Shown here: positions 1 to 56,000 of the stretch, piece after piece
How the letters are laid out: each line of letters starts with the position of its first letter
Position numbering within the stretch: the first letter of the stretch is position 1
DNA from: Candidatus Omnitrophota bacterium
Lineage (GTDB): Bacteria; Omnitrophota; Gorgyraeia; Gygaellales; Profunditerraquicolaceae
Direction of reading: 5' to 3'
NCBI GenBank assembly: GCA_003598135.1
Contig: QZKA01000004.1
Coordinates: 1 to 56,000, forward strand
Length of the DNA: 56,000 nucleotides
The notes under the pieces: model-generated
Told to the model about the DNA's origin: nothing
The model's database searches: none
Seen by the model: the letters and a program-made list of their open reading frames with translations, nothing else
Program-made: the position numbers and the translations under genes

Positions 1-145
1 GCTCTAGTATAAGTATAGCGACATAAGTTATATGCGCGAATTTATCCACGCAGCTACGAGTAAATTTCGAAGAAATTTACGAAGTGTTTAGCTGCGGGGG
101 GGGGCTTAGTAAGAAAATCGCACTTTGCCTTCGCAGCAGTAACGA

Positions 146-466
146 AAGGCCAAGGCTTAGGCTAAGTAAGGTTAAAGGCCAAGGCTTTAGGTAGCTAGAT
201 TAATGACAAATGTACAAATACCCTGCCTGCCGGCAGACAGGCAAATCACAAATAAGCTCCAGATCCGAATAACCGAATCACCAAACCTGATATGTTTCAG
301 TCATTGGTCCTTTGGGCATTGGGATTTATTTGGGGTTTGAGTTTTGGAATTTGTGATTTGTCATTTATTTGTCATTGGTGTTTTGGTATTTGTCATTAGC
401 GCAATACGCATAACGCTGTACACATACGCATCCAGCACTCAATACTCTATACACAATACTCACTAC
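146..466. repeat. Composite intergenic repeat element, copy A: TAAGGY hexamer tract + imperfect long inverted repeat with embedded CCTGCC palindrome + heptamer tract
   Basis: TAATGACAAAT (201-211) / ATTTGTCATTA (388-398) inverted ends; palindrome CCTGCCTGCCGGCAGACAGG at 222-241; collinear similarity to 27062-27386. Confidence 0.85.
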
Positions 467-479
467 TGACCGTCTGCTC

Positions 480-751
480 ATGAAACAAAGGGCTCATGTA
501 TATTATAGCGGCAGGGTCCAGGGCATAGGGTTTAGGTTTACTGTGAGGCAGATTGCCGAAGATTCAGGCATTACTGGTTGGGTCAAGAATTTAAAAGACG
601 GCAGGGTGGAAGTAGTTGTCGAAGCCGAAGAAGGCACCATAAAGAAATTTTTGGGATCAGTTATTGCGCATTTCTCAAAATATATTCAGGATGCAGATGT
701 GCAATGGGGCCCTGCGACAGGTGAGTTTAAAGAGTTTGCTATAGCATTTTG

Positions 752-752
<1 letters not shown>
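480..752 (+). CDS. acyP: Acylphosphatase
   Basis: GRVQGIGFR and GWVKNLKDGRVE signatures, 90 aa. Confidence 0.95.
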
Positions 753-3972
<3,220 letters not shown>

Positions 3973-3976
<4 letters not shown>

Positions 3977-4590
3977 TTATAGAGCGGGTAACCGTCGGTC
4001 CAGTACAGACAAATTGTTATATTCTTGCGTTAGGGCGAGACCGAGAGGCGATACTCATCGATCCAGGAGATGAAGAACGCAGGATTAAGAAGGCCTTGCG
4101 TGATTACGGGCTTACTCCCTGTTGTGTTATCAACACCCACGGCCATTTTGACCATATTGGCTGTGATGACAAATTTTCTGTACCCGTCTATATTCACTCC
4201 GAAGACGCAAGGATGCTCAAAGACGCAGGCAGTAATTTCAGCAATCTTTTTTCTAATCCTGTCAGCGTCACAGGGGTTGAAATAAAATTAGTCCAGGATA
4301 AGGACCTGATCTCGCACGCAGGCATGGTGCTTGAAGTATTGCATACTCCGGGTCATTCTCCCGGGGGGATCGCGCTGCTTTTGAAAAAACCGGATAAAAA
4401 AGTGTTGTTTACCGGCGATACGTTATTCTTTCACGGCGTCGGCAGGACCGATTTCCCCGGCTCGGATGAATCCCTGCTTTTTAAGTCCATACGGGAAAAG
4501 TTGTTCAGTTTGTCTGATGATGTTACCATATATCCTGGCCATGGGCCGTCATCCACGATAGGCGTAGAAAAAAAGTCGATTGCAGTATAA
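3973..4590 (+). CDS. MBL-fold metallo-hydrolase (glyoxalase II-like)
   Basis: THGHFDH, HTPGHSPG, FTGDTLF, YPGHG motifs. Confidence 0.93.
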
Positions 4591-4602
4591 ACGTCTGAAG
4601 TT

Positions 4603-5490
4603 ATGCAAGAACTCATTGAGACATTCATTGCGTATTTAACGGTTGAGAGGGGACTGGCGCGTAATTCCATACTCTCATACAAAAAAGACCTTTATAGCTA
4701 CGCAGATTTCTTGGAAAAGAAGACGGGGCTTTCGTTATCTAAGACTACAAGAAACGACATTACTAACTTTATGCTCTCTCAGAAAGACAGGGGTTTAAGC
4801 GCCAATTCTATTTCAAGGCGCCTGGCCGCGATAAGAATGTTTTACCGTTTTCTGGTGAGGGAAAGGATTCTAAAAAGCGACCCCAGCAGTTTAATCGATT
4901 CTCCTAAGCTGTGGAAGAAGATTCCCGAGACGCTTTCCGTCAATGAAATCGAATTGCTGCTGGCGCAACCGGAAACGAGAAATGTCCAGGGAATGAGGGA
5001 CAAGGCGATTTTGGAAGTGCTGTATGCGACGGGCATGAGGGTTTCGGAAGCAGCCCATTTAAAGATGGATGGTGTTAACGTGGAGGTGGGTTTTTTGCGT
5101 TGTATCGGCAAGGGGAACAAAGAAAGGATTATTCCTCTTGGAAAAAAGGCGATCGCAGGCCTCAGACGTTACCTAGAGGCGAGCCGGCCGCACCTATTAA
5201 AGCAGAAGACGTCGGAATTTGTATTTATCAGCCGTTTTGGCAAAGGGCTATCCAGGCAATCATTGTGGAAGCTAATCAAAAAATATGCCAAATCCGCAAG
5301 AATTAAAAAGCCGATACGGCCGCATATCCTGCGTCATTCTTTTGCCACCCATCTTCTTGAGCGGGGGGCAGACCTGCGTTCAGTCCAGGAGATGCTCGGC
5401 CACGCGAATATCGCTACCACGCAAATCTACACACATATCAATAAGGATAGGCTTAAGGCGATACACAGGATGTTCCACCCCAGGCCATAA
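4603..5490 (+). CDS. xerD: Tyrosine recombinase XerD
   Basis: YATGMRVSE, HILRHSFATHLL, VQEMLGHANIATTQIYTH, C-terminal HPR; 295 aa. Confidence 0.93.
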   Translation: MQELIETFIAYLTVERGLARNSILSYKKDLYSYADFLEKKTGLSLSKTTRNDITNFMLSQKDRGLSANSISRRLAAIRMFYRFLVRERILKSDPSSLIDSPKLWKKIPETLSVNEIELLLAQPETRNVQGMRDKAILEVLYATGMRVSEAAHLKMDGVNVEVGFLRCIGKGNKERIIPLGKKAIAGLRRYLEASRPHLLKQKTSEFVFISRFGKGLSRQSLWKLIKKYAKSARIKKPIRPHILRHSFATHLLERGADLRSVQEMLGHANIATTQIYTHINKDRLKAIHRMFHPRP

Positions 5491-5503
5491 CAAGAGATAG
5501 AAG

Positions 5504-6817
5504 ATGCATAAAAAAACAGCTTCCTACACACAATACGGGATGAGGCAACTGCTTGATACGCTTAAGCCGGAAGTCAGGACATTGATCTCTACGGCGCAAC
5601 GCCTTGCCGGGGAAAAACGATTGCGTGCTTATTTGGTTGGAGGCTTTGTCAGGGACCTTTTTCTTGGAGCATCCAACCTTGATTTAGATATTATGGTTGA
5701 AGGCGACGGCATCGAATATGCAGATGCACTTTCTGCGCGTCTGAACGCACGATGTATCCACCACAAGAGGTTTGGTACGGCAACTCTGGTAACTGAAGGT
5801 CACCTGAAGATCGACATTGCTTCTTCACGCAAGGAAACGTATCCGGAACCGGCGAGCCTCCCTGAAGTAAAGCCGGGAAGTATTTTGGATGATCTGGCGC
5901 GACGAGATTTCAGCATCAATGCAATGGCAGTGAGCGTTAATTCAGATGATTTCGGGATGCTTATCGATGTATATGGCGGGTGTCGCGACCTAAAGAAGAA
6001 GCGCATCAGCGTATTGCATGAGAATAGTTTTGTTGACGATCCTACCCGTATCTTGAGGGCGATCAGGTTTGAGCAGCGTCTTGCTTTTTCTATTAGCTCA
6101 AAGACCTTGCGCTATCTTAGTGTTGCCTCACGCAAACGCATGCTGCAGAAGCTTAATTTACAGAGGGTGCGCGATGAAATAATGCTGATGCTTCAAGAAA
6201 AGAATCCCGTAGCACAGATGCAGCGGCTGGGCGGATTGTATGGTTTTTCTTTCCTTCATCCGCGCATCAGTTTTTCTTCAAAAACGCGCAAACTTTTTGA
6301 GTCTATCGAGCTGTGCCTTCAGTGGTTCAGCCGGAATTTTTCTCATCGCAGGCAGCTGGATAGTTGGTTATTATATTGCATCGCATTATTTGAGCCGCTT
6401 TCCGCATCTTCTACCCGCCAACTGGCGAAGAAACTGGCCTTGCGCCGAGGCGAGGAGAAAAGGCTGCTTGATTATAAAAAATCAGGACTTTGTATTCTGA
6501 AGGCCCTACAAAAAAAAGCCGTTGCCCCCAGCAGGGTCTTTGGATATTTGGAGCCTCACAGCTATGAGGTAATACTTTTTCTTGTAGCAAAAGCAAAAAA
6601 CGCGACCCTCAAAAGGCATGTGGAGGATTTTTTCAGACGCTACAACGGCATCCGCCACAGCGTTTCAGGCAGGGACTTATCAGGGCTTGGCATTACCCCG
6701 GGCCCTTTGTACGCCAAGATTTTTCGAGCCTTGATTAAGGCAAGGCTCGATGGAAAGGTGCGTTCAAAAAAAGAAGAACTCGTGTTCGTGCGCCGCTTGC
6801 AGAAATCTATTCGATGA
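5504..6817 (+). CDS. Class II tRNA nucleotidyltransferase (CCA- or A-adding type)
   Basis: GGFVRD, DLDI, RRDFSINAMA, DDPTRILRAIRFEQR. Confidence 0.88.
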   Translation: MHKKTASYTQYGMRQLLDTLKPEVRTLISTAQRLAGEKRLRAYLVGGFVRDLFLGASNLDLDIMVEGDGIEYADALSARLNARCIHHKRFGTATLVTEGHLKIDIASSRKETYPEPASLPEVKPGSILDDLARRDFSINAMAVSVNSDDFGMLIDVYGGCRDLKKKRISVLHENSFVDDPTRILRAIRFEQRLAFSISSKTLRYLSVASRKRMLQKLNLQRVRDEIMLMLQEKNPVAQMQRLGGLYGFSFLHPRISFSSKTRKLFESIELCLQWFSRNFSHRRQLDSWLLYCIALFEPLSASSTRQLAKKLALRRGEEKRLLDYKKSGLCILKALQKKAVAPSRVFGYLEPHSYEVILFLVAKAKNATLKRHVEDFFRRYNGIRHSVSGRDLSGLGITPGPLYAKIFRALIKARLDGKVRSKKEELVFVRRLQKSIR

Positions 6818-7095
6818 CGATCGGAATTTTAAAGGTAAGTATCTGGGTCCCCGAGAGCAATTCCTTAAAGACAAAAAGGATGGTGTTACATAGCATTAAG
6901 GCGCAGTTGCGCAACCGTTTCAATGTGGCAGTTACTCAAATTGCAGACGAGGATAAATGGCAGAAAGCAACGCTCGCGATTGTCGGCGTAGAAAAAACCA
7001 AAGCTCATATGAACAGCATTCTTTCCCGGATCTCGGATTTCTTGGGAGGGTTCGGCAATTTTGAGCTTATTGATCACTGTATCGAGCTTATCTAA
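6814..7095 (+). CDS. DUF503 (YlxP-like) protein
   Basis: SLKxKR and RFNVAV motifs; typical position upstream of rbfA. Confidence 0.85.
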   Translation: MTIGILKVSIWVPESNSLKTKRMVLHSIKAQLRNRFNVAVTQIADEDKWQKATLAIVGVEKTKAHMNSILSRISDFLGGFGNFELIDHCIELI

Positions 7096-7122
7096 AGGTA
7101 CACGCACAGGAGGAAAACAGCT

Positions 7123-7500
7123 ATGTTAAGACATGACATGGTCCAGGCGCAGTTGAAGAGAGAGATCAGCCTTATTATCCACGACGAGCTCAGCGACCCG
7201 CGTCTCGGTTTTATTACTATCACTAAGGTTGAGCTTACCAAGGATCTGCGCTACGCCAAGGTACTCTTCAGTGTATTAGGCAATGACCAGGATTACAAAA
7301 AATGCCAGAAGGCGCTTGAAAGTGCGCTGGGTTTTATCCGGCGGCTGGTGGGCCAGCGGATAAGGCTGCGGTTTGTGCCGGAGCTTCTTTTTAAGGAAGA
7401 TAGGTCAAGCGAATACAGTACGCGGATACAGCAGATACTAGATGAGATAGGAGCGATGAATGAGCCTAAAAAAAGCAGTCGGGTGCATAAGAAAAAATAA
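7123..7500 (+). CDS. rbfA: Ribosome-binding factor A
   Basis: DPRLGFITITKVELTKDL, RLRFVPELLF; AGGAGG RBS. Confidence 0.95.
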   Translation: MLRHDMVQAQLKREISLIIHDELSDPRLGFITITKVELTKDLRYAKVLFSVLGNDQDYKKCQKALESALGFIRRLVGQRIRLRFVPELLFKEDRSSEYSTRIQQILDEIGAMNEPKKSSRVHKKK

Positions 7501-8440
7501 ACGTTTCTTACTTACCGCCCATATTAACGTAGAAGGAGACGCCTTGGGTTCGGAATTGGCGTTCTATAGGCTTTTAAGAAAGCTGAAGAAAAAGGCCGTT
7601 ATTGTAAATGCCGATACCTCTTTTTGTGATTATTCTTTTATGCCGGGGCTTTCCCGCATCATGCAGGCAAAGAAAAAGATGCGGCTTCCTCGGTTTGATG
7701 TATTTGTTGCGCTTGATTGTTCTGATATCAGCCGTGCAGGAGAAACACAATATATAAGCCAGGCAGATAAGCCGGTACTCAATATCGACCACCACATAAG
7801 CAATACCTATTTTGGCAGCGTCAATTGGATAGATACAGAAGCCTCCTCAACCGCAGAGATGGTGTATAGATTGTTCAAAGTTTTTAAGATCCCTATCGAT
7901 AAAGAATCTGCCCTGGCATTATATGTGGGTATGCTTACGGACACCGGGTCATTTCGTTATCCGAATACCACTGCGAAGACCCATAGGGCTGTGGCTGAAC
8001 TTCTTTCCCATCGCCTGAATATTACCCAGATACATAAGAATATTTATGGCAATATTCAGCTTGCGGATGTACAGTTAATCACTAAAGTCCTTGCAATGCT
8101 CAAGAGCGATCTTGGGGGTAAGATGGCCTGGTTTTCTATTCCTCGCAAAGTCCTTGCCTCTCGGAAAAACTCCACCCTTGACCTTACTGACCATGTCCTC
8201 AGCTTTGCGCGGGCAATTAAAGGAGTAGAGGTCGCTGTGCTCTTTAAAGAGAATATAAAGCCTCAGGATGGGATACGGGTGAATTTGCGCTCTCAGGGCA
8301 AAGTGAACGTGAACGCCATTGCTCGTTTTTTCGGAGGAGGGGGGCATAGAACTGCCAGCGGTTGTACTGTCCAAGCGACGCTTACGCATGCGCGTAAAGC
8401 AGTATTGCAAAGAATCCGCCAGGCTTTGCTGAAGTTGTGA
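7460..8440 (+). CDS. nrnA: DHH/DHHA1 phosphoesterase (NrnA-like oligoribonuclease/pAp phosphatase)
   Basis: HxNxxGDALGS, IDHH, TDTGSF, GGGGH motifs. Confidence 0.88.
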   Translation: MSLKKAVGCIRKNKRFLLTAHINVEGDALGSELAFYRLLRKLKKKAVIVNADTSFCDYSFMPGLSRIMQAKKKMRLPRFDVFVALDCSDISRAGETQYISQADKPVLNIDHHISNTYFGSVNWIDTEASSTAEMVYRLFKVFKIPIDKESALALYVGMLTDTGSFRYPNTTAKTHRAVAELLSHRLNITQIHKNIYGNIQLADVQLITKVLAMLKSDLGGKMAWFSIPRKVLASRKNSTLDLTDHVLSFARAIKGVEVAVLFKENIKPQDGIRVNLRSQGKVNVNAIARFFGGGGHRTASGCTVQATLTHARKAVLQRIRQALLKL

Positions 8441-8447
8441 GTAGATA

Positions 8448-9368
8448 ATGAGAACAATATGGGGAATCGATAAAATACCGCATTATCGCAAGGTCGCCTT
8501 GGCAATCGGGGTTTTCGACGGGGTGCATACCGCGCACCGCGTTATTTTAAGAAAAACGGTGAAAAAGGCGCGTCAGATACACGGCAGGAGCATGGTGTTG
8601 ACGTTTTGGCCTCATCCGCAGAAAGAACAAAGCCTTTATTCGATAACTCACCGCTTGCAATTAATCGCTGGTACGGGTATCGACGTATGCGTGGTAGCTA
8701 GTTTCACCCGTCGATTTGCGCAATGGCAGCCTGAGCAATTTATTCGCAATGTCCTCGCTCGGTCAATAAGTCCGGCGCATGTATTCGTCGGAAAAAATTT
8801 CAGGTTCGGCAAAAACGCAAAAGGCAACGTCAGATTACTTAAAAAGATGTCTTCTGGCTGTGGTTTTAATCTTAATGTGGTCGATACTATCAAAGGGCAG
8901 GCAAAGTCCATAAGCAGCACTTTTATCAGGGTACTGATTAAAGGGGGGCGGCTCAACCAAGCGAAAAAATTACTCGGCCGGCCTGTGAGTGTCTTGGGTA
9001 CGGTAAAGCGGGGTTTTTCTATAGGCAGGCGGCTGGGGTTTCCTACTGCTAACATCAATCCGCACCATGAAGTAACGCCTCCTCAGGGCATCTATCTGGT
9101 GAAGATAGTGTTGAATAAAAAGATACTGCACGGGCTTTGTTATATAGGCAGGCGGCCGACGTTTTGTTCCCGGCTCCGTAGATCCCCGGAGCGGATAGAG
9201 GCGCACATGCTGGATTTTAATCAAACAATATACGGTAAAGACCTGGAAATCCAGTTCATGCGGAAGATAAGGAATGACAAGAAATTTACCTCTAGGTTTC
9301 TCCTGGCCGAACAGATCAAAAAAGATGTGCTCTTCGCAAGGCAATTCTTCTCCACCCACCGTAACTAA
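8448..9368 (+). CDS. ribF: Bifunctional riboflavin kinase / FAD synthetase
   Basis: GVFDGVH, ISSTFIR, GRRLGFPTAN, GRRPT. Confidence 0.95.
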   Translation: MRTIWGIDKIPHYRKVALAIGVFDGVHTAHRVILRKTVKKARQIHGRSMVLTFWPHPQKEQSLYSITHRLQLIAGTGIDVCVVASFTRRFAQWQPEQFIRNVLARSISPAHVFVGKNFRFGKNAKGNVRLLKKMSSGCGFNLNVVDTIKGQAKSISSTFIRVLIKGGRLNQAKKLLGRPVSVLGTVKRGFSIGRRLGFPTANINPHHEVTPPQGIYLVKIVLNKKILHGLCYIGRRPTFCSRLRRSPERIEAHMLDFNQTIYGKDLEIQFMRKIRNDKKFTSRFLLAEQIKKDVLFARQFFSTHRN

Positions 9369-9441
9369 CCACAACCTATAACCTCATATCTTCCATTATA
9401 CACTACATCTTGTGTGGCAAAAATTTAGGTCAATTTTTGTC

Positions 9442-9470
9442 TTGACAAAAAATGAAAATTTAATTATACT
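9442..9470 (+). promoter_or_regulatory. Sigma70-type promoter of the dcw operon
   Basis: TTGACA (9442-9447) - 17 bp - TATACT (9465-9470). Confidence 0.85.
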
Positions 9471-9480
9471 TTGGTTACTG

Positions 9481-9505
9481 AGTGGTGAAAAGTGGATTTA
9501 AGTGG
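9481..9505 (+). promoter_or_regulatory. MraZ-binding repeats
   Basis: AGTGG at 9481, 9491 and 9501 (10-bp period) directly upstream of mraZ. Confidence 0.85.
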
Positions 9506-9520
9506 AGGACATAAAAAGCT

Positions 9521-9970
9521 ATGTTTTATGGGGAGTATTTCCATTCCATAGACCGTAAAGGCCGCCTTATCATGCCCGCTAAGTTTCGCGAGGTAGCAAA
9601 GAATAATTTCGTTGAAAAGTTTTTCGTTACCCGCGGTTTGGACAAATGTCTTTTTATGTTCTCGGAAGAAGAATGGAAGAGCCAGGAACTGAAATTTAAG
9701 GCCATGCCTTTTACCAAACAGCAGGCGCGCGTGTTCAACCGTATTTATTTTTCCGGGGCGGTCGATGTAGTGCCGGATAAACAAGGAAGGATTCTCCTGC
9801 CGCAGTATCTAAAGGAATTTGCCGATATCAAGAAAGAGGTCGTAATCGTAGGGATCTCTAACAGGATAGAAATCTGGTCGAAAGACAAATGGAGAGAATT
9901 TTATGGGACTTGGCAGCCTGCGTTTGAAGAAATCTCCGAGAAATTGATTGATACCAAGGATAGCCAGTAA
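9521..9970 (+). CDS. mraZ: Transcriptional regulator MraZ
   Basis: Two DxKGR/DKQGR AbrB-like repeats, RIEIW. Confidence 0.96.
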   Translation: MFYGEYFHSIDRKGRLIMPAKFREVAKNNFVEKFFVTRGLDKCLFMFSEEEWKSQELKFKAMPFTKQQARVFNRIYFSGAVDVVPDKQGRILLPQYLKEFADIKKEVVIVGISNRIEIWSKDKWREFYGTWQPAFEEISEKLIDTKDSQ

Positions 9971-10875
9971 TGATAATGACGGCGGAAAAGATGCTGCATA
10001 TTCCGGTGATGTGTAGTGAGGTAATGGATAATTTAGGCCTTGCCCGGGGCAAGGTAATTGTCGATGCTACCATTGGCACTGCAGGTCATAGCCTTGGTAT
10101 TGTTGAAAAGATAATGCCCGGTGGCAGGTTGATCGGTATCGACAGGGATAAAGAATCTCTGGCCGTGGCAGCTGAGAGGTTAGAGGCTTTCAGTAAAAGT
10201 TGTGAATTCGTGCATGGGAATTTTTGCAATATCGATACGATTCTAAAGAACCTGGGTATTAATGGCGTAGATGGTATCATTTTCGATCTGGGGATTTCTT
10301 CTTTTCAGTTGGACAATCCGGAGCGGGGTTTTAGTTTTCAGGCGGAAGGGCCGCTGGATATGCGCCTTGACCGTAATAGTTATATTTCGGCATACGATTT
10401 GATAAACAACCTCAATGAGCACGAGATTTCCCACCTGCTTTGGCTTTTTGGGCAGGAGAGATGGCATAACAGGATAGCTCGTTCCCTCGTTCAGGAGCGC
10501 CAGAAACATCCTATTGTTACTACTGCCCAATTAAGCGATATTGTCGTGAGATCAGTGCCTGCTGCCTATAGGCATTACCGTATCCATCCGGCAACGAGGA
10601 CATTCCAGGCGGTGCGCATCGCGGTAAACAGAGAGCTTGAGGCATTGGAATTGGCACTTGAGAAGGCAGTGGCATTGTTGAATAAAAAGGCCAGGATTTG
10701 CGTTATCTCGTTTCATTCGCTCGAAGATAGGATTGTTAAATTAAATTTCCGCAAGGCAGCATCTGCTGGCATGTTATCAGTAGTGACGCCGAAGCCTCTG
10801 GTCCCCGGGGAATCTGAGGTGCGTCAGAATTCCGCAAGCCGCAGCGCTAAGTTTAGGGCAGCTCAAAGAAAGTAG
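9970..10875 (+). CDS. rsmH: 16S rRNA m4C1402 methyltransferase
   Basis: HIPVM, DLGISSFQLD, HPATRTFQAVRIAVN, SFHSLEDRIVK; start could be 9976 or 9991. Confidence 0.96.
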   Translation: MIMTAEKMLHIPVMCSEVMDNLGLARGKVIVDATIGTAGHSLGIVEKIMPGGRLIGIDRDKESLAVAAERLEAFSKSCEFVHGNFCNIDTILKNLGINGVDGIIFDLGISSFQLDNPERGFSFQAEGPLDMRLDRNSYISAYDLINNLNEHEISHLLWLFGQERWHNRIARSLVQERQKHPIVTTAQLSDIVVRSVPAAYRHYRIHPATRTFQAVRIAVNRELEALELALEKAVALLNKKARICVISFHSLEDRIVKLNFRKAASAGMLSVVTPKPLVPGESEVRQNSASRSAKFRAAQRK

Positions 10876-10881
10876 GTCACT

Positions 10882-11253
10882 ATGAAACTCTGTAGATTCT
10901 TGGTATTCGCATGTATCCTGACGAGCATTGCGGTGGCATATGTATGGCAGCAGTCAGAGGTAGTAAGGCTTGCGTATGTGGGACAAGCAAAATCGACGGC
11001 GTTTCAGGACCTACTCGACAAGAATTCACAGCTGCGGTATTCTTTGAAACAGAATACCTCCCTGATCCATTTGGCATCCAAGGTGACGGACAAAAGCGAT
11101 TTCCAAATGCCTAACAACTATTACCTGGTGAAATTGACTTCTCCCCAAGAAAGGGCAATTTCAGAGAATAATCGTGTTTCAAGAACGCTTAGATTAGTAT
11201 ATCGTCTCTTTGGTGTGCAAAGGGAAGCCGAAGCTAAGACGCTCAATCGCTAA
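10882..11253 (+). CDS. FtsL-like membrane protein
   Basis: Single N-terminal TM followed by coiled coil, located between rsmH and ftsI. Confidence 0.65.
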   Translation: MKLCRFLVFACILTSIAVAYVWQQSEVVRLAYVGQAKSTAFQDLLDKNSQLRYSLKQNTSLIHLASKVTDKSDFQMPNNYYLVKLTSPQERAISENNRVSRTLRLVYRLFGVQREAEAKTLNR

Positions 11254-11262
11254 CATATTGTT

Positions 11263-12993
11263 GTGTATACGTCCAATTACAACCGCAGGGCAAAAGCGGT
11301 ATTCTTTATCTTTGTCATTTTCTTTTTGATTTGTAGTGCCCGCCTTTTCTTCGTTCAATGCTTTCATTCCGAATATCTCAAGAGCCTTGCCAACAGGCAG
11401 CATAATCTACTGGTTGAGCTTGAGCCCCGCAGGGGCACTATTTTTGATGCGAACCTAAGGCCGCAGGCAGTCAATCTGGCAGTTGATTCTCTTTATGCCT
11501 GTCCTATTGAACTCTCCGAGATAGAAAAAGAAGATATCGTAAGAAAACTGCCACCCGTCTTAGCCGTTAGCCGTTCATTCTTGGAAGAAAGGTTATCAAG
11601 AAAAAAATATTTTGTCTGGCTTGCGAGGAAGTTGACGACTGCGCAGGCAGAAGCGATAAAACAGCTTAAGCTTAGAGGGTTGGGGTTCATCAAAGAGAGT
11701 AAGCGTAGTTATCCAAACAACTATCTTGCCAGCCATCTCATCGGGTTCGCGGGCCTCGATAATAGAGGGCTTGAAGACATAGAGCTTTATTACGATAAGT
11801 ATTTACGGGGTGAAGCTGGATGGGCGCTTGTGTTGCGTGATGCGCGGCAAAACAGGCTTAATTTTTATGAAAATATGATGCAGCCGAAAGACGGCTATGA
11901 TTTGGTGCTGACGATAGACGAAGTGATCCAGTATATTGCCGAGCGCGAACTGGACAAGGCCTACACTATGTATTATGCCAAAGGCGCCAGCATTGTGGTG
12001 CTGGAGCCGGATACCGGAAAGGTGCTGGCATTGGCTAATCGGCCTTCGGTTGACCTTAACACCTATGCCACCAGCACGACGGATTTGTTGCGCAACCGCG
12101 CTATCTGCGATTTATTTGAGCCGGGGTCGGTCTTCAAGATTGTTACTGCTTCTGCCGCCCTTGAAGAGGGTAAGTTTACCGAGGAAGATAAGATTTTTTG
12201 TGAGAATGGTTCATATAAATTAGCTAATCATATCCTGCACGACCATAGGCCTCACGGTATGTTGACATTCAGGGAGGTTATTGAACAGTCCAGCAATATC
12301 GGCGTCAGCAAAATTGCCCAGGCGCTCGGAAGCGACACGATTTACAAATACATAAGGCTATTCGGTTTCGGTTCAAAAGCCGGGATTGATTTACCTGGAG
12401 AAATTGTCGGCATGATAAAGGAGCCTCGTCAGTGGTCTAAAACTTCTATAGGGGCTGTTCCTATGGGGCAGGAGGTCGGCGTTACCGCGTTACAGCTTGC
12501 ATCGGCGATTTCCGCCATTGCAAACGGCGGCCTTTTGATGAAGCCGTATGTCGTAGAGGAAATCCGGGACAAGAGCGGCCAGCCCATTAAGCAGTTTTCT
12601 CCTGTTGAGGTGCGCAGGGTGATCTCTGAAGAGACTGCAGCAAGAATCAGGAGCATACTGACGGGTGTTGTTGAGAACGGGACCGGAAAGTTGGCTAAGT
12701 TCGGCGATTGTTCTGTTGCGGGCAAAACCGGCACTGCCCAGAAAATCGAGGCAAACGGGACCTATTCACACGATAAATTTTACGCTTCATTCATCGGATT
12801 TGCGCCCGCAGATAAGCCTGTCGTTGCGATAGTGGTAGTGCTTGATGAGCCGCGCCCGTATTATTTCGGAGGCGTGGTTGCCGCGCCCGTATTCAAAAAC
12901 GTGGCGCGCGATGCGTTGCGGTATCTCAAAAGTAATCAAATGTTTTTCGCAAACAATACCTTGGTGTTCAATGACGCTGGCAGAACTCATTAA
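11263..12993 (+). CDS. ftsI: Class B penicillin-binding protein FtsI/PBP3
   Basis: EPGSVFK (SxxK), SSN, GKTGTAQK; dcw position; GTG start. Confidence 0.92.
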   Translation: MYTSNYNRRAKAVFFIFVIFFLICSARLFFVQCFHSEYLKSLANRQHNLLVELEPRRGTIFDANLRPQAVNLAVDSLYACPIELSEIEKEDIVRKLPPVLAVSRSFLEERLSRKKYFVWLARKLTTAQAEAIKQLKLRGLGFIKESKRSYPNNYLASHLIGFAGLDNRGLEDIELYYDKYLRGEAGWALVLRDARQNRLNFYENMMQPKDGYDLVLTIDEVIQYIAERELDKAYTMYYAKGASIVVLEPDTGKVLALANRPSVDLNTYATSTTDLLRNRAICDLFEPGSVFKIVTASAALEEGKFTEEDKIFCENGSYKLANHILHDHRPHGMLTFREVIEQSSNIGVSKIAQALGSDTIYKYIRLFGFGSKAGIDLPGEIVGMIKEPRQWSKTSIGAVPMGQEVGVTALQLASAISAIANGGLLMKPYVVEEIRDKSGQPIKQFSPVEVRRVISEETAARIRSILTGVVENGTGKLAKFGDCSVAGKTGTAQKIEANGTYSHDKFYASFIGFAPADKPVVAIVVVLDEPRPYYFGGVVAAPVFKNVARDALRYLKSNQMFFANNTLVFNDAGRTH

Positions 12994-14437
12994 ATCCATA
13001 CAGGGATACCGGCTTTATTCCGGCCTGGTTGATTTTGAAGTGAAGGGCATCAGTTGTAATTCTTCTCAGGTTGCCCCCCAATTTCTTTTTGTTGCGATAA
13101 AAGGAAACAAACAAGACGGCCACGCATTTATCAAGGAGGCGGTTGCAAAGGGGGCAGGCGCAATACTGCTTCAGGATGAAGCATTCGGACTGCCGTTTAA
13201 AGAGAAAGTGGCTATTATTCAGGTAAACGACAGCCGCCACGCACTGGCCCGGCTGGCTGCACTTTTTTATGGTGAGCCTTCTGGCGCACTCAAAGTAGTC
13301 GGGATTACAGGGACGAACGGAAAAACCACAATCGCTTACCTCGGGGAAGCCATAACCAGGGAAGCAGGATTATTATCTGGGGTGGTCGGTACGGTTGAGT
13401 ACCGTTTTGGGTCGCACACATTCCCTTCGAAAAATACTACTCCCGGTCCGCTTGAGCTTGAGTCTTTGCTTCATGGTATGGTGCAGGAGGGAGTGCAGTA
13501 TTGCTTCATGGAGGTTTCTTCCCATGCGCTTGACCAGGGCAGGACCGAGGGGATATCTTTTTCTTCGGCGATTTTTACCAATGTCACCCAGGATCACCTG
13601 GATTACCACGGTACGCTGGAAAATTATTTTCAGGCAAAGGCAAAGTTATTTACGGGTTTGGACGGGCATTCCTTTGTAGTAATCAATAATGATAATAGTT
13701 ATGGGAAAAGGCTGCTTGGTTTAATCCAGTGCCGCGCAGTGACCTATGGGATAGAAGAGCATTCGGATGTGATGGCGGCAATTACCCGCATGAATTTAAC
13801 CCATACTGAATTTACGTTGACACACAAAAACATAAAGGTTCCGGTACGCACGAAACTCATCGGTTGCCATAATGTATATAATATACTCGCATCGTGCGCC
13901 TGGGCTTTTAAGGAAGGGCTAAAGTCGGAAGTTGTTGTTTCTGCGATTGAGCGTTTTGATTCGGTCCCGGGTCGGCTCGAGAGAATAGATGCGGGAGGGG
14001 ATTTTTTCGTTTTTGTCGATTACGCACATACCGAGGATGCGCTCTTAAACGTGATACAGACGCTCAGGCAGGTCTCAAACGCAAAGATCATCGTAGTATT
14101 CGGTTGCGGGGGAGAGCGGGATACTACCAAAAGGCCGAAGATGGGCCGCGTGGTGACGGAGCTGGCAGATTATGCGGTTATTACCAGCGATAATCCCCGT
14201 TCCGAGGACCCGGATGGAATTATCAGTGATATAAAAAATGGCATTTCAAAAAATAATTATACGGTCGAAGTTGACCGTTATGCGGCAATTAAAAAGGCAG
14301 TCTCTCTTATTGAGCCGGGCAATATTCTGCTGGTGGCAGGAAAAGGCCATGAGAATAGCCAGATACTTAAAACCGGACCCGTTCCTTTTGATGACCGTGA
14401 GGTTGTAAAAGAATGTTTACGCTTGAAGAAATTCTAA
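12971..14437 (+). CDS. murE: UDP-MurNAc-tripeptide synthetase (meso-DAP type)
   Basis: GTNGKTT, VDYAHT, DNPR, AGKGHE; start trimmed to ATG 12971. Confidence 0.95.
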   Translation: MTLAELIKSIQGYRLYSGLVDFEVKGISCNSSQVAPQFLFVAIKGNKQDGHAFIKEAVAKGAGAILLQDEAFGLPFKEKVAIIQVNDSRHALARLAALFYGEPSGALKVVGITGTNGKTTIAYLGEAITREAGLLSGVVGTVEYRFGSHTFPSKNTTPGPLELESLLHGMVQEGVQYCFMEVSSHALDQGRTEGISFSSAIFTNVTQDHLDYHGTLENYFQAKAKLFTGLDGHSFVVINNDNSYGKRLLGLIQCRAVTYGIEEHSDVMAAITRMNLTHTEFTLTHKNIKVPVRTKLIGCHNVYNILASCAWAFKEGLKSEVVVSAIERFDSVPGRLERIDAGGDFFVFVDYAHTEDALLNVIQTLRQVSNAKIIVVFGCGGERDTTKRPKMGRVVTELADYAVITSDNPRSEDPDGIISDIKNGISKNNYTVEVDRYAAIKKAVSLIEPGNILLVAGKGHENSQILKTGPVPFDDREVVKECLRLKKF

Positions 14438-15795
14438 AAGCGACAGGCGGTACTCTCTTCGAAAAACCAAAGAAATTCCTTGCCGGCGCCATCTCCATTG
14501 ATTCTAGGGCGCTTGTCAAAGGGGATGTTTTTATCGCGATTAAAGGAGAGAGGTTTGATGGCCACGATTTTATAGAACAGGCTGCGCGTAAAGGGGCTTC
14601 ATTGGTAATTATAGACAAGAAGAGGGGTCAGACCTCGCCTTATAAGCGCAGCCTTGCAAAAACAGCAAAAACCGCGGGGGTCCTTGAAGTCAAAGACCCA
14701 GTAGCCTCTTTGGCTGATTTGGCTCGTTTCCAAAGAACGAAATACCCTGTTCCGGTCATCGCAGTAACGGGCAGCAATGGAAAAACGACAACTAAGGAAA
14801 TGATAAGTCACCTTCTTTCGTCAGGGCACAGGGTCCTTAAGAACGAAGGGACAAAGAACAATAATATCGGGCTGCCTCTGACACTGCTTAAACTCGATGC
14901 TTCCTTTGACAGCGCGGTGGTTGAAATAGGCACAAATCATCCGGGAGAGGTGAGACAGCTGGCTGAGATTTGTTTGCCCAATATAGGCGTTATTACCAAT
15001 ATCGGGCCAGCGCACCTTGAGTACTTTGACACGTTGCAGGGCGTGTGTAAAGAAAAGTTTTCTTTAATCAGGAGCCTTACGCATCCACGCATAGCCATTT
15101 TGAATAGAGACGATGTCTGGTTAAAGAAAAGGTTATGCCGCGCCTCAAGAAATTTCTTTGCGGTCTCTTACGGTGTGCGCAATGCTTCTGATTTTTCATG
15201 CAGCAGGGTGGCACTCAAAGGCGGGTCCTTTTCGTTTCTGGTAAACGGAAAATATAAATTTACACTGCCTACAATGGGGTATTATAATATCTATAATGCC
15301 CTGGCAGCTGTGGCGGTAGCGCGTATGTTCGGCATTGGCTATAAAACGATACTTTCAAGAATCGCCGATTTCCGGTTTCCTGCTGGTAGGCTTGCGATGC
15401 GGAAGATCGGCGGAATCAGGTTTATCGATGATACATATAATGCGAATCCGCTTTCCTTCAATGAGGCGCTCAGGGTGCTGGCCGCAACTAGGGTCAAAGG
15501 CAGGAAGATCTGCGTTATGGGTGATATGTTTGAATTGGGGCGGCATAGCCGCGCTTTTCATTCCCGGGCAGGTGAGGCAGCCAGTGCTGCCTGTGATGTG
15601 CTTGTGGCAGTAGGTAGTTTGTGCAGGCATGCGGCAGAAGCGGCGGCCGGCCGCGGACTGGATAAGCAACAAGTCTTTACATGCGCTGATTCGATCCGGG
15701 CGAAAGAAATCTTGCGTAATAAGATAAAGCCCGGGAAAGATGATATTGTGCTCGTGAAAGGTTCGCGCATGATGAAAATGGAGAACGTTTTTTAA
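14413..15795 (+). CDS. murF: UDP-MurNAc-pentapeptide synthetase
   Basis: TGSNGKTTTKE, NNNIGLP, DDTYNANP, VKGSR. Confidence 0.95.
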   Translation: MFTLEEILKATGGTLFEKPKKFLAGAISIDSRALVKGDVFIAIKGERFDGHDFIEQAARKGASLVIIDKKRGQTSPYKRSLAKTAKTAGVLEVKDPVASLADLARFQRTKYPVPVIAVTGSNGKTTTKEMISHLLSSGHRVLKNEGTKNNNIGLPLTLLKLDASFDSAVVEIGTNHPGEVRQLAEICLPNIGVITNIGPAHLEYFDTLQGVCKEKFSLIRSLTHPRIAILNRDDVWLKKRLCRASRNFFAVSYGVRNASDFSCSRVALKGGSFSFLVNGKYKFTLPTMGYYNIYNALAAVAVARMFGIGYKTILSRIADFRFPAGRLAMRKIGGIRFIDDTYNANPLSFNEALRVLAATRVKGRKICVMGDMFELGRHSRAFHSRAGEAASAACDVLVAVGSLCRHAAEAAAGRGLDKQQVFTCADSIRAKEILRNKIKPGKDDIVLVKGSRMMKMENVF

Positions 15796-15798
15796 ACG

Positions 15799-16890
15799 AT
15801 GCTTTACCATTTACTGTATCCTCTAGAGAGCGTAATTTCATTTTTCAATATCTTCAAGTACATTACGTTCCGTGCTGCTATGGCGACGGTCACTGCGTTT
15901 TTTATCAGTATCGTCCTGGGGCCGTTGGTCATCCGTCTGCTCAGGCGTTTTCACATCGGACAGAACGTACGCAAGGAAGACGACAGCCGGCAGCTCTACG
16001 AACTTCATAGCAAAAAACAGGGGACCCCTACCATGGGAGGGGTGCTTATCCTGTTGGCCATAACTCTTTCTACGCTGCTGTGGGCAGACCTTCATAACCG
16101 CTACGTCATTCTGGCGCTCATGGGTACACTCTACCTTGGAGTAGCCGGTTTTCTCGACGATTACCTTAAGTATATACGAAAATGCTCAAAAGGTCTCACC
16201 GCATCCACAAAGATCATCAGCCAGGTGCTATTGGGCCTTATCCTCGGCGCAATACTCTTCCTTGATCCTGAATACAGTACGCAGGTGGATGTCCCGTTTC
16301 TCAAAAATGTTTCGCTCAACCTAGGTATTTTTTATATACTGTTTGTCATCCTGGTGATTGCGGGTTCTTCGAATGCGGTGAACCTTACTGATGGGCTCGA
16401 TGGGCTCGCAGTCGGTATCGTGGTGATGGTTGCCATTGCGTTCAGCGTCATTAGCTACGTATCGGGGAACATAAAATTTAGCCAGTATCTTTTTATACCG
16501 TATATTCCCAGGAGCGGAGAGTTGGCTGTCTTCTGTGGCAGCATCTTGGGTGCGGGATTGGGGTTTTTGTGGTTTAATTGCTATCCTGCGTTGATATTTA
16601 TGGGGGACGTGGGTTCTTTATCGCTGGGAGGCGCACTGGGGATAGTCGCAATTCTGATCAAGAAGGAGCTTTTGCTCCTGCTGGTGGGGGGGATTTTTGT
16701 GCTTGAGGCCCTTTCAGTGATACTTCAGGTTGCGTCGTTTAAACTTACCAAGAAACGTATTTTTAAAATAGCACCATTGCATCATCATTTTCAATTCCAG
16801 GGTTGGCAGGAGAACCAGGTCATCGTGAGATTCTGGATAATCGCCAGCCTCCTGGCCCTCCTGACGATAATTACCTTAAAGATACGCTAA
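15799..16890 (+). CDS. mraY: Phospho-MurNAc-pentapeptide transferase
   Basis: KxGTPTMGG, NAVNLTDGLDGL, FMGDVGS, APLHHHF. Confidence 0.97.
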   Translation: MLYHLLYPLESVISFFNIFKYITFRAAMATVTAFFISIVLGPLVIRLLRRFHIGQNVRKEDDSRQLYELHSKKQGTPTMGGVLILLAITLSTLLWADLHNRYVILALMGTLYLGVAGFLDDYLKYIRKCSKGLTASTKIISQVLLGLILGAILFLDPEYSTQVDVPFLKNVSLNLGIFYILFVILVIAGSSNAVNLTDGLDGLAVGIVVMVAIAFSVISYVSGNIKFSQYLFIPYIPRSGELAVFCGSILGAGLGFLWFNCYPALIFMGDVGSLSLGGALGIVAILIKKELLLLLVGGIFVLEALSVILQVASFKLTKKRIFKIAPLHHHFQFQGWQENQVIVRFWIIASLLALLTIITLKIR

Positions 16891-16956
16891 GGGTAGCCAA
16901 TGCGAAGCTGTCGGAAAGACTTATAATTCAAACACGTTAAGACTGCCCGTTTTTTT

Positions 16957-18240
16957 ATGAAAAACACTGAATATTTTAAAGGAAAAAAAATAACCGTTGT
17001 AGGCCTTGCGCGTTCAGGCAGCGCGTGTGCTGCGCTTCTGTCTTCGCTTGGCGCAGAGGTATATGTTACCGAACTGCAGGACAATGAAGTTACGCGAAGA
17101 AAAGCCTCGGAACTGATTGCCAGGGGTATTCAGGTGGAGCTGGGCCTTCACAGTGAAGGTTTTATAGCGCATAAAGATATGGTGGTGCTTTCCCCGGGCG
17201 TTGAGAATACCGCCCTGCCTGTGGTCTGGGCAGATCAATTTGGTGTTCCCATTGTGAGTGAAATCGAGATCGGCTGGATGGTCTGTCCTGCGCGGATTAT
17301 TGCGGTGACCGGCTCAAATGGCAAGACTACGGTCACTACTTTGATCGGGCAAGTCATTGAGGCAGCTGGAAAAAAGGCTTTAGTGTGCGGGAATATCGGC
17401 ACGCCTTTCACTTCGGTCGTCGCTGCCATGGTGCCAGAGGATTACGTATCTCTTGAGGTGAGCTCTTTTCAACTGGAACGCATACGCACCTTTAGGCCCT
17501 TTATTGCCTGTGTGCTTAATTTTACACGCAACCACCTGGACAGGTACCGTTCTATGGAGGAGTATGTGCAGGCAAAGAAACGCATCGCGATAAATCAGGG
17601 AAAAGGGGATTCCCTGGTATTAAATTATAATGATGAAACAGCCAGGGGCCTGGCAAAAGAGACAAAGGCAGAGGTGATATATTTTTATGAAGGGCAAAAG
17701 CTTAACCCTAACCAGGCAGCAGTCATGGCGGTGGGGTCGATACTGGGCATACGTAAAGATACAATGGAGGAGGTTTTTAAGGGTTTCAAGGGCCTCTCTC
17801 ACCGCATGGAATATGTTGCCCAGATAGCCAATGTTACCTTTGTCAATGATTCCAAGGCGACTACTGCCGATTCGACCCTTTGGGCCTTGAAGAATATACA
17901 GGGCAGGGTAATCCTGATTGCCGGCGGAAAAGACAAAGGGGTTGATTACCGACTTATTCTTGGCGTGGCAAAAGATAAAGTCAAAGAGCTTATTTTGATT
18001 GGCGAGGCTGCGGCAAAAATCGAAACTGCCCTGCGCAATGCCTTCCCCATACAAAAGGCAACAACCCTACAGGAGGCGGTAGAGAAGGCTTATCGTGATG
18101 CAGAGGCAGGAGATTATGTATTGCTTTCTCCGATGTGCTCAAGCTTTGATATGTTTTTAAATTATGAAGAACGGGGAGAGGTATTCAGGGAAGCAGTGAA
18201 AAAATTACTGTCAGCCAACCGGGGGGCGGCCGCTCACTAA
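16957..18240 (+). CDS. murD: UDP-MurNAc-L-Ala:D-Glu ligase
   Basis: GLARSG, TGSNGKTT, EVSSFQLE, NDSKAT, LLSPMCSSFD. Confidence 0.96.
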   Translation: MKNTEYFKGKKITVVGLARSGSACAALLSSLGAEVYVTELQDNEVTRRKASELIARGIQVELGLHSEGFIAHKDMVVLSPGVENTALPVVWADQFGVPIVSEIEIGWMVCPARIIAVTGSNGKTTVTTLIGQVIEAAGKKALVCGNIGTPFTSVVAAMVPEDYVSLEVSSFQLERIRTFRPFIACVLNFTRNHLDRYRSMEEYVQAKKRIAINQGKGDSLVLNYNDETARGLAKETKAEVIYFYEGQKLNPNQAAVMAVGSILGIRKDTMEEVFKGFKGLSHRMEYVAQIANVTFVNDSKATTADSTLWALKNIQGRVILIAGGKDKGVDYRLILGVAKDKVKELILIGEAAAKIETALRNAFPIQKATTLQEAVEKAYRDAEAGDYVLLSPMCSSFDMFLNYEERGEVFREAVKKLLSANRGAAAH

Positions 18241-19331
18241 TGCGTACAGTCCGCATAAAATTATTTATCACAACCGTTGTCCTTATCTGTATTGGTATTG
18301 TGATGATTTACAGCGCCTCTAGTATTTACGCCGCAGAGCGTTATAAAGACGGTGCCTTTTTTTTGAAAAGGCACCTTGTTTTTCTTGTGATAGGTGCGGC
18401 ATTGAGTATGCTTGTTATGAAACTAGACTACATGGTTTTGGGAAGGTTTGCCAAGCCCCTGTTATTATTTTCTTTTTTTCTGCTGGCTCTCGTATTGGTG
18501 CCGGGGATAGGCAGGGAGGTTGCCGGCGCACAACGTTGGTTCAGGTTCAAATTTTTTAGTTTCCAGCCGTCGGAATTGGCAAACCTGGCAATGATTATCT
18601 ACATCGCTGATTTTGTCACACGCAAAACAGAATACATCCGTGATTCGTTGCGGGGGTTTCTGCCCGTCCTTTTTGTGCTAGCTTTTTTGGTTGTGCTCAT
18701 ACTCTTGCAGCCTGATTTAGGGACTGCGTTAGCCATAAGCGCAGTAACTTTTCTTATGCTCTATGTCAGCGGGGTACGGACGCGGTATCTTGCGGGGATA
18801 ATCCTGACATGCCTGCCCGTACTTTTTGTCCTTATATTCAGCGTGCCTTACAGAAGGATGAGGATACTTGCTTTTCTTAATCCCTGGGCAGACCCGCGCA
18901 AGAGTGGTTTTCAGATTATACAATCGCAGCTTGCCCTTGGTTCCGGGGGGCTCTTAGGTGTCGGCCTCGGCCATTCACTGCAGAAGTTGTTTTATCTACC
19001 TGCTGCCCACACAGATTTTATTTTTTCGATCATAGGAGAGGAACTCGGCCTTGTAGGGACGCTGTTAGTAATTTTGCTGTTTATTTTTTTTATACGCCAG
19101 GGGATTAAGATCGTGCAAAGCGCGCAAAATAAATTCGGGTACCTGCTGGCGTTGGGATTACTTTCTATGATTTTACTTAAGGCTGCGGTCAATATCGGAG
19201 TCTCAAGCGGGATACTGCCTACCAAAGGATTGCCTCTGCCTTTTATAAGCTATGGAGGGTCTTCTTTGTTGTTCGATATGGTCAGTGTCGGGCTCCTTTT
19301 GAATATCGGCCGCTCAGGAGAGAGCCCATGA
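18240..19331 (+). CDS. ftsW: SEDS peptidoglycan polymerase FtsW
   Basis: FQPSE, QPDLGT, HTDFIFSIIGEELG, PTKGLPLPFISYGGSS. Confidence 0.95.
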   Translation: MRTVRIKLFITTVVLICIGIVMIYSASSIYAAERYKDGAFFLKRHLVFLVIGAALSMLVMKLDYMVLGRFAKPLLLFSFFLLALVLVPGIGREVAGAQRWFRFKFFSFQPSELANLAMIIYIADFVTRKTEYIRDSLRGFLPVLFVLAFLVVLILLQPDLGTALAISAVTFLMLYVSGVRTRYLAGIILTCLPVLFVLIFSVPYRRMRILAFLNPWADPRKSGFQIIQSQLALGSGGLLGVGLGHSLQKLFYLPAAHTDFIFSIIGEELGLVGTLLVILLFIFFIRQGIKIVQSAQNKFGYLLALGLLSMILLKAAVNIGVSSGILPTKGLPLPFISYGGSSLLFDMVSVGLLLNIGRSGESP

Positions 19332-20416
19332 AGATCTTGATTTTTACCGGCTCTAGCGGCGGCCATATGTTTCCCGCATTCGGCTTTCTCGATGCGCTGC
19401 AGGCAAGGTATCCATTGATAGAGACACTCCTTGTGCTGCCTAAGAAAAGCCTTGGGGAATGGGCCAAAAAGCGAAACTATCCCTACAAGGTTATTGAGGT
19501 AAGCTCTTTCGGGCTGGCGCAGGGAATACGCAATGTGAAGGCGTTCTTGCAGCTGTGCATCAGTTTCCTAAAAGTCATTTTCCTCTTTTTTGCATTCCGT
19601 CCTGCTGCCGTTGTCGGTTTCGGCGGACTAAGTACTGTCCCGGCAATTATGCTGGCGCATTGCCTCGGGATAAAGACATTGATACATGAGCAGAATGTGT
19701 TGCCGGGTCGCGCGAATGGATTTTTAGCGCCTTTTGCCGACGCAATTGCAGTTTCTTTTAAGGAAACCAGCCGATACATGGCGCGTTACGAAAAAAAAAT
19801 TGCCCTGACCGGCCTCCCTTTGCGAAAAGAGCTTACGAGGATCGAAAAGAAAAAGGCGCTGGCATTTTTCGGGCTGGATGATTCCTTTGTCACCATATTG
19901 GTTTTAGGGGGCAGCCAGGGCAGCCATCGTGTCAACATGGCGTTTTTGCAGGCGGTCTCCAGTCTTGTGCGCAAAGACGGTATTCAGGTGATCCATGTCT
20001 CGGGACCGCTTGACCATGCCGTATTGAAGGAGGCCTATGGCAAAGAAGGCATTCCTGCGGGGATTTTCGATTTTCTTGAAAAAATGCAGTTTGCCCTGAG
20101 CGCATGCGATATGGTCGTTTCTCGGGCAGGGGCCAGCACAATCGCAGAACTGATACGTTATGAACTGCCGGCTATACTTATTCCTTATCCCTTTGCGCGC
20201 AAGCACCAGGCTGAGAATGCAAAACACCTTCAGGAAATCGGCGCTGCCTTGTGCATAGAGGAGACAGCATCGCTGGCGAGCGAACTCAAGGATTGTATTG
20301 CTTCACTCGCCAATGATAAAGAACGGTTAATGCGGATGCGTTATGCCTACAGAAAAACAGCGTATCGCGACGGCGGTAATTTATTATCCGAAGCAGTGCT
20401 TTCTTTGTGCCCATGA
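19328..20416 (+). CDS. murG: Lipid II synthase MurG
   Basis: SGGHMFP, HEQN, GGSQGS, SRAGAST, HQAENA. Confidence 0.95.
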   Translation: MKILIFTGSSGGHMFPAFGFLDALQARYPLIETLLVLPKKSLGEWAKKRNYPYKVIEVSSFGLAQGIRNVKAFLQLCISFLKVIFLFFAFRPAAVVGFGGLSTVPAIMLAHCLGIKTLIHEQNVLPGRANGFLAPFADAIAVSFKETSRYMARYEKKIALTGLPLRKELTRIEKKKALAFFGLDDSFVTILVLGGSQGSHRVNMAFLQAVSSLVRKDGIQVIHVSGPLDHAVLKEAYGKEGIPAGIFDFLEKMQFALSACDMVVSRAGASTIAELIRYELPAILIPYPFARKHQAENAKHLQEIGAALCIEETASLASELKDCIASLANDKERLMRMRYAYRKTAYRDGGNLLSEAVLSLCP

Positions 20417-21183
20417 AGAAGATCATGTTTGCGCTGCTCTGCAGCATTGTGCCTGTGGCGGTAAGTGCCGCCCCAAAATGGAACACCGTAAAGAGCACGC
20501 ATTTTATCATTTATTATGCGAAAGCCGAGGATGCGTTTGTGCGTTCCGTCGTTGACTACGCAGAGAAATATTATGAAAAAATTGCTGACAGCCTCGGTTT
20601 TAGGCGGTATAATTTCTGGCTTTGGGACAACCGTGCCAAGATTTATATCCATGAGAACGCTCTAGAATACCAGAAAGAGACAGGGCAACCCAGCTGGTCT
20701 TTAGGTTCGGCTTCTCCCAAAGAGAAGATCATCCATACCTTTTTGCGCGAGGAGGGCTTTCTTGATTCGATTCTTCCGCATGAGCTGGGGCATATCATAT
20801 TCAGGGAATTCGTGGGTTTCGACAACCCGGCTATTCCCTTGTGGTTCGAAGAAGGAGTGGCGTCTTATCAGGAGGCCTCAAAACTAGCCATCGCCAAAGA
20901 GGTGGTGCGGCAGGCGCTCAAAGACGGCAGCTTTCTGAATATAGAAGGCCTTGTAAGGTTCGATGGCAAAAATATTAAAGACGAAAAAGTGGTGAATGTG
21001 TTCTATGCCGAATCGATAAGTATAGTGAATTACCTGATTAAGAAATTCGGCAACGACCGTTTTGTGCTTTTTTGTCAATACCTAAGGGATAAGAAGAATT
21101 TCGAGCGGGCATTGGCTTCCAGTTACCCCATCGCGAATATAAAAGAATTGGAACGCGGCTGGATCGAGGATATCAAGAAATGA
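20413..21183 (+). CDS. Secreted peptidase MA-like zinc metalloprotease
   Basis: Signal peptide; HELGH plus downstream PLWFEEGVASY (gluzincin pattern); 4-nt overlaps with murG and murC. Confidence 0.8.
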   Translation: MKKIMFALLCSIVPVAVSAAPKWNTVKSTHFIIYYAKAEDAFVRSVVDYAEKYYEKIADSLGFRRYNFWLWDNRAKIYIHENALEYQKETGQPSWSLGSASPKEKIIHTFLREEGFLDSILPHELGHIIFREFVGFDNPAIPLWFEEGVASYQEASKLAIAKEVVRQALKDGSFLNIEGLVRFDGKNIKDEKVVNVFYAESISIVNYLIKKFGNDRFVLFCQYLRDKKNFERALASSYPIANIKELERGWIEDIKK

Positions 21184-22565
21184 GCACCCATTACCATCTG
21201 ATTGGCATCGGAGGAATCGGGATGAGCGGTATTGCCAGGCTTCTATTCTGTGGCCGATGCAACGTTACCGGTTCAGACGCCAAACAAAGCAAGATTACCG
21301 AGGAGCTCAATGCCCTTGGGATCAAGGTGTATATAGGTCATGAGGCTTCATATGTCCGTGGTGCCGATTACGTGGTGTATTCGTCCGCGATAAAGGCGGA
21401 TAATCCCGAGATCGAGGAAGCGCGCAAAAGGCGGATCCCGTTATTGAAGAGGGCAGAGGCACTGGCGCAGCTTATGGCGGATAAGAGGGTAGTGACCGTA
21501 ACCGGAAGCCACGGCAAGACTACTACTACGTCTATGATCGCCTACCTTATGCTTGAGGCAGGTTTGTTTCCGACGATTGCAGTCGGCGGTATCTTAAAGA
21601 ATATCGATACAAACGCCTGCCCTGGCAAGGGTGATTTTTTTGTGGCTGAGGCGGATGAATCAGATGGTTCTTTTCTTTTTTACAGGCCGCGCTATTCGAT
21701 AATTACCAACATAGATTACGAGCATTTAGATTTTTACGGAAACTTTGAAAATGAATTAGCGGCATTCAGGGAGTTCATTGAGCGCACCGAAGAAGAAGGG
21801 TGTCTTATATGCGGTGGCGATGATAAGCACCTGAAGAAGCTAGTAGAGAATTCCCGACGCCAGCATATTTTTTTTGGCCTCAACGAAAAAACAGGCATAC
21901 ATGCCCGCAATATCAGTATTACCGGCCTTTCTTCGGAATTTGATTGTTTCTTGAACGATACCCTCATTGGGCACTTTAGACTTTCCTTGGGCGGAGCGCA
22001 CAATATCTCTAACGCGCTCAGCGTTATTGCCCTGGGAATGGAATTAAAAATAGATATCGGTACGATACAGAAGGCGTTGTTCAATTACCAGGGTTCAGGC
22101 AGGCGGCTCGAGGTAAAGTTCTACGAAGACAATATGCGCCTGATAGACGATTACGCCCACCATCCCACAGAAATCAAAGCGACCCTTGAGGCAGTGGCGC
22201 ATTTGAACGCCAAGAGAAAGATAGTTATTTTTCAGCCCCACCGTTATTCGCGCACAAAGCTGTTACTTGAGTTGTTTGGAAGGTGTTTTGCTGCTGCGGA
22301 TTATTTGATTATTACCGATATCTATGCGGCCAGCGAGACGCCGATAGAAGGCATAAGCGGTAAGAAGGTCTATGAAACAATAAAAGAATTTGAGCCTGCC
22401 AAAGAAGCGTATTTTTTAAAGAAAGAAGAGATTGCCCGGCACGTTCTGAAAATAGCAAGGGCAGGAGACGTTATTGTTACGCTCGGCGCAGGAGATATTT
22501 CTAAGGTGTCTGATGAACTGGTACAAGGGCTTAGGGCAAAGCTGCAAGTGCCGCGAACCGCTTAA
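21180..22565 (+). CDS. murC: UDP-MurNAc:L-Ala ligase
   Basis: GIGGIGMSG, GSHGKTTTT, EADESDGSF, DDYAHHPTE, FQPHRYSRT. Confidence 0.97.
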   Translation: MSTHYHLIGIGGIGMSGIARLLFCGRCNVTGSDAKQSKITEELNALGIKVYIGHEASYVRGADYVVYSSAIKADNPEIEEARKRRIPLLKRAEALAQLMADKRVVTVTGSHGKTTTTSMIAYLMLEAGLFPTIAVGGILKNIDTNACPGKGDFFVAEADESDGSFLFYRPRYSIITNIDYEHLDFYGNFENELAAFREFIERTEEEGCLICGGDDKHLKKLVENSRRQHIFFGLNEKTGIHARNISITGLSSEFDCFLNDTLIGHFRLSLGGAHNISNALSVIALGMELKIDIGTIQKALFNYQGSGRRLEVKFYEDNMRLIDDYAHHPTEIKATLEAVAHLNAKRKIVIFQPHRYSRTKLLLELFGRCFAAADYLIITDIYAASETPIEGISGKKVYETIKEFEPAKEAYFLKKEEIARHVLKIARAGDVIVTLGAGDISKVSDELVQGLRAKLQVPRTA

Positions 22566-23394
22566 ACGGCATACTACACTTAAGATTGGCGGTCCTGCGC
22601 GTTTTTTCATTGAGCCGCGCGATAGGGATCAGCTGCAGGAGTTGCTGCGCCTGCTTCGCCGCAATAAAATTTCTTTTCACGTATTAGGTATGGGCAGCAA
22701 TGTCCTTGTACGTGACAGGGGCTTTAACGGCGCGGTGGTGCGTTTACATGCACCGGGTTTTAAAAAAATCACTTTCGGCAGCAATTATGTGATCGCAGGC
22801 TCAGGCGTATCCCTGGTCCGTTTGTTGCTTGGTTGTTATCAAGAAGGTTTTTCCGGCCTTGAATTTCTTACGGGGATACCCGGCACAACAGGGGGGGCGC
22901 TGGTGATGAATGCCGGGATAAAAGAAAAGTGTATTGCCGACGCATTAGAATCGGTGACGGTAATGGATAAAAATGGTTCAATAAAGACCATTGTCAACAA
23001 AGATGCGCGTTTTTCCTACCGAAGTTCTTGTCTTAAAAAGTTTGTGGTGCTTGACGGACGCTTCAGGGTGCGCAGGAGGCCGCGCCTGCTGATCAAAAAG
23101 AGGATGGATGAACTGCGCGCATGGCGCCATAGGAACCAGGATTATTCTTTTCCTTCGGCAGGATGCGTTTTCAAGAATCCGGTCAATGATTCTGCGGGCC
23201 GGCTCATAGATGCATGCGGACTCAAGGGCGTAATAATAGGCGGGGCTGCAGTTTCTTTGCTGCACGCCAATTTTATCGTCAACCGGGGCAAGGCCTCTGC
23301 GGCAGATGTCTTAAAATTAATGTTATTGATGAAAACACAGGTAAAAAGGCGGTTCAGTATTACCTTAACGCCTGAGATCGAAATATGGAGATAA
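22513..23394 (+). CDS. murB: UDP-N-acetylenolpyruvoylglucosamine reductase
   Basis: HTTLKIGG, GSNVL, GIPGTTGGALVMNAG, SAGCVFKNP, HANFIVN; start trimmed to ATG 22513. Confidence 0.95.
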   Translation: MNWYKGLGQSCKCREPLKRHTTLKIGGPARFFIEPRDRDQLQELLRLLRRNKISFHVLGMGSNVLVRDRGFNGAVVRLHAPGFKKITFGSNYVIAGSGVSLVRLLLGCYQEGFSGLEFLTGIPGTTGGALVMNAGIKEKCIADALESVTVMDKNGSIKTIVNKDARFSYRSSCLKKFVVLDGRFRVRRRPRLLIKKRMDELRAWRHRNQDYSFPSAGCVFKNPVNDSAGRLIDACGLKGVIIGGAAVSLLHANFIVNRGKASAADVLKLMLLMKTQVKRRFSITLTPEIEIWR

Positions 23395-24362
23395 GAGGCG
23401 CACAACGCACAGCGCACAACGCACAGCGCCATAATTTCGGCAGGATTGGCGTCTTGATGGGCGGACCTTCCGCTGAAAGGGAGATATCGCTTAAATCAGG
23501 CAAGGCAGTGCATGCCGCACTTAAAGACTTGGGGCTCGACGCGGTAGGTATTGATATAGAGACGGCCGACGAGAAAAAAGCCCTTGCGTTATTGCGCTCC
23601 CAAAATATTTCCTGCGCGTTTATTGCGCTACACGGCTGTTTCGGCGAAGACGGGACAATACAGAAGATCCTTGAGAAACTTAAAATTCCCTATACCGGTT
23701 CCGGGGTTTCTGCAAGTATGTGCGCCATGGACAAGGTCAAATCGCGGCAGATATTTCAAAGTTGCGGTTTGCATGTACCGCGGTATGAGGTATTTAAGAA
23801 GGACGTGGTGATGCAGGGCAGGGGCGCGGTCCACAGCAGCCTTCTTGTGCCCTTGGTGGTGAAGCCTGCCTCCTGCGGCTCAAGCATCGGCCTTTCTATT
23901 ATTAAAGACGAGATACTGCTAGAAAAAGCCCTGCAGGATGGGTTTGCGTTTGACGAAACGGTGATTGTCGAAGAATACATTAGAGGCCGTGAGCTCACCG
24001 TCGGGGTTTTGAATGAAACAGCGCTGCCGGTCATTGAGATAGTGCCCAAGAAGGTTTTTTTCGATTACGAAGCAAAATACCAGGCGGGCATGACGGATTA
24101 TATTGTGCCTGCCGAACTCGATGAAGGTATTGCTTCCCGAGTGCGCAAGGATGCGCTTTCAGCACACCAGTCCCTGGGGTGTTTCGGCTGTTCACGCGCG
24201 GACATTATCTTAAGATGCGACAATACGCCTTTTATCCTTGAAATAAACACGATCCCTGGTTTTACATCGACAAGTCTTTTACCTAAAGCAGCGAAGTCCA
24301 TAGGTATTGAATTCGGTCAGCTTTGCCTTGAGTTGTTGAGGTTGGCATATGAAAAGAAATAA
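23385..24362 (+). CDS. ddl: D-alanine--D-alanine ligase
   Basis: GGPSAEREISL, LHGxxGEDG, GSSIG, DYEAKY, EINTIPG. Confidence 0.96.
   Translation: MEIRGAQRTAHNAQRHNFGRIGVLMGGPSAEREISLKSGKAVHAALKDLGLDAVGIDIETADEKKALALLRSQNISCAFIALHGCFGEDGTIQKILEKLKIPYTGSGVSASMCAMDKVKSRQIFQSCGLHVPRYEVFKKDVVMQGRGAVHSSLLVPLVVKPASCGSSIGLSIIKDEILLEKALQDGFAFDETVIVEEYIRGRELTVGVLNETALPVIEIVPKKVFFDYEAKYQAGMTDYIVPAELDEGIASRVRKDALSAHQSLGCFGCSRADIILRCDNTPFILEINTIPGFTSTSLLPKAAKSIGIEFGQLCLELLRLAYEKK
23398..23429 (+). repeat. Heptamer tandem repeat (GCGCACA/ACGCACA) inside the ddl 5' end
   Basis: GCGCACAACGCACA x2 + GCGC, read as AQRTAHNAQR. Confidence 0.8.
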
Positions 24363-25089
24363 GCCCAGAGAGTTTTTTTTATTTTTTCCGGCAGCGGTTT
24401 TACTCGCTGGTTCTTTTTTTTTAGCCCGGTTCGTTTTTTCTGGGCTTACCGCCTCAGGGAGCTTTACAGTTACTGATATCCTTGCCAAAGAAGACAACGC
24501 TGCCCAGTTTGAGTATTTAAAGGGCCGTAGCATTTTTGGCATTGACATTTCCCGGGAATCAGCGTATCTTGCTAAGGTATACCCGCAGTATCGTACAATA
24601 GAAATCTATAAGATGTTCCCCGGGACGCTGTTCATTGATTTTCTCCGGCGCACGCCTATTGCGGCGATAAAGCTGCCACAGGGTTATTACTGTGTTGACG
24701 AAAACCTCATTGTCTTTGAGGCGCCGCTGCAGTTAGAAAAAGAAAATCTCCCCGTTATTACCGGCCTTGAGAAAAGGATGTCTGCGTTGGCGGTTGGCCA
24801 TAGGTATGAATCTTTGGAATTGAAGTTGGCAGTGGCTATTATTCAGGAGATTAAAAACAGCGAGTCCTTAAGGAAAATTACCATAAAAGAAATAGACGTT
24901 TCGCAATCCGGGTATGTTTCTCTTCTGTCTCCGGACGTCCCGGAAGTAAGGTTTAGCCGTGGTTTTATCGGAGACAAAATCAAGATTTTTGCCGGATTGT
25001 GCAATCAAACCACAGGGGAACTTCAGTCCATCGACTACATTGACTTGAGGTTTCAGGAGCCCGTACTCAAATATAAAAATGCCCGCTAG
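24349..25089 (+). CDS. ftsQ: Cell division protein FtsQ/DivIB (divergent)
   Basis: N-terminal TM, POTRA-like region, C-terminal YIDLRF; lies between ddl and ftsA. Confidence 0.8.
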   Translation: MKRNKPREFFLFFPAAVLLAGSFFLARFVFSGLTASGSFTVTDILAKEDNAAQFEYLKGRSIFGIDISRESAYLAKVYPQYRTIEIYKMFPGTLFIDFLRRTPIAAIKLPQGYYCVDENLIVFEAPLQLEKENLPVITGLEKRMSALAVGHRYESLELKLAVAIIQEIKNSESLRKITIKEIDVSQSGYVSLLSPDVPEVRFSRGFIGDKIKIFAGLCNQTTGELQSIDYIDLRFQEPVLKYKNAR

Positions 25090-26335
25090 TTACATCTGTG
25101 CTCTGGATATCGGTTCAAGTAAAATCGCTGCGTGCCTGGCAAGGGTAAAAGGCCGGCAGGTCATTGATTTATTCCTTGAAGCCGCTCCCTCCAAGGGCGT
25201 ACGCAGGGGCTCTATCATTGATTCGATAGAATTCAGCGAATCAGTCGCGCAGATACTTAAGAAGTTACGGCAGAAGTCAGGGGTCCGTATTAAATATGTG
25301 CATGTCGGATTCACAGGAGAAAATATCATCACCAAGCACAGCCGTTCCATTATCCCTCTTGCGGAGAGAGGCAATAAAGTTATCACGTCCTATGATATCC
25401 AGCGCGCGCACCAGCAGGCCCTCGTACTTGGTTCCAATGTAGAGGAGGAGATTATACATCATTTGCCGTTCAGTTATGCAATCGATTCTAACGGCAATGT
25501 CCCTAATCCCGTCGGTCTTTATAGCCATCGGTTAGAGGCCGATGTGTACTTGGTATGCACAAAACTTTCCTACGTGCAGACCCTCGTGCATGCCGTTAAC
25601 CAGGCTGGTTATGAAATGAAGGACGTTTCCTTTAACGGCCTCTTGGAAAGCAAGGTTGTATTGGGTAAAAATGAACAAAAAGGCCTTTACGTACTTTGTG
25701 ACGTAGGCAGCGATATTACGGAATTGCTCATATTCAATGACGGCGTGCTCAGGCATATCGAGCTTTTTCCGTTCGGCGGTAATGACCTGACCGCTGGATT
25801 GGCAGAGGAACTTAAGATCCCGTTTGAATTGGCAGAGGCCATTAAAAAGTCCCACGGGGTCATCGGTGATACAAGCCTCATGAATCCCGAAAAAGAAATC
25901 TTATTCAAAAAAGAGGACAGGTATGAGCCTATCAAAGAGAAGGTGGTCTGTGAAATCATTACCGCCAAGGCTAAATTGTTTTGCGCAAAGATATATGACA
26001 CCTTACACGTACAGGTCCCTCTATATGAGATTAAGAAACTTTTCGTTACCGGAAGGACCATACTGCAAGACGGCTTTCTTGAACAGGTGGAGAATATTCT
26101 CGGAGTGCAGGTGGCGTTCGGAAAGATCACCGATGCAAAGTTTCTTACCTGGTGCGCTACCCATGAGGCCCTCTCAGGGCAGAAGTACCTCACTTACCTT
26201 GCCTGCCTGGGGTTGTTAAAACAGATTTTACAAGGCGATTCTTTGCCGCAAAGCAAGGCACAGGTCCAGTCTGGGCGCAATCCTTTTTTAAAATCACTGC
26301 ATAAAATCAAAGAGTTATACCAGGAATACTTTTAA
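25079..26335 (+). CDS. ftsA: Cell division protein FtsA (divergent motifs)
   Basis: ALDIGSSKI, GVRRG, 1C domain, GGNDLT, C-terminal amphipathic helix. Confidence 0.9.
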   Translation: MPASYICALDIGSSKIAACLARVKGRQVIDLFLEAAPSKGVRRGSIIDSIEFSESVAQILKKLRQKSGVRIKYVHVGFTGENIITKHSRSIIPLAERGNKVITSYDIQRAHQQALVLGSNVEEEIIHHLPFSYAIDSNGNVPNPVGLYSHRLEADVYLVCTKLSYVQTLVHAVNQAGYEMKDVSFNGLLESKVVLGKNEQKGLYVLCDVGSDITELLIFNDGVLRHIELFPFGGNDLTAGLAEELKIPFELAEAIKKSHGVIGDTSLMNPEKEILFKKEDRYEPIKEKVVCEIITAKAKLFCAKIYDTLHVQVPLYEIKKLFVTGRTILQDGFLEQVENILGVQVAFGKITDAKFLTWCATHEALSGQKYLTYLACLGLLKQILQGDSLPQSKAQVQSGRNPFLKSLHKIKELYQEYF

Positions 26336-26363
26336 TTGAACCTCCATTTTTGTGTTGTATAAT
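26336..26363 (+). promoter_or_regulatory. Putative sigma70 promoter for yggS
   Basis: TTGAAC (26336-26341) - 16 bp - TATAAT (26358-26363). Confidence 0.5.
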
Positions 26364-26380
26364 AATATGTTATCCAAAAT

Positions 26381-27073
26381 ATGGTAAGCGAAAATATTGC
26401 AAAGGTCAAGCAGCGTATTGCCTCGGCGTGTGCAAGGGCAGGTCGAAAACCCGGCGAAATAACCGTTATTGCGGTAAGTAAATACAGGCTCCTGCGGGAG
26501 GTCGAGGAAGTGGCGGAGTCCGGCATTTGCGATATCGGAGAGAACAGGCTTCAAGAAGCGTCGCTCAAACACGCCGCAATTTCCCGCAATTTCGGAAATG
26601 TCAGATGGCACATGGTTGGCCATCTTCAGACCAATAAGGCTAAGCAAGCGGTCAAGATCTTCGACCTGATCCATTCCGTGGATAGCGCTCACCTTGCGCA
26701 GGAAATCGAGATACAGGCATCAAAGATTAATAAGATCCAAAAGATCCTAGTCCAAGTAAATATTTCAAAGGAAAAGACTAAGTCCGGTTTTACGCTCCAA
26801 GACGTAAAAAAGTCTATTAGAATTATAGCCGGATTTAAACACATAGTCGTTAAAGGGCTTATGACAATAGCGCCTATTGTGCAAGCTCCTGAGCAGGCGC
26901 GTCCCTATTTCCGCCTCCTCAGAGAATTATTAAATGAAATCAACTCAATACTCAACACTCAACACTCAATACGGGAACTCTCTATGGGCATGTCTGATGA
27001 CTTTGAAGTAGCTGTTGAAGAGGGCGCAACAATGCTTAGAATCGGTAGGGCGATTTTTGAAGGTTCAGGTTAA
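26381..27073 (+). CDS. yggS: PLP homeostasis protein YggS
   Basis: AVSK, GENRLQE, WHMVGHLQTNK, GLMT, LSMGMSDDF, RIGRAIF. Confidence 0.96.
   Translation: MVSENIAKVKQRIASACARAGRKPGEITVIAVSKYRLLREVEEVAESGICDIGENRLQEASLKHAAISRNFGNVRWHMVGHLQTNKAKQAVKIFDLIHSVDSAHLAQEIEIQASKINKIQKILVQVNISKEKTKSGFTLQDVKKSIRIIAGFKHIVVKGLMTIAPIVQAPEQARPYFRLLRELLNEINSILNTQHSIRELSMGMSDDFEVAVEEGATMLRIGRAIFEGSG
26943..26972 (+). repeat. Heptamer tandem repeat (ACTCAAY x4) inside yggS
   Basis: ACTCAAT ACTCAAC ACTCAAC ACTCAAT AC in the loop preceding LSMGMS. Confidence 0.8.
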
Positions 27074-27386
27074 GACTTAGGTTAAGTAAGGCTAAGGTCA
27101 AGGAGTAAGGTAGCTGGGTTAATGACAAATGCACAAAATCAAAATGACAAATAAAATCTCAAACTCCAAGCATCCTGCCTACCGGCAGGCAGGCAAATCA
27201 CAAATAAGCTCCAATTACCAATGACCAAATCACCAAAAGGGGTGAATTTTGTTCATTGGTCATTTGGGCATTGGGATTTATTTGGGATTTGACATTTGGT
27301 ATTTGTCATTTATTTGTCACTGGTGCTTTGGTATTTGTCATTCACGCACTACACCGTTCGCAATACGCGATACACAATACGATACG
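27062..27386. repeat. Composite intergenic repeat element, copy B
   Basis: TAAGGY tract; AATGACAAAT (27121-27130) / ATTTGTCATT (27333-27342); palindrome at 27174-27193; CAATAC-type tract; collinear with copy A. Confidence 0.85.
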
Positions 27387-27396
27387 AGGTGTGAGT

Positions 27397-28224
27397 TTGC
27401 AGAAGATAGGAATCATCGGATATGGGAACATGGGGGCTGCGATAGGCGAACGGATAAAATCCGTCTACCGCGTGCATGTGTTCGATAAAGACAAAGACAA
27501 AACAAGCGGTCTTACTGATATATACACTTCTGATACTGTTTTGGATGTGCTCAAAAACGTTGATGCCGTGTTCTTGGCGGTAAAACCCCAGGATTTTGAT
27601 TCGGTGCTTGAAGAGATCAGCAATACGGCAGAGGCATTGTTAGTTATTTCTATCGCGGCAGGCATTACCACGCGTTATATAGAGCGCTACCTAAAGAAGG
27701 CCCGGGTCATCAGGGCTATGCCTAATATCGGGGCTAAGATTGCCCAAGCGCAGACCTGCGTCTGCAGAGGTGTTTCTGCTAGTGATAGTGATTTATCATT
27801 CGCCGAAGATTTATTCAAGATGATCGGAAAAACCTGGAGGATTGGCGAGGATATGATGGATGCTGCTACAGCAATTTCCGGCAGCGGCCCAGCCTATATT
27901 TTCTACGACATCGAAAAAGAAAAAATAGAGCCGAACCGCATCACGCAGCAGCAGAAACACAAATACATGGAGTTCCTTAAAGATGCTGCTGTGGGTTTAG
28001 GTTTTAGCGCTGCCGTAGCCGGAGACCTTGCTTCAAGCATTACCCAGACAAGTTTGAACCTTATGCTGATGACGCCTTTTTTGCCTGCCCAGTTGAGAAG
28101 GCAGGTAACTTCTAAGGGTGGTACCACTGAGGCGGCAATACATGTGTTGATGAGCGGCGGGTCGTGGTTAGAGGCGGCAAGGGCCGCTGAAGAGCGCGCA
28201 ACGCAATTATCAAGAAAGGATTAG
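27397..28224 (+). CDS. proC: Pyrroline-5-carboxylate reductase
   Basis: GYGNMG, AVKPQ, ISIAAG, RAMPN, SGSGPAY, VTSKGGTT; start is TTG 27397 (GAGGTG RBS) or GTG 27391. Confidence 0.93.
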   Translation: MQKIGIIGYGNMGAAIGERIKSVYRVHVFDKDKDKTSGLTDIYTSDTVLDVLKNVDAVFLAVKPQDFDSVLEEISNTAEALLVISIAAGITTRYIERYLKKARVIRAMPNIGAKIAQAQTCVCRGVSASDSDLSFAEDLFKMIGKTWRIGEDMMDAATAISGSGPAYIFYDIEKEKIEPNRITQQQKHKYMEFLKDAAVGLGFSAAVAGDLASSITQTSLNLMLMTPFLPAQLRRQVTSKGGTTEAAIHVLMSGGSWLEAARAAEERATQLSRKD

Positions 28225-28229
28225 GCGAT

Positions 28230-29087
28230 ATGGGGCGCATAGGCATTATCGGAGGCAGCGGTCTTTACGATATCGAGGGTTTAAAAGGCGCAAAAAAAAT
28301 TAATGTTACCACGCCGTTCGGGAGGCCTTCAGATGCGTTTGTGATGGGGAGCCTTGAAGGAAGCGAGATAGTATTTCTTCCCAGGCACGGAGTAGGCCAC
28401 CGGATTTCGCCCAGTGAAATCAACTATCGCGCAAACATCTATGGCATGAAAAAACTTGGCGTAGAGCGGATTATTTCAGTGAGTGCCTGCGGTAGCCTTA
28501 AGGAGGAAATAAGGCCTCTTGATTTCGTAATCGTAGACCAGTTTGTCGACCGCACTAACCAGGCACGCCAGATGTCGTTTTTTAAAAACGGAATCGTTGC
28601 CCATCTTGTATTTGCGCACCCTGTATGTGGGGAATTGTCGGCCCTTTTGTATGAGGGCGCGAAACGGCTGCATATTTCTGCGCACAAAGGGGGCACGTAT
28701 ATCAACATGGAGGGCCCTGCCTTTTCGACACTTGCAGAATCCAATCTCTACCGCAGCTGGAACATTGATATTATCGGCATGACCAATATAGCAGAAGCAA
28801 AACTGGCCCGCGAAGCAGAGATATGTTATGCTACACTTGCTGCGGTCACCGACTACGATTGTTGGCATCCTCAGCATGAGAGCGTGACGATTGATATGGT
28901 GATCGAGAGCCTGGGGAAGAATATAAATAATGCCAAGATGATGATTAGGGAGGTAATAAAGAATATCCCTTCGCAGAGACAGTGCGCGTGCAAGGACGCG
29001 CTTAAATATGCGATCGTCACCGACAGGAAGTCTATTCCTGCAAAGGTGAAAAAGGACTTAGGGATTATTATTGGGAAATATTTGTAG
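28230..29087 (+). CDS. mtnP: S-methyl-5'-thioadenosine phosphorylase
   Basis: GIIGGSGLY, RHGxGH, EGPAFST, GMT, TDYDCW. Confidence 0.93.
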   Translation: MGRIGIIGGSGLYDIEGLKGAKKINVTTPFGRPSDAFVMGSLEGSEIVFLPRHGVGHRISPSEINYRANIYGMKKLGVERIISVSACGSLKEEIRPLDFVIVDQFVDRTNQARQMSFFKNGIVAHLVFAHPVCGELSALLYEGAKRLHISAHKGGTYINMEGPAFSTLAESNLYRSWNIDIIGMTNIAEAKLAREAEICYATLAAVTDYDCWHPQHESVTIDMVIESLGKNINNAKMMIREVIKNIPSQRQCACKDALKYAIVTDRKSIPAKVKKDLGIIIGKYL

Positions 29088-29107
29088 GGTTAGCACAATA
29101 AAAACAA

Positions 29108-29376
29108 TAAGGTGTAGGCCTAGGCTAAGGTTCAGTAAGGCTAAGGTCAAGGTTAAGGTTAAGGTAGTAAGGAAAGGTTAATGGTCTAGTTATTGGCGTA
29201 GGGTTATTGGTGTGTGTTCTTTTTTTACACCATCTACCTTACCCACTCACCAGACCAATGACTTAACCCTTACCCAAGAACCAGGCTCGTTATGCGTAGA
29301 GCGTTGTGCGTTTTGCGTAATGCGTTACGCGCCGTACTCCGTACGCATAACGCCGAACGCATATAGCACTCACTAC
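29108..29376. repeat. Composite intergenic repeat region D (TAAGGY tract, imperfect hairpin, heptamer hairpin)
   Basis: TAAGGY runs at 29108-29180; CGTTATGCGTA (29288-29298) / TACGCATAACG (29342-29352) perfect inverted repeat; the same 11-mer occurs at 405-415. Confidence 0.75.
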
Positions 29377-29396
29377 CCTGAGCTCTGTACTAAACT

Positions 29397-32243
29397 ATGG
29401 ATAAAATCAACTACAAGGCTACGTTAAATCTACCCAAGACGGAATTTCCGATGAAGGCTGATTTGCCGAAGCGGGAGCCGTATGTGTTGCAATCGTGGCA
29501 GAGCATGGAGATAAGTAAGCTTATTTCCCACAAGCGCAAAGGTGCGCAAAAATACATATTGCACGACGGCCCTCCTTACGCAAACGGCGATATTCATATC
29601 GGTCATGCGCTGAACAAAATTCTAAAAGACATCATCGTAAAATACAAAAGCATGCGCGGGCTTGATGCGCCCTTTGTGCCCGGTTGGGATTGTCACGGCT
29701 TGCCGGTGGAGCATCAGCTTTTTAAGGAATTGGGGATTACCAAATATCAGATCAATCAGGTGGAGTTCAGAAAGAAGGCTTACGCCTACGCTTCAAAGTT
29801 TGTCGAGATTCAAAAAGAACAATTCGTAAGGCTCGGGATAATCGCTGACTGGGAGCATCCTTACCTTACCTTGCAGCCGGAATATGAAGAAGCAATTATC
29901 CGCTCCTTCGCCGTACTGGTAAAGAAAGGCTATGTCTACCGCGGCCTTAAACCGGTAAACTGGTGTTACCGGTGCGAAACAGCGCTGGCCGAAGCGGAAG
30001 TAGAATACGAGGACCATGCGTCGCCGTCTGTATTCGTGAAGTTTGAAATTGAACAGGAAGGCCAGTTCCTGCCACAGAGTTTCCTCGTGATTTGGACAAC
30101 CACTCCTTGGACGCTCGTCGCTAATGTCGCAGTTGCCGCACACCCCGACTTTACCTATTCCTACGTAAAGACCGACAAGGGAAACCTCTTGGTATATAAA
30201 GAGATGATCTCCCGCCTCATGGAACTCTTCGGGATAAAAACATACGAACTCATAAGGGAGTATAAGGGCAGAGAGCTCGAAAATATTTCTTACAAACACC
30301 CTCTTGCCGGCAGGAAAGGCAGGGTGGTGCTGGCTAATTACGTTTCAAAAGAAGAGGGCAGTGGCCTTGTGCATACCGCGCCCGGCCACGGCAGCGAGGA
30401 CTATTTTACGGGAGTCAAATATAAACTCGATATCATCATGCCGGTGGATTCCAAGGGAGTGTTTGACGCATCCGCAGGAGAATTTAATGGTTTGGATGTG
30501 TATAGCGCCAACACCAAGATTGTGGAAAAACTTAAGCTCCTCGGGCTTTTGCTATTTTCCGGTACGGTAAGGCATTCGTACCCTCATTGCTGGCGTTGCA
30601 AAAATCCCGTTATTTTCAGGGCGACAAAACAATGGTTTTTGAAGATCGATCACACTCAGGGAGCAGGGGAAAGTCCGACGCTACGTACGCAGCTGCTGGA
30701 AGCGATACATCAGGCAATTACCTGGATCCCGCCTTCGGGGAAGGAAAGGATTTCTTCGATGGTGGAATTGAGGCCTGACTGGTGTCTCTCGCGGCAAAGG
30801 TATTGGGGAGTACCGATACCGGCACTAGCGTGCAAGGATTGCAATGAAGAATTCCTCTTCCCCCAGGTCATCGAAGCGTTCGCTCGCCTTGCTTCAGAAG
30901 AAGGTTCTGATTGCTGGTTTAAGCGGCCATTGGCAGATTTTATGCCTTCTTTGTTGCAGTGCCCGCATTGCGGAAAAAGCGATTTTGCAAAGGGTGCGGA
31001 TATCCTTGATGTCTGGTTTGACTCCGGGGTAAGCCACCAGGCAGTGCTTAAAAAAAGAGGGGCACTGACCTTTCCTTGCGATTTGTACCTTGAAGGCTCC
31101 GACCAGCACAGGGGCTGGTTTCAGTCTTCGCTCATCCCCTCGATTTGTATTGATGGCATTGCGCCATTTAAAAACGTGCTCACCCACGGGTTTGTCGTCG
31201 ACGGAGAAGGCAGGAAGATGTCGAAGTCGCTGGGCAATGTAATCTCGCCTTTTGATATTATCAAGCAGTATGGGGCTGAGATAGTAAGGCTGTGGGTGGC
31301 CTCTAGCAATTACAGCGAGGATATACGTATCTCATCAGAAATTATCTCAAGGCTTGTAGAGGCGTATCGTAAGATCAGAAACAGCGCCCGTTTTATCCTG
31401 AGCAACCTCTATGATTATAACCCGGATAGCTCAGCGGTGCGCTATGCCGAACTGAGGAAAATAGACGTATGGATCCTGGATAAGCTTGAATCGATGTATA
31501 TACAGGTGACCGACGCCTACGAGCACTTTGAATTTTACAAGGCCTACAAAGGTATCTATGATTTTTGCAACGAGTCGCTCTCTATGTATTACCTTGATAT
31601 GGTCAAGGGCAGGCTCTATACCTATGCGTCGGATTCCCGCCCGAGAAGGGCGGTGCAGACTGCGCTCTATTGCGTGCTTAATACGCTTACTAGGGTTATG
31701 GCACCGATACTGGCGTTTACCGCCGAGGAAATATGGCAGCATATGCCCAAAGAAGATAAGGACGTGGCTTCGCAAAGCGTCTATCTTCTTGACTGGCCCG
31801 GCCAGGAAGAGCTTTTTCCAAAAGGCTTTACACAGGACAGTGCGAGGGCAAAGGAAGCAGATTTTGAGGTTATCCTTGGGTTAATACCTGAGGTGACAAA
31901 ACTTCTTGAAGAAAAGCGCGCTGCGGGCATGATAGGTAGTTCTTTTGACGCGAAAATAAATATATTGACAAACAGCCAAAATCGTTATAACTTTTTAGAA
32001 AGTTTACAGTATGAGCTTAATGAGGTATTTAAGGTCTCGCAGGTTGAAATTGTCCTCAAGGCAGACTTTGGAGAAGGGGTATTCAAGAGCGCGCGTTATT
32101 CCGATATCGCCATTGCGGCACTAAAAGCAGAAGGGGATAAATGCCCTCGCTGCTGGAATTATACAAATGAGTTGTTAACCAGCCAGGAATACGGCACGCT
32201 ATGTAAAAGGTGCGCACGAGCGATAAAGGGGGAAGATACGTGA
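29397..32243 (+). CDS. ileS: Isoleucine--tRNA ligase (type 1)
   Basis: HDGPPYANG, HIGH, WTTTPWT, GSDQHRGWF, KMSKS, C-terminal CPRC..CKRC. Confidence 0.98.
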   Translation: MDKINYKATLNLPKTEFPMKADLPKREPYVLQSWQSMEISKLISHKRKGAQKYILHDGPPYANGDIHIGHALNKILKDIIVKYKSMRGLDAPFVPGWDCHGLPVEHQLFKELGITKYQINQVEFRKKAYAYASKFVEIQKEQFVRLGIIADWEHPYLTLQPEYEEAIIRSFAVLVKKGYVYRGLKPVNWCYRCETALAEAEVEYEDHASPSVFVKFEIEQEGQFLPQSFLVIWTTTPWTLVANVAVAAHPDFTYSYVKTDKGNLLVYKEMISRLMELFGIKTYELIREYKGRELENISYKHPLAGRKGRVVLANYVSKEEGSGLVHTAPGHGSEDYFTGVKYKLDIIMPVDSKGVFDASAGEFNGLDVYSANTKIVEKLKLLGLLLFSGTVRHSYPHCWRCKNPVIFRATKQWFLKIDHTQGAGESPTLRTQLLEAIHQAITWIPPSGKERISSMVELRPDWCLSRQRYWGVPIPALACKDCNEEFLFPQVIEAFARLASEEGSDCWFKRPLADFMPSLLQCPHCGKSDFAKGADILDVWFDSGVSHQAVLKKRGALTFPCDLYLEGSDQHRGWFQSSLIPSICIDGIAPFKNVLTHGFVVDGEGRKMSKSLGNVISPFDIIKQYGAEIVRLWVASSNYSEDIRISSEIISRLVEAYRKIRNSARFILSNLYDYNPDSSAVRYAELRKIDVWILDKLESMYIQVTDAYEHFEFYKAYKGIYDFCNESLSMYYLDMVKGRLYTYASDSRPRRAVQTALYCVLNTLTRVMAPILAFTAEEIWQHMPKEDKDVASQSVYLLDWPGQEELFPKGFTQDSARAKEADFEVILGLIPEVTKLLEEKRAAGMIGSSFDAKINILTNSQNRYNFLESLQYELNEVFKVSQVEIVLKADFGEGVFKSARYSDIAIAALKAEGDKCPRCWNYTNELLTSQEYGTLCKRCARAIKGEDT

Positions 32244-32623
32244 AAAAGAAACTTGCCAAAAAGGAATTAGGGGAATTCAGGAAGTTGATCATAAAAAGGA
32301 AAAACGAAATCCTTGAGAATTTAGACCGTATATCGGAGGATACGTTAAAGAAATCGCAGAAGGATGCCTCCGGTGATATTTCGGGTTACACATACCATAT
32401 GGCAGACGTTGCTACCGATAATTACGACAGGGAATTTTCGCTTGGCTTGGCTTCCAACGAGAGGCAGCTTCTCTATGAGTTAGACGATGCCTTGAAAAAA
32501 ATAGAAGAATCTACTTTCGGCGTATGTGAAGATTGTAAAAACCTGATCACCAAAACCAGGCTCAAGGCCCTTCCTTATGCGCGGCTTTGCCTTAAGTGCC
32601 AGGAAAAAAGAGAAGGGCGATAA
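32240..32623 (+). CDS. TraR/DksA C4 zinc-finger protein
   Basis: HMADVATD coiled-coil tip, CxxC-x17-CxxC; GTG start 32240. Confidence 0.9.
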   Translation: MKKKLAKKELGEFRKLIIKRKNEILENLDRISEDTLKKSQKDASGDISGYTYHMADVATDNYDREFSLGLASNERQLLYELDDALKKIEESTFGVCEDCKNLITKTRLKALPYARLCLKCQEKREGR

Positions 32624-32638
32624 CTTCACCTCTTCTTC

Positions 32639-33094
32639 ATGAACCTCCTTCTTTCTACAATCCTCATAATTATTCTAGACCAGGCAACTAAATTCCTCGC
32701 GATAAAGAGCCTCTCATTGCACCAATCCGTTGTGCTTATCCCGGGAATATTTCATATTACGTTGGTCTTAAACCGGGGCGCTGCATTCGGGATCCTTAAA
32801 AACCAGACTCTTCTTTTTATTTCCAGCGCCGTTCTGGCAGTAACGCTCATCATGCTCGATTTTTTTCGTAAAAGGGCATCTAACTACCTATACGATATAT
32901 CCTTATCCCTGATTGCCGCCGGCGCAATCGGTAACCTGATCGACCGTCTTTTTCGCGGGCACGTAGTCGATTTCCTCGATTTTCGCGTCTGGCCCGTGTT
33001 TAATATCGCGGATACCTCGGTTACTATTGGCGCGATACTGCTGGGTTATGTAGTGCTTCTGCAGCAGAAGGATACCCCTGCGCGCACACAATAA
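32639..33094 (+). CDS. lspA: Lipoprotein signal peptidase
   Basis: DQATK, NRGAAFG, GAIGNLIDR, VVDF, FNIAD. Confidence 0.96.
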   Translation: MNLLLSTILIIILDQATKFLAIKSLSLHQSVVLIPGIFHITLVLNRGAAFGILKNQTLLFISSAVLAVTLIMLDFFRKRASNYLYDISLSLIAAGAIGNLIDRLFRGHVVDFLDFRVWPVFNIADTSVTIGAILLGYVVLLQQKDTPARTQ

Positions 33095-33120
33095 TCAGGC
33101 TTCTGAAAAAAACCACGGCT

Positions 33121-34050
33121 ATGAAAGAATACACGGTTACCGTAGACCAGGCACATTCCGGCAAAAGGCTGGACTTGTTTTTGTACGGCTCGTTTGGCCC
33201 TACAGACGGTTTTTCGCGTACCTTCTTACAGGGGCTTATCAGGGGTAGCAAGGTTAAGGTAAACGCCTCACTCGTCACAACGCCCCACCATAAAGTATTT
33301 TCCGGGGATACTATCAGTGTTTCCATACCAGATAAAGAAACACACATACTCAAAGCAGAGCCCATATCGCTTCAGGTATATTACGAAGACGAAGATGTCG
33401 CTGTCATTGAGAAACCTTCCGGTTTAGTAGTCCATCCTGCGCCGGGGAATTACGGACATACCTTAGTCAACGCCCTTATACACCGGTTTGCGCATCTGTC
33501 GGATGTAAATCCCGGTCGGCCCGGCATAGTCCACAGGCTTGATAAGGAGACTTCGGGGGTGATGGTGGTTACCAAAACGAACTTCGCACACCTTGCGCTT
33601 GCCAAGCAATTTGCCGCGCACAGTATCAAACGTATCTATGTGGCGCTGGTGAAAGGTAGGATGAAATTTGACGAAAATATCATTGAGCTGCCTATAGGCA
33701 GGCATCCTTATAAGAGGAAGCAGATGTCGGTGCTATCGGTAAAAAATCCCAGGTACGCCAAGACGTTTTATCGCACGCTCAAAAGGACTGATGAGAAAAG
33801 CCTTCTTGAGCTTCATCCGCATACTGGCAGGACGCATCAGCTCAGGGTTCACCTTGCTTTTATAGGCCATCCCATCATGGGGGATACTAAATACGGAAAG
33901 AATAATGCCTGCGAAAGGCTGGCGTTACACGCCACAACGCTTGGTTTTTTCCATCCCCGTAGGAAGAAGTTCGTAGAATTTCATTCGCAGCTTCCTGAGC
34001 TCTTTGTGGCGTTCTCTGGGTGTGCAAACCGGGCTCCCGCACCAAAATAA
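33121..34050 (+). CDS. rluD: RluA/RluD-family pseudouridine synthase
   Basis: N-terminal S4, KPSGLVVHP, HRLDKETSG, GRTHQLRVH. Confidence 0.9.
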   Translation: MKEYTVTVDQAHSGKRLDLFLYGSFGPTDGFSRTFLQGLIRGSKVKVNASLVTTPHHKVFSGDTISVSIPDKETHILKAEPISLQVYYEDEDVAVIEKPSGLVVHPAPGNYGHTLVNALIHRFAHLSDVNPGRPGIVHRLDKETSGVMVVTKTNFAHLALAKQFAAHSIKRIYVALVKGRMKFDENIIELPIGRHPYKRKQMSVLSVKNPRYAKTFYRTLKRTDEKSLLELHPHTGRTHQLRVHLAFIGHPIMGDTKYGKNNACERLALHATTLGFFHPRRKKFVEFHSQLPELFVAFSGCANRAPAPK

Positions 34051-34053
34051 AAC

Positions 34054-34081
34054 TTGATTTTTATACCGATAATGATATAGT
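34054..34081 (+). promoter_or_regulatory. Putative promoter
   Basis: TTGATT - 16 bp - TATAGT with extended -10 TG. Confidence 0.5.
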
Positions 34082-34117
34082 AAAAAAAGCCAGAAACGAA
34101 GGCAAAAAGGAGGGGGC

Positions 34118-34936
34118 ATGTCCAACAAGGGTAAAACTTCCGTTTTTATTTTGTTTCTTTTGATCATTATTTCTTTTTCTTTGGCAGGCGGGGCATTTTA
34201 TCTTATGCAGCAGGAAAAAACAAAAGCTGCTACGCTGGAAAAAGACATGGAGGCCCTTTCCTCAAAACAGAGGGTAGTCCAGGCAGAACTTGAGAGTGCA
34301 AAAAAGACCATCGTAGATTTTGAGTCAAAATTAAAAGCGTATGAACTGCAGATTGAAAATTTAACCGAAGACCTCGATATGGAAAAGACCGCGAAAGAAG
34401 AATCGCTCAAGAAAGTTTCGCAGCTTAAGATAGCGCTTGAGCTCCAGGAGAAACAGCGTTCCGCCCTCGAGGAGAAGGTTACTCAGGCCCAGGACGAGGT
34501 AAAGAAGTTCAAAGAGGAGTTGAAGGACCTTCAATTAAAGAAGGGCGAGCTTGAAGAGAAGCTTAGGGGCGTGCAGGCAAATGCCCCTTCAGCCGGCGAT
34601 GTGGAATTAGGCAAAATTGTAATCGGTCCGGAAGGTGAGGAGCTTGTAGGGTTTGACCAGGAGGTTCTCGCGCAACCGCGCGGCAATGTCCTTGAAGGAA
34701 AAGTGCTTACCCTCAACAAAGAATACGATTTTGTTGTCATTAACTTAGGAAGCAAGGACGGCGTAAAGATAAATAATGTATTTTCCGTCTATCGCGAGAA
34801 CGCCTATTTGGGTGACGTAAAAATAGACAAACTTCACGATTCCATGTCCGCCGCAACGTTTGTGGTAGATGCAAAGCATAAGGATTTGAAAAATCGTATC
34901 AGCGAGGGCGATAAGGTCGTATTAAAAACCAGATGA
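34118..34936 (+). CDS. Membrane-anchored coiled-coil protein with C-terminal beta domain
   Basis: N-terminal TM, about 120-aa heptad coiled coil, FVVINLGSKDG; strong RBS. Confidence 0.8.
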   Translation: MSNKGKTSVFILFLLIIISFSLAGGAFYLMQQEKTKAATLEKDMEALSSKQRVVQAELESAKKTIVDFESKLKAYELQIENLTEDLDMEKTAKEESLKKVSQLKIALELQEKQRSALEEKVTQAQDEVKKFKEELKDLQLKKGELEEKLRGVQANAPSAGDVELGKIVIGPEGEELVGFDQEVLAQPRGNVLEGKVLTLNKEYDFVVINLGSKDGVKINNVFSVYRENAYLGDVKIDKLHDSMSAATFVVDAKHKDLKNRISEGDKVVLKTR

Positions 34937-36273
34937 GTTCTTTTTCGGTCAGGACCTTACCCTATTTTCGTGTACACATACGCCTGCCCGGAGATAAATC
35001 CATAGCCCACCGAGCTGCGCTGCTGAGCGCCTTAAGCAGCCGCACAACCATACTGAACAATTATCCTCTCAATAACGATTGTCTTTTTACCTTGCGGGTA
35101 CTCAAGCAGCTGGGAATCAAGATTGTTATAAAGCGCCTTGAAGGATTTCGCGGCGATGTCCGTATTGCCGGGAGAGGATTATGCGGCTTTAGGCATCCCC
35201 GTTCATCGCTCTATGTTGGTGAATCTGGGACTACCTTGCGGCTCATCCTGGGAATCCTGGCAGGTCAGGAGTTTAAATCAAGGCTTATTGCGGGGGAGTC
35301 GCTTTCCGCAAGGCCTATGTTACGCGTCACTGGCCCGCTGCGCATGATGGGAGCGCAGATTGATTCCGTGCGCATGAAAAGGGGCTCAAAAATAGAAGAA
35401 TACCCGCCCATAGTGATCAAGGGATGCAGATTGATGCCTATTACCTATACCCTGCCTGTTGCCTCGGCGCAGGTGAAGTCGGCAATACTTCTGGCAGGGC
35501 TTTTTGCAGAGGGCAAGACCTCTGTAATTGAACCCGTAAAAACCAGAGACCACACTGAGCGGATGCTTAAATTATTTCATGCGGACATAAAGAGCGCCGG
35601 TAATAAGGTAACTATTAACAGTGAGCGTGCGCTCGTTTCCCCGGGCAAGGTGTATATCCCCGGAGATATTTCTTCGGCAAGCTTCTTTATGGTGCTGGCA
35701 GCGCTGGTGCCTTCTGCAGAAATCACTATTGAAAATACGAGCATAAACCCTTCGCGGCTGGGCGTCCTGAAGGTTTTAAAACGGATGGGCGCAGATATCC
35801 GTATCGTAACTCGCACAAAACAAAGCTTTGAACCCATAGGGACAATAGTCGTAAGAAACAGGTGCTTAAAAGGGGTGAGGGTCAGGAAGGAAGAGATTCC
35901 TTCGTTGATAGATGAGCTGCCCGTATTAATGGTGGCTGCGGCATTTGCGCAAGGCCAGAGCGTATTTGAAGGAATTGAGGAACTTACGGTTAAAGAAACT
36001 GACCGCGTTATTTCTATACAAGAAAATTTAGAGAAGATGGGCGCGCGCGTTGAGGTATTCCGCAAAGGAGGGTTTTCAGCCATCCGTATTTCAGGAGGCA
36101 AGGAATTGCACGGAGCCTCTGTGCGCAGCTTCGGCGACCACAGGACTGCGATGAGTATGATTGTCGCAGGCTTGGCAGCAGGAGGCAGTACCGTGCTGGA
36201 TGATGCCGATTGTATCAATAAATCATTTCCCGGGTTTACGCGTATGATTCGCCGGTTTTTGCTAAAAAGTTGA
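34933..36273 (+). CDS. aroA: EPSP synthase (class II)
   Basis: PGDKSIAHR, ESGTT, SAQVKSA, RDHTE, KETDR, DHRTAM. Confidence 0.96.
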   Translation: MSSFSVRTLPYFRVHIRLPGDKSIAHRAALLSALSSRTTILNNYPLNNDCLFTLRVLKQLGIKIVIKRLEGFRGDVRIAGRGLCGFRHPRSSLYVGESGTTLRLILGILAGQEFKSRLIAGESLSARPMLRVTGPLRMMGAQIDSVRMKRGSKIEEYPPIVIKGCRLMPITYTLPVASAQVKSAILLAGLFAEGKTSVIEPVKTRDHTERMLKLFHADIKSAGNKVTINSERALVSPGKVYIPGDISSASFFMVLAALVPSAEITIENTSINPSRLGVLKVLKRMGADIRIVTRTKQSFEPIGTIVVRNRCLKGVRVRKEEIPSLIDELPVLMVAAAFAQGQSVFEGIEELTVKETDRVISIQENLEKMGARVEVFRKGGFSAIRISGGKELHGASVRSFGDHRTAMSMIVAGLAAGGSTVLDDADCINKSFPGFTRMIRRFLLKS

Positions 36274-36284
36274 TAACTTTTTAT

Positions 36285-36313
36285 TTGACATGTAGTTTAA
36301 ACTCTGATACAAT
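36285..36313 (+). promoter_or_regulatory. Sigma70 promoter of the mre operon
   Basis: TTGACA - 17 bp - TACAAT with extended -10 TG. Confidence 0.85.
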
Positions 36314-36337
36314 CTTCCTAGTTCAAAAGGAGAAGGT

Positions 36338-37417
36338 ATGATTAGGCCAAGGCTAAAAGAAATATTCAAAAAATCATTCAATTATATTATTGGTCTTTTT
36401 TCAAATGACATGGGGATTGACTTGGGTACCGCGACAACCCTGGTATATGTCAAGGGTGAAGGAGTGGTTTTGTGCGAGCCTTCGGTGGTGGCAATCAAAA
36501 GAGGGACCTCTATTGTAAGGGCAGTGGGGGATGAGGCGAAGCGTATGCTCGGCCGCACCCCTGGGAATATTGTGGCAATAAGGCCCATGAAAGACGGCGT
36601 GATCGCCGATTTTGAAATAACCGAAGCGATGCTGCGTCATTTTATCAAAAAGGTCCATCACCGCAAAGTATTAGTAAGGCCGCGCATAGTGATTGCGATA
36701 CCTTCGGGGATTACCGAAGTAGAAAAACGGGCAGTGAAGGATTCTGCCGAGCGCGCAGGCGCGCGGGAGGTAAAACTGATCGAAGAGCCGATGGCTGCAT
36801 CAATCGGGGTAGGGTTGCCCATAAACGAGCCCATGGGCAATATGATCATAGATATCGGAGGAGGCACTACAGAGCTTGCGGTCATCTCGCTTTCCGGGGT
36901 GGTTTTTTCAAAATCAATACGCATCGGCGGCGATGAGCTCGATGAGGCTATTATCGAATATTTGAAGAAAACTTACAACGTGATGATCGGAGAACGGACT
37001 GCAGAGGAGATCAAGATTAGGATTGGTTCTGCCTATCCCTTGGAAGAAGAGATGAATATGGAAGTCAAGGGCAGGGATTTGATTACGGGGTTGCCTAAAG
37101 CCGTTATCCTGACTTCTGAAGAAGTAAGGGAGGCGCTACAGGAACCATTGCGGGCGATTCTGGAGATCACCAAGATATCCCTTGAGCGGACCCCGCCTGA
37201 ACTTGCCGCGGACCTCATTGAGCACGGGATAGTCATGGCAGGAGGCGGTGCGCTCTTAAGGGGCATCGACAAGCTCATTTCCGAAGAAACCGGCCTTCCC
37301 GTGCATATCGCGGATGACCCGATCACTGCCGTGGTGCGCGGTACCGGAGAAGTCTTAGACCAAGTCCGTTATCTCGATGACGTCACCGTCTCAATTAAAT
37401 CAGAAATCCAGACCTGA
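36338..37417 (+). CDS. mreB: Rod shape-determining actin MreB
   Basis: [36 protein letters not shown]; N-terminal amphipathic extension. Confidence 0.97.
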
Positions 37418-37434
37418 CGACTCGAAAATAAAAT

Positions 37435-38208
37435 GTGTTTAGGCTTAATAAGAAAAAATTAAGTACTATTGGCATTAGTCTTTCCTGCGTTTTACTCCTT
37501 GCCGTTATCGTTCCTCTCATACGACCGCCCCTACTGAATGTACTGAAGTTACCGCTTAGTTTTCTCCAATTCGTAAGCGATGAAGTCGGTGGCCTTATTT
37601 TTTATCACCGTAACATGGTCCAAAACGAAATACTCAAAAAGGAAATAGGCATCCTCGGGCAGAAACTCATCGAATACGACGATGTAGTGCTTGAAAACGC
37701 GCGCCTAAGCGCCCTTTTTGATTTTAAACAGAAGACTTCTTATAAGGTGATTGCCGCACGGGTTGTAGGCTCTTCTGCCGATGATTGGTCTTCGGTGGCG
37801 ATCATCAATAAAGGTGTGTATCACGGGATAAAAAACGGATACGTTGCGGTTAGCTACAAGGGCCTTATCGGCAGGGTGATCGAAGCTGGTTCCAGGACAA
37901 GCAAGGTAATGCTGATTAACGATCCCAATTTGAGTGTGTCGGCAGCGGTGCAGCGCAGCCGACAGGAAGGGCTGGTATCCGGCAGCCTCAGCGGTTCACT
38001 GGCGATGCGCTATCTTCCCCTTGAAAGCGATATTGCGGTTTCCGATACGATTATCACTTCGGGGCTTAGTCAGATCTACCCCAAAGGTATCCCTATCGGC
38101 AAGGTTGTTTCCGTTGGTTATGAGTTTTCAGGTTTAAGCCGTTACGCATTGCTTAAGCCTTTTGTTGAGCTCTCTCGTCTGGAAGAAGTACTCATTATTA
38201 TCCCATGA
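37435..38208 (+). CDS. mreC: MreC
   Basis: TM + coiled coil (ENARL), GLIGRV, TSGL..YPKGIPIG. Confidence 0.93.
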   Translation: MFRLNKKKLSTIGISLSCVLLLAVIVPLIRPPLLNVLKLPLSFLQFVSDEVGGLIFYHRNMVQNEILKKEIGILGQKLIEYDDVVLENARLSALFDFKQKTSYKVIAARVVGSSADDWSSVAIINKGVYHGIKNGYVAVSYKGLIGRVIEAGSRTSKVMLINDPNLSVSAAVQRSRQEGLVSGSLSGSLAMRYLPLESDIAVSDTIITSGLSQIYPKGIPIGKVVSVGYEFSGLSRYALLKPFVELSRLEEVLIIIP

Positions 38209-38702
38209 AGACAACGGCCTATGCGGCGCTCATGCTTGCCTTTTGTCTGTTGCAGGCAACGTGGCTGAACGCCCTCAAGATCTTTTCCGTTAAGCCGGAT
38301 ATCCTGCTGATTACCATGATTATCGCCGCGCTTAATTTTAAACCCGGTAAGGCTCTGGGTTTCAGCGTGTATGCCGGGGTCCTGAAAGATATCCTCTCGC
38401 CGTTTCCTGTGGGCTTACACACACTGTTGTTTCCCCTATGGAGTTTCTTTATTATCGCGCTTTCTAAAAAGATTGTCGTTGACAGTACTCTTCTTTACTC
38501 CGTACTTGCCGCTATTATTGTGATATTGCAATCCATCGGCGCAAGGATGACCCTGGCGTTCCTTGGAGAGGACATGCCTTCTGGTATTTTTTTACGCATT
38601 ATGATTCTAGGGGCACTTTATACTGCGCTTGCAATGCCGATAGTATGGAAGCTGCTTAAACCGTTAATCGAGTACAGGGATGCCGAGGATACGATTCTTT
38701 AA
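38205..38702 (+). CDS. mreD: MreD
   Basis: Multi-TM protein, KPD motif, synteny. Confidence 0.85.
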   Translation: MKTTAYAALMLAFCLLQATWLNALKIFSVKPDILLITMIIAALNFKPGKALGFSVYAGVLKDILSPFPVGLHTLLFPLWSFFIIALSKKIVVDSTLLYSVLAAIIVILQSIGARMTLAFLGEDMPSGIFLRIMILGALYTALAMPIVWKLLKPLIEYRDAEDTIL

Positions 38703-40395
38703 TTTTGTGGTACTGTTTGTGTTTGGGGTCCTGTTTCTTGGCCTGGCAAACTTGAGTATTATCCATGGATACAAATACAAGGAGCTGAGCAGAAAAAACT
38801 GCATTCGGCTCATACCGCAACCCGGCAGGCGGGGCAGAATCCTTGATCGCCATGGCGACGTTATCGTGGATAATATGATTTCCTATAACCTTATGGTGTT
38901 GCCTTCGGAATTCAACAATCCCGACCAGGTGCTCTCCAGGCTTTCGAGGGTAACAGGTAAAGATAATGCCGCGCTAAAACGGGCCTACAGGCAGAATTTT
39001 GTATCATTGAGTATTCCGGTAGTGGTTTCTGAGAATATAGAGGTTAAGAAAGCGATTGTACTTGAGGAAATGAAGCCGGAGCTTAGCGGATTTACCATAG
39101 AACCCCAACCACTGCGCCATTACCCTGAAGGCGAACTCGGAGCGCATGTGCTTGGCTATTTGGGGGAGATTGATCGCTGGCGCCTTACTAAGCTTGCGGA
39201 TTACGGGTATAACACAAAAGACATAGTGGGCTTTGGCGGGGCGGAGGAGCAGTATGATTATTACCTGCGCCAGGAAGATGGAGGTTTATCGGTTGAAGTC
39301 GACCGCAAAGGAAGATTCGTCAGAATGATCGGGTTTAGGCCTGCGCAGGGAGGCAGGGATATTCAACTTACGCTCGACCTTAAGATACAAAGGATAGCAG
39401 AAAGTAAGCTCGCAGACAGGCGCGGCGCGGTAATCGTCATGGACCCATTCAACGGCGAGGTGATGGCCATGGTGAGCAAGCCTTCATTTAACCCGGCCGT
39501 CTTCGTGGAAAAAGATATCGCGGCAGTGCAGGCGCTTTTCAATGACCCCAAAGCCCCTCTATTTAACCGGGCGGTCAGCGGTGCTTACCCTGCCGGTTCC
39601 CTTTTCAAATTAATCATTGCCTCGGGAGCCTTGGAGAATAAAAAGATCAACCTCTCGACAACCTTCACCTGTGACGGCGGGTTAACTATCGGCAGGAGAA
39701 GATTTGCCTGTTGGAATACGCACGGCACACAAAACTTGATCGGTGCAATTGCCCGTTCCTGTAACGTCTTTTTTTTCAGGACCGGAGTCCTGCTCGGACC
39801 GCAGCTGATACATGATTATGCCGTCAAGCTCGGGCTTTCCAAGCCCACGGGCATTGACCTTTCCAGTGAGGCAAGCGGCTTTATACCTGATCCCCGCTGG
39901 GATAAAGTGTATAAACGAAAAACCTGGTACGACGGGGACACCGCAAACTTTAGCATCGGGCAGGGAGAGGTTTTGGTGAGTCCCGCGCAGATGGCCTGTA
40001 TGATTGCGGTCTTTGCCAATAAAGGAACGCTCGTCTGGCCCCACCTGATTAAGGATGTGCAGGGAAGGGACATCTCTGCTACTTTCAAGAAACCTTCTTT
40101 GGTGCCTATCCAAAAGAGCACCATAGAAACAGTGCGTAAGGGCTTGCGGAATGTGGTTGCAGACCCCGAAGGCACTTCTTATTTACTCGCCAGCCTTCCC
40201 GTGGAAGTTGCGGGCAAGACCGGCACTGCCCAGGTTACCGGAAAGCTGCCGCACGGCTGGTTTATCGGATTTTTTCCTTTTGAAAAACCAAGGTATGCGC
40301 TCTGCGTTTTTTTGGAACACGGCGGCTCAGGGTATGCTGCCAGCGTGGTCGCGAAAGAAATCATTGCTGATATGTGCTCCGGAGGGGTCCTGTGA
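38680..40395 (+). CDS. mrdA: Penicillin-binding protein 2
   Basis: RGRILDR, GSLFK (SxxK), SCN, GKTGTAQ. Confidence 0.94.
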   Translation: MPRIRFFNFVVLFVFGVLFLGLANLSIIHGYKYKELSRKNCIRLIPQPGRRGRILDRHGDVIVDNMISYNLMVLPSEFNNPDQVLSRLSRVTGKDNAALKRAYRQNFVSLSIPVVVSENIEVKKAIVLEEMKPELSGFTIEPQPLRHYPEGELGAHVLGYLGEIDRWRLTKLADYGYNTKDIVGFGGAEEQYDYYLRQEDGGLSVEVDRKGRFVRMIGFRPAQGGRDIQLTLDLKIQRIAESKLADRRGAVIVMDPFNGEVMAMVSKPSFNPAVFVEKDIAAVQALFNDPKAPLFNRAVSGAYPAGSLFKLIIASGALENKKINLSTTFTCDGGLTIGRRRFACWNTHGTQNLIGAIARSCNVFFFRTGVLLGPQLIHDYAVKLGLSKPTGIDLSSEASGFIPDPRWDKVYKRKTWYDGDTANFSIGQGEVLVSPAQMACMIAVFANKGTLVWPHLIKDVQGRDISATFKKPSLVPIQKSTIETVRKGLRNVVADPEGTSYLLASLPVEVAGKTGTAQVTGKLPHGWFIGFFPFEKPRYALCVFLEHGGSGYAASVVAKEIIADMCSGGVL

Positions 40396-41495
40396 GGGAT
40401 GTGGGTGTCAGGATAACCGTGATTGCTCTAATTTTGTGCGTGTTGGGGATTATTTCTATTTACAGCAACACCCATCAGAAAGAAGACCGTTACTGGCAGC
40501 TGACGTATCAGCGCCAGATCCTCTGGGTGATTATGGGCCTTTTCATTTTTTCAATCACATCGCATTTTAATTACCGTAATTTATGGGATTTCTCTTATTT
40601 CCTCTATGCCTTTGTGCTCCTTTTGTTATTCCTGGTATTCGTGTTGGGGGTAGTGCGGCTAGGCGCCCAGAGGTGGCTTAAAATCGCCTGGTTCAATTTC
40701 CAGCCTTCAGAGTTGGTAAAACTGGTGTTTGTAATATTCTATGCGCGGTATTTCAGCGCGAAATCTGTCCATGATGTATCGTTGAGGGTAGGTAAGTTCG
40801 GGGCATTCAGGGCAATGCTCTTGCCGCTTCTGTTCTTAAGCGTGCCCCTGTATCTAATCGTCGAACAGCCCGACTTGGGCAGCGCTGTCATGATCATGAT
40901 GATATTTGTGATAATGCTTTTTCTTGGCCATGTGAAGCTGCGTTACCTTCTTATATTCATCGGGCTGATACTTGCGTTTTTGCCGCTAGGATGGCATTTT
41001 TTAAGGGACTATCAAAAAGACAGGCTGATAGTCTTCTTGAATCCCAATATTGACCCGCTCGGCGCAGGATATACCATTATCCAGTCAAAAATTGCCATAG
41101 GTTCAGGGGGTTTCTTCGGGCAGGGCTGGTTATCGGGCACGCAGAGCCAGCTTTATTTCCTGCCCGAATCGCACACCGACTTTATTTTTGCCACCTTCAT
41201 CGAAGAGTGGGGTTTGGCTGGCGGGTTTGTGCTTCTGGGGTTATATTATCTGCTTGTCCGCCAGGGCATCCTGATTGCGGCAAAAACCTACGACCATTTT
41301 GGAAGGCTCTTGGCCCTGGGAATCTGTGCGATGCTGTCTTTGCAGGTTTTTATCAATGTGGCGATGAACTTGGGGCTTGCCCCTGTAGTCGGCATTCCTT
41401 TACCCTTGATGAGCTACGGCGGTTCATCGCTATTCTCGACGCTTCTTGCGCTGGGGATCCTGGTGAACATCAACAGGTCTCGGGCAGTGTTTTAA
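40392..41495 (+). CDS. rodA: SEDS protein RodA
   Basis: GAQRW, QPSE, QPDLG, PESHTDFIF, GIPLPLMSYGGSS; GTG start 40392. Confidence 0.94.
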   Translation: MRDVGVRITVIALILCVLGIISIYSNTHQKEDRYWQLTYQRQILWVIMGLFIFSITSHFNYRNLWDFSYFLYAFVLLLLFLVFVLGVVRLGAQRWLKIAWFNFQPSELVKLVFVIFYARYFSAKSVHDVSLRVGKFGAFRAMLLPLLFLSVPLYLIVEQPDLGSAVMIMMIFVIMLFLGHVKLRYLLIFIGLILAFLPLGWHFLRDYQKDRLIVFLNPNIDPLGAGYTIIQSKIAIGSGGFFGQGWLSGTQSQLYFLPESHTDFIFATFIEEWGLAGGFVLLGLYYLLVRQGILIAAKTYDHFGRLLALGICAMLSLQVFINVAMNLGLAPVVGIPLPLMSYGGSSLFSTLLALGILVNINRSRAVF

Positions 41496-41542
41496 TTCTT
41501 CAAAACGTCAGGTTAGTCCGTGTATTATTCTTGAGGTTTCCT

Positions 41543-43294
41543 ATGCGTCAAGATTACCTGCTTGCGGTGCGCAAGCCCGGCCAATATATCGGAGGCGAAT
41601 GGAACGTCTCGTCAAAACCTTTTGAAAAGGCCTTTATTACCTTTGCGCTTTGTTTCCCCGATTTGTACGAAGTGGGGATGAGCAATGTGGGTATGCGAAT
41701 CATCTACGACGAGCTCAGGCGCATAGACGATGTTGCCTGCGAGCGGTTTTTTTCTCCGGGCCTTGATATGGAATCCGTGCTGGGCGCTCACCACGATGAA
41801 ATCGAGTCCCTGGAATCAGGAAAAAGTCTTAAGGAGTTTGATTGCATCGGTTTTTGCTTGAGCCACGAACTAAACTATACTAATGTGCTCAATATGCTTA
41901 CGCTAGGCAATGTCCCGCTTTTGTCCGAAGCGCGCAAAGCGCAGGATCCCCTTGTAATCGGGGGCGGGCCGTGTACCCTTAATCCTGAACCATTGCATGT
42001 TTTTTTTGATGCGTTCGTAATCGGTGAAGGGGAAGAGGCGGTTGTCGAGCTTATGGCTGCTTTTCGCCGCAACAAAACTGCCTTCAGGGAATCGAAGATG
42101 AGCAGGGAAGAACTCTTGAGGGTTTTTGCAAGGATCGAAGGAGTATATGTGCCGTCATTGTACGAGGCGTCTTATGACGAAGAGGGCAGGCTTGTTAAGT
42201 TTGTGCCTAAAACACCCGGAGCCCCTGCAGTGGTGAGAAAGCGTTTTGTGCCTGATTTGGAACGTGCCTCGTTTCCGACGCGCTGGCTCGTTCCTTATGT
42301 TCAGATAATCCATGACCGGGCTGCGCTTGAGATCATGCGCGGTTGCCCTAACCGCTGCCGTTTTTGCCAGGCGAGGGCTCACTATTTTCCTTATCGTTTG
42401 AGGAAACCGGAAAGCGTCATGCGGCTGGCCAAGGAACTATACCGGACAACCGGTTACGAAGAAATATCCCTGGTCGGTTTGTCGGTGAGTGATTATCCCG
42501 GCATCGAAGGCCTGATTGAATCACTGATCGATAATTTTAAAGAAGAGGCAGTGAGTATTTCTCTGCCCTCGATTAAGCCCCGCCTGGTTGCAGGCAGGCT
42601 CTCATCGTTAATCGCGCGCATCAAGAAGACCGGCCTGACCTTTGCGCCCGAGGCAGCGACGGATAGGCTGCGCAGTATTCTCGGCAAGGATTTTGACGAA
42701 GAAGAATTCTTTAAAGTATTACAAGAGGCCTTTGCGCACGGCTATCAGAATATAAAACTTTATTTTATGATTGGCCTGCCTTCCGAGAAGGAGAGTGACG
42801 TTGAAGAGATCGTGCGGTTGGGCATGCGGGTTTCAGAGGCCAGGCGCAAAGCCGTTAAACGGCCTGCCCGCATCAGCCTCAGCGTGAACGCCCTCATACC
42901 CAGGCCGCACACCCCGTTCCAATGGCTGCGCATGGAAGACCGCTTAAGCCTGCAACACAAGTTTAATATTCTTAAGGAGCGCACCAGGCGTGCACGGTTT
43001 AACTTCAGTTTTCATAATCTTAATATGAGTTTTCTTGAGGCGGTGCTCTCGCGCGGTGACAGGCGGTTAAGCGGGGTCATACTGTATGCGTTTGAGCATG
43101 GCGCACGCTTTGATGCCTGGCAGGATATGTTCAGGTTTGACCTCTGGGAAGAGGCGTTCCGGATAAACCACATCAGCCCAGACTGGTATGTGCGAGAGAG
43201 GCAAAGGCAAGAGCTTTTGCCCTGGGATTTCCTTGATATCGGCATTTCCAAGAGTGCGCTACGCAAAGAAGCTGATGCTGCCTCTGTCGGTTGA
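41543..43294 (+). CDS. TIGR03960-type B12-binding radical SAM protein
   Basis: FPDLYEVGMS, CPNRCRFC, TFAPEA, YFMIGLP, LPWD; position after rodA; start trimmed to ATG 41543. Confidence 0.85.
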   Translation: MRQDYLLAVRKPGQYIGGEWNVSSKPFEKAFITFALCFPDLYEVGMSNVGMRIIYDELRRIDDVACERFFSPGLDMESVLGAHHDEIESLESGKSLKEFDCIGFCLSHELNYTNVLNMLTLGNVPLLSEARKAQDPLVIGGGPCTLNPEPLHVFFDAFVIGEGEEAVVELMAAFRRNKTAFRESKMSREELLRVFARIEGVYVPSLYEASYDEEGRLVKFVPKTPGAPAVVRKRFVPDLERASFPTRWLVPYVQIIHDRAALEIMRGCPNRCRFCQARAHYFPYRLRKPESVMRLAKELYRTTGYEEISLVGLSVSDYPGIEGLIESLIDNFKEEAVSISLPSIKPRLVAGRLSSLIARIKKTGLTFAPEAATDRLRSILGKDFDEEEFFKVLQEAFAHGYQNIKLYFMIGLPSEKESDVEEIVRLGMRVSEARRKAVKRPARISLSVNALIPRPHTPFQWLRMEDRLSLQHKFNILKERTRRARFNFSFHNLNMSFLEAVLSRGDRRLSGVILYAFEHGARFDAWQDMFRFDLWEEAFRINHISPDWYVRERQRQELLPWDFLDIGISKSALRKEADAASVG

Positions 43295-43322
43295 GGGAGC
43301 CGTGCGTTTTTATTAAAACTGA

Positions 43323-43351
43323 TTGCAATAACACAAGATAAGATGTATAAT
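43323..43351 (+). promoter_or_regulatory. Sigma70 promoter of the signalling/pilus operon
   Basis: TTGCAA - 17 bp - TATAAT. Confidence 0.75.
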
Positions 43352-43398
43352 TATATTTCAAAAAGAAATCGGTTATCCCATAAGCCCGGGAGGCAGCT

Positions 43399-44838
43399 AT
43401 GAAAAAGAACGTCGTCCTTACCTTATCTTCGCAAAATATCCATTATAAATTAAAGATTGCATTTGCGCTGATGTCCATATTGCCTTTACTTGTTTTTATC
43501 TACATAGTTTCCAACTATGTCCTTCCTAACATCGGCCTGAAGCTAGATATCTGGATTTCGATAGTGATCAGCGTATTGATTTCGGGGATAGGGTTTTTCG
43601 TGGTCAAAGAGGTCATGGACCGCATTATTTCATTAGCCACGATCGCTAAACTTATCGCAGCCGGCGATATCAACCGCACGGTAGAGATGGAGCGCATTGA
43701 CGAGGTCGGCGACCTGGGTGATTCCCTCAACCAGATGACGCAGCGTATCCGCGACTACATGAATGAACTCAAAGGCTATAGCCTTAAGACCACCGAGATC
43801 AATTTTGAGATTCAGAAACGCATCCTTGTGCTTTCATCGCTTTTGCAGATAAGCTCTTTGATCGCGCAGGGCGTGAAACTCGAAGAGATCATAAAGCTGG
43901 CAACCGAAAAGTCGCGTCTTCTGGCGGATTCAGATGTCTCTTTTCTTTTTACAAGAGAAGAAGAAGGCCAGAAGTTCTCCATGAAGATAGCCGACGGCAT
44001 AGGGGCAAGTAGCCTGCTTTCGCTTACCATAGACCCCAACAAGGAAGTGTTTAGCAAGGCAATAAAATACAATAAGCCCCTTATCATCGATAAGGACAAT
44101 ACGGTATCTGATAGTTCAAAGATTGAATTTTACGACAAGTTCAAAGTCCATAATACGGTGTCGCTGCCGATATATTGCAGGGGTATGGTAAGCGCAATAC
44201 TGGGAGTGGGCAATTCAAGGGATGGATACCGTTACGAGAAAGACGATATAGACCTGCTGGATATTTTTGCCAAACAGATCGCGATTGCGATAGAGAACGA
44301 TTTATTACTGCATCAGGTTGAAAAGCTTGAGATAAAAGACCCGCTCACCGGGCTCTACAATAAGTCCTATATCGTCAACCGCCTTGAAGAGGAAATCAAA
44401 AGGGCTGTTGTCTGCCAGAGGCCGTGTGCCTTTGTTATGATTAACATCGATAATTTCCAGGCCTATAAGAATAACTTCGGCTCCCTCCAGTCGGAAGCTA
44501 CCTTGCGCAGCATCGCATCCTTGATTAGGGAATCGGTAAGCGAAATCGACCGGGTTGCCAGGTTTGACGACAATGAATTCGCGCTTGTGCTGCCTGAAAA
44601 AAATAAGCGGCAGGCAAAGGACCTTGCAGAGGAGGTCCGCAAAAAAATAGAATTCTCTTTTTCCAAAGAACAGGAAGCAAGGCGTAAGCTTACGGTAAGC
44701 GGCGGAGTGAGCGAGAACCCGCTCGACGGAGTTACCTCCGTCGAACTTATCGACAAGGCAAAAGAACTGCTTGGTGCTGCAAAGCGGCAGGGTAAAAACA
44801 TGATTGTAAGCTTTAACGAAAAGCGCATATGCCAATAA
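43399..44838 (+). CDS. 2TM-HAMP-GAF-GGDEF protein with degenerate cyclase site
   Basis: HAMP (DEVGDLGDSLNQM), GAF, DPLTGLYN; active site reads RFDDNEF. Confidence 0.85.
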   Translation: MKKNVVLTLSSQNIHYKLKIAFALMSILPLLVFIYIVSNYVLPNIGLKLDIWISIVISVLISGIGFFVVKEVMDRIISLATIAKLIAAGDINRTVEMERIDEVGDLGDSLNQMTQRIRDYMNELKGYSLKTTEINFEIQKRILVLSSLLQISSLIAQGVKLEEIIKLATEKSRLLADSDVSFLFTREEEGQKFSMKIADGIGASSLLSLTIDPNKEVFSKAIKYNKPLIIDKDNTVSDSSKIEFYDKFKVHNTVSLPIYCRGMVSAILGVGNSRDGYRYEKDDIDLLDIFAKQIAIAIENDLLLHQVEKLEIKDPLTGLYNKSYIVNRLEEEIKRAVVCQRPCAFVMINIDNFQAYKNNFGSLQSEATLRSIASLIRESVSEIDRVARFDDNEFALVLPEKNKRQAKDLAEEVRKKIEFSFSKEQEARRKLTVSGGVSENPLDGVTSVELIDKAKELLGAAKRQGKNMIVSFNEKRICQ

Positions 44839-45275
44839 GGATTATTAAGAAACAGCTTGGAGAGCTGCTTGTAGAGCAGGGCATCATTAACCAGAACCAG
44901 CTTGACAGGGCCTTGTCTGCCCAGAAAGAAAAGGGCGGCCTTATCGGAGAAATCCTGGTTGAGCTTGGTTTTGCCAAGGAAGAGGATATCGCGCACGCCC
45001 TAACCGTGCAATACGGTTTTCCTTATCTGCCGCTGGACAATTACGAAATCAATCCCGATATGACCAAAATCATTCCGTCTAGGGTCTGCCGGCAATACCT
45101 GCTCATGCCAATTGACAAGATCGGTAATAATTTGAGCGTCGGCATGTCGAACCCTTTGAATATTCAGGCTGTCGAGGATATCGAGCTGCTTTCAGGTTGC
45201 AATGTCCAGATCTTTGTCTGTACCGCCTCTGACATCAAGAAGGCGATCGAGAAGCACTATAAAGAGAAGGCATAG
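44829..45275 (+). CDS. Stand-alone MshEN / T2SSE-N domain protein
   Basis: QLGELLVEQGII..QLDRALSAQ..LIGEILVELG tandem motif, no ATPase domain. Confidence 0.85.
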   Translation: MPIRIIKKQLGELLVEQGIINQNQLDRALSAQKEKGGLIGEILVELGFAKEEDIAHALTVQYGFPYLPLDNYEINPDMTKIIPSRVCRQYLLMPIDKIGNNLSVGMSNPLNIQAVEDIELLSGCNVQIFVCTASDIKKAIEKHYKEKA

Positions 45276-45295
45276 AAGTCGGAACGCGGCGCATG

Positions 45296-45476
45296 AAATC
45301 TCAAATCACAAATTCCAAATAAATTCCAATGTCCAAAATTCCAGCCACCAAAACGTGCCTGGTTCGGTAATTCGGTCATTGGGATTTTGAGTTTATTTGT
45401 GATTTGCCTGACTGCCCTGACTGCCCTGACTGCCGTCAGGCAGGCGTCAGGCAGGATGTTTGGAATTTGAGTTTTT
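45296..45476. repeat. Composite repeat element core, copy C (inverted relative to A and B)
   Basis: Matches the reverse complement of the A/B core (TTATTTGTGATTTG at 45393-45406); expanded palindrome at 45407-45455. Confidence 0.8.
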
Positions 45477-45500
45477 ATTACCACTTATTCATACTAAACA

Positions 45501-47219
45501 ATGATTTCTTTAAAAGAGAGACTCACAGATATCCTTATCAAGAACAAGCTCATTACCGAAGAGCAGCTCAATGAGGCCATAGAAGCACAGAAGAAAAAAG
45601 GGGGGAAGCTGCGCGATATCATCGTAGAGCTTAATTTTGTCAAAGAAGGCGACCTTATTTCTGCCTTAAGCGAAGGCCTCGATTTCCCCCTCATCGATTT
45701 AAAGCGCCTCAAGATTGACCCCGAGATAGTAAAGATTATTCCCATTGAAGTAAGCCGCCATTATCAGATAGTCCCTATTTCCAAGATGGGCGATACTGTT
45801 ACCTTGGCAATGGTTGATCCGCTCAATATATTCGCCATAGACCACGTCGAGAAGCTGACCGGTTACAAGATAAACCCTATTATCGCCTCTTTACAGGATA
45901 TTGTACAGACTGTAGAAGTTTCATACCCTGACCTGGCCAAGGATATGCTCAACAGCCTGGTGAAGGAGATGTCTGATACCTCAATTGAGCTCATCAGGGA
46001 GGAAGCCGAGCACACACCCACCGACCAGGAATTAGGAAAGCTCAGCCAGGATGCCCCGGTCATAAAAATTACCAATATATTGCTTGAAGAGGCAGTGAAG
46101 AAAAAGGCATCGGATATCCTCATAGAGCCGTTTGAGAGAAAGCTGAGGATCCGCTATAGGGTAGACGGTATATTGCAGATTACTGAAGCACCCCCGAAAA
46201 GGATGCATGCCTCGGTTGTCTCGCGCATCAAGGTTGTTTCGGAACTGGATATCGCCGAACACAGGTTGCCGCAAGACGGCCGTTTTAAGGCGCGGGTTGC
46301 CGGAAGGGAAGTTGACTTTCGGGTTTCCATTTTGCCTTCAAGCTTCGGAGAGAAGGTGGCGATACGTATCCTTGATAAAAGCCAGGCGATGCTTAACCTC
46401 GAGCAGCTTGGTTTTAGCCGGGATATCCTTGACAAGCTTGAGAAGGTTTCCCGCCTGCCTCACGGAATGATTCTTGTGTGTGGCCCGACCGGCTCGGGCA
46501 AGACCACTACCTTGTATTCGGTATTAAAATCCGTTGATGCACCTGAAAAGAATATCGTCACCGTCGAAGACCCGGTAGAATATCAGCTGGAGGGGATAAA
46601 CCAGGTAACCGTGCGGCAAGAAATAGGGCTTACCTTTGCCAGTGCCCTACGCTCTATATTAAGGCAGGACCCGAATATCATCATGATTGGTGAGATCCGT
46701 GATTTCCCGACTATGGATATCGCCATCAAAAGCGCCCTCACCGGCCACCTCGTCCTTTCGACATTACACACTACTACGGCAAGCGGCTCAATCATCCGAT
46801 TGGTGAACATGGGCGTTGAGCCCTATCTTATTAATTCCTCGGTGGTCTGTATTGCTGCCCAGCGGTTGATCAGGAAGATATGCACTCACTGTAAGGAGGA
46901 GTACGAAGTGGACGATGAGATCTTGCGTACCCTCAGGATAAAAATAGAAGGTAAGCAGAAGCCGAAATTTTTCCGGGGCAAAGGCTGTAACCGTTGTTTT
47001 AATTTTGGCTACAGCGGAAGGCTGGGTATCGCGGAATTGCTTCTTTTGAGCCCCAAGGTAAGGGAATTAATCTTAAACCGTGCCCAGGAGCACATGATCA
47101 AGCAGCAGGCGCGGCAAGAAGGTATGAGGACGCTCAGGGAAGAAGGGATGAGCGCGGCGTTACGAGGTTTCACGACGCTTGAGGAGGTTGTCCGAGTAAC
47201 CGCGCCTGATGAGAACTAG
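45501..47219 (+). CDS. pilB: PilB/GspE-family assembly ATPase 1
   Basis: GPTGSGKT, TVEDPVE, DPNIIMIGEIRD, TGHLVLSTLH, tetra-Cys. Confidence 0.9.
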   Translation: MISLKERLTDILIKNKLITEEQLNEAIEAQKKKGGKLRDIIVELNFVKEGDLISALSEGLDFPLIDLKRLKIDPEIVKIIPIEVSRHYQIVPISKMGDTVTLAMVDPLNIFAIDHVEKLTGYKINPIIASLQDIVQTVEVSYPDLAKDMLNSLVKEMSDTSIELIREEAEHTPTDQELGKLSQDAPVIKITNILLEEAVKKKASDILIEPFERKLRIRYRVDGILQITEAPPKRMHASVVSRIKVVSELDIAEHRLPQDGRFKARVAGREVDFRVSILPSSFGEKVAIRILDKSQAMLNLEQLGFSRDILDKLEKVSRLPHGMILVCGPTGSGKTTTLYSVLKSVDAPEKNIVTVEDPVEYQLEGINQVTVRQEIGLTFASALRSILRQDPNIIMIGEIRDFPTMDIAIKSALTGHLVLSTLHTTTASGSIIRLVNMGVEPYLINSSVVCIAAQRLIRKICTHCKEEYEVDDEILRTLRIKIEGKQKPKFFRGKGCNRCFNFGYSGRLGIAELLLLSPKVRELILNRAQEHMIKQQARQEGMRTLREEGMSAALRGFTTLEEVVRVTAPDEN

Positions 47220-47230
47220 GCTAGAAGGAT

Positions 47231-47291
47231 AAGGTTAAGGCTTAGGCTGAGGTAACATTCTCGCCTTGACCTTAGCCTAAGCCTTAACCTT
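47231..47291. repeat. 23-bp hairpin built from TAAGGY hexamers
   Basis: AAGGTTAAGGCTTAGGCTGAGGT (47231-47253) / ACCTTAGCCTAAGCCTTAACCTT (47269-47291), one G-U pair. Confidence 0.85.
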
Positions 47292-47299
47292 TTACTACG

Positions 47300-49009
47300 A
47301 TGCAAGCACTCAAAGAGACTATCATCGACATATTGTTCAAAAGCGGGCTTATCCCGAAAGAGAACCTGGATAAGGCGCTGGAGATCCAGAAGGTCAAGCA
47401 GGTGCCGCTGCGCAGGATCCTGGTTGAAGAAGGCTACATTTCCGATGTGGATTTATTGGCCCTGATATCGAACCAGCTCTATATTCCGACGCTGCACATC
47501 TCTAAATACAAATTCGATCCGGATATTATCAAATTGATCCCGGAACACATCGCCCGCCAGTATTCAGTGATCCCGCTTTCCCGTATTGGCAACACGATTA
47601 CCGTGGCCCTGGTCGATCCCCTCAACATTTTTGCTCTCGATGACCTCAAGGCCTTAACGGGTTGCGCGATCGATACCGTGCTAAGCTCTGAAGAGGAGAT
47701 ACTCAAGGCCATCCAGTCGCATTACGGCTCAGGCGTCGATATCCAGAAGATGCTGAAAGAGGGCATTCTCGCAGACGCAAGCGCAGATGCAAAAGACCTG
47801 GAGCTCTTAAGGAACGAAGAGATAGAACTAAGCAGCGCTATCGAGGAAAGCGAGAAGCCGACCATAGTCAAGCTTGTTGACCTTATGCTTACCGAGGCGT
47901 TAAAAAGAAGGGCTTCTGACGTGCATGTGGAGCCCGAGGAAGACGGGCTGCGCGTGCGCTACCGCATTGACGGCTCCTTGCATGAGATATTCAAGTTGCC
48001 CAGGAAGAACCAGAATGCGATTCTTGCCCGATTAAAGATTATTTCAAACCTCGATATTACGGAAAACCGTATCCCTCAGGACGGAAGGTTCAAGGTGAAG
48101 TTTGAGGGCAGGGAGGTGGATTTCCGTGTTTCAAGCCTCCCTATTAAGTTCGGCCAGAAATTTGTGTTACGTTCCCTGGACAAAACAAATCTGTCCATCG
48201 GATTGGATAAGCTGGGTTTCTCCGAGCAGCCTTTGCGTGTTTTCAAGGAAGCCATTGCGAAGCCTTTCGGCATGATGCTGGTAACCGGGCCTACGGGATC
48301 AGGAAAATCAACGACCCTGTATTCGGTATTGAATCAACTTAACACCCCGGAGAGGAATATAGTTACTATCGAGGACCCCGTGGAATACCAGGTAGAGGGG
48401 ATTACGCAGATTCAGGTAAAGCCTGAGATCGGGCTTGATTTTGCCTCGGGGTTGCGCTCTATACTGCGCCAGACCCCTGACGTAATCATGATCGGAGAAA
48501 TAAGGGATTCAGAGACCGCAGATATCGCGATAAAGGCCTCCCTTACCGGGCAGTTGGTGCTTTCGACGCTGCATACCAATGATGCCATCTCAAGCATTAC
48601 CCGTCTCATCGATATGAACGTGGAGCCGTTTTTGGTCTCTTCTAGCCTTGTGATGCTTTGTGCGCAAAGGTTGTGCCGCAGGATTTGCCCGAAGTGCAAA
48701 AAACCCGTTGAGGTACCCAAGGAATTTCTTGAGGATATCGGTTTTAAGGAGAAAGCTACCTTTTACAATGCAGAGGGCTGCAAACATTGTAATAATACCG
48801 GTTTCTACGGCCGCGTTGCCATACTTGAGGCGGTGCTTATCGACGACATAATCCGCGAAATGATTATCAAGAGAAAATCACTCGACGAAATCAAGGAATA
48901 CGCCGTCGGCAAGAATGGGATGATGACGCTTAGAGACGATGCGTTCCTTAAGGTGAAAGAGGGTACTGTCTCTATCGAAGAGGCATTGCGTATCACTACT
49001 GAAGAATAA
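47300..49009 (+). CDS. pilB: PilB/GspE-family assembly ATPase 2
   Basis: GPTGSGKS, TIEDPVE, DVIMIGEIRD, TGQLVLSTLH, tetra-Cys. Confidence 0.88.
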   Translation: MQALKETIIDILFKSGLIPKENLDKALEIQKVKQVPLRRILVEEGYISDVDLLALISNQLYIPTLHISKYKFDPDIIKLIPEHIARQYSVIPLSRIGNTITVALVDPLNIFALDDLKALTGCAIDTVLSSEEEILKAIQSHYGSGVDIQKMLKEGILADASADAKDLELLRNEEIELSSAIEESEKPTIVKLVDLMLTEALKRRASDVHVEPEEDGLRVRYRIDGSLHEIFKLPRKNQNAILARLKIISNLDITENRIPQDGRFKVKFEGREVDFRVSSLPIKFGQKFVLRSLDKTNLSIGLDKLGFSEQPLRVFKEAIAKPFGMMLVTGPTGSGKSTTLYSVLNQLNTPERNIVTIEDPVEYQVEGITQIQVKPEIGLDFASGLRSILRQTPDVIMIGEIRDSETADIAIKASLTGQLVLSTLHTNDAISSITRLIDMNVEPFLVSSSLVMLCAQRLCRRICPKCKKPVEVPKEFLEDIGFKEKATFYNAEGCKHCNNTGFYGRVAILEAVLIDDIIREMIIKRKSLDEIKEYAVGKNGMMTLRDDAFLKVKEGTVSIEEALRITTEE

Positions 49010-49011
49010 GT

Positions 49012-50082
49012 ATGGCTGAATCAGAAAAAATATTGTGTATTGAACAGGATGCCTCTGTGGTGCGCCAGCTGCAGGAGATCCTTGTGGACAGGGCAGGATA
49101 TGCAGTTTCTTTTGACGCCGATCCGGATATGGCACTAGCCTCTTTTAAAGACAATCAATTCGATCTGGTGATTGCCCCGTTCGGTATAGGGGGCCTGGAT
49201 GGGCTTGAGCTCATCAAACGCCTCAAGGCGGTTGATCCGGATTGTGTGATCATTCTTTTGGAGAAAAACAGCCATGCCAGGCTTTTGGAAGACTCAAGGC
49301 TTCTGGGGGCCTATGATATAATCAGCAACGATACTGTCCCCGGAAGGCTCTTGAGCGTGGTCGGCAAGGGGATCGAACTGCACGCAATACTTGCAGGCAG
49401 CCGTAAGTTCGCCGCCATTCTTAAAGAGCAGAATGCGTCGCTGCAGAAACAAAATCTGCTTCTGGCAAAAAGGATAGACGAATCGACAAGGAACCTGACG
49501 CGCCTCTACGAAGACCTGCGTTCGACCTACATGCGCACCATAAAGGCACTGGCGCAGGCAATAGATGCGCGGGACCATTATACCCACAGTCATTCCGAGA
49601 ACGTGGCACACATCGGCGTTATTATCGCCCAGGAGATGGGTTTGTCCGCCCGGGACCTTGAACATGTCAGGCAGGCAAGCGAACTGCACGATTTGGGAAA
49701 AATCGGCATTGAGGACAGGATATTGACAAAGCCTGCCGCCTTAGATGCTGAAGAGTGGGAGCAGATCAAGCGCCACCCGCAGATGGGCGCGCAGATATTA
49801 GAACCCTTGACCTTTTTGAACGATGTTATAGAATTAGTGAGACAGCACCACGAACATTATGACGGGAGAGGTTACCCCAAAGGCCTCAAAGGGGAAGAGA
49901 TACTCTTAGGTGCTCAGATCATTCACTTGGCAGATGCCTACGAAACAATGCGTTCTGAGCGTGCGTACCGGAAAGTACCTCTAAGTAAACAAGAGGCCAT
50001 TGCTGAGGTAAAAAAGAACTCCGGCACCCAGTTTTCCCCGCGGGTGGTGGAAGCATTCTTAAAGGTGGTGGATACCCTATGA
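49012..50082 (+). CDS. Pseudo-receiver + HD-GYP phosphodiesterase
   Basis: REC fold lacking the phospho-Asp (DLVIAP); HS, HDLGK, HHEHYDGRGYP, DAY. Confidence 0.88.
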   Translation: MAESEKILCIEQDASVVRQLQEILVDRAGYAVSFDADPDMALASFKDNQFDLVIAPFGIGGLDGLELIKRLKAVDPDCVIILLEKNSHARLLEDSRLLGAYDIISNDTVPGRLLSVVGKGIELHAILAGSRKFAAILKEQNASLQKQNLLLAKRIDESTRNLTRLYEDLRSTYMRTIKALAQAIDARDHYTHSHSENVAHIGVIIAQEMGLSARDLEHVRQASELHDLGKIGIEDRILTKPAALDAEEWEQIKRHPQMGAQILEPLTFLNDVIELVRQHHEHYDGRGYPKGLKGEEILLGAQIIHLADAYETMRSERAYRKVPLSKQEAIAEVKKNSGTQFSPRVVEAFLKVVDTL

Positions 50083-51284
50083 GCTTCTATCAATACACGG
50101 CAAAAGATGTAAGCGGTAAATCGGTAACCGGGATGATCGAGGCTGCTTCGGAGGCTGAGGCAGCGAGTGCGCTGCACAAGCGTGAACTGGTGGTCATTTC
50201 GCTTGTATCGTCAAAACAAAGGAAGATAAAGAAGGTCAAGGGCGGCAAGATTAAACAGGACGACCTGGTTATCTTTTCGCGGCAGCTCGCTACGATGATT
50301 GAATCGGGCATTCCGCTGGTGCAGGCACTGGCAATATTATCCGAACAGATAGACAACCGGCTGCTTAAGGACATCACCATGGCAGCGCGTCAGGATATTG
50401 AGTCCGGCACTAACTTCTGCGATGCCCTGGCAAAATACCCCAATGCCTTCTCTGATTTTTTCATCAACATGAGCAGGGCAGGAGAAGCCTCAGGAACCCT
50501 GGATGAAGTCCTTGATCGGGTTGCTACTTATATGGAGAAGATCTCCTCACTTACCAGGAAGATCCGTTCTAGCCTTGTGTATCCCGCGGTTGTCATCACC
50601 ATGGCAGTATTAATTACCGCAGTGCTCCTGCTTAAAGTCGTGCCTACTTTTAAGGGTATTTTTTCCATGCTCGGAGGAGACCTGCCTCTTCCGACGCGCA
50701 TCTTAATCGGCGTCAGCGAAGGCTTAAGGCACTATTTTCCTTTTGTGGTTGTCATGTTCGTGGTATTGGTTGTTCTTTTTCAGCGTTATACCAGCACTGA
50801 GAAGGGCAGATATATATTTGACAAAGTGAAATTAAAAGCCCCGGTATTGGGCCCGCTTTTCCGTAAGGTTGCGGTAGCCAAGTTCGCGCGCACCTTCTCG
50901 ACATTGGTCAAGAGCGGCGTTTCCGTTCTCAATGCCCTTGATATCGTTTCCAAGACTGCAGGGAATAAAGTGATTGAAGAGGCGATACTTAACTGCCGCG
51001 GCGCAGTCAGGGAAGGCGAGCCTATTTCATCTCCTTTATCCAAGAGCGCAGTCTTTCCGCCTATGGTCTGCCGCATGATCGGGGTAGGCGAACAGACCGG
51101 GCAACTAGAGAAGATGCTTACGAAAATCGCCGATTTTTACGATGATCAGGTGGATGCGGCGGTTTCTGGGCTTACCAGCATGATAGAACCCATGGTTATT
51201 GCATTCCTGGGTGTCATAATCGGCGGCATCGTAGTTTCGCTGTTTCTGCCTATTTTTAAAATCACGGAACTGGTAGCGCGATAA
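50079..51284 (+). CDS. pilC: Type IV pilus / T2SS inner-membrane platform protein (PilC/GspF)
   Basis: FSRQLATMIESG, GEASGTL, YP, LPLPT, GEQTGQL, IEP. Confidence 0.92.
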   Translation: MSFYQYTAKDVSGKSVTGMIEAASEAEAASALHKRELVVISLVSSKQRKIKKVKGGKIKQDDLVIFSRQLATMIESGIPLVQALAILSEQIDNRLLKDITMAARQDIESGTNFCDALAKYPNAFSDFFINMSRAGEASGTLDEVLDRVATYMEKISSLTRKIRSSLVYPAVVITMAVLITAVLLLKVVPTFKGIFSMLGGDLPLPTRILIGVSEGLRHYFPFVVVMFVVLVVLFQRYTSTEKGRYIFDKVKLKAPVLGPLFRKVAVAKFARTFSTLVKSGVSVLNALDIVSKTAGNKVIEEAILNCRGAVREGEPISSPLSKSAVFPPMVCRMIGVGEQTGQLEKMLTKIADFYDDQVDAAVSGLTSMIEPMVIAFLGVIIGGIVVSLFLPIFKITELVAR

Positions 51285-51290
51285 AAAAGC

Positions 51291-51326
51291 GTATCCCCCT
51301 GCTTTCGTGGGAAAGCAGGGGGATAC
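51291..51326. terminator. 16-bp perfect hairpin after pilC (terminator or REP-like)
   Basis: GTATCCCCCTGCTTTC-gtgg-GAAAGCAGGGGGATAC; A-run 5' of it, only a weak U-tract on the + strand. Confidence 0.6.
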
Positions 51327-51398
51327 TTCGTGCTTATAACGTATGTCGCCATTAATACGCTGCAGAGACATAAGTTATGCGCTCGTTAAAAAAAATAC

Positions 51399-51427
51399 TT
51401 GACAAAAATAGTATTTTGTTCTATACT
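51399..51427 (+). promoter_or_regulatory. rRNA operon promoter
   Basis: A-rich UP-like tract, TTGACA - 17 bp - TATACT. Confidence 0.85.
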
Positions 51428-51658
51428 TATCAAGCTCGAAAAGGAGCGGAGGAAAACTTTTATTTTTGTGAATAAAATAAAAGAGTATTTTGACAAATTC
51501 TGGTAAGGGTAATTCCGACGTAAGACGCGCTATCTAAAAATATAGAAAGCGTCCGAGAGTTGTCGGACGCTTTTCATTTTTTCTACTTTCGTATTAAAAA
51601 TGATGCCGAGCGCATGCTCGTTATTTAGATTTTCCGCTAGACGCGGAAAGAAGTGAAC

Positions 51659-51668
51659 TGTTCTTTGA
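51659..51668 (+). promoter_or_regulatory. Leader boxA antitermination element
   Basis: TGTTCTTTGA, followed by AATTGAATGGCCAAGCA (51670-51686), which pairs with 53647-53663 as the 16S processing stalk. Confidence 0.75.
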
Positions 51669-51729
51669 TAATTGAATGGCCAAGCAATAGTAATACAGAA
51701 CAAAAGAGCCATACTAAAACTTTCTTGTA

Positions 51730-53548
<1,819 letters not shown>

Positions 53549-53786
53549 AATTTTCCGCTCTGCGGAAAATTTTGAAGGAAAGTCAATGGCGTTGCCTCAA
53601 GGGGCGACGAACCACAGACTACATGCTGTCCGCTTCGGCGGACAGTGCTTGGCCATTTAATTCTTTTTTTCTCCACATCAAACAGCGCGAGCATGGGTTT
53701 AATGCACGCGTTTGCTTAATGTACAGCGTGTAATGGTAATGATCAGGGCATTACTTATTACATACACATTACACAAACGAAGAATT

Positions 53787-53863
53787 GGGCCCATAGCTCA
53801 GCTGGTTAGAGCACAGCCCTGATAAGACTGGGGTCAGTGGTTCGAGTCCACTTGGGCCCACCA
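53787..53863 (+). tRNA. tRNA-Ile(GAT)
   Basis: GGGCCCA/TGGGCCC acceptor, CTGATAA loop, TTCGAGT T-loop, encoded CCA. Confidence 0.96.
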
Positions 53864-54017
53864 TTTTTTCTGCTTCGCGGAAAAAAATGGCTCCGTGGAT
53901 ACCTAAATACACAATATAGGGTTGACGAGGAGTTAATGATTTCTCCTTGCTTAACCTAGATTTGTAAATTAAGGTAACGCTCGGAGTCAAATTTTCTCGC
54001 TTTGTTCGAAAATTTGA

Positions 54018-54093
54018 GGGGGCGTAGCTCAGTTGGGAGAGCATCTGCTTTGCAAGCAGGGGGTCGCCAGTTCAACTCTGGTCGCCTCCACCA
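54018..54093 (+). tRNA. tRNA-Ala(TGC)
   Basis: G3-U70 acceptor stem, TTTGCAA loop, encoded CCA. Confidence 0.97.
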
Positions 54094-54099
54094 AAATTT

Positions 54100-54218
54100 T
54101 CCGACAAGGAAAATTTTGGTGGCACTCAAGCGAGCGTTAAAAACCGCGACAAGCGGTTTAGCGAGCGCAGTGCCTAACCGGACAAATCCGACAAGGAAAA
54201 TTTTGGTGGCACTCAAGC
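54100..54218 (+). repeat. 32-bp exact direct repeat pair in the ITS
   Basis: TCCGACAAGGAAAATTTTGGTGGCACTCAAGC at 54100-54131 and 54187-54218. Confidence 0.9.
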
Positions 54219-54342
54219 AGTACCGTTCTTTTTAAATTACATTTTGAGCATATATCCCTGCTCATTGCAGGGATCCAATAGATTTTACTCGTGTGTTTTT
54301 GTTGCGCGGGAAATCTTCTTTCTGTGCACGGAATGCACATTA

Positions 54343-54352
54343 TGCTCTTTGA
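54343..54352 (+). promoter_or_regulatory. Spacer boxA
   Basis: TGCTCTTTGA about 45 nt upstream of 23S. Confidence 0.8.
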
Positions 54353-54395
54353 CAACTGCAATAGTAAAACTACAAAATCGACGAGACTAATTATC

Positions 54396-56000
54396 AGTTA
54401 AGCTACTAAGGGTCTATGCACGGATGACTTGGTTAGGTGAGGCGATGAAGGACGGGGTAAGCACCGAAATGCCTCGGGTAGCCGCAAACAGGCTTTAATC
54501 CGAGGGTGTCCGAATGGGGGAACCCTTCCGGTCGAAATACCGGAAACCCTACGATGAATACATAGTTGTAGGGAGCGAACCAGAAGAAGTGAAACATCTA
54601 AGTACTCTGAGGAAAAGAAATCGAACAGATTTCCCCAGTAGCGGCGAGCGAAAAGGAAACAGTCTAAACCTTTTTTGTTTTCGCAAGAAAACAAAAAAGG
54701 GGTTGTGGGGCCTCGTCATGGTAGGCTAAGGGATAGCAGAAATGCCTGGAAAGGCATACCAAAGAAAGTGAAAGTCTTGTAAGCGAAATTCTGCAGCCGC
54801 CTAGAGGTACCCCAAGTACCACGGGACACGGGGAATCCTGTGGGAATCCAGGCCGACCACGGTCTAAGACTAAATACTCCACCTAAACCGATAGTGTACA
54901 AGTACCGTGAGGGAAAGTTGAAAAGAACCCCGGGAGGGGAGTGAAATAGAACCTGAAATCATAGACCTACAAGCGGTGGAAGGGCTATGGTCCGGCGTAA
55001 GCCGGACAATGCCTGACCGCGTACCTTTTGCATAATGGACCGACGAGTTATTCTTGTAAGCGAGTCTAAGTAAGCTGTTAACGCATCTTACGCAGGCGTA
55101 GGGAAACCGAGTCTTAAATGGGCGTTTAGCTTGCAGGAATAGACCCGAAGCTGAGTGATCTACCCATGGCCAATGGGAAGCCTTCCGAAAGGAGGGTGGA
55201 CGTATGAACCCGTCAGTGTTGAAAAACTGTGGGATGAGCTGTGGGTCGGAGCGAAAGACTAATCAAACTCAGAAATTGCTGGTTCTCCCCGAAATATTTC
55301 TAGGGATAGCCTCAAGACACTACGTTATAGGGGTAGAGTACTGAATGGACTACGGGAGTCTACCGACTTGCTGAGTCCAACCAAACTGCGAATACTATAA
55401 CGACTATCTTGGGAGTAAGACGTTGGGGGCCAAGCTCCATCGTCTAGAGGGAATCAGCCCAGACCGCCAGTTAAGGTCCCTAAGGACAGGCTAAGTGGTA
55501 AAGGATGTGGATTCGCTTAGACAGCCAGGATGTTGGCTCAGAGGCAGCCATCATTTAAAGAGTGCGTAACAGCTCACTGGCCGAGCGGATTCGCGCCGAA
55601 GATGATCGGGGCTAAGCCTGTTACCGAAACTGTGGGTTCATTTTGCCCTCGGGCAAAGTGAGCGGTAGGGGAGCATAGTCCAACGAGTGAAGTCATACCG
55701 TAAGGAGTGATGGACGTTGGACTAGGGATTATGTCGGTATGAGTAGCGAAAACGTCTGCGAGAAACAGACGCGCCGAAAGTCCAAGGTTTCCTGGGGAAG
55801 GTTAATCCGCCCAGGGTTAGTCGTGCCTAAGCTGAGGCCACAAGGCGTAAGCGATGGACAATCCGTTAATATTCGGATACTTACTTATTGGCGTTACGTT
55901 TTCCGTGTGACGCAGAATGTTGATATCTGCGCAGTGTTGGACGTCTGCGTTCTTGTTTCCGTAAGGGGATGAGGGGACCCTGAGGTTTCTGAGGGGGAAG
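54396..56000 (+). rRNA. rrl: 23S rRNA, 5' part (runs off the window)
   Basis: CCGAATGGGGGAACC, GAAACATCTAAGTA, AGTACCGTGAGGGAAAG, GCGTAACAGCTCACT; start approximate. Confidence 0.97.

Follow-up and report, generated by a model that had tools for sequence, protein, structure and literature searches.

FtsZ is, to our knowledge, close to universal in bacteria, and each lineage without it therefore shows what a minimal division machine needs. Planctomycetes, Omnitrophica and Chlamydiae are named as the FtsZ-less phyla in a figure legend of Pende et al. (2021, Nat Commun 12:3214; PMC8178401), where Planctomycetes and Chlamydiae are reported to have no FtsA either. Chlamydiota have genes for peptidoglycan synthesis together with MreB, RodZ and FtsK, and divide without FtsZ in an MreB/RodZ- and FtsK-dependent manner (PMC12283558). 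In Planctomycetota, which likewise have no FtsZ, FtsA and FtsB are reported missing, as are many peptidoglycan genes in some orders. For Omnitrophica, the corresponding rows of the supplementary table of PMC8178401 score FtsZ in one of five genomes (OLB16 only), SepF in none of the five and FtsA in four. In other reviews, Omnitrophica are either credited with FtsZ or placed among the phyla in which the dcw genes are retained.

The Omnitrophota locus described here lies in a window of 56,000 nucleotides, in which a Pfam search of the ORFs recovered the canonical dcw order from mraZ to ftsA, all on the forward strand. The cluster opens with mraZ (9521-9970; PF02381 MraZ, E 6.4e-38) and rsmH, also called mraW (9970-10875; PF01795 Methyltransf_5, E 2.8e-102). 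A 123-aa ORF follows in the ftsL position (10882-11253) and then ftsI, encoding a PBP3-type transpeptidase (11263-12993; PF00905, 8.5e-80; PF03717, 1.3e-17). The genes murE, murF, mraY and murD (12842-18240) carry Mur ligase domains, Glycos_transf_4 with MraY_sig1, and MurD-like_N, and are followed by ftsW (18240-19331; PF01098 FTSW_RODA_SPOVE, 9.7e-115) and murG (19328-20416; PF04101, PF03033). An additional ORF of 258 aa with a Peptidase_MA_2 domain (20407-21183; PF13485, 1.1e-14) separates murG from murC (21180-22565; Mur ligase domains). The cluster then runs through murB (22474-23394; MurB_C and FAD_binding_4), ddl (23385-24362; Dala_Dala_lig_C and Dala_Dala_lig_N) and ftsQ (24349-25089; PF03799 FtsQ_DivIB_C, 2.3e-08) to its last gene, ftsA (25079-26335; PF14450, PF02491 SHS2). 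The initial annotation had proposed an mraZ to ftsA cluster followed by yggS-proC, and this order is borne out by the Pfam assignments, with three corrections of detail. The peptidase ORF was not mentioned in its gene list. Its 'ftsL' has the right position and, in translation, an N-terminal hydrophobic segment, but the name rests on position, as no Pfam family matched this ORF even at E<=0.1. Its 'murCB' is two separate ORFs in different frames, both genes being present.

Compared with the E. coli dcw cluster, which ends in ddlB-ftsQ-ftsA-ftsZ-lpxC (order checked in NC_000913.3), the order from mraZ to ftsA is common to both, whereas here there is no ftsZ, the Peptidase_MA_2 gene lies between murG and murC, and yggS-proC begins 45 bp after ftsA. 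The spacer in the usual place of ftsZ (26336-26380, forward strand) is exactly 45 bp long, as had been annotated. Most of it is filled by a promoter-like TTGAAC-16-TATAAT element at 26336-26363 (10 of 12 matches), which leaves no room for a remnant of ftsZ. Downstream, on the same strand, lie yggS (26381-27073; PF01168 Ala_racemase_N), proC (27256-28224; PF14748 and PF03807), a PNP_UDP_1-family phosphorylase gene (28230-29087; PF01048) and ileS (29397-32243; PF00133, 3e-134). No Pfam match to the SepF, YggT or DivIVA families was found between ftsA and ileS, in agreement with the first reading of this region.

A misassembled ftsA-yggS junction, which the initial annotation had named as a way in which its reading could fail, is unlikely, because the arrangement recurs in independent MAGs. 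The order ddl-ftsQ-ftsA-yggS-proC-pnp-ileS was found again in four of them, three (L001, L002 and L003) whose FtsA proteins are 87%, 86% and 49% identical to the one studied here, and a fourth (L005; FtsA 44% identical) with a longer spacer of 690 bp. The sole sequencing run that we found holds 11% of the sampled words, and its contigs cover 25349-25783, short of the spacer at 26336-26380. In 20 further genomes ftsA followed ddl in every case, with yggS and/or proC next in seven; at 12 of the other 13 loci, none of 23 ORFs downstream of ftsA was tubulin-like. In L014, L023 and L026 the ORF immediately after ftsA has the size of FtsZ (363-374 aa) but proved to be GcvT, followed, where scanned, by GcvH and GcvP in L014 and by GcvH in L026; in L006 a 457-aa ORF in that place encodes a PAS histidine kinase, not FtsZ.

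Searches of the whole genome, a draft of 36 contigs (93.65% complete, 0.27% contamination) that was covered except for 471 bases at the end of contig C5, confirm that ftsZ is missing from the entire assembly and not merely from the window. The Tubulin/FtsZ GTPase profile PF00091 had no match in the genome, and full-length FtsZ (TIGR00065) and the FtsZ C-terminal domain (PF12327) had none at E<=1, so that the absence of ftsZ from the cluster, as first annotated, extends to the lack of any canonical copy elsewhere. Of 14 named control genomes, 13 or 14 were matched by each of these three models. PF13809 (Tubulin_2) matched in four of the 14 and in none of five Omnitrophota genomes. With E. coli FtsZ as query, tblastn against the genome gave a best E of only 1.3, and phmmer --max against 10,939 six-frame ORFs a best E of 0.023, whereas a control query with E. 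coli FtsA recovered ftsA at 1.9e-29. The match at 0.023, on contig C25, was rejected, being to judge by its sequence alone a cysteine-synthase-type PLP enzyme, aligned through a glycine-rich stretch.

These searches bear on the possibility that a tubulin-superfamily protein is present but has diverged too far for Pfam and NCBIfam profiles, BLAST or the signature motif. All of the searches were sequence-based, and some FtsZ proteins of the PVC group have been described as very divergent (PMC12283558), both of which would allow for such a protein. We nevertheless regard it as very unlikely. None of the four profile models nor phmmer --max returned a candidate, while the same FtsZ/tubulin models do match archaeal control genomes. 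What we take to be the glycine-rich, GTP-binding tubulin signature (GGGTG-type), scanned in a loosened form, gave one six-frame match genome-wide, and this falls in a 724-aa ORF, within its Walker-A loop. A C-terminal peptide of FtsZ type, a candidate occupant of FtsA subdomain 2B, was sought with a pattern that presumably captures it; the strict form had no match and the loose form seven, the one inspected of which (C17, 19037-19294) runs antisense to a 358-aa ORF and was discarded. The proteins that accompany FtsZ also argue against a hidden homologue. In five surveyed genomes (the present one, G183, G189, G031 and G131), profile searches detected no ZapA, MinC_C or FtsX_ECD (0/5 each), and neither SepF nor MinD above cut-off (0/5 each).

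The distribution of FtsZ in relatives extends the result from one genome to the phylum. PF00091 had no match in 41 relatives, nor in any of 301 sampled Omnitrophota genomes from 206 genera, of which 248 are of high quality and two (G183 and G189) consist of a single contig. FtsA (TIGR01174), by contrast, was found in 300 of the 301, including all 248 high-quality genomes, with 160 of the 301 above the curated cut-off. It might be argued that the draft assembly has simply missed ftsZ, given its 36 contigs and 93.65% completeness and a lone read run that stops short of the junction. With PF00091 missing from single-contig and high-quality genomes alike while FtsA is retained, with only 471 bases outside the search, and with the junction present in four independent MAGs, an assembly gap or a misassembly is exceedingly improbable. 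As judged from the sampled genomes, the absence of FtsZ is a trait of the phylum Omnitrophota and not a loss in one genome. A loss particular to this genome is thus not supported, and neither is the word 'undescribed' in the initial annotation, since the absence of FtsZ in Omnitrophica is already recorded in PMC8178401; the 'intermediate division mode' also proposed there is speculative. The finding is therefore real but not new: the whole phylum is without FtsZ, and this has been published.

The presence/absence pattern tabulated by Pende et al. for Omnitrophica is the same as the one seen here, but it comprised five genomes and the case is not discussed in their paper (PMC8178401). What is added here is, in part, the scale of the count, with FtsZ in 0/301 and FtsA in 300/301 genomes, and the finding that the partners ZapA, MinC, MinD, SepF and FtsX-ECD are likewise not found in the five surveyed genomes. 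A further addition is the source of the conflict in the literature. OLB16, the lone FtsZ-positive 'Omnitrophica' genome, is placed in Candidatus Hinthialibacterota in the current NCBI taxonomy. The disagreement within the PVC literature is explained by this reassignment, as the reviews that credit Omnitrophica with FtsZ rest on OLB16, which has since been moved to another phylum.

What remains of the division and elongation machinery in this genome is extensive. The divisome components kept are FtsA, FtsK, FtsQ, the ORF in the ftsL position, FtsB, FtsW and FtsI, and the elongasome components are MreBCD, RodZ, PBP2 and RodA. The retention of FtsA/Q/L/W/I together with a full MreB elongasome, as first annotated, was upheld by Pfam, with ftsL assigned by position. 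The genes mreB, mreC, mreD, pbp2 and rodA (36338-41495, forward strand; PF06723, 1.3e-148; PF04085; PF04093; PF00905 with PF03717; PF01098) form a complete set 10 kb downstream of ftsA. FtsK, DivIC/FtsB and RodZ_C were each detected in all five surveyed genomes, and in all five rodZ adjoins a full-length ftsK with 4TM, alpha, motor and gamma domains.

In its modelled form, FtsA is a full-length protein with the complete four-subdomain fold and the SHS2 (1C) insert. It scores 186.8 bits with TIGR01174, above cut-off, and its AF2 model (pLDDT 88.4) aligns in Foldseek over about 390 columns with FtsA structures, including 4a2a_A, at TM 0.70-0.86, these scoring above PilM and MreB. Subdomain 2B is present in the model as helices 234-245 and 249-259, strands 273-286 and helix 287-312; it presumably corresponds to the region of T. 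maritima FtsA (entry 4a2a) that binds the tail of FtsZ. After a disordered linker, the model ends in a helix at 402-417. The residues Y417 and F418 of the terminal EYF are invariant across 26 sequences, and the hydrophobic moment of 402-418 is 0.48 against 0.22 for shuffled sequences, 1.5% of which reach 0.48. The C-terminus of FtsA is thus a conserved amphipathic helix, predicted to target the membrane. With a dN/dS of 0.08 against L001, ftsA is under strong purifying selection and looks functional. ATP-dependent polymerisation of this FtsA is uncertain, because two motifs of its ATP site differ from those of E. coli: DVGSDIT stands in place of DIGGGTM in the phosphate-2 loop, and TGRT in place of TGGA in the adenosine motif. 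It is also doubtful that one FtsA mechanism serves all Omnitrophota, since in some families (f11 and f13) the protein is about 60 residues shorter in subdomain 2B.

Taken as a whole, these data are best explained if FtsZ is gone, together with its usual binding accessories as far as the profile searches show, while the membrane and periplasmic divisome and the elongasome have been kept, with FtsA as the likely scaffold; we consider this explanation likely. Judged from the genomes, FtsA probably serves an FtsZ-free divisome as its membrane scaffold. Held at the membrane by its conserved C-terminal amphipathic helix, FtsA would serve as a cytoplasmic scaffold that recruits FtsK and FtsQLB. This recruitment would in turn switch on septal peptidoglycan synthesis by FtsWI, and that synthesis would drive constriction. 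MreB and RodZ may contribute to positioning or initiating the septum, a role reported for them in Chlamydiae. Going further, one may tentatively speculate that Omnitrophota represent a third, mechanistically distinct, FtsZ-less mode of division among walled bacteria, in which membrane-bound FtsA polymers (an 'A-ring') nucleate the divisome and the intact subdomain 2B of this family is retained to let FtsA self-assemble or bind a new partner instead of FtsZ. Such an A-ring is possible but doubtful.

Another reading is that Omnitrophota divide in the manner of Chlamydiae, by MreB/RodZ with FtsK, the role of FtsA being ancillary or different. The complete mreBCD-pbp2-rodA set near ftsA, the adjacency of the RodZ and full-length FtsK genes in five of five genomes, the atypical nucleotide-binding motifs of FtsA and its trimming in some families are all consistent with this. 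The Chlamydia-type gene set (no FtsZ and no FtsA, with MreB, RodZ and FtsK present) is, however, unmatched here, since FtsA is present. In Chlamydiota FtsA is reported absent, whereas 300 of 301 Omnitrophota genomes have it, and it is conserved, with its membrane helix, and under purifying selection; the loss of FtsA in both Chlamydiae and Planctomycetes is reported in PMC8178401. Relative to Planctomycetota, the present genome also has FtsB and the whole mur set. The loss of FtsA in those two phyla and its retention here hint at a different route to the loss of FtsZ. Firmicutes also have a pnp...ftsK...rodZ-pgsA neighbourhood, so the ftsK-rodZ adjacency may have been inherited from an ancestor without indicating a common function, and we gave it little weight as a mark of Chlamydia-like division. 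We therefore rate a Chlamydiae-like mechanism as unlikely, if still worth serious consideration, and favour FtsA as the scaffold. Among the FtsZ-less phyla reported so far, Omnitrophota alone retain FtsA alongside FtsK, FtsQLB and FtsWI, and they thus provide a natural case in which to ask whether cytokinesis needs more than FtsA and septal wall synthesis.

Finally, FtsZ might have been replaced by a non-homologous polymer, with the single bactofilin and a coiled-coil protein particular to the lineage as examples. A bactofilin turned up in 17 of 21 relatives, among them all 11 of high quality, and the coiled-coil protein matched in 88 of 101 genomes. Neither, though, is linked to division, and the inferred topology of the coiled-coil protein places it mostly outside the cytoplasm, which makes such a replacement quite improbable. 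PspA/ESCRT-III, considered as an alternative constriction system, was dropped, with no match in the 21 relatives. The coiled-coil protein itself is specific to Omnitrophota, is anchored in the membrane by an N-terminal helix and is encoded between the dcw and mre clusters.

The dcw cluster in the window ends with ftsA, and ftsZ is missing after it. The ORF listing and Pfam place on the + strand mraZ (9521-9970), rsmH (9970-10875), an ORF of 123 aa where ftsL would be expected (10882-11253), whose translation begins with a hydrophobic segment and which matches nothing in Pfam even at E<=0.1, then ftsI, murE, murF, mraY, murD, ftsW and murG in that order, followed by murC, murB, ddl, ftsQ (24349-25089) and ftsA (25079-26335). 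The order from mraZ to ftsA and on to yggS-proC is as the initial annotation gave it, although its list omitted a 258-aa gluzincin-type Peptidase_MA_2 ORF (20407-21183, +) that lies inside the cluster between murG and murC. The reported 45-bp gap between ftsA and yggS is exact, with yggS starting at 26381, and a promoter-like TTGAAC-16-TATAAT (10/12 matches) lies within the spacer at 26336-26363. Downstream of yggS, on the same strand, are proC, a PNP-family phosphorylase gene and ileS, and the noted lack of sepF, yggT and divIVA before ileS agrees with Pfam, which finds none of the three families there; mreBCD-pbp2-rodA occupies 36338-41495 (+). The observation itself stands.

An assembly error at the ftsA-yggS junction could produce such an arrangement, but this question is answered by the recurrence of the synteny in relatives. 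The public genomes that carry relatives of the window FtsA bear the title Candidatus Omnitrophota, with one named Candidatus Undivivens industriae. The order ddl-ftsQ-ftsA-yggS-proC-pnp-ileS is also found in three loci from other Omnitrophota genomes (L001, L002 and L003; FtsA identity 87%, 86% and 49%), and a fourth, L005 (44%), has the same order from ddl to ileS but a 690-bp ftsA-yggS spacer (5255-5945) with no convincing ORF. In a further sample of 20 genomes from 19 families, ftsA is downstream of ddl in all 20, ftsQ is detectable with the window protein as query in 17, and yggS and/or proC follow ftsA in seven. Among the other 13 loci, none of the 23 downstream ORFs scanned from 12 is tubulin-like, and the thirteenth (L022) has no same-strand ORF of at least 90 aa downstream of ftsA. 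In three distant Omnitrophota genomes the glycine-cleavage T-protein gene gcvT directly follows ftsA (L014:2792-5649, L023:2446-3546 and L026:2779-4275), with gcvH next in L014 and L026 and, where scanned, gcvP too in L014.

The initial annotation had noted that ftsZ is missing from the cluster and called for a whole-genome HMM check, and every search we ran was empty, including those for Tubulin and FtsZ_C. The assembly comprises 1,456,549 bases in 36 contigs (completeness 93.65%, contamination 0.27%), all of which was covered except the last 471 bases of contig C5, of which positions 1-56000 form the window. Pfam Tubulin (PF00091) had no match in this genome, nor did NCBIfam ftsZ (TIGR00065) and Pfam FtsZ_C (PF12327) even at E<=1; Tubulin_2 (PF13809) was found in 0/5 genomes. 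In named control genomes the three FtsZ models were positive in 13 or 14 of 14, and PF13809 in 4/14. With E. coli FtsZ (from NC_000913.3) as query, the best tblastn match had E = 1.3 and the best phmmer --max match among 10,939 six-frame ORFs had E = 0.023, while the control query, E. coli FtsA, recovered the window ftsA at 1.9e-29. The top phmmer match was rejected as FtsZ, reading from its sequence as a cysteine-synthase-type PLP enzyme. A relaxed form of the tubulin signature, sought in all six frames, gave a single match, which falls in a 724-aa ORF at its Walker-A loop. As judged by these searches, the absence of ftsZ holds genome-wide.

The same pattern extends to the relatives. PF00091 was found in 0/41 relatives up to the order (0/20 of high quality) and in 0/301 genomes of the phylum (0/248 of high quality), drawn evenly from 206 genera and including two single-contig genomes (G183 and G189); since genomes were sampled, absence here means not found in the genomes searched. 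The FtsA model TIGR01174 matched 300/301 of these genomes at E<=0.001 (248/248 of high quality), 160/301 over the curated cut-off, and the weak matches may include other actin-fold proteins. On these counts, FtsZ absence is a trait of the phylum.

This absence has already been published, so it is not undescribed. A figure legend in Pende et al. 2021 (PMC8178401) names Omnitrophica, along with Planctomycetes and Chlamydiae, as a phylum without FtsZ. In supplementary file 2 part 3 of that paper, the five Omnitrophica rows give FtsZ in one (OLB16), SepF in none and FtsA in four, with the column order inferred from other phyla in the same table. In the relevant part of Rivas-Marin et al. 2016 (PMC5147048), FtsZ is recorded in OLB16 only and the other two genomes are left open; 'Omnitrophica bacterium OLB16' is the sole FtsZ-positive 'Omnitrophica' in the pertinent parts of both surveys. 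A passage in a 2017 review (PMC5945725) states that Omnitrophica have FtsZ. NCBI taxonomy now assigns OLB16 (taxid 1617433), under the name Candidatus Hinthialibacteria bacterium OLB16, to the phylum Candidatus Hinthialibacterota, which removes the conflict. A passage in an iScience 2025 paper (PMC12283558) puts Omnitrophota among phyla conserving dcw genes, and nine of its supplements do not mention the phylum; the terms FtsZ, FtsA and divisome do not appear in the body of Seymour et al. 2023 (PMC10066038).

The FtsA of the window (418 aa) has FtsA and SHS2 domains in Pfam and, against solved structures by sequence, aligns with E. coli FtsA over residues 6-262 only. An AlphaFold2 model from 26 Omnitrophota FtsA sequences (pLDDT 88.4) superposes on FtsA structures over ~390 columns (TM 0.70-0.86), including the T. 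maritima FtsA:FtsZ-peptide entry 4a2a_A (TM 0.73/0.81), and fits them better than PilM or MreB. From this superposition, the window's family retains all four FtsA subdomains, 2B included. Shorter FtsA proteins (353-386 aa) lacking ~60 residues of subdomain 2B occur in two families, f11 and f13, a trim not seen in the window FtsA: L015 FtsA (4201-5259, -, 353 aa) lacks them, and in 13 matches of these families (ORFs of 359-386 aa) the TIGR01174 match ends at about model position 229-241. The window FtsA and that of L001 have dN/dS = 0.08. In the model a helix (402-417) follows a disordered linker; it is amphipathic (hydrophobic moment 0.48 vs 0.22 for shuffles), and the final residues Y417 and F418 are invariant among the 26 sequences. 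Two nucleotide-site motifs are atypical, phosphate-2 being DVGSDIT vs DIGGGTM in E. coli and the adenosine motif TGRT vs TGGA. Together with its five closest sequences in alignment A1 (L001, L003-L006), the window FtsA has D[VI]GSD[IN]T and [TSA]GR[TS]; the adenosine-motif GG is kept in most other Omnitrophota families.

Other division proteins were counted in five genomes (our own, G183, G189, G031 in 2 contigs and G131 in 4 contigs). ZapA, MinC_C and FtsX_ECD were found in 0/5, as were, over cut-off, SepF (one weak match, E 0.0048) and MinD (weaker matches only); FtsK, DivIC/FtsB and RodZ_C were found in 5/5. The ftsK and rodZ genes adjoin in all five genomes, which represent five families, and in our own the order at G000:C21:11000-19000 is pnp-ftsK-rodZ-(radical SAM/TRAM)-pgsA-pgpA, with a full-length FtsK (4TM, alpha, motor and gamma domains) and a RodZ having both HTH_25 and RodZ_C. 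PspA/ESCRT-III was found in 0/21 relatives, and a single bactofilin in 17/21 (11/11 of high quality). Apart from FtsA and MreB, the one known cytoskeletal polymer of our own genome is this bactofilin, encoded at G000:C14:24223-24516.

The retained protein set suggests a divisome without a Z-ring. In it, membrane-bound FtsA would probably act as the cytoplasmic organiser of FtsK, FtsQLB and FtsWI, constriction would be supplied by septal wall synthesis, and MreB/RodZ might assist, as in Chlamydiae. The boldest reading, in which FtsA nucleates the FtsZ-free divisome of Omnitrophota, is tentative and rather doubtful.

Between rluD and murA-mreBCD lies a gene for a 272-aa protein (34118-34936, +), modelled (pLDDT 85.7) with an N-terminal membrane helix, one long helix reaching residue 155 and, after a disordered linker, a beta domain of 80 aa. 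It has matches in 88/101 phylum genomes, and its atlas clusters contain Omnitrophota only, with no common Pfam family; the C-terminal domain matches FlgT_C in 10/21 homologues (best E 7e-6). The gene is ~9 kb downstream of ftsA, a position kept in the seven genomes common to both match tables.
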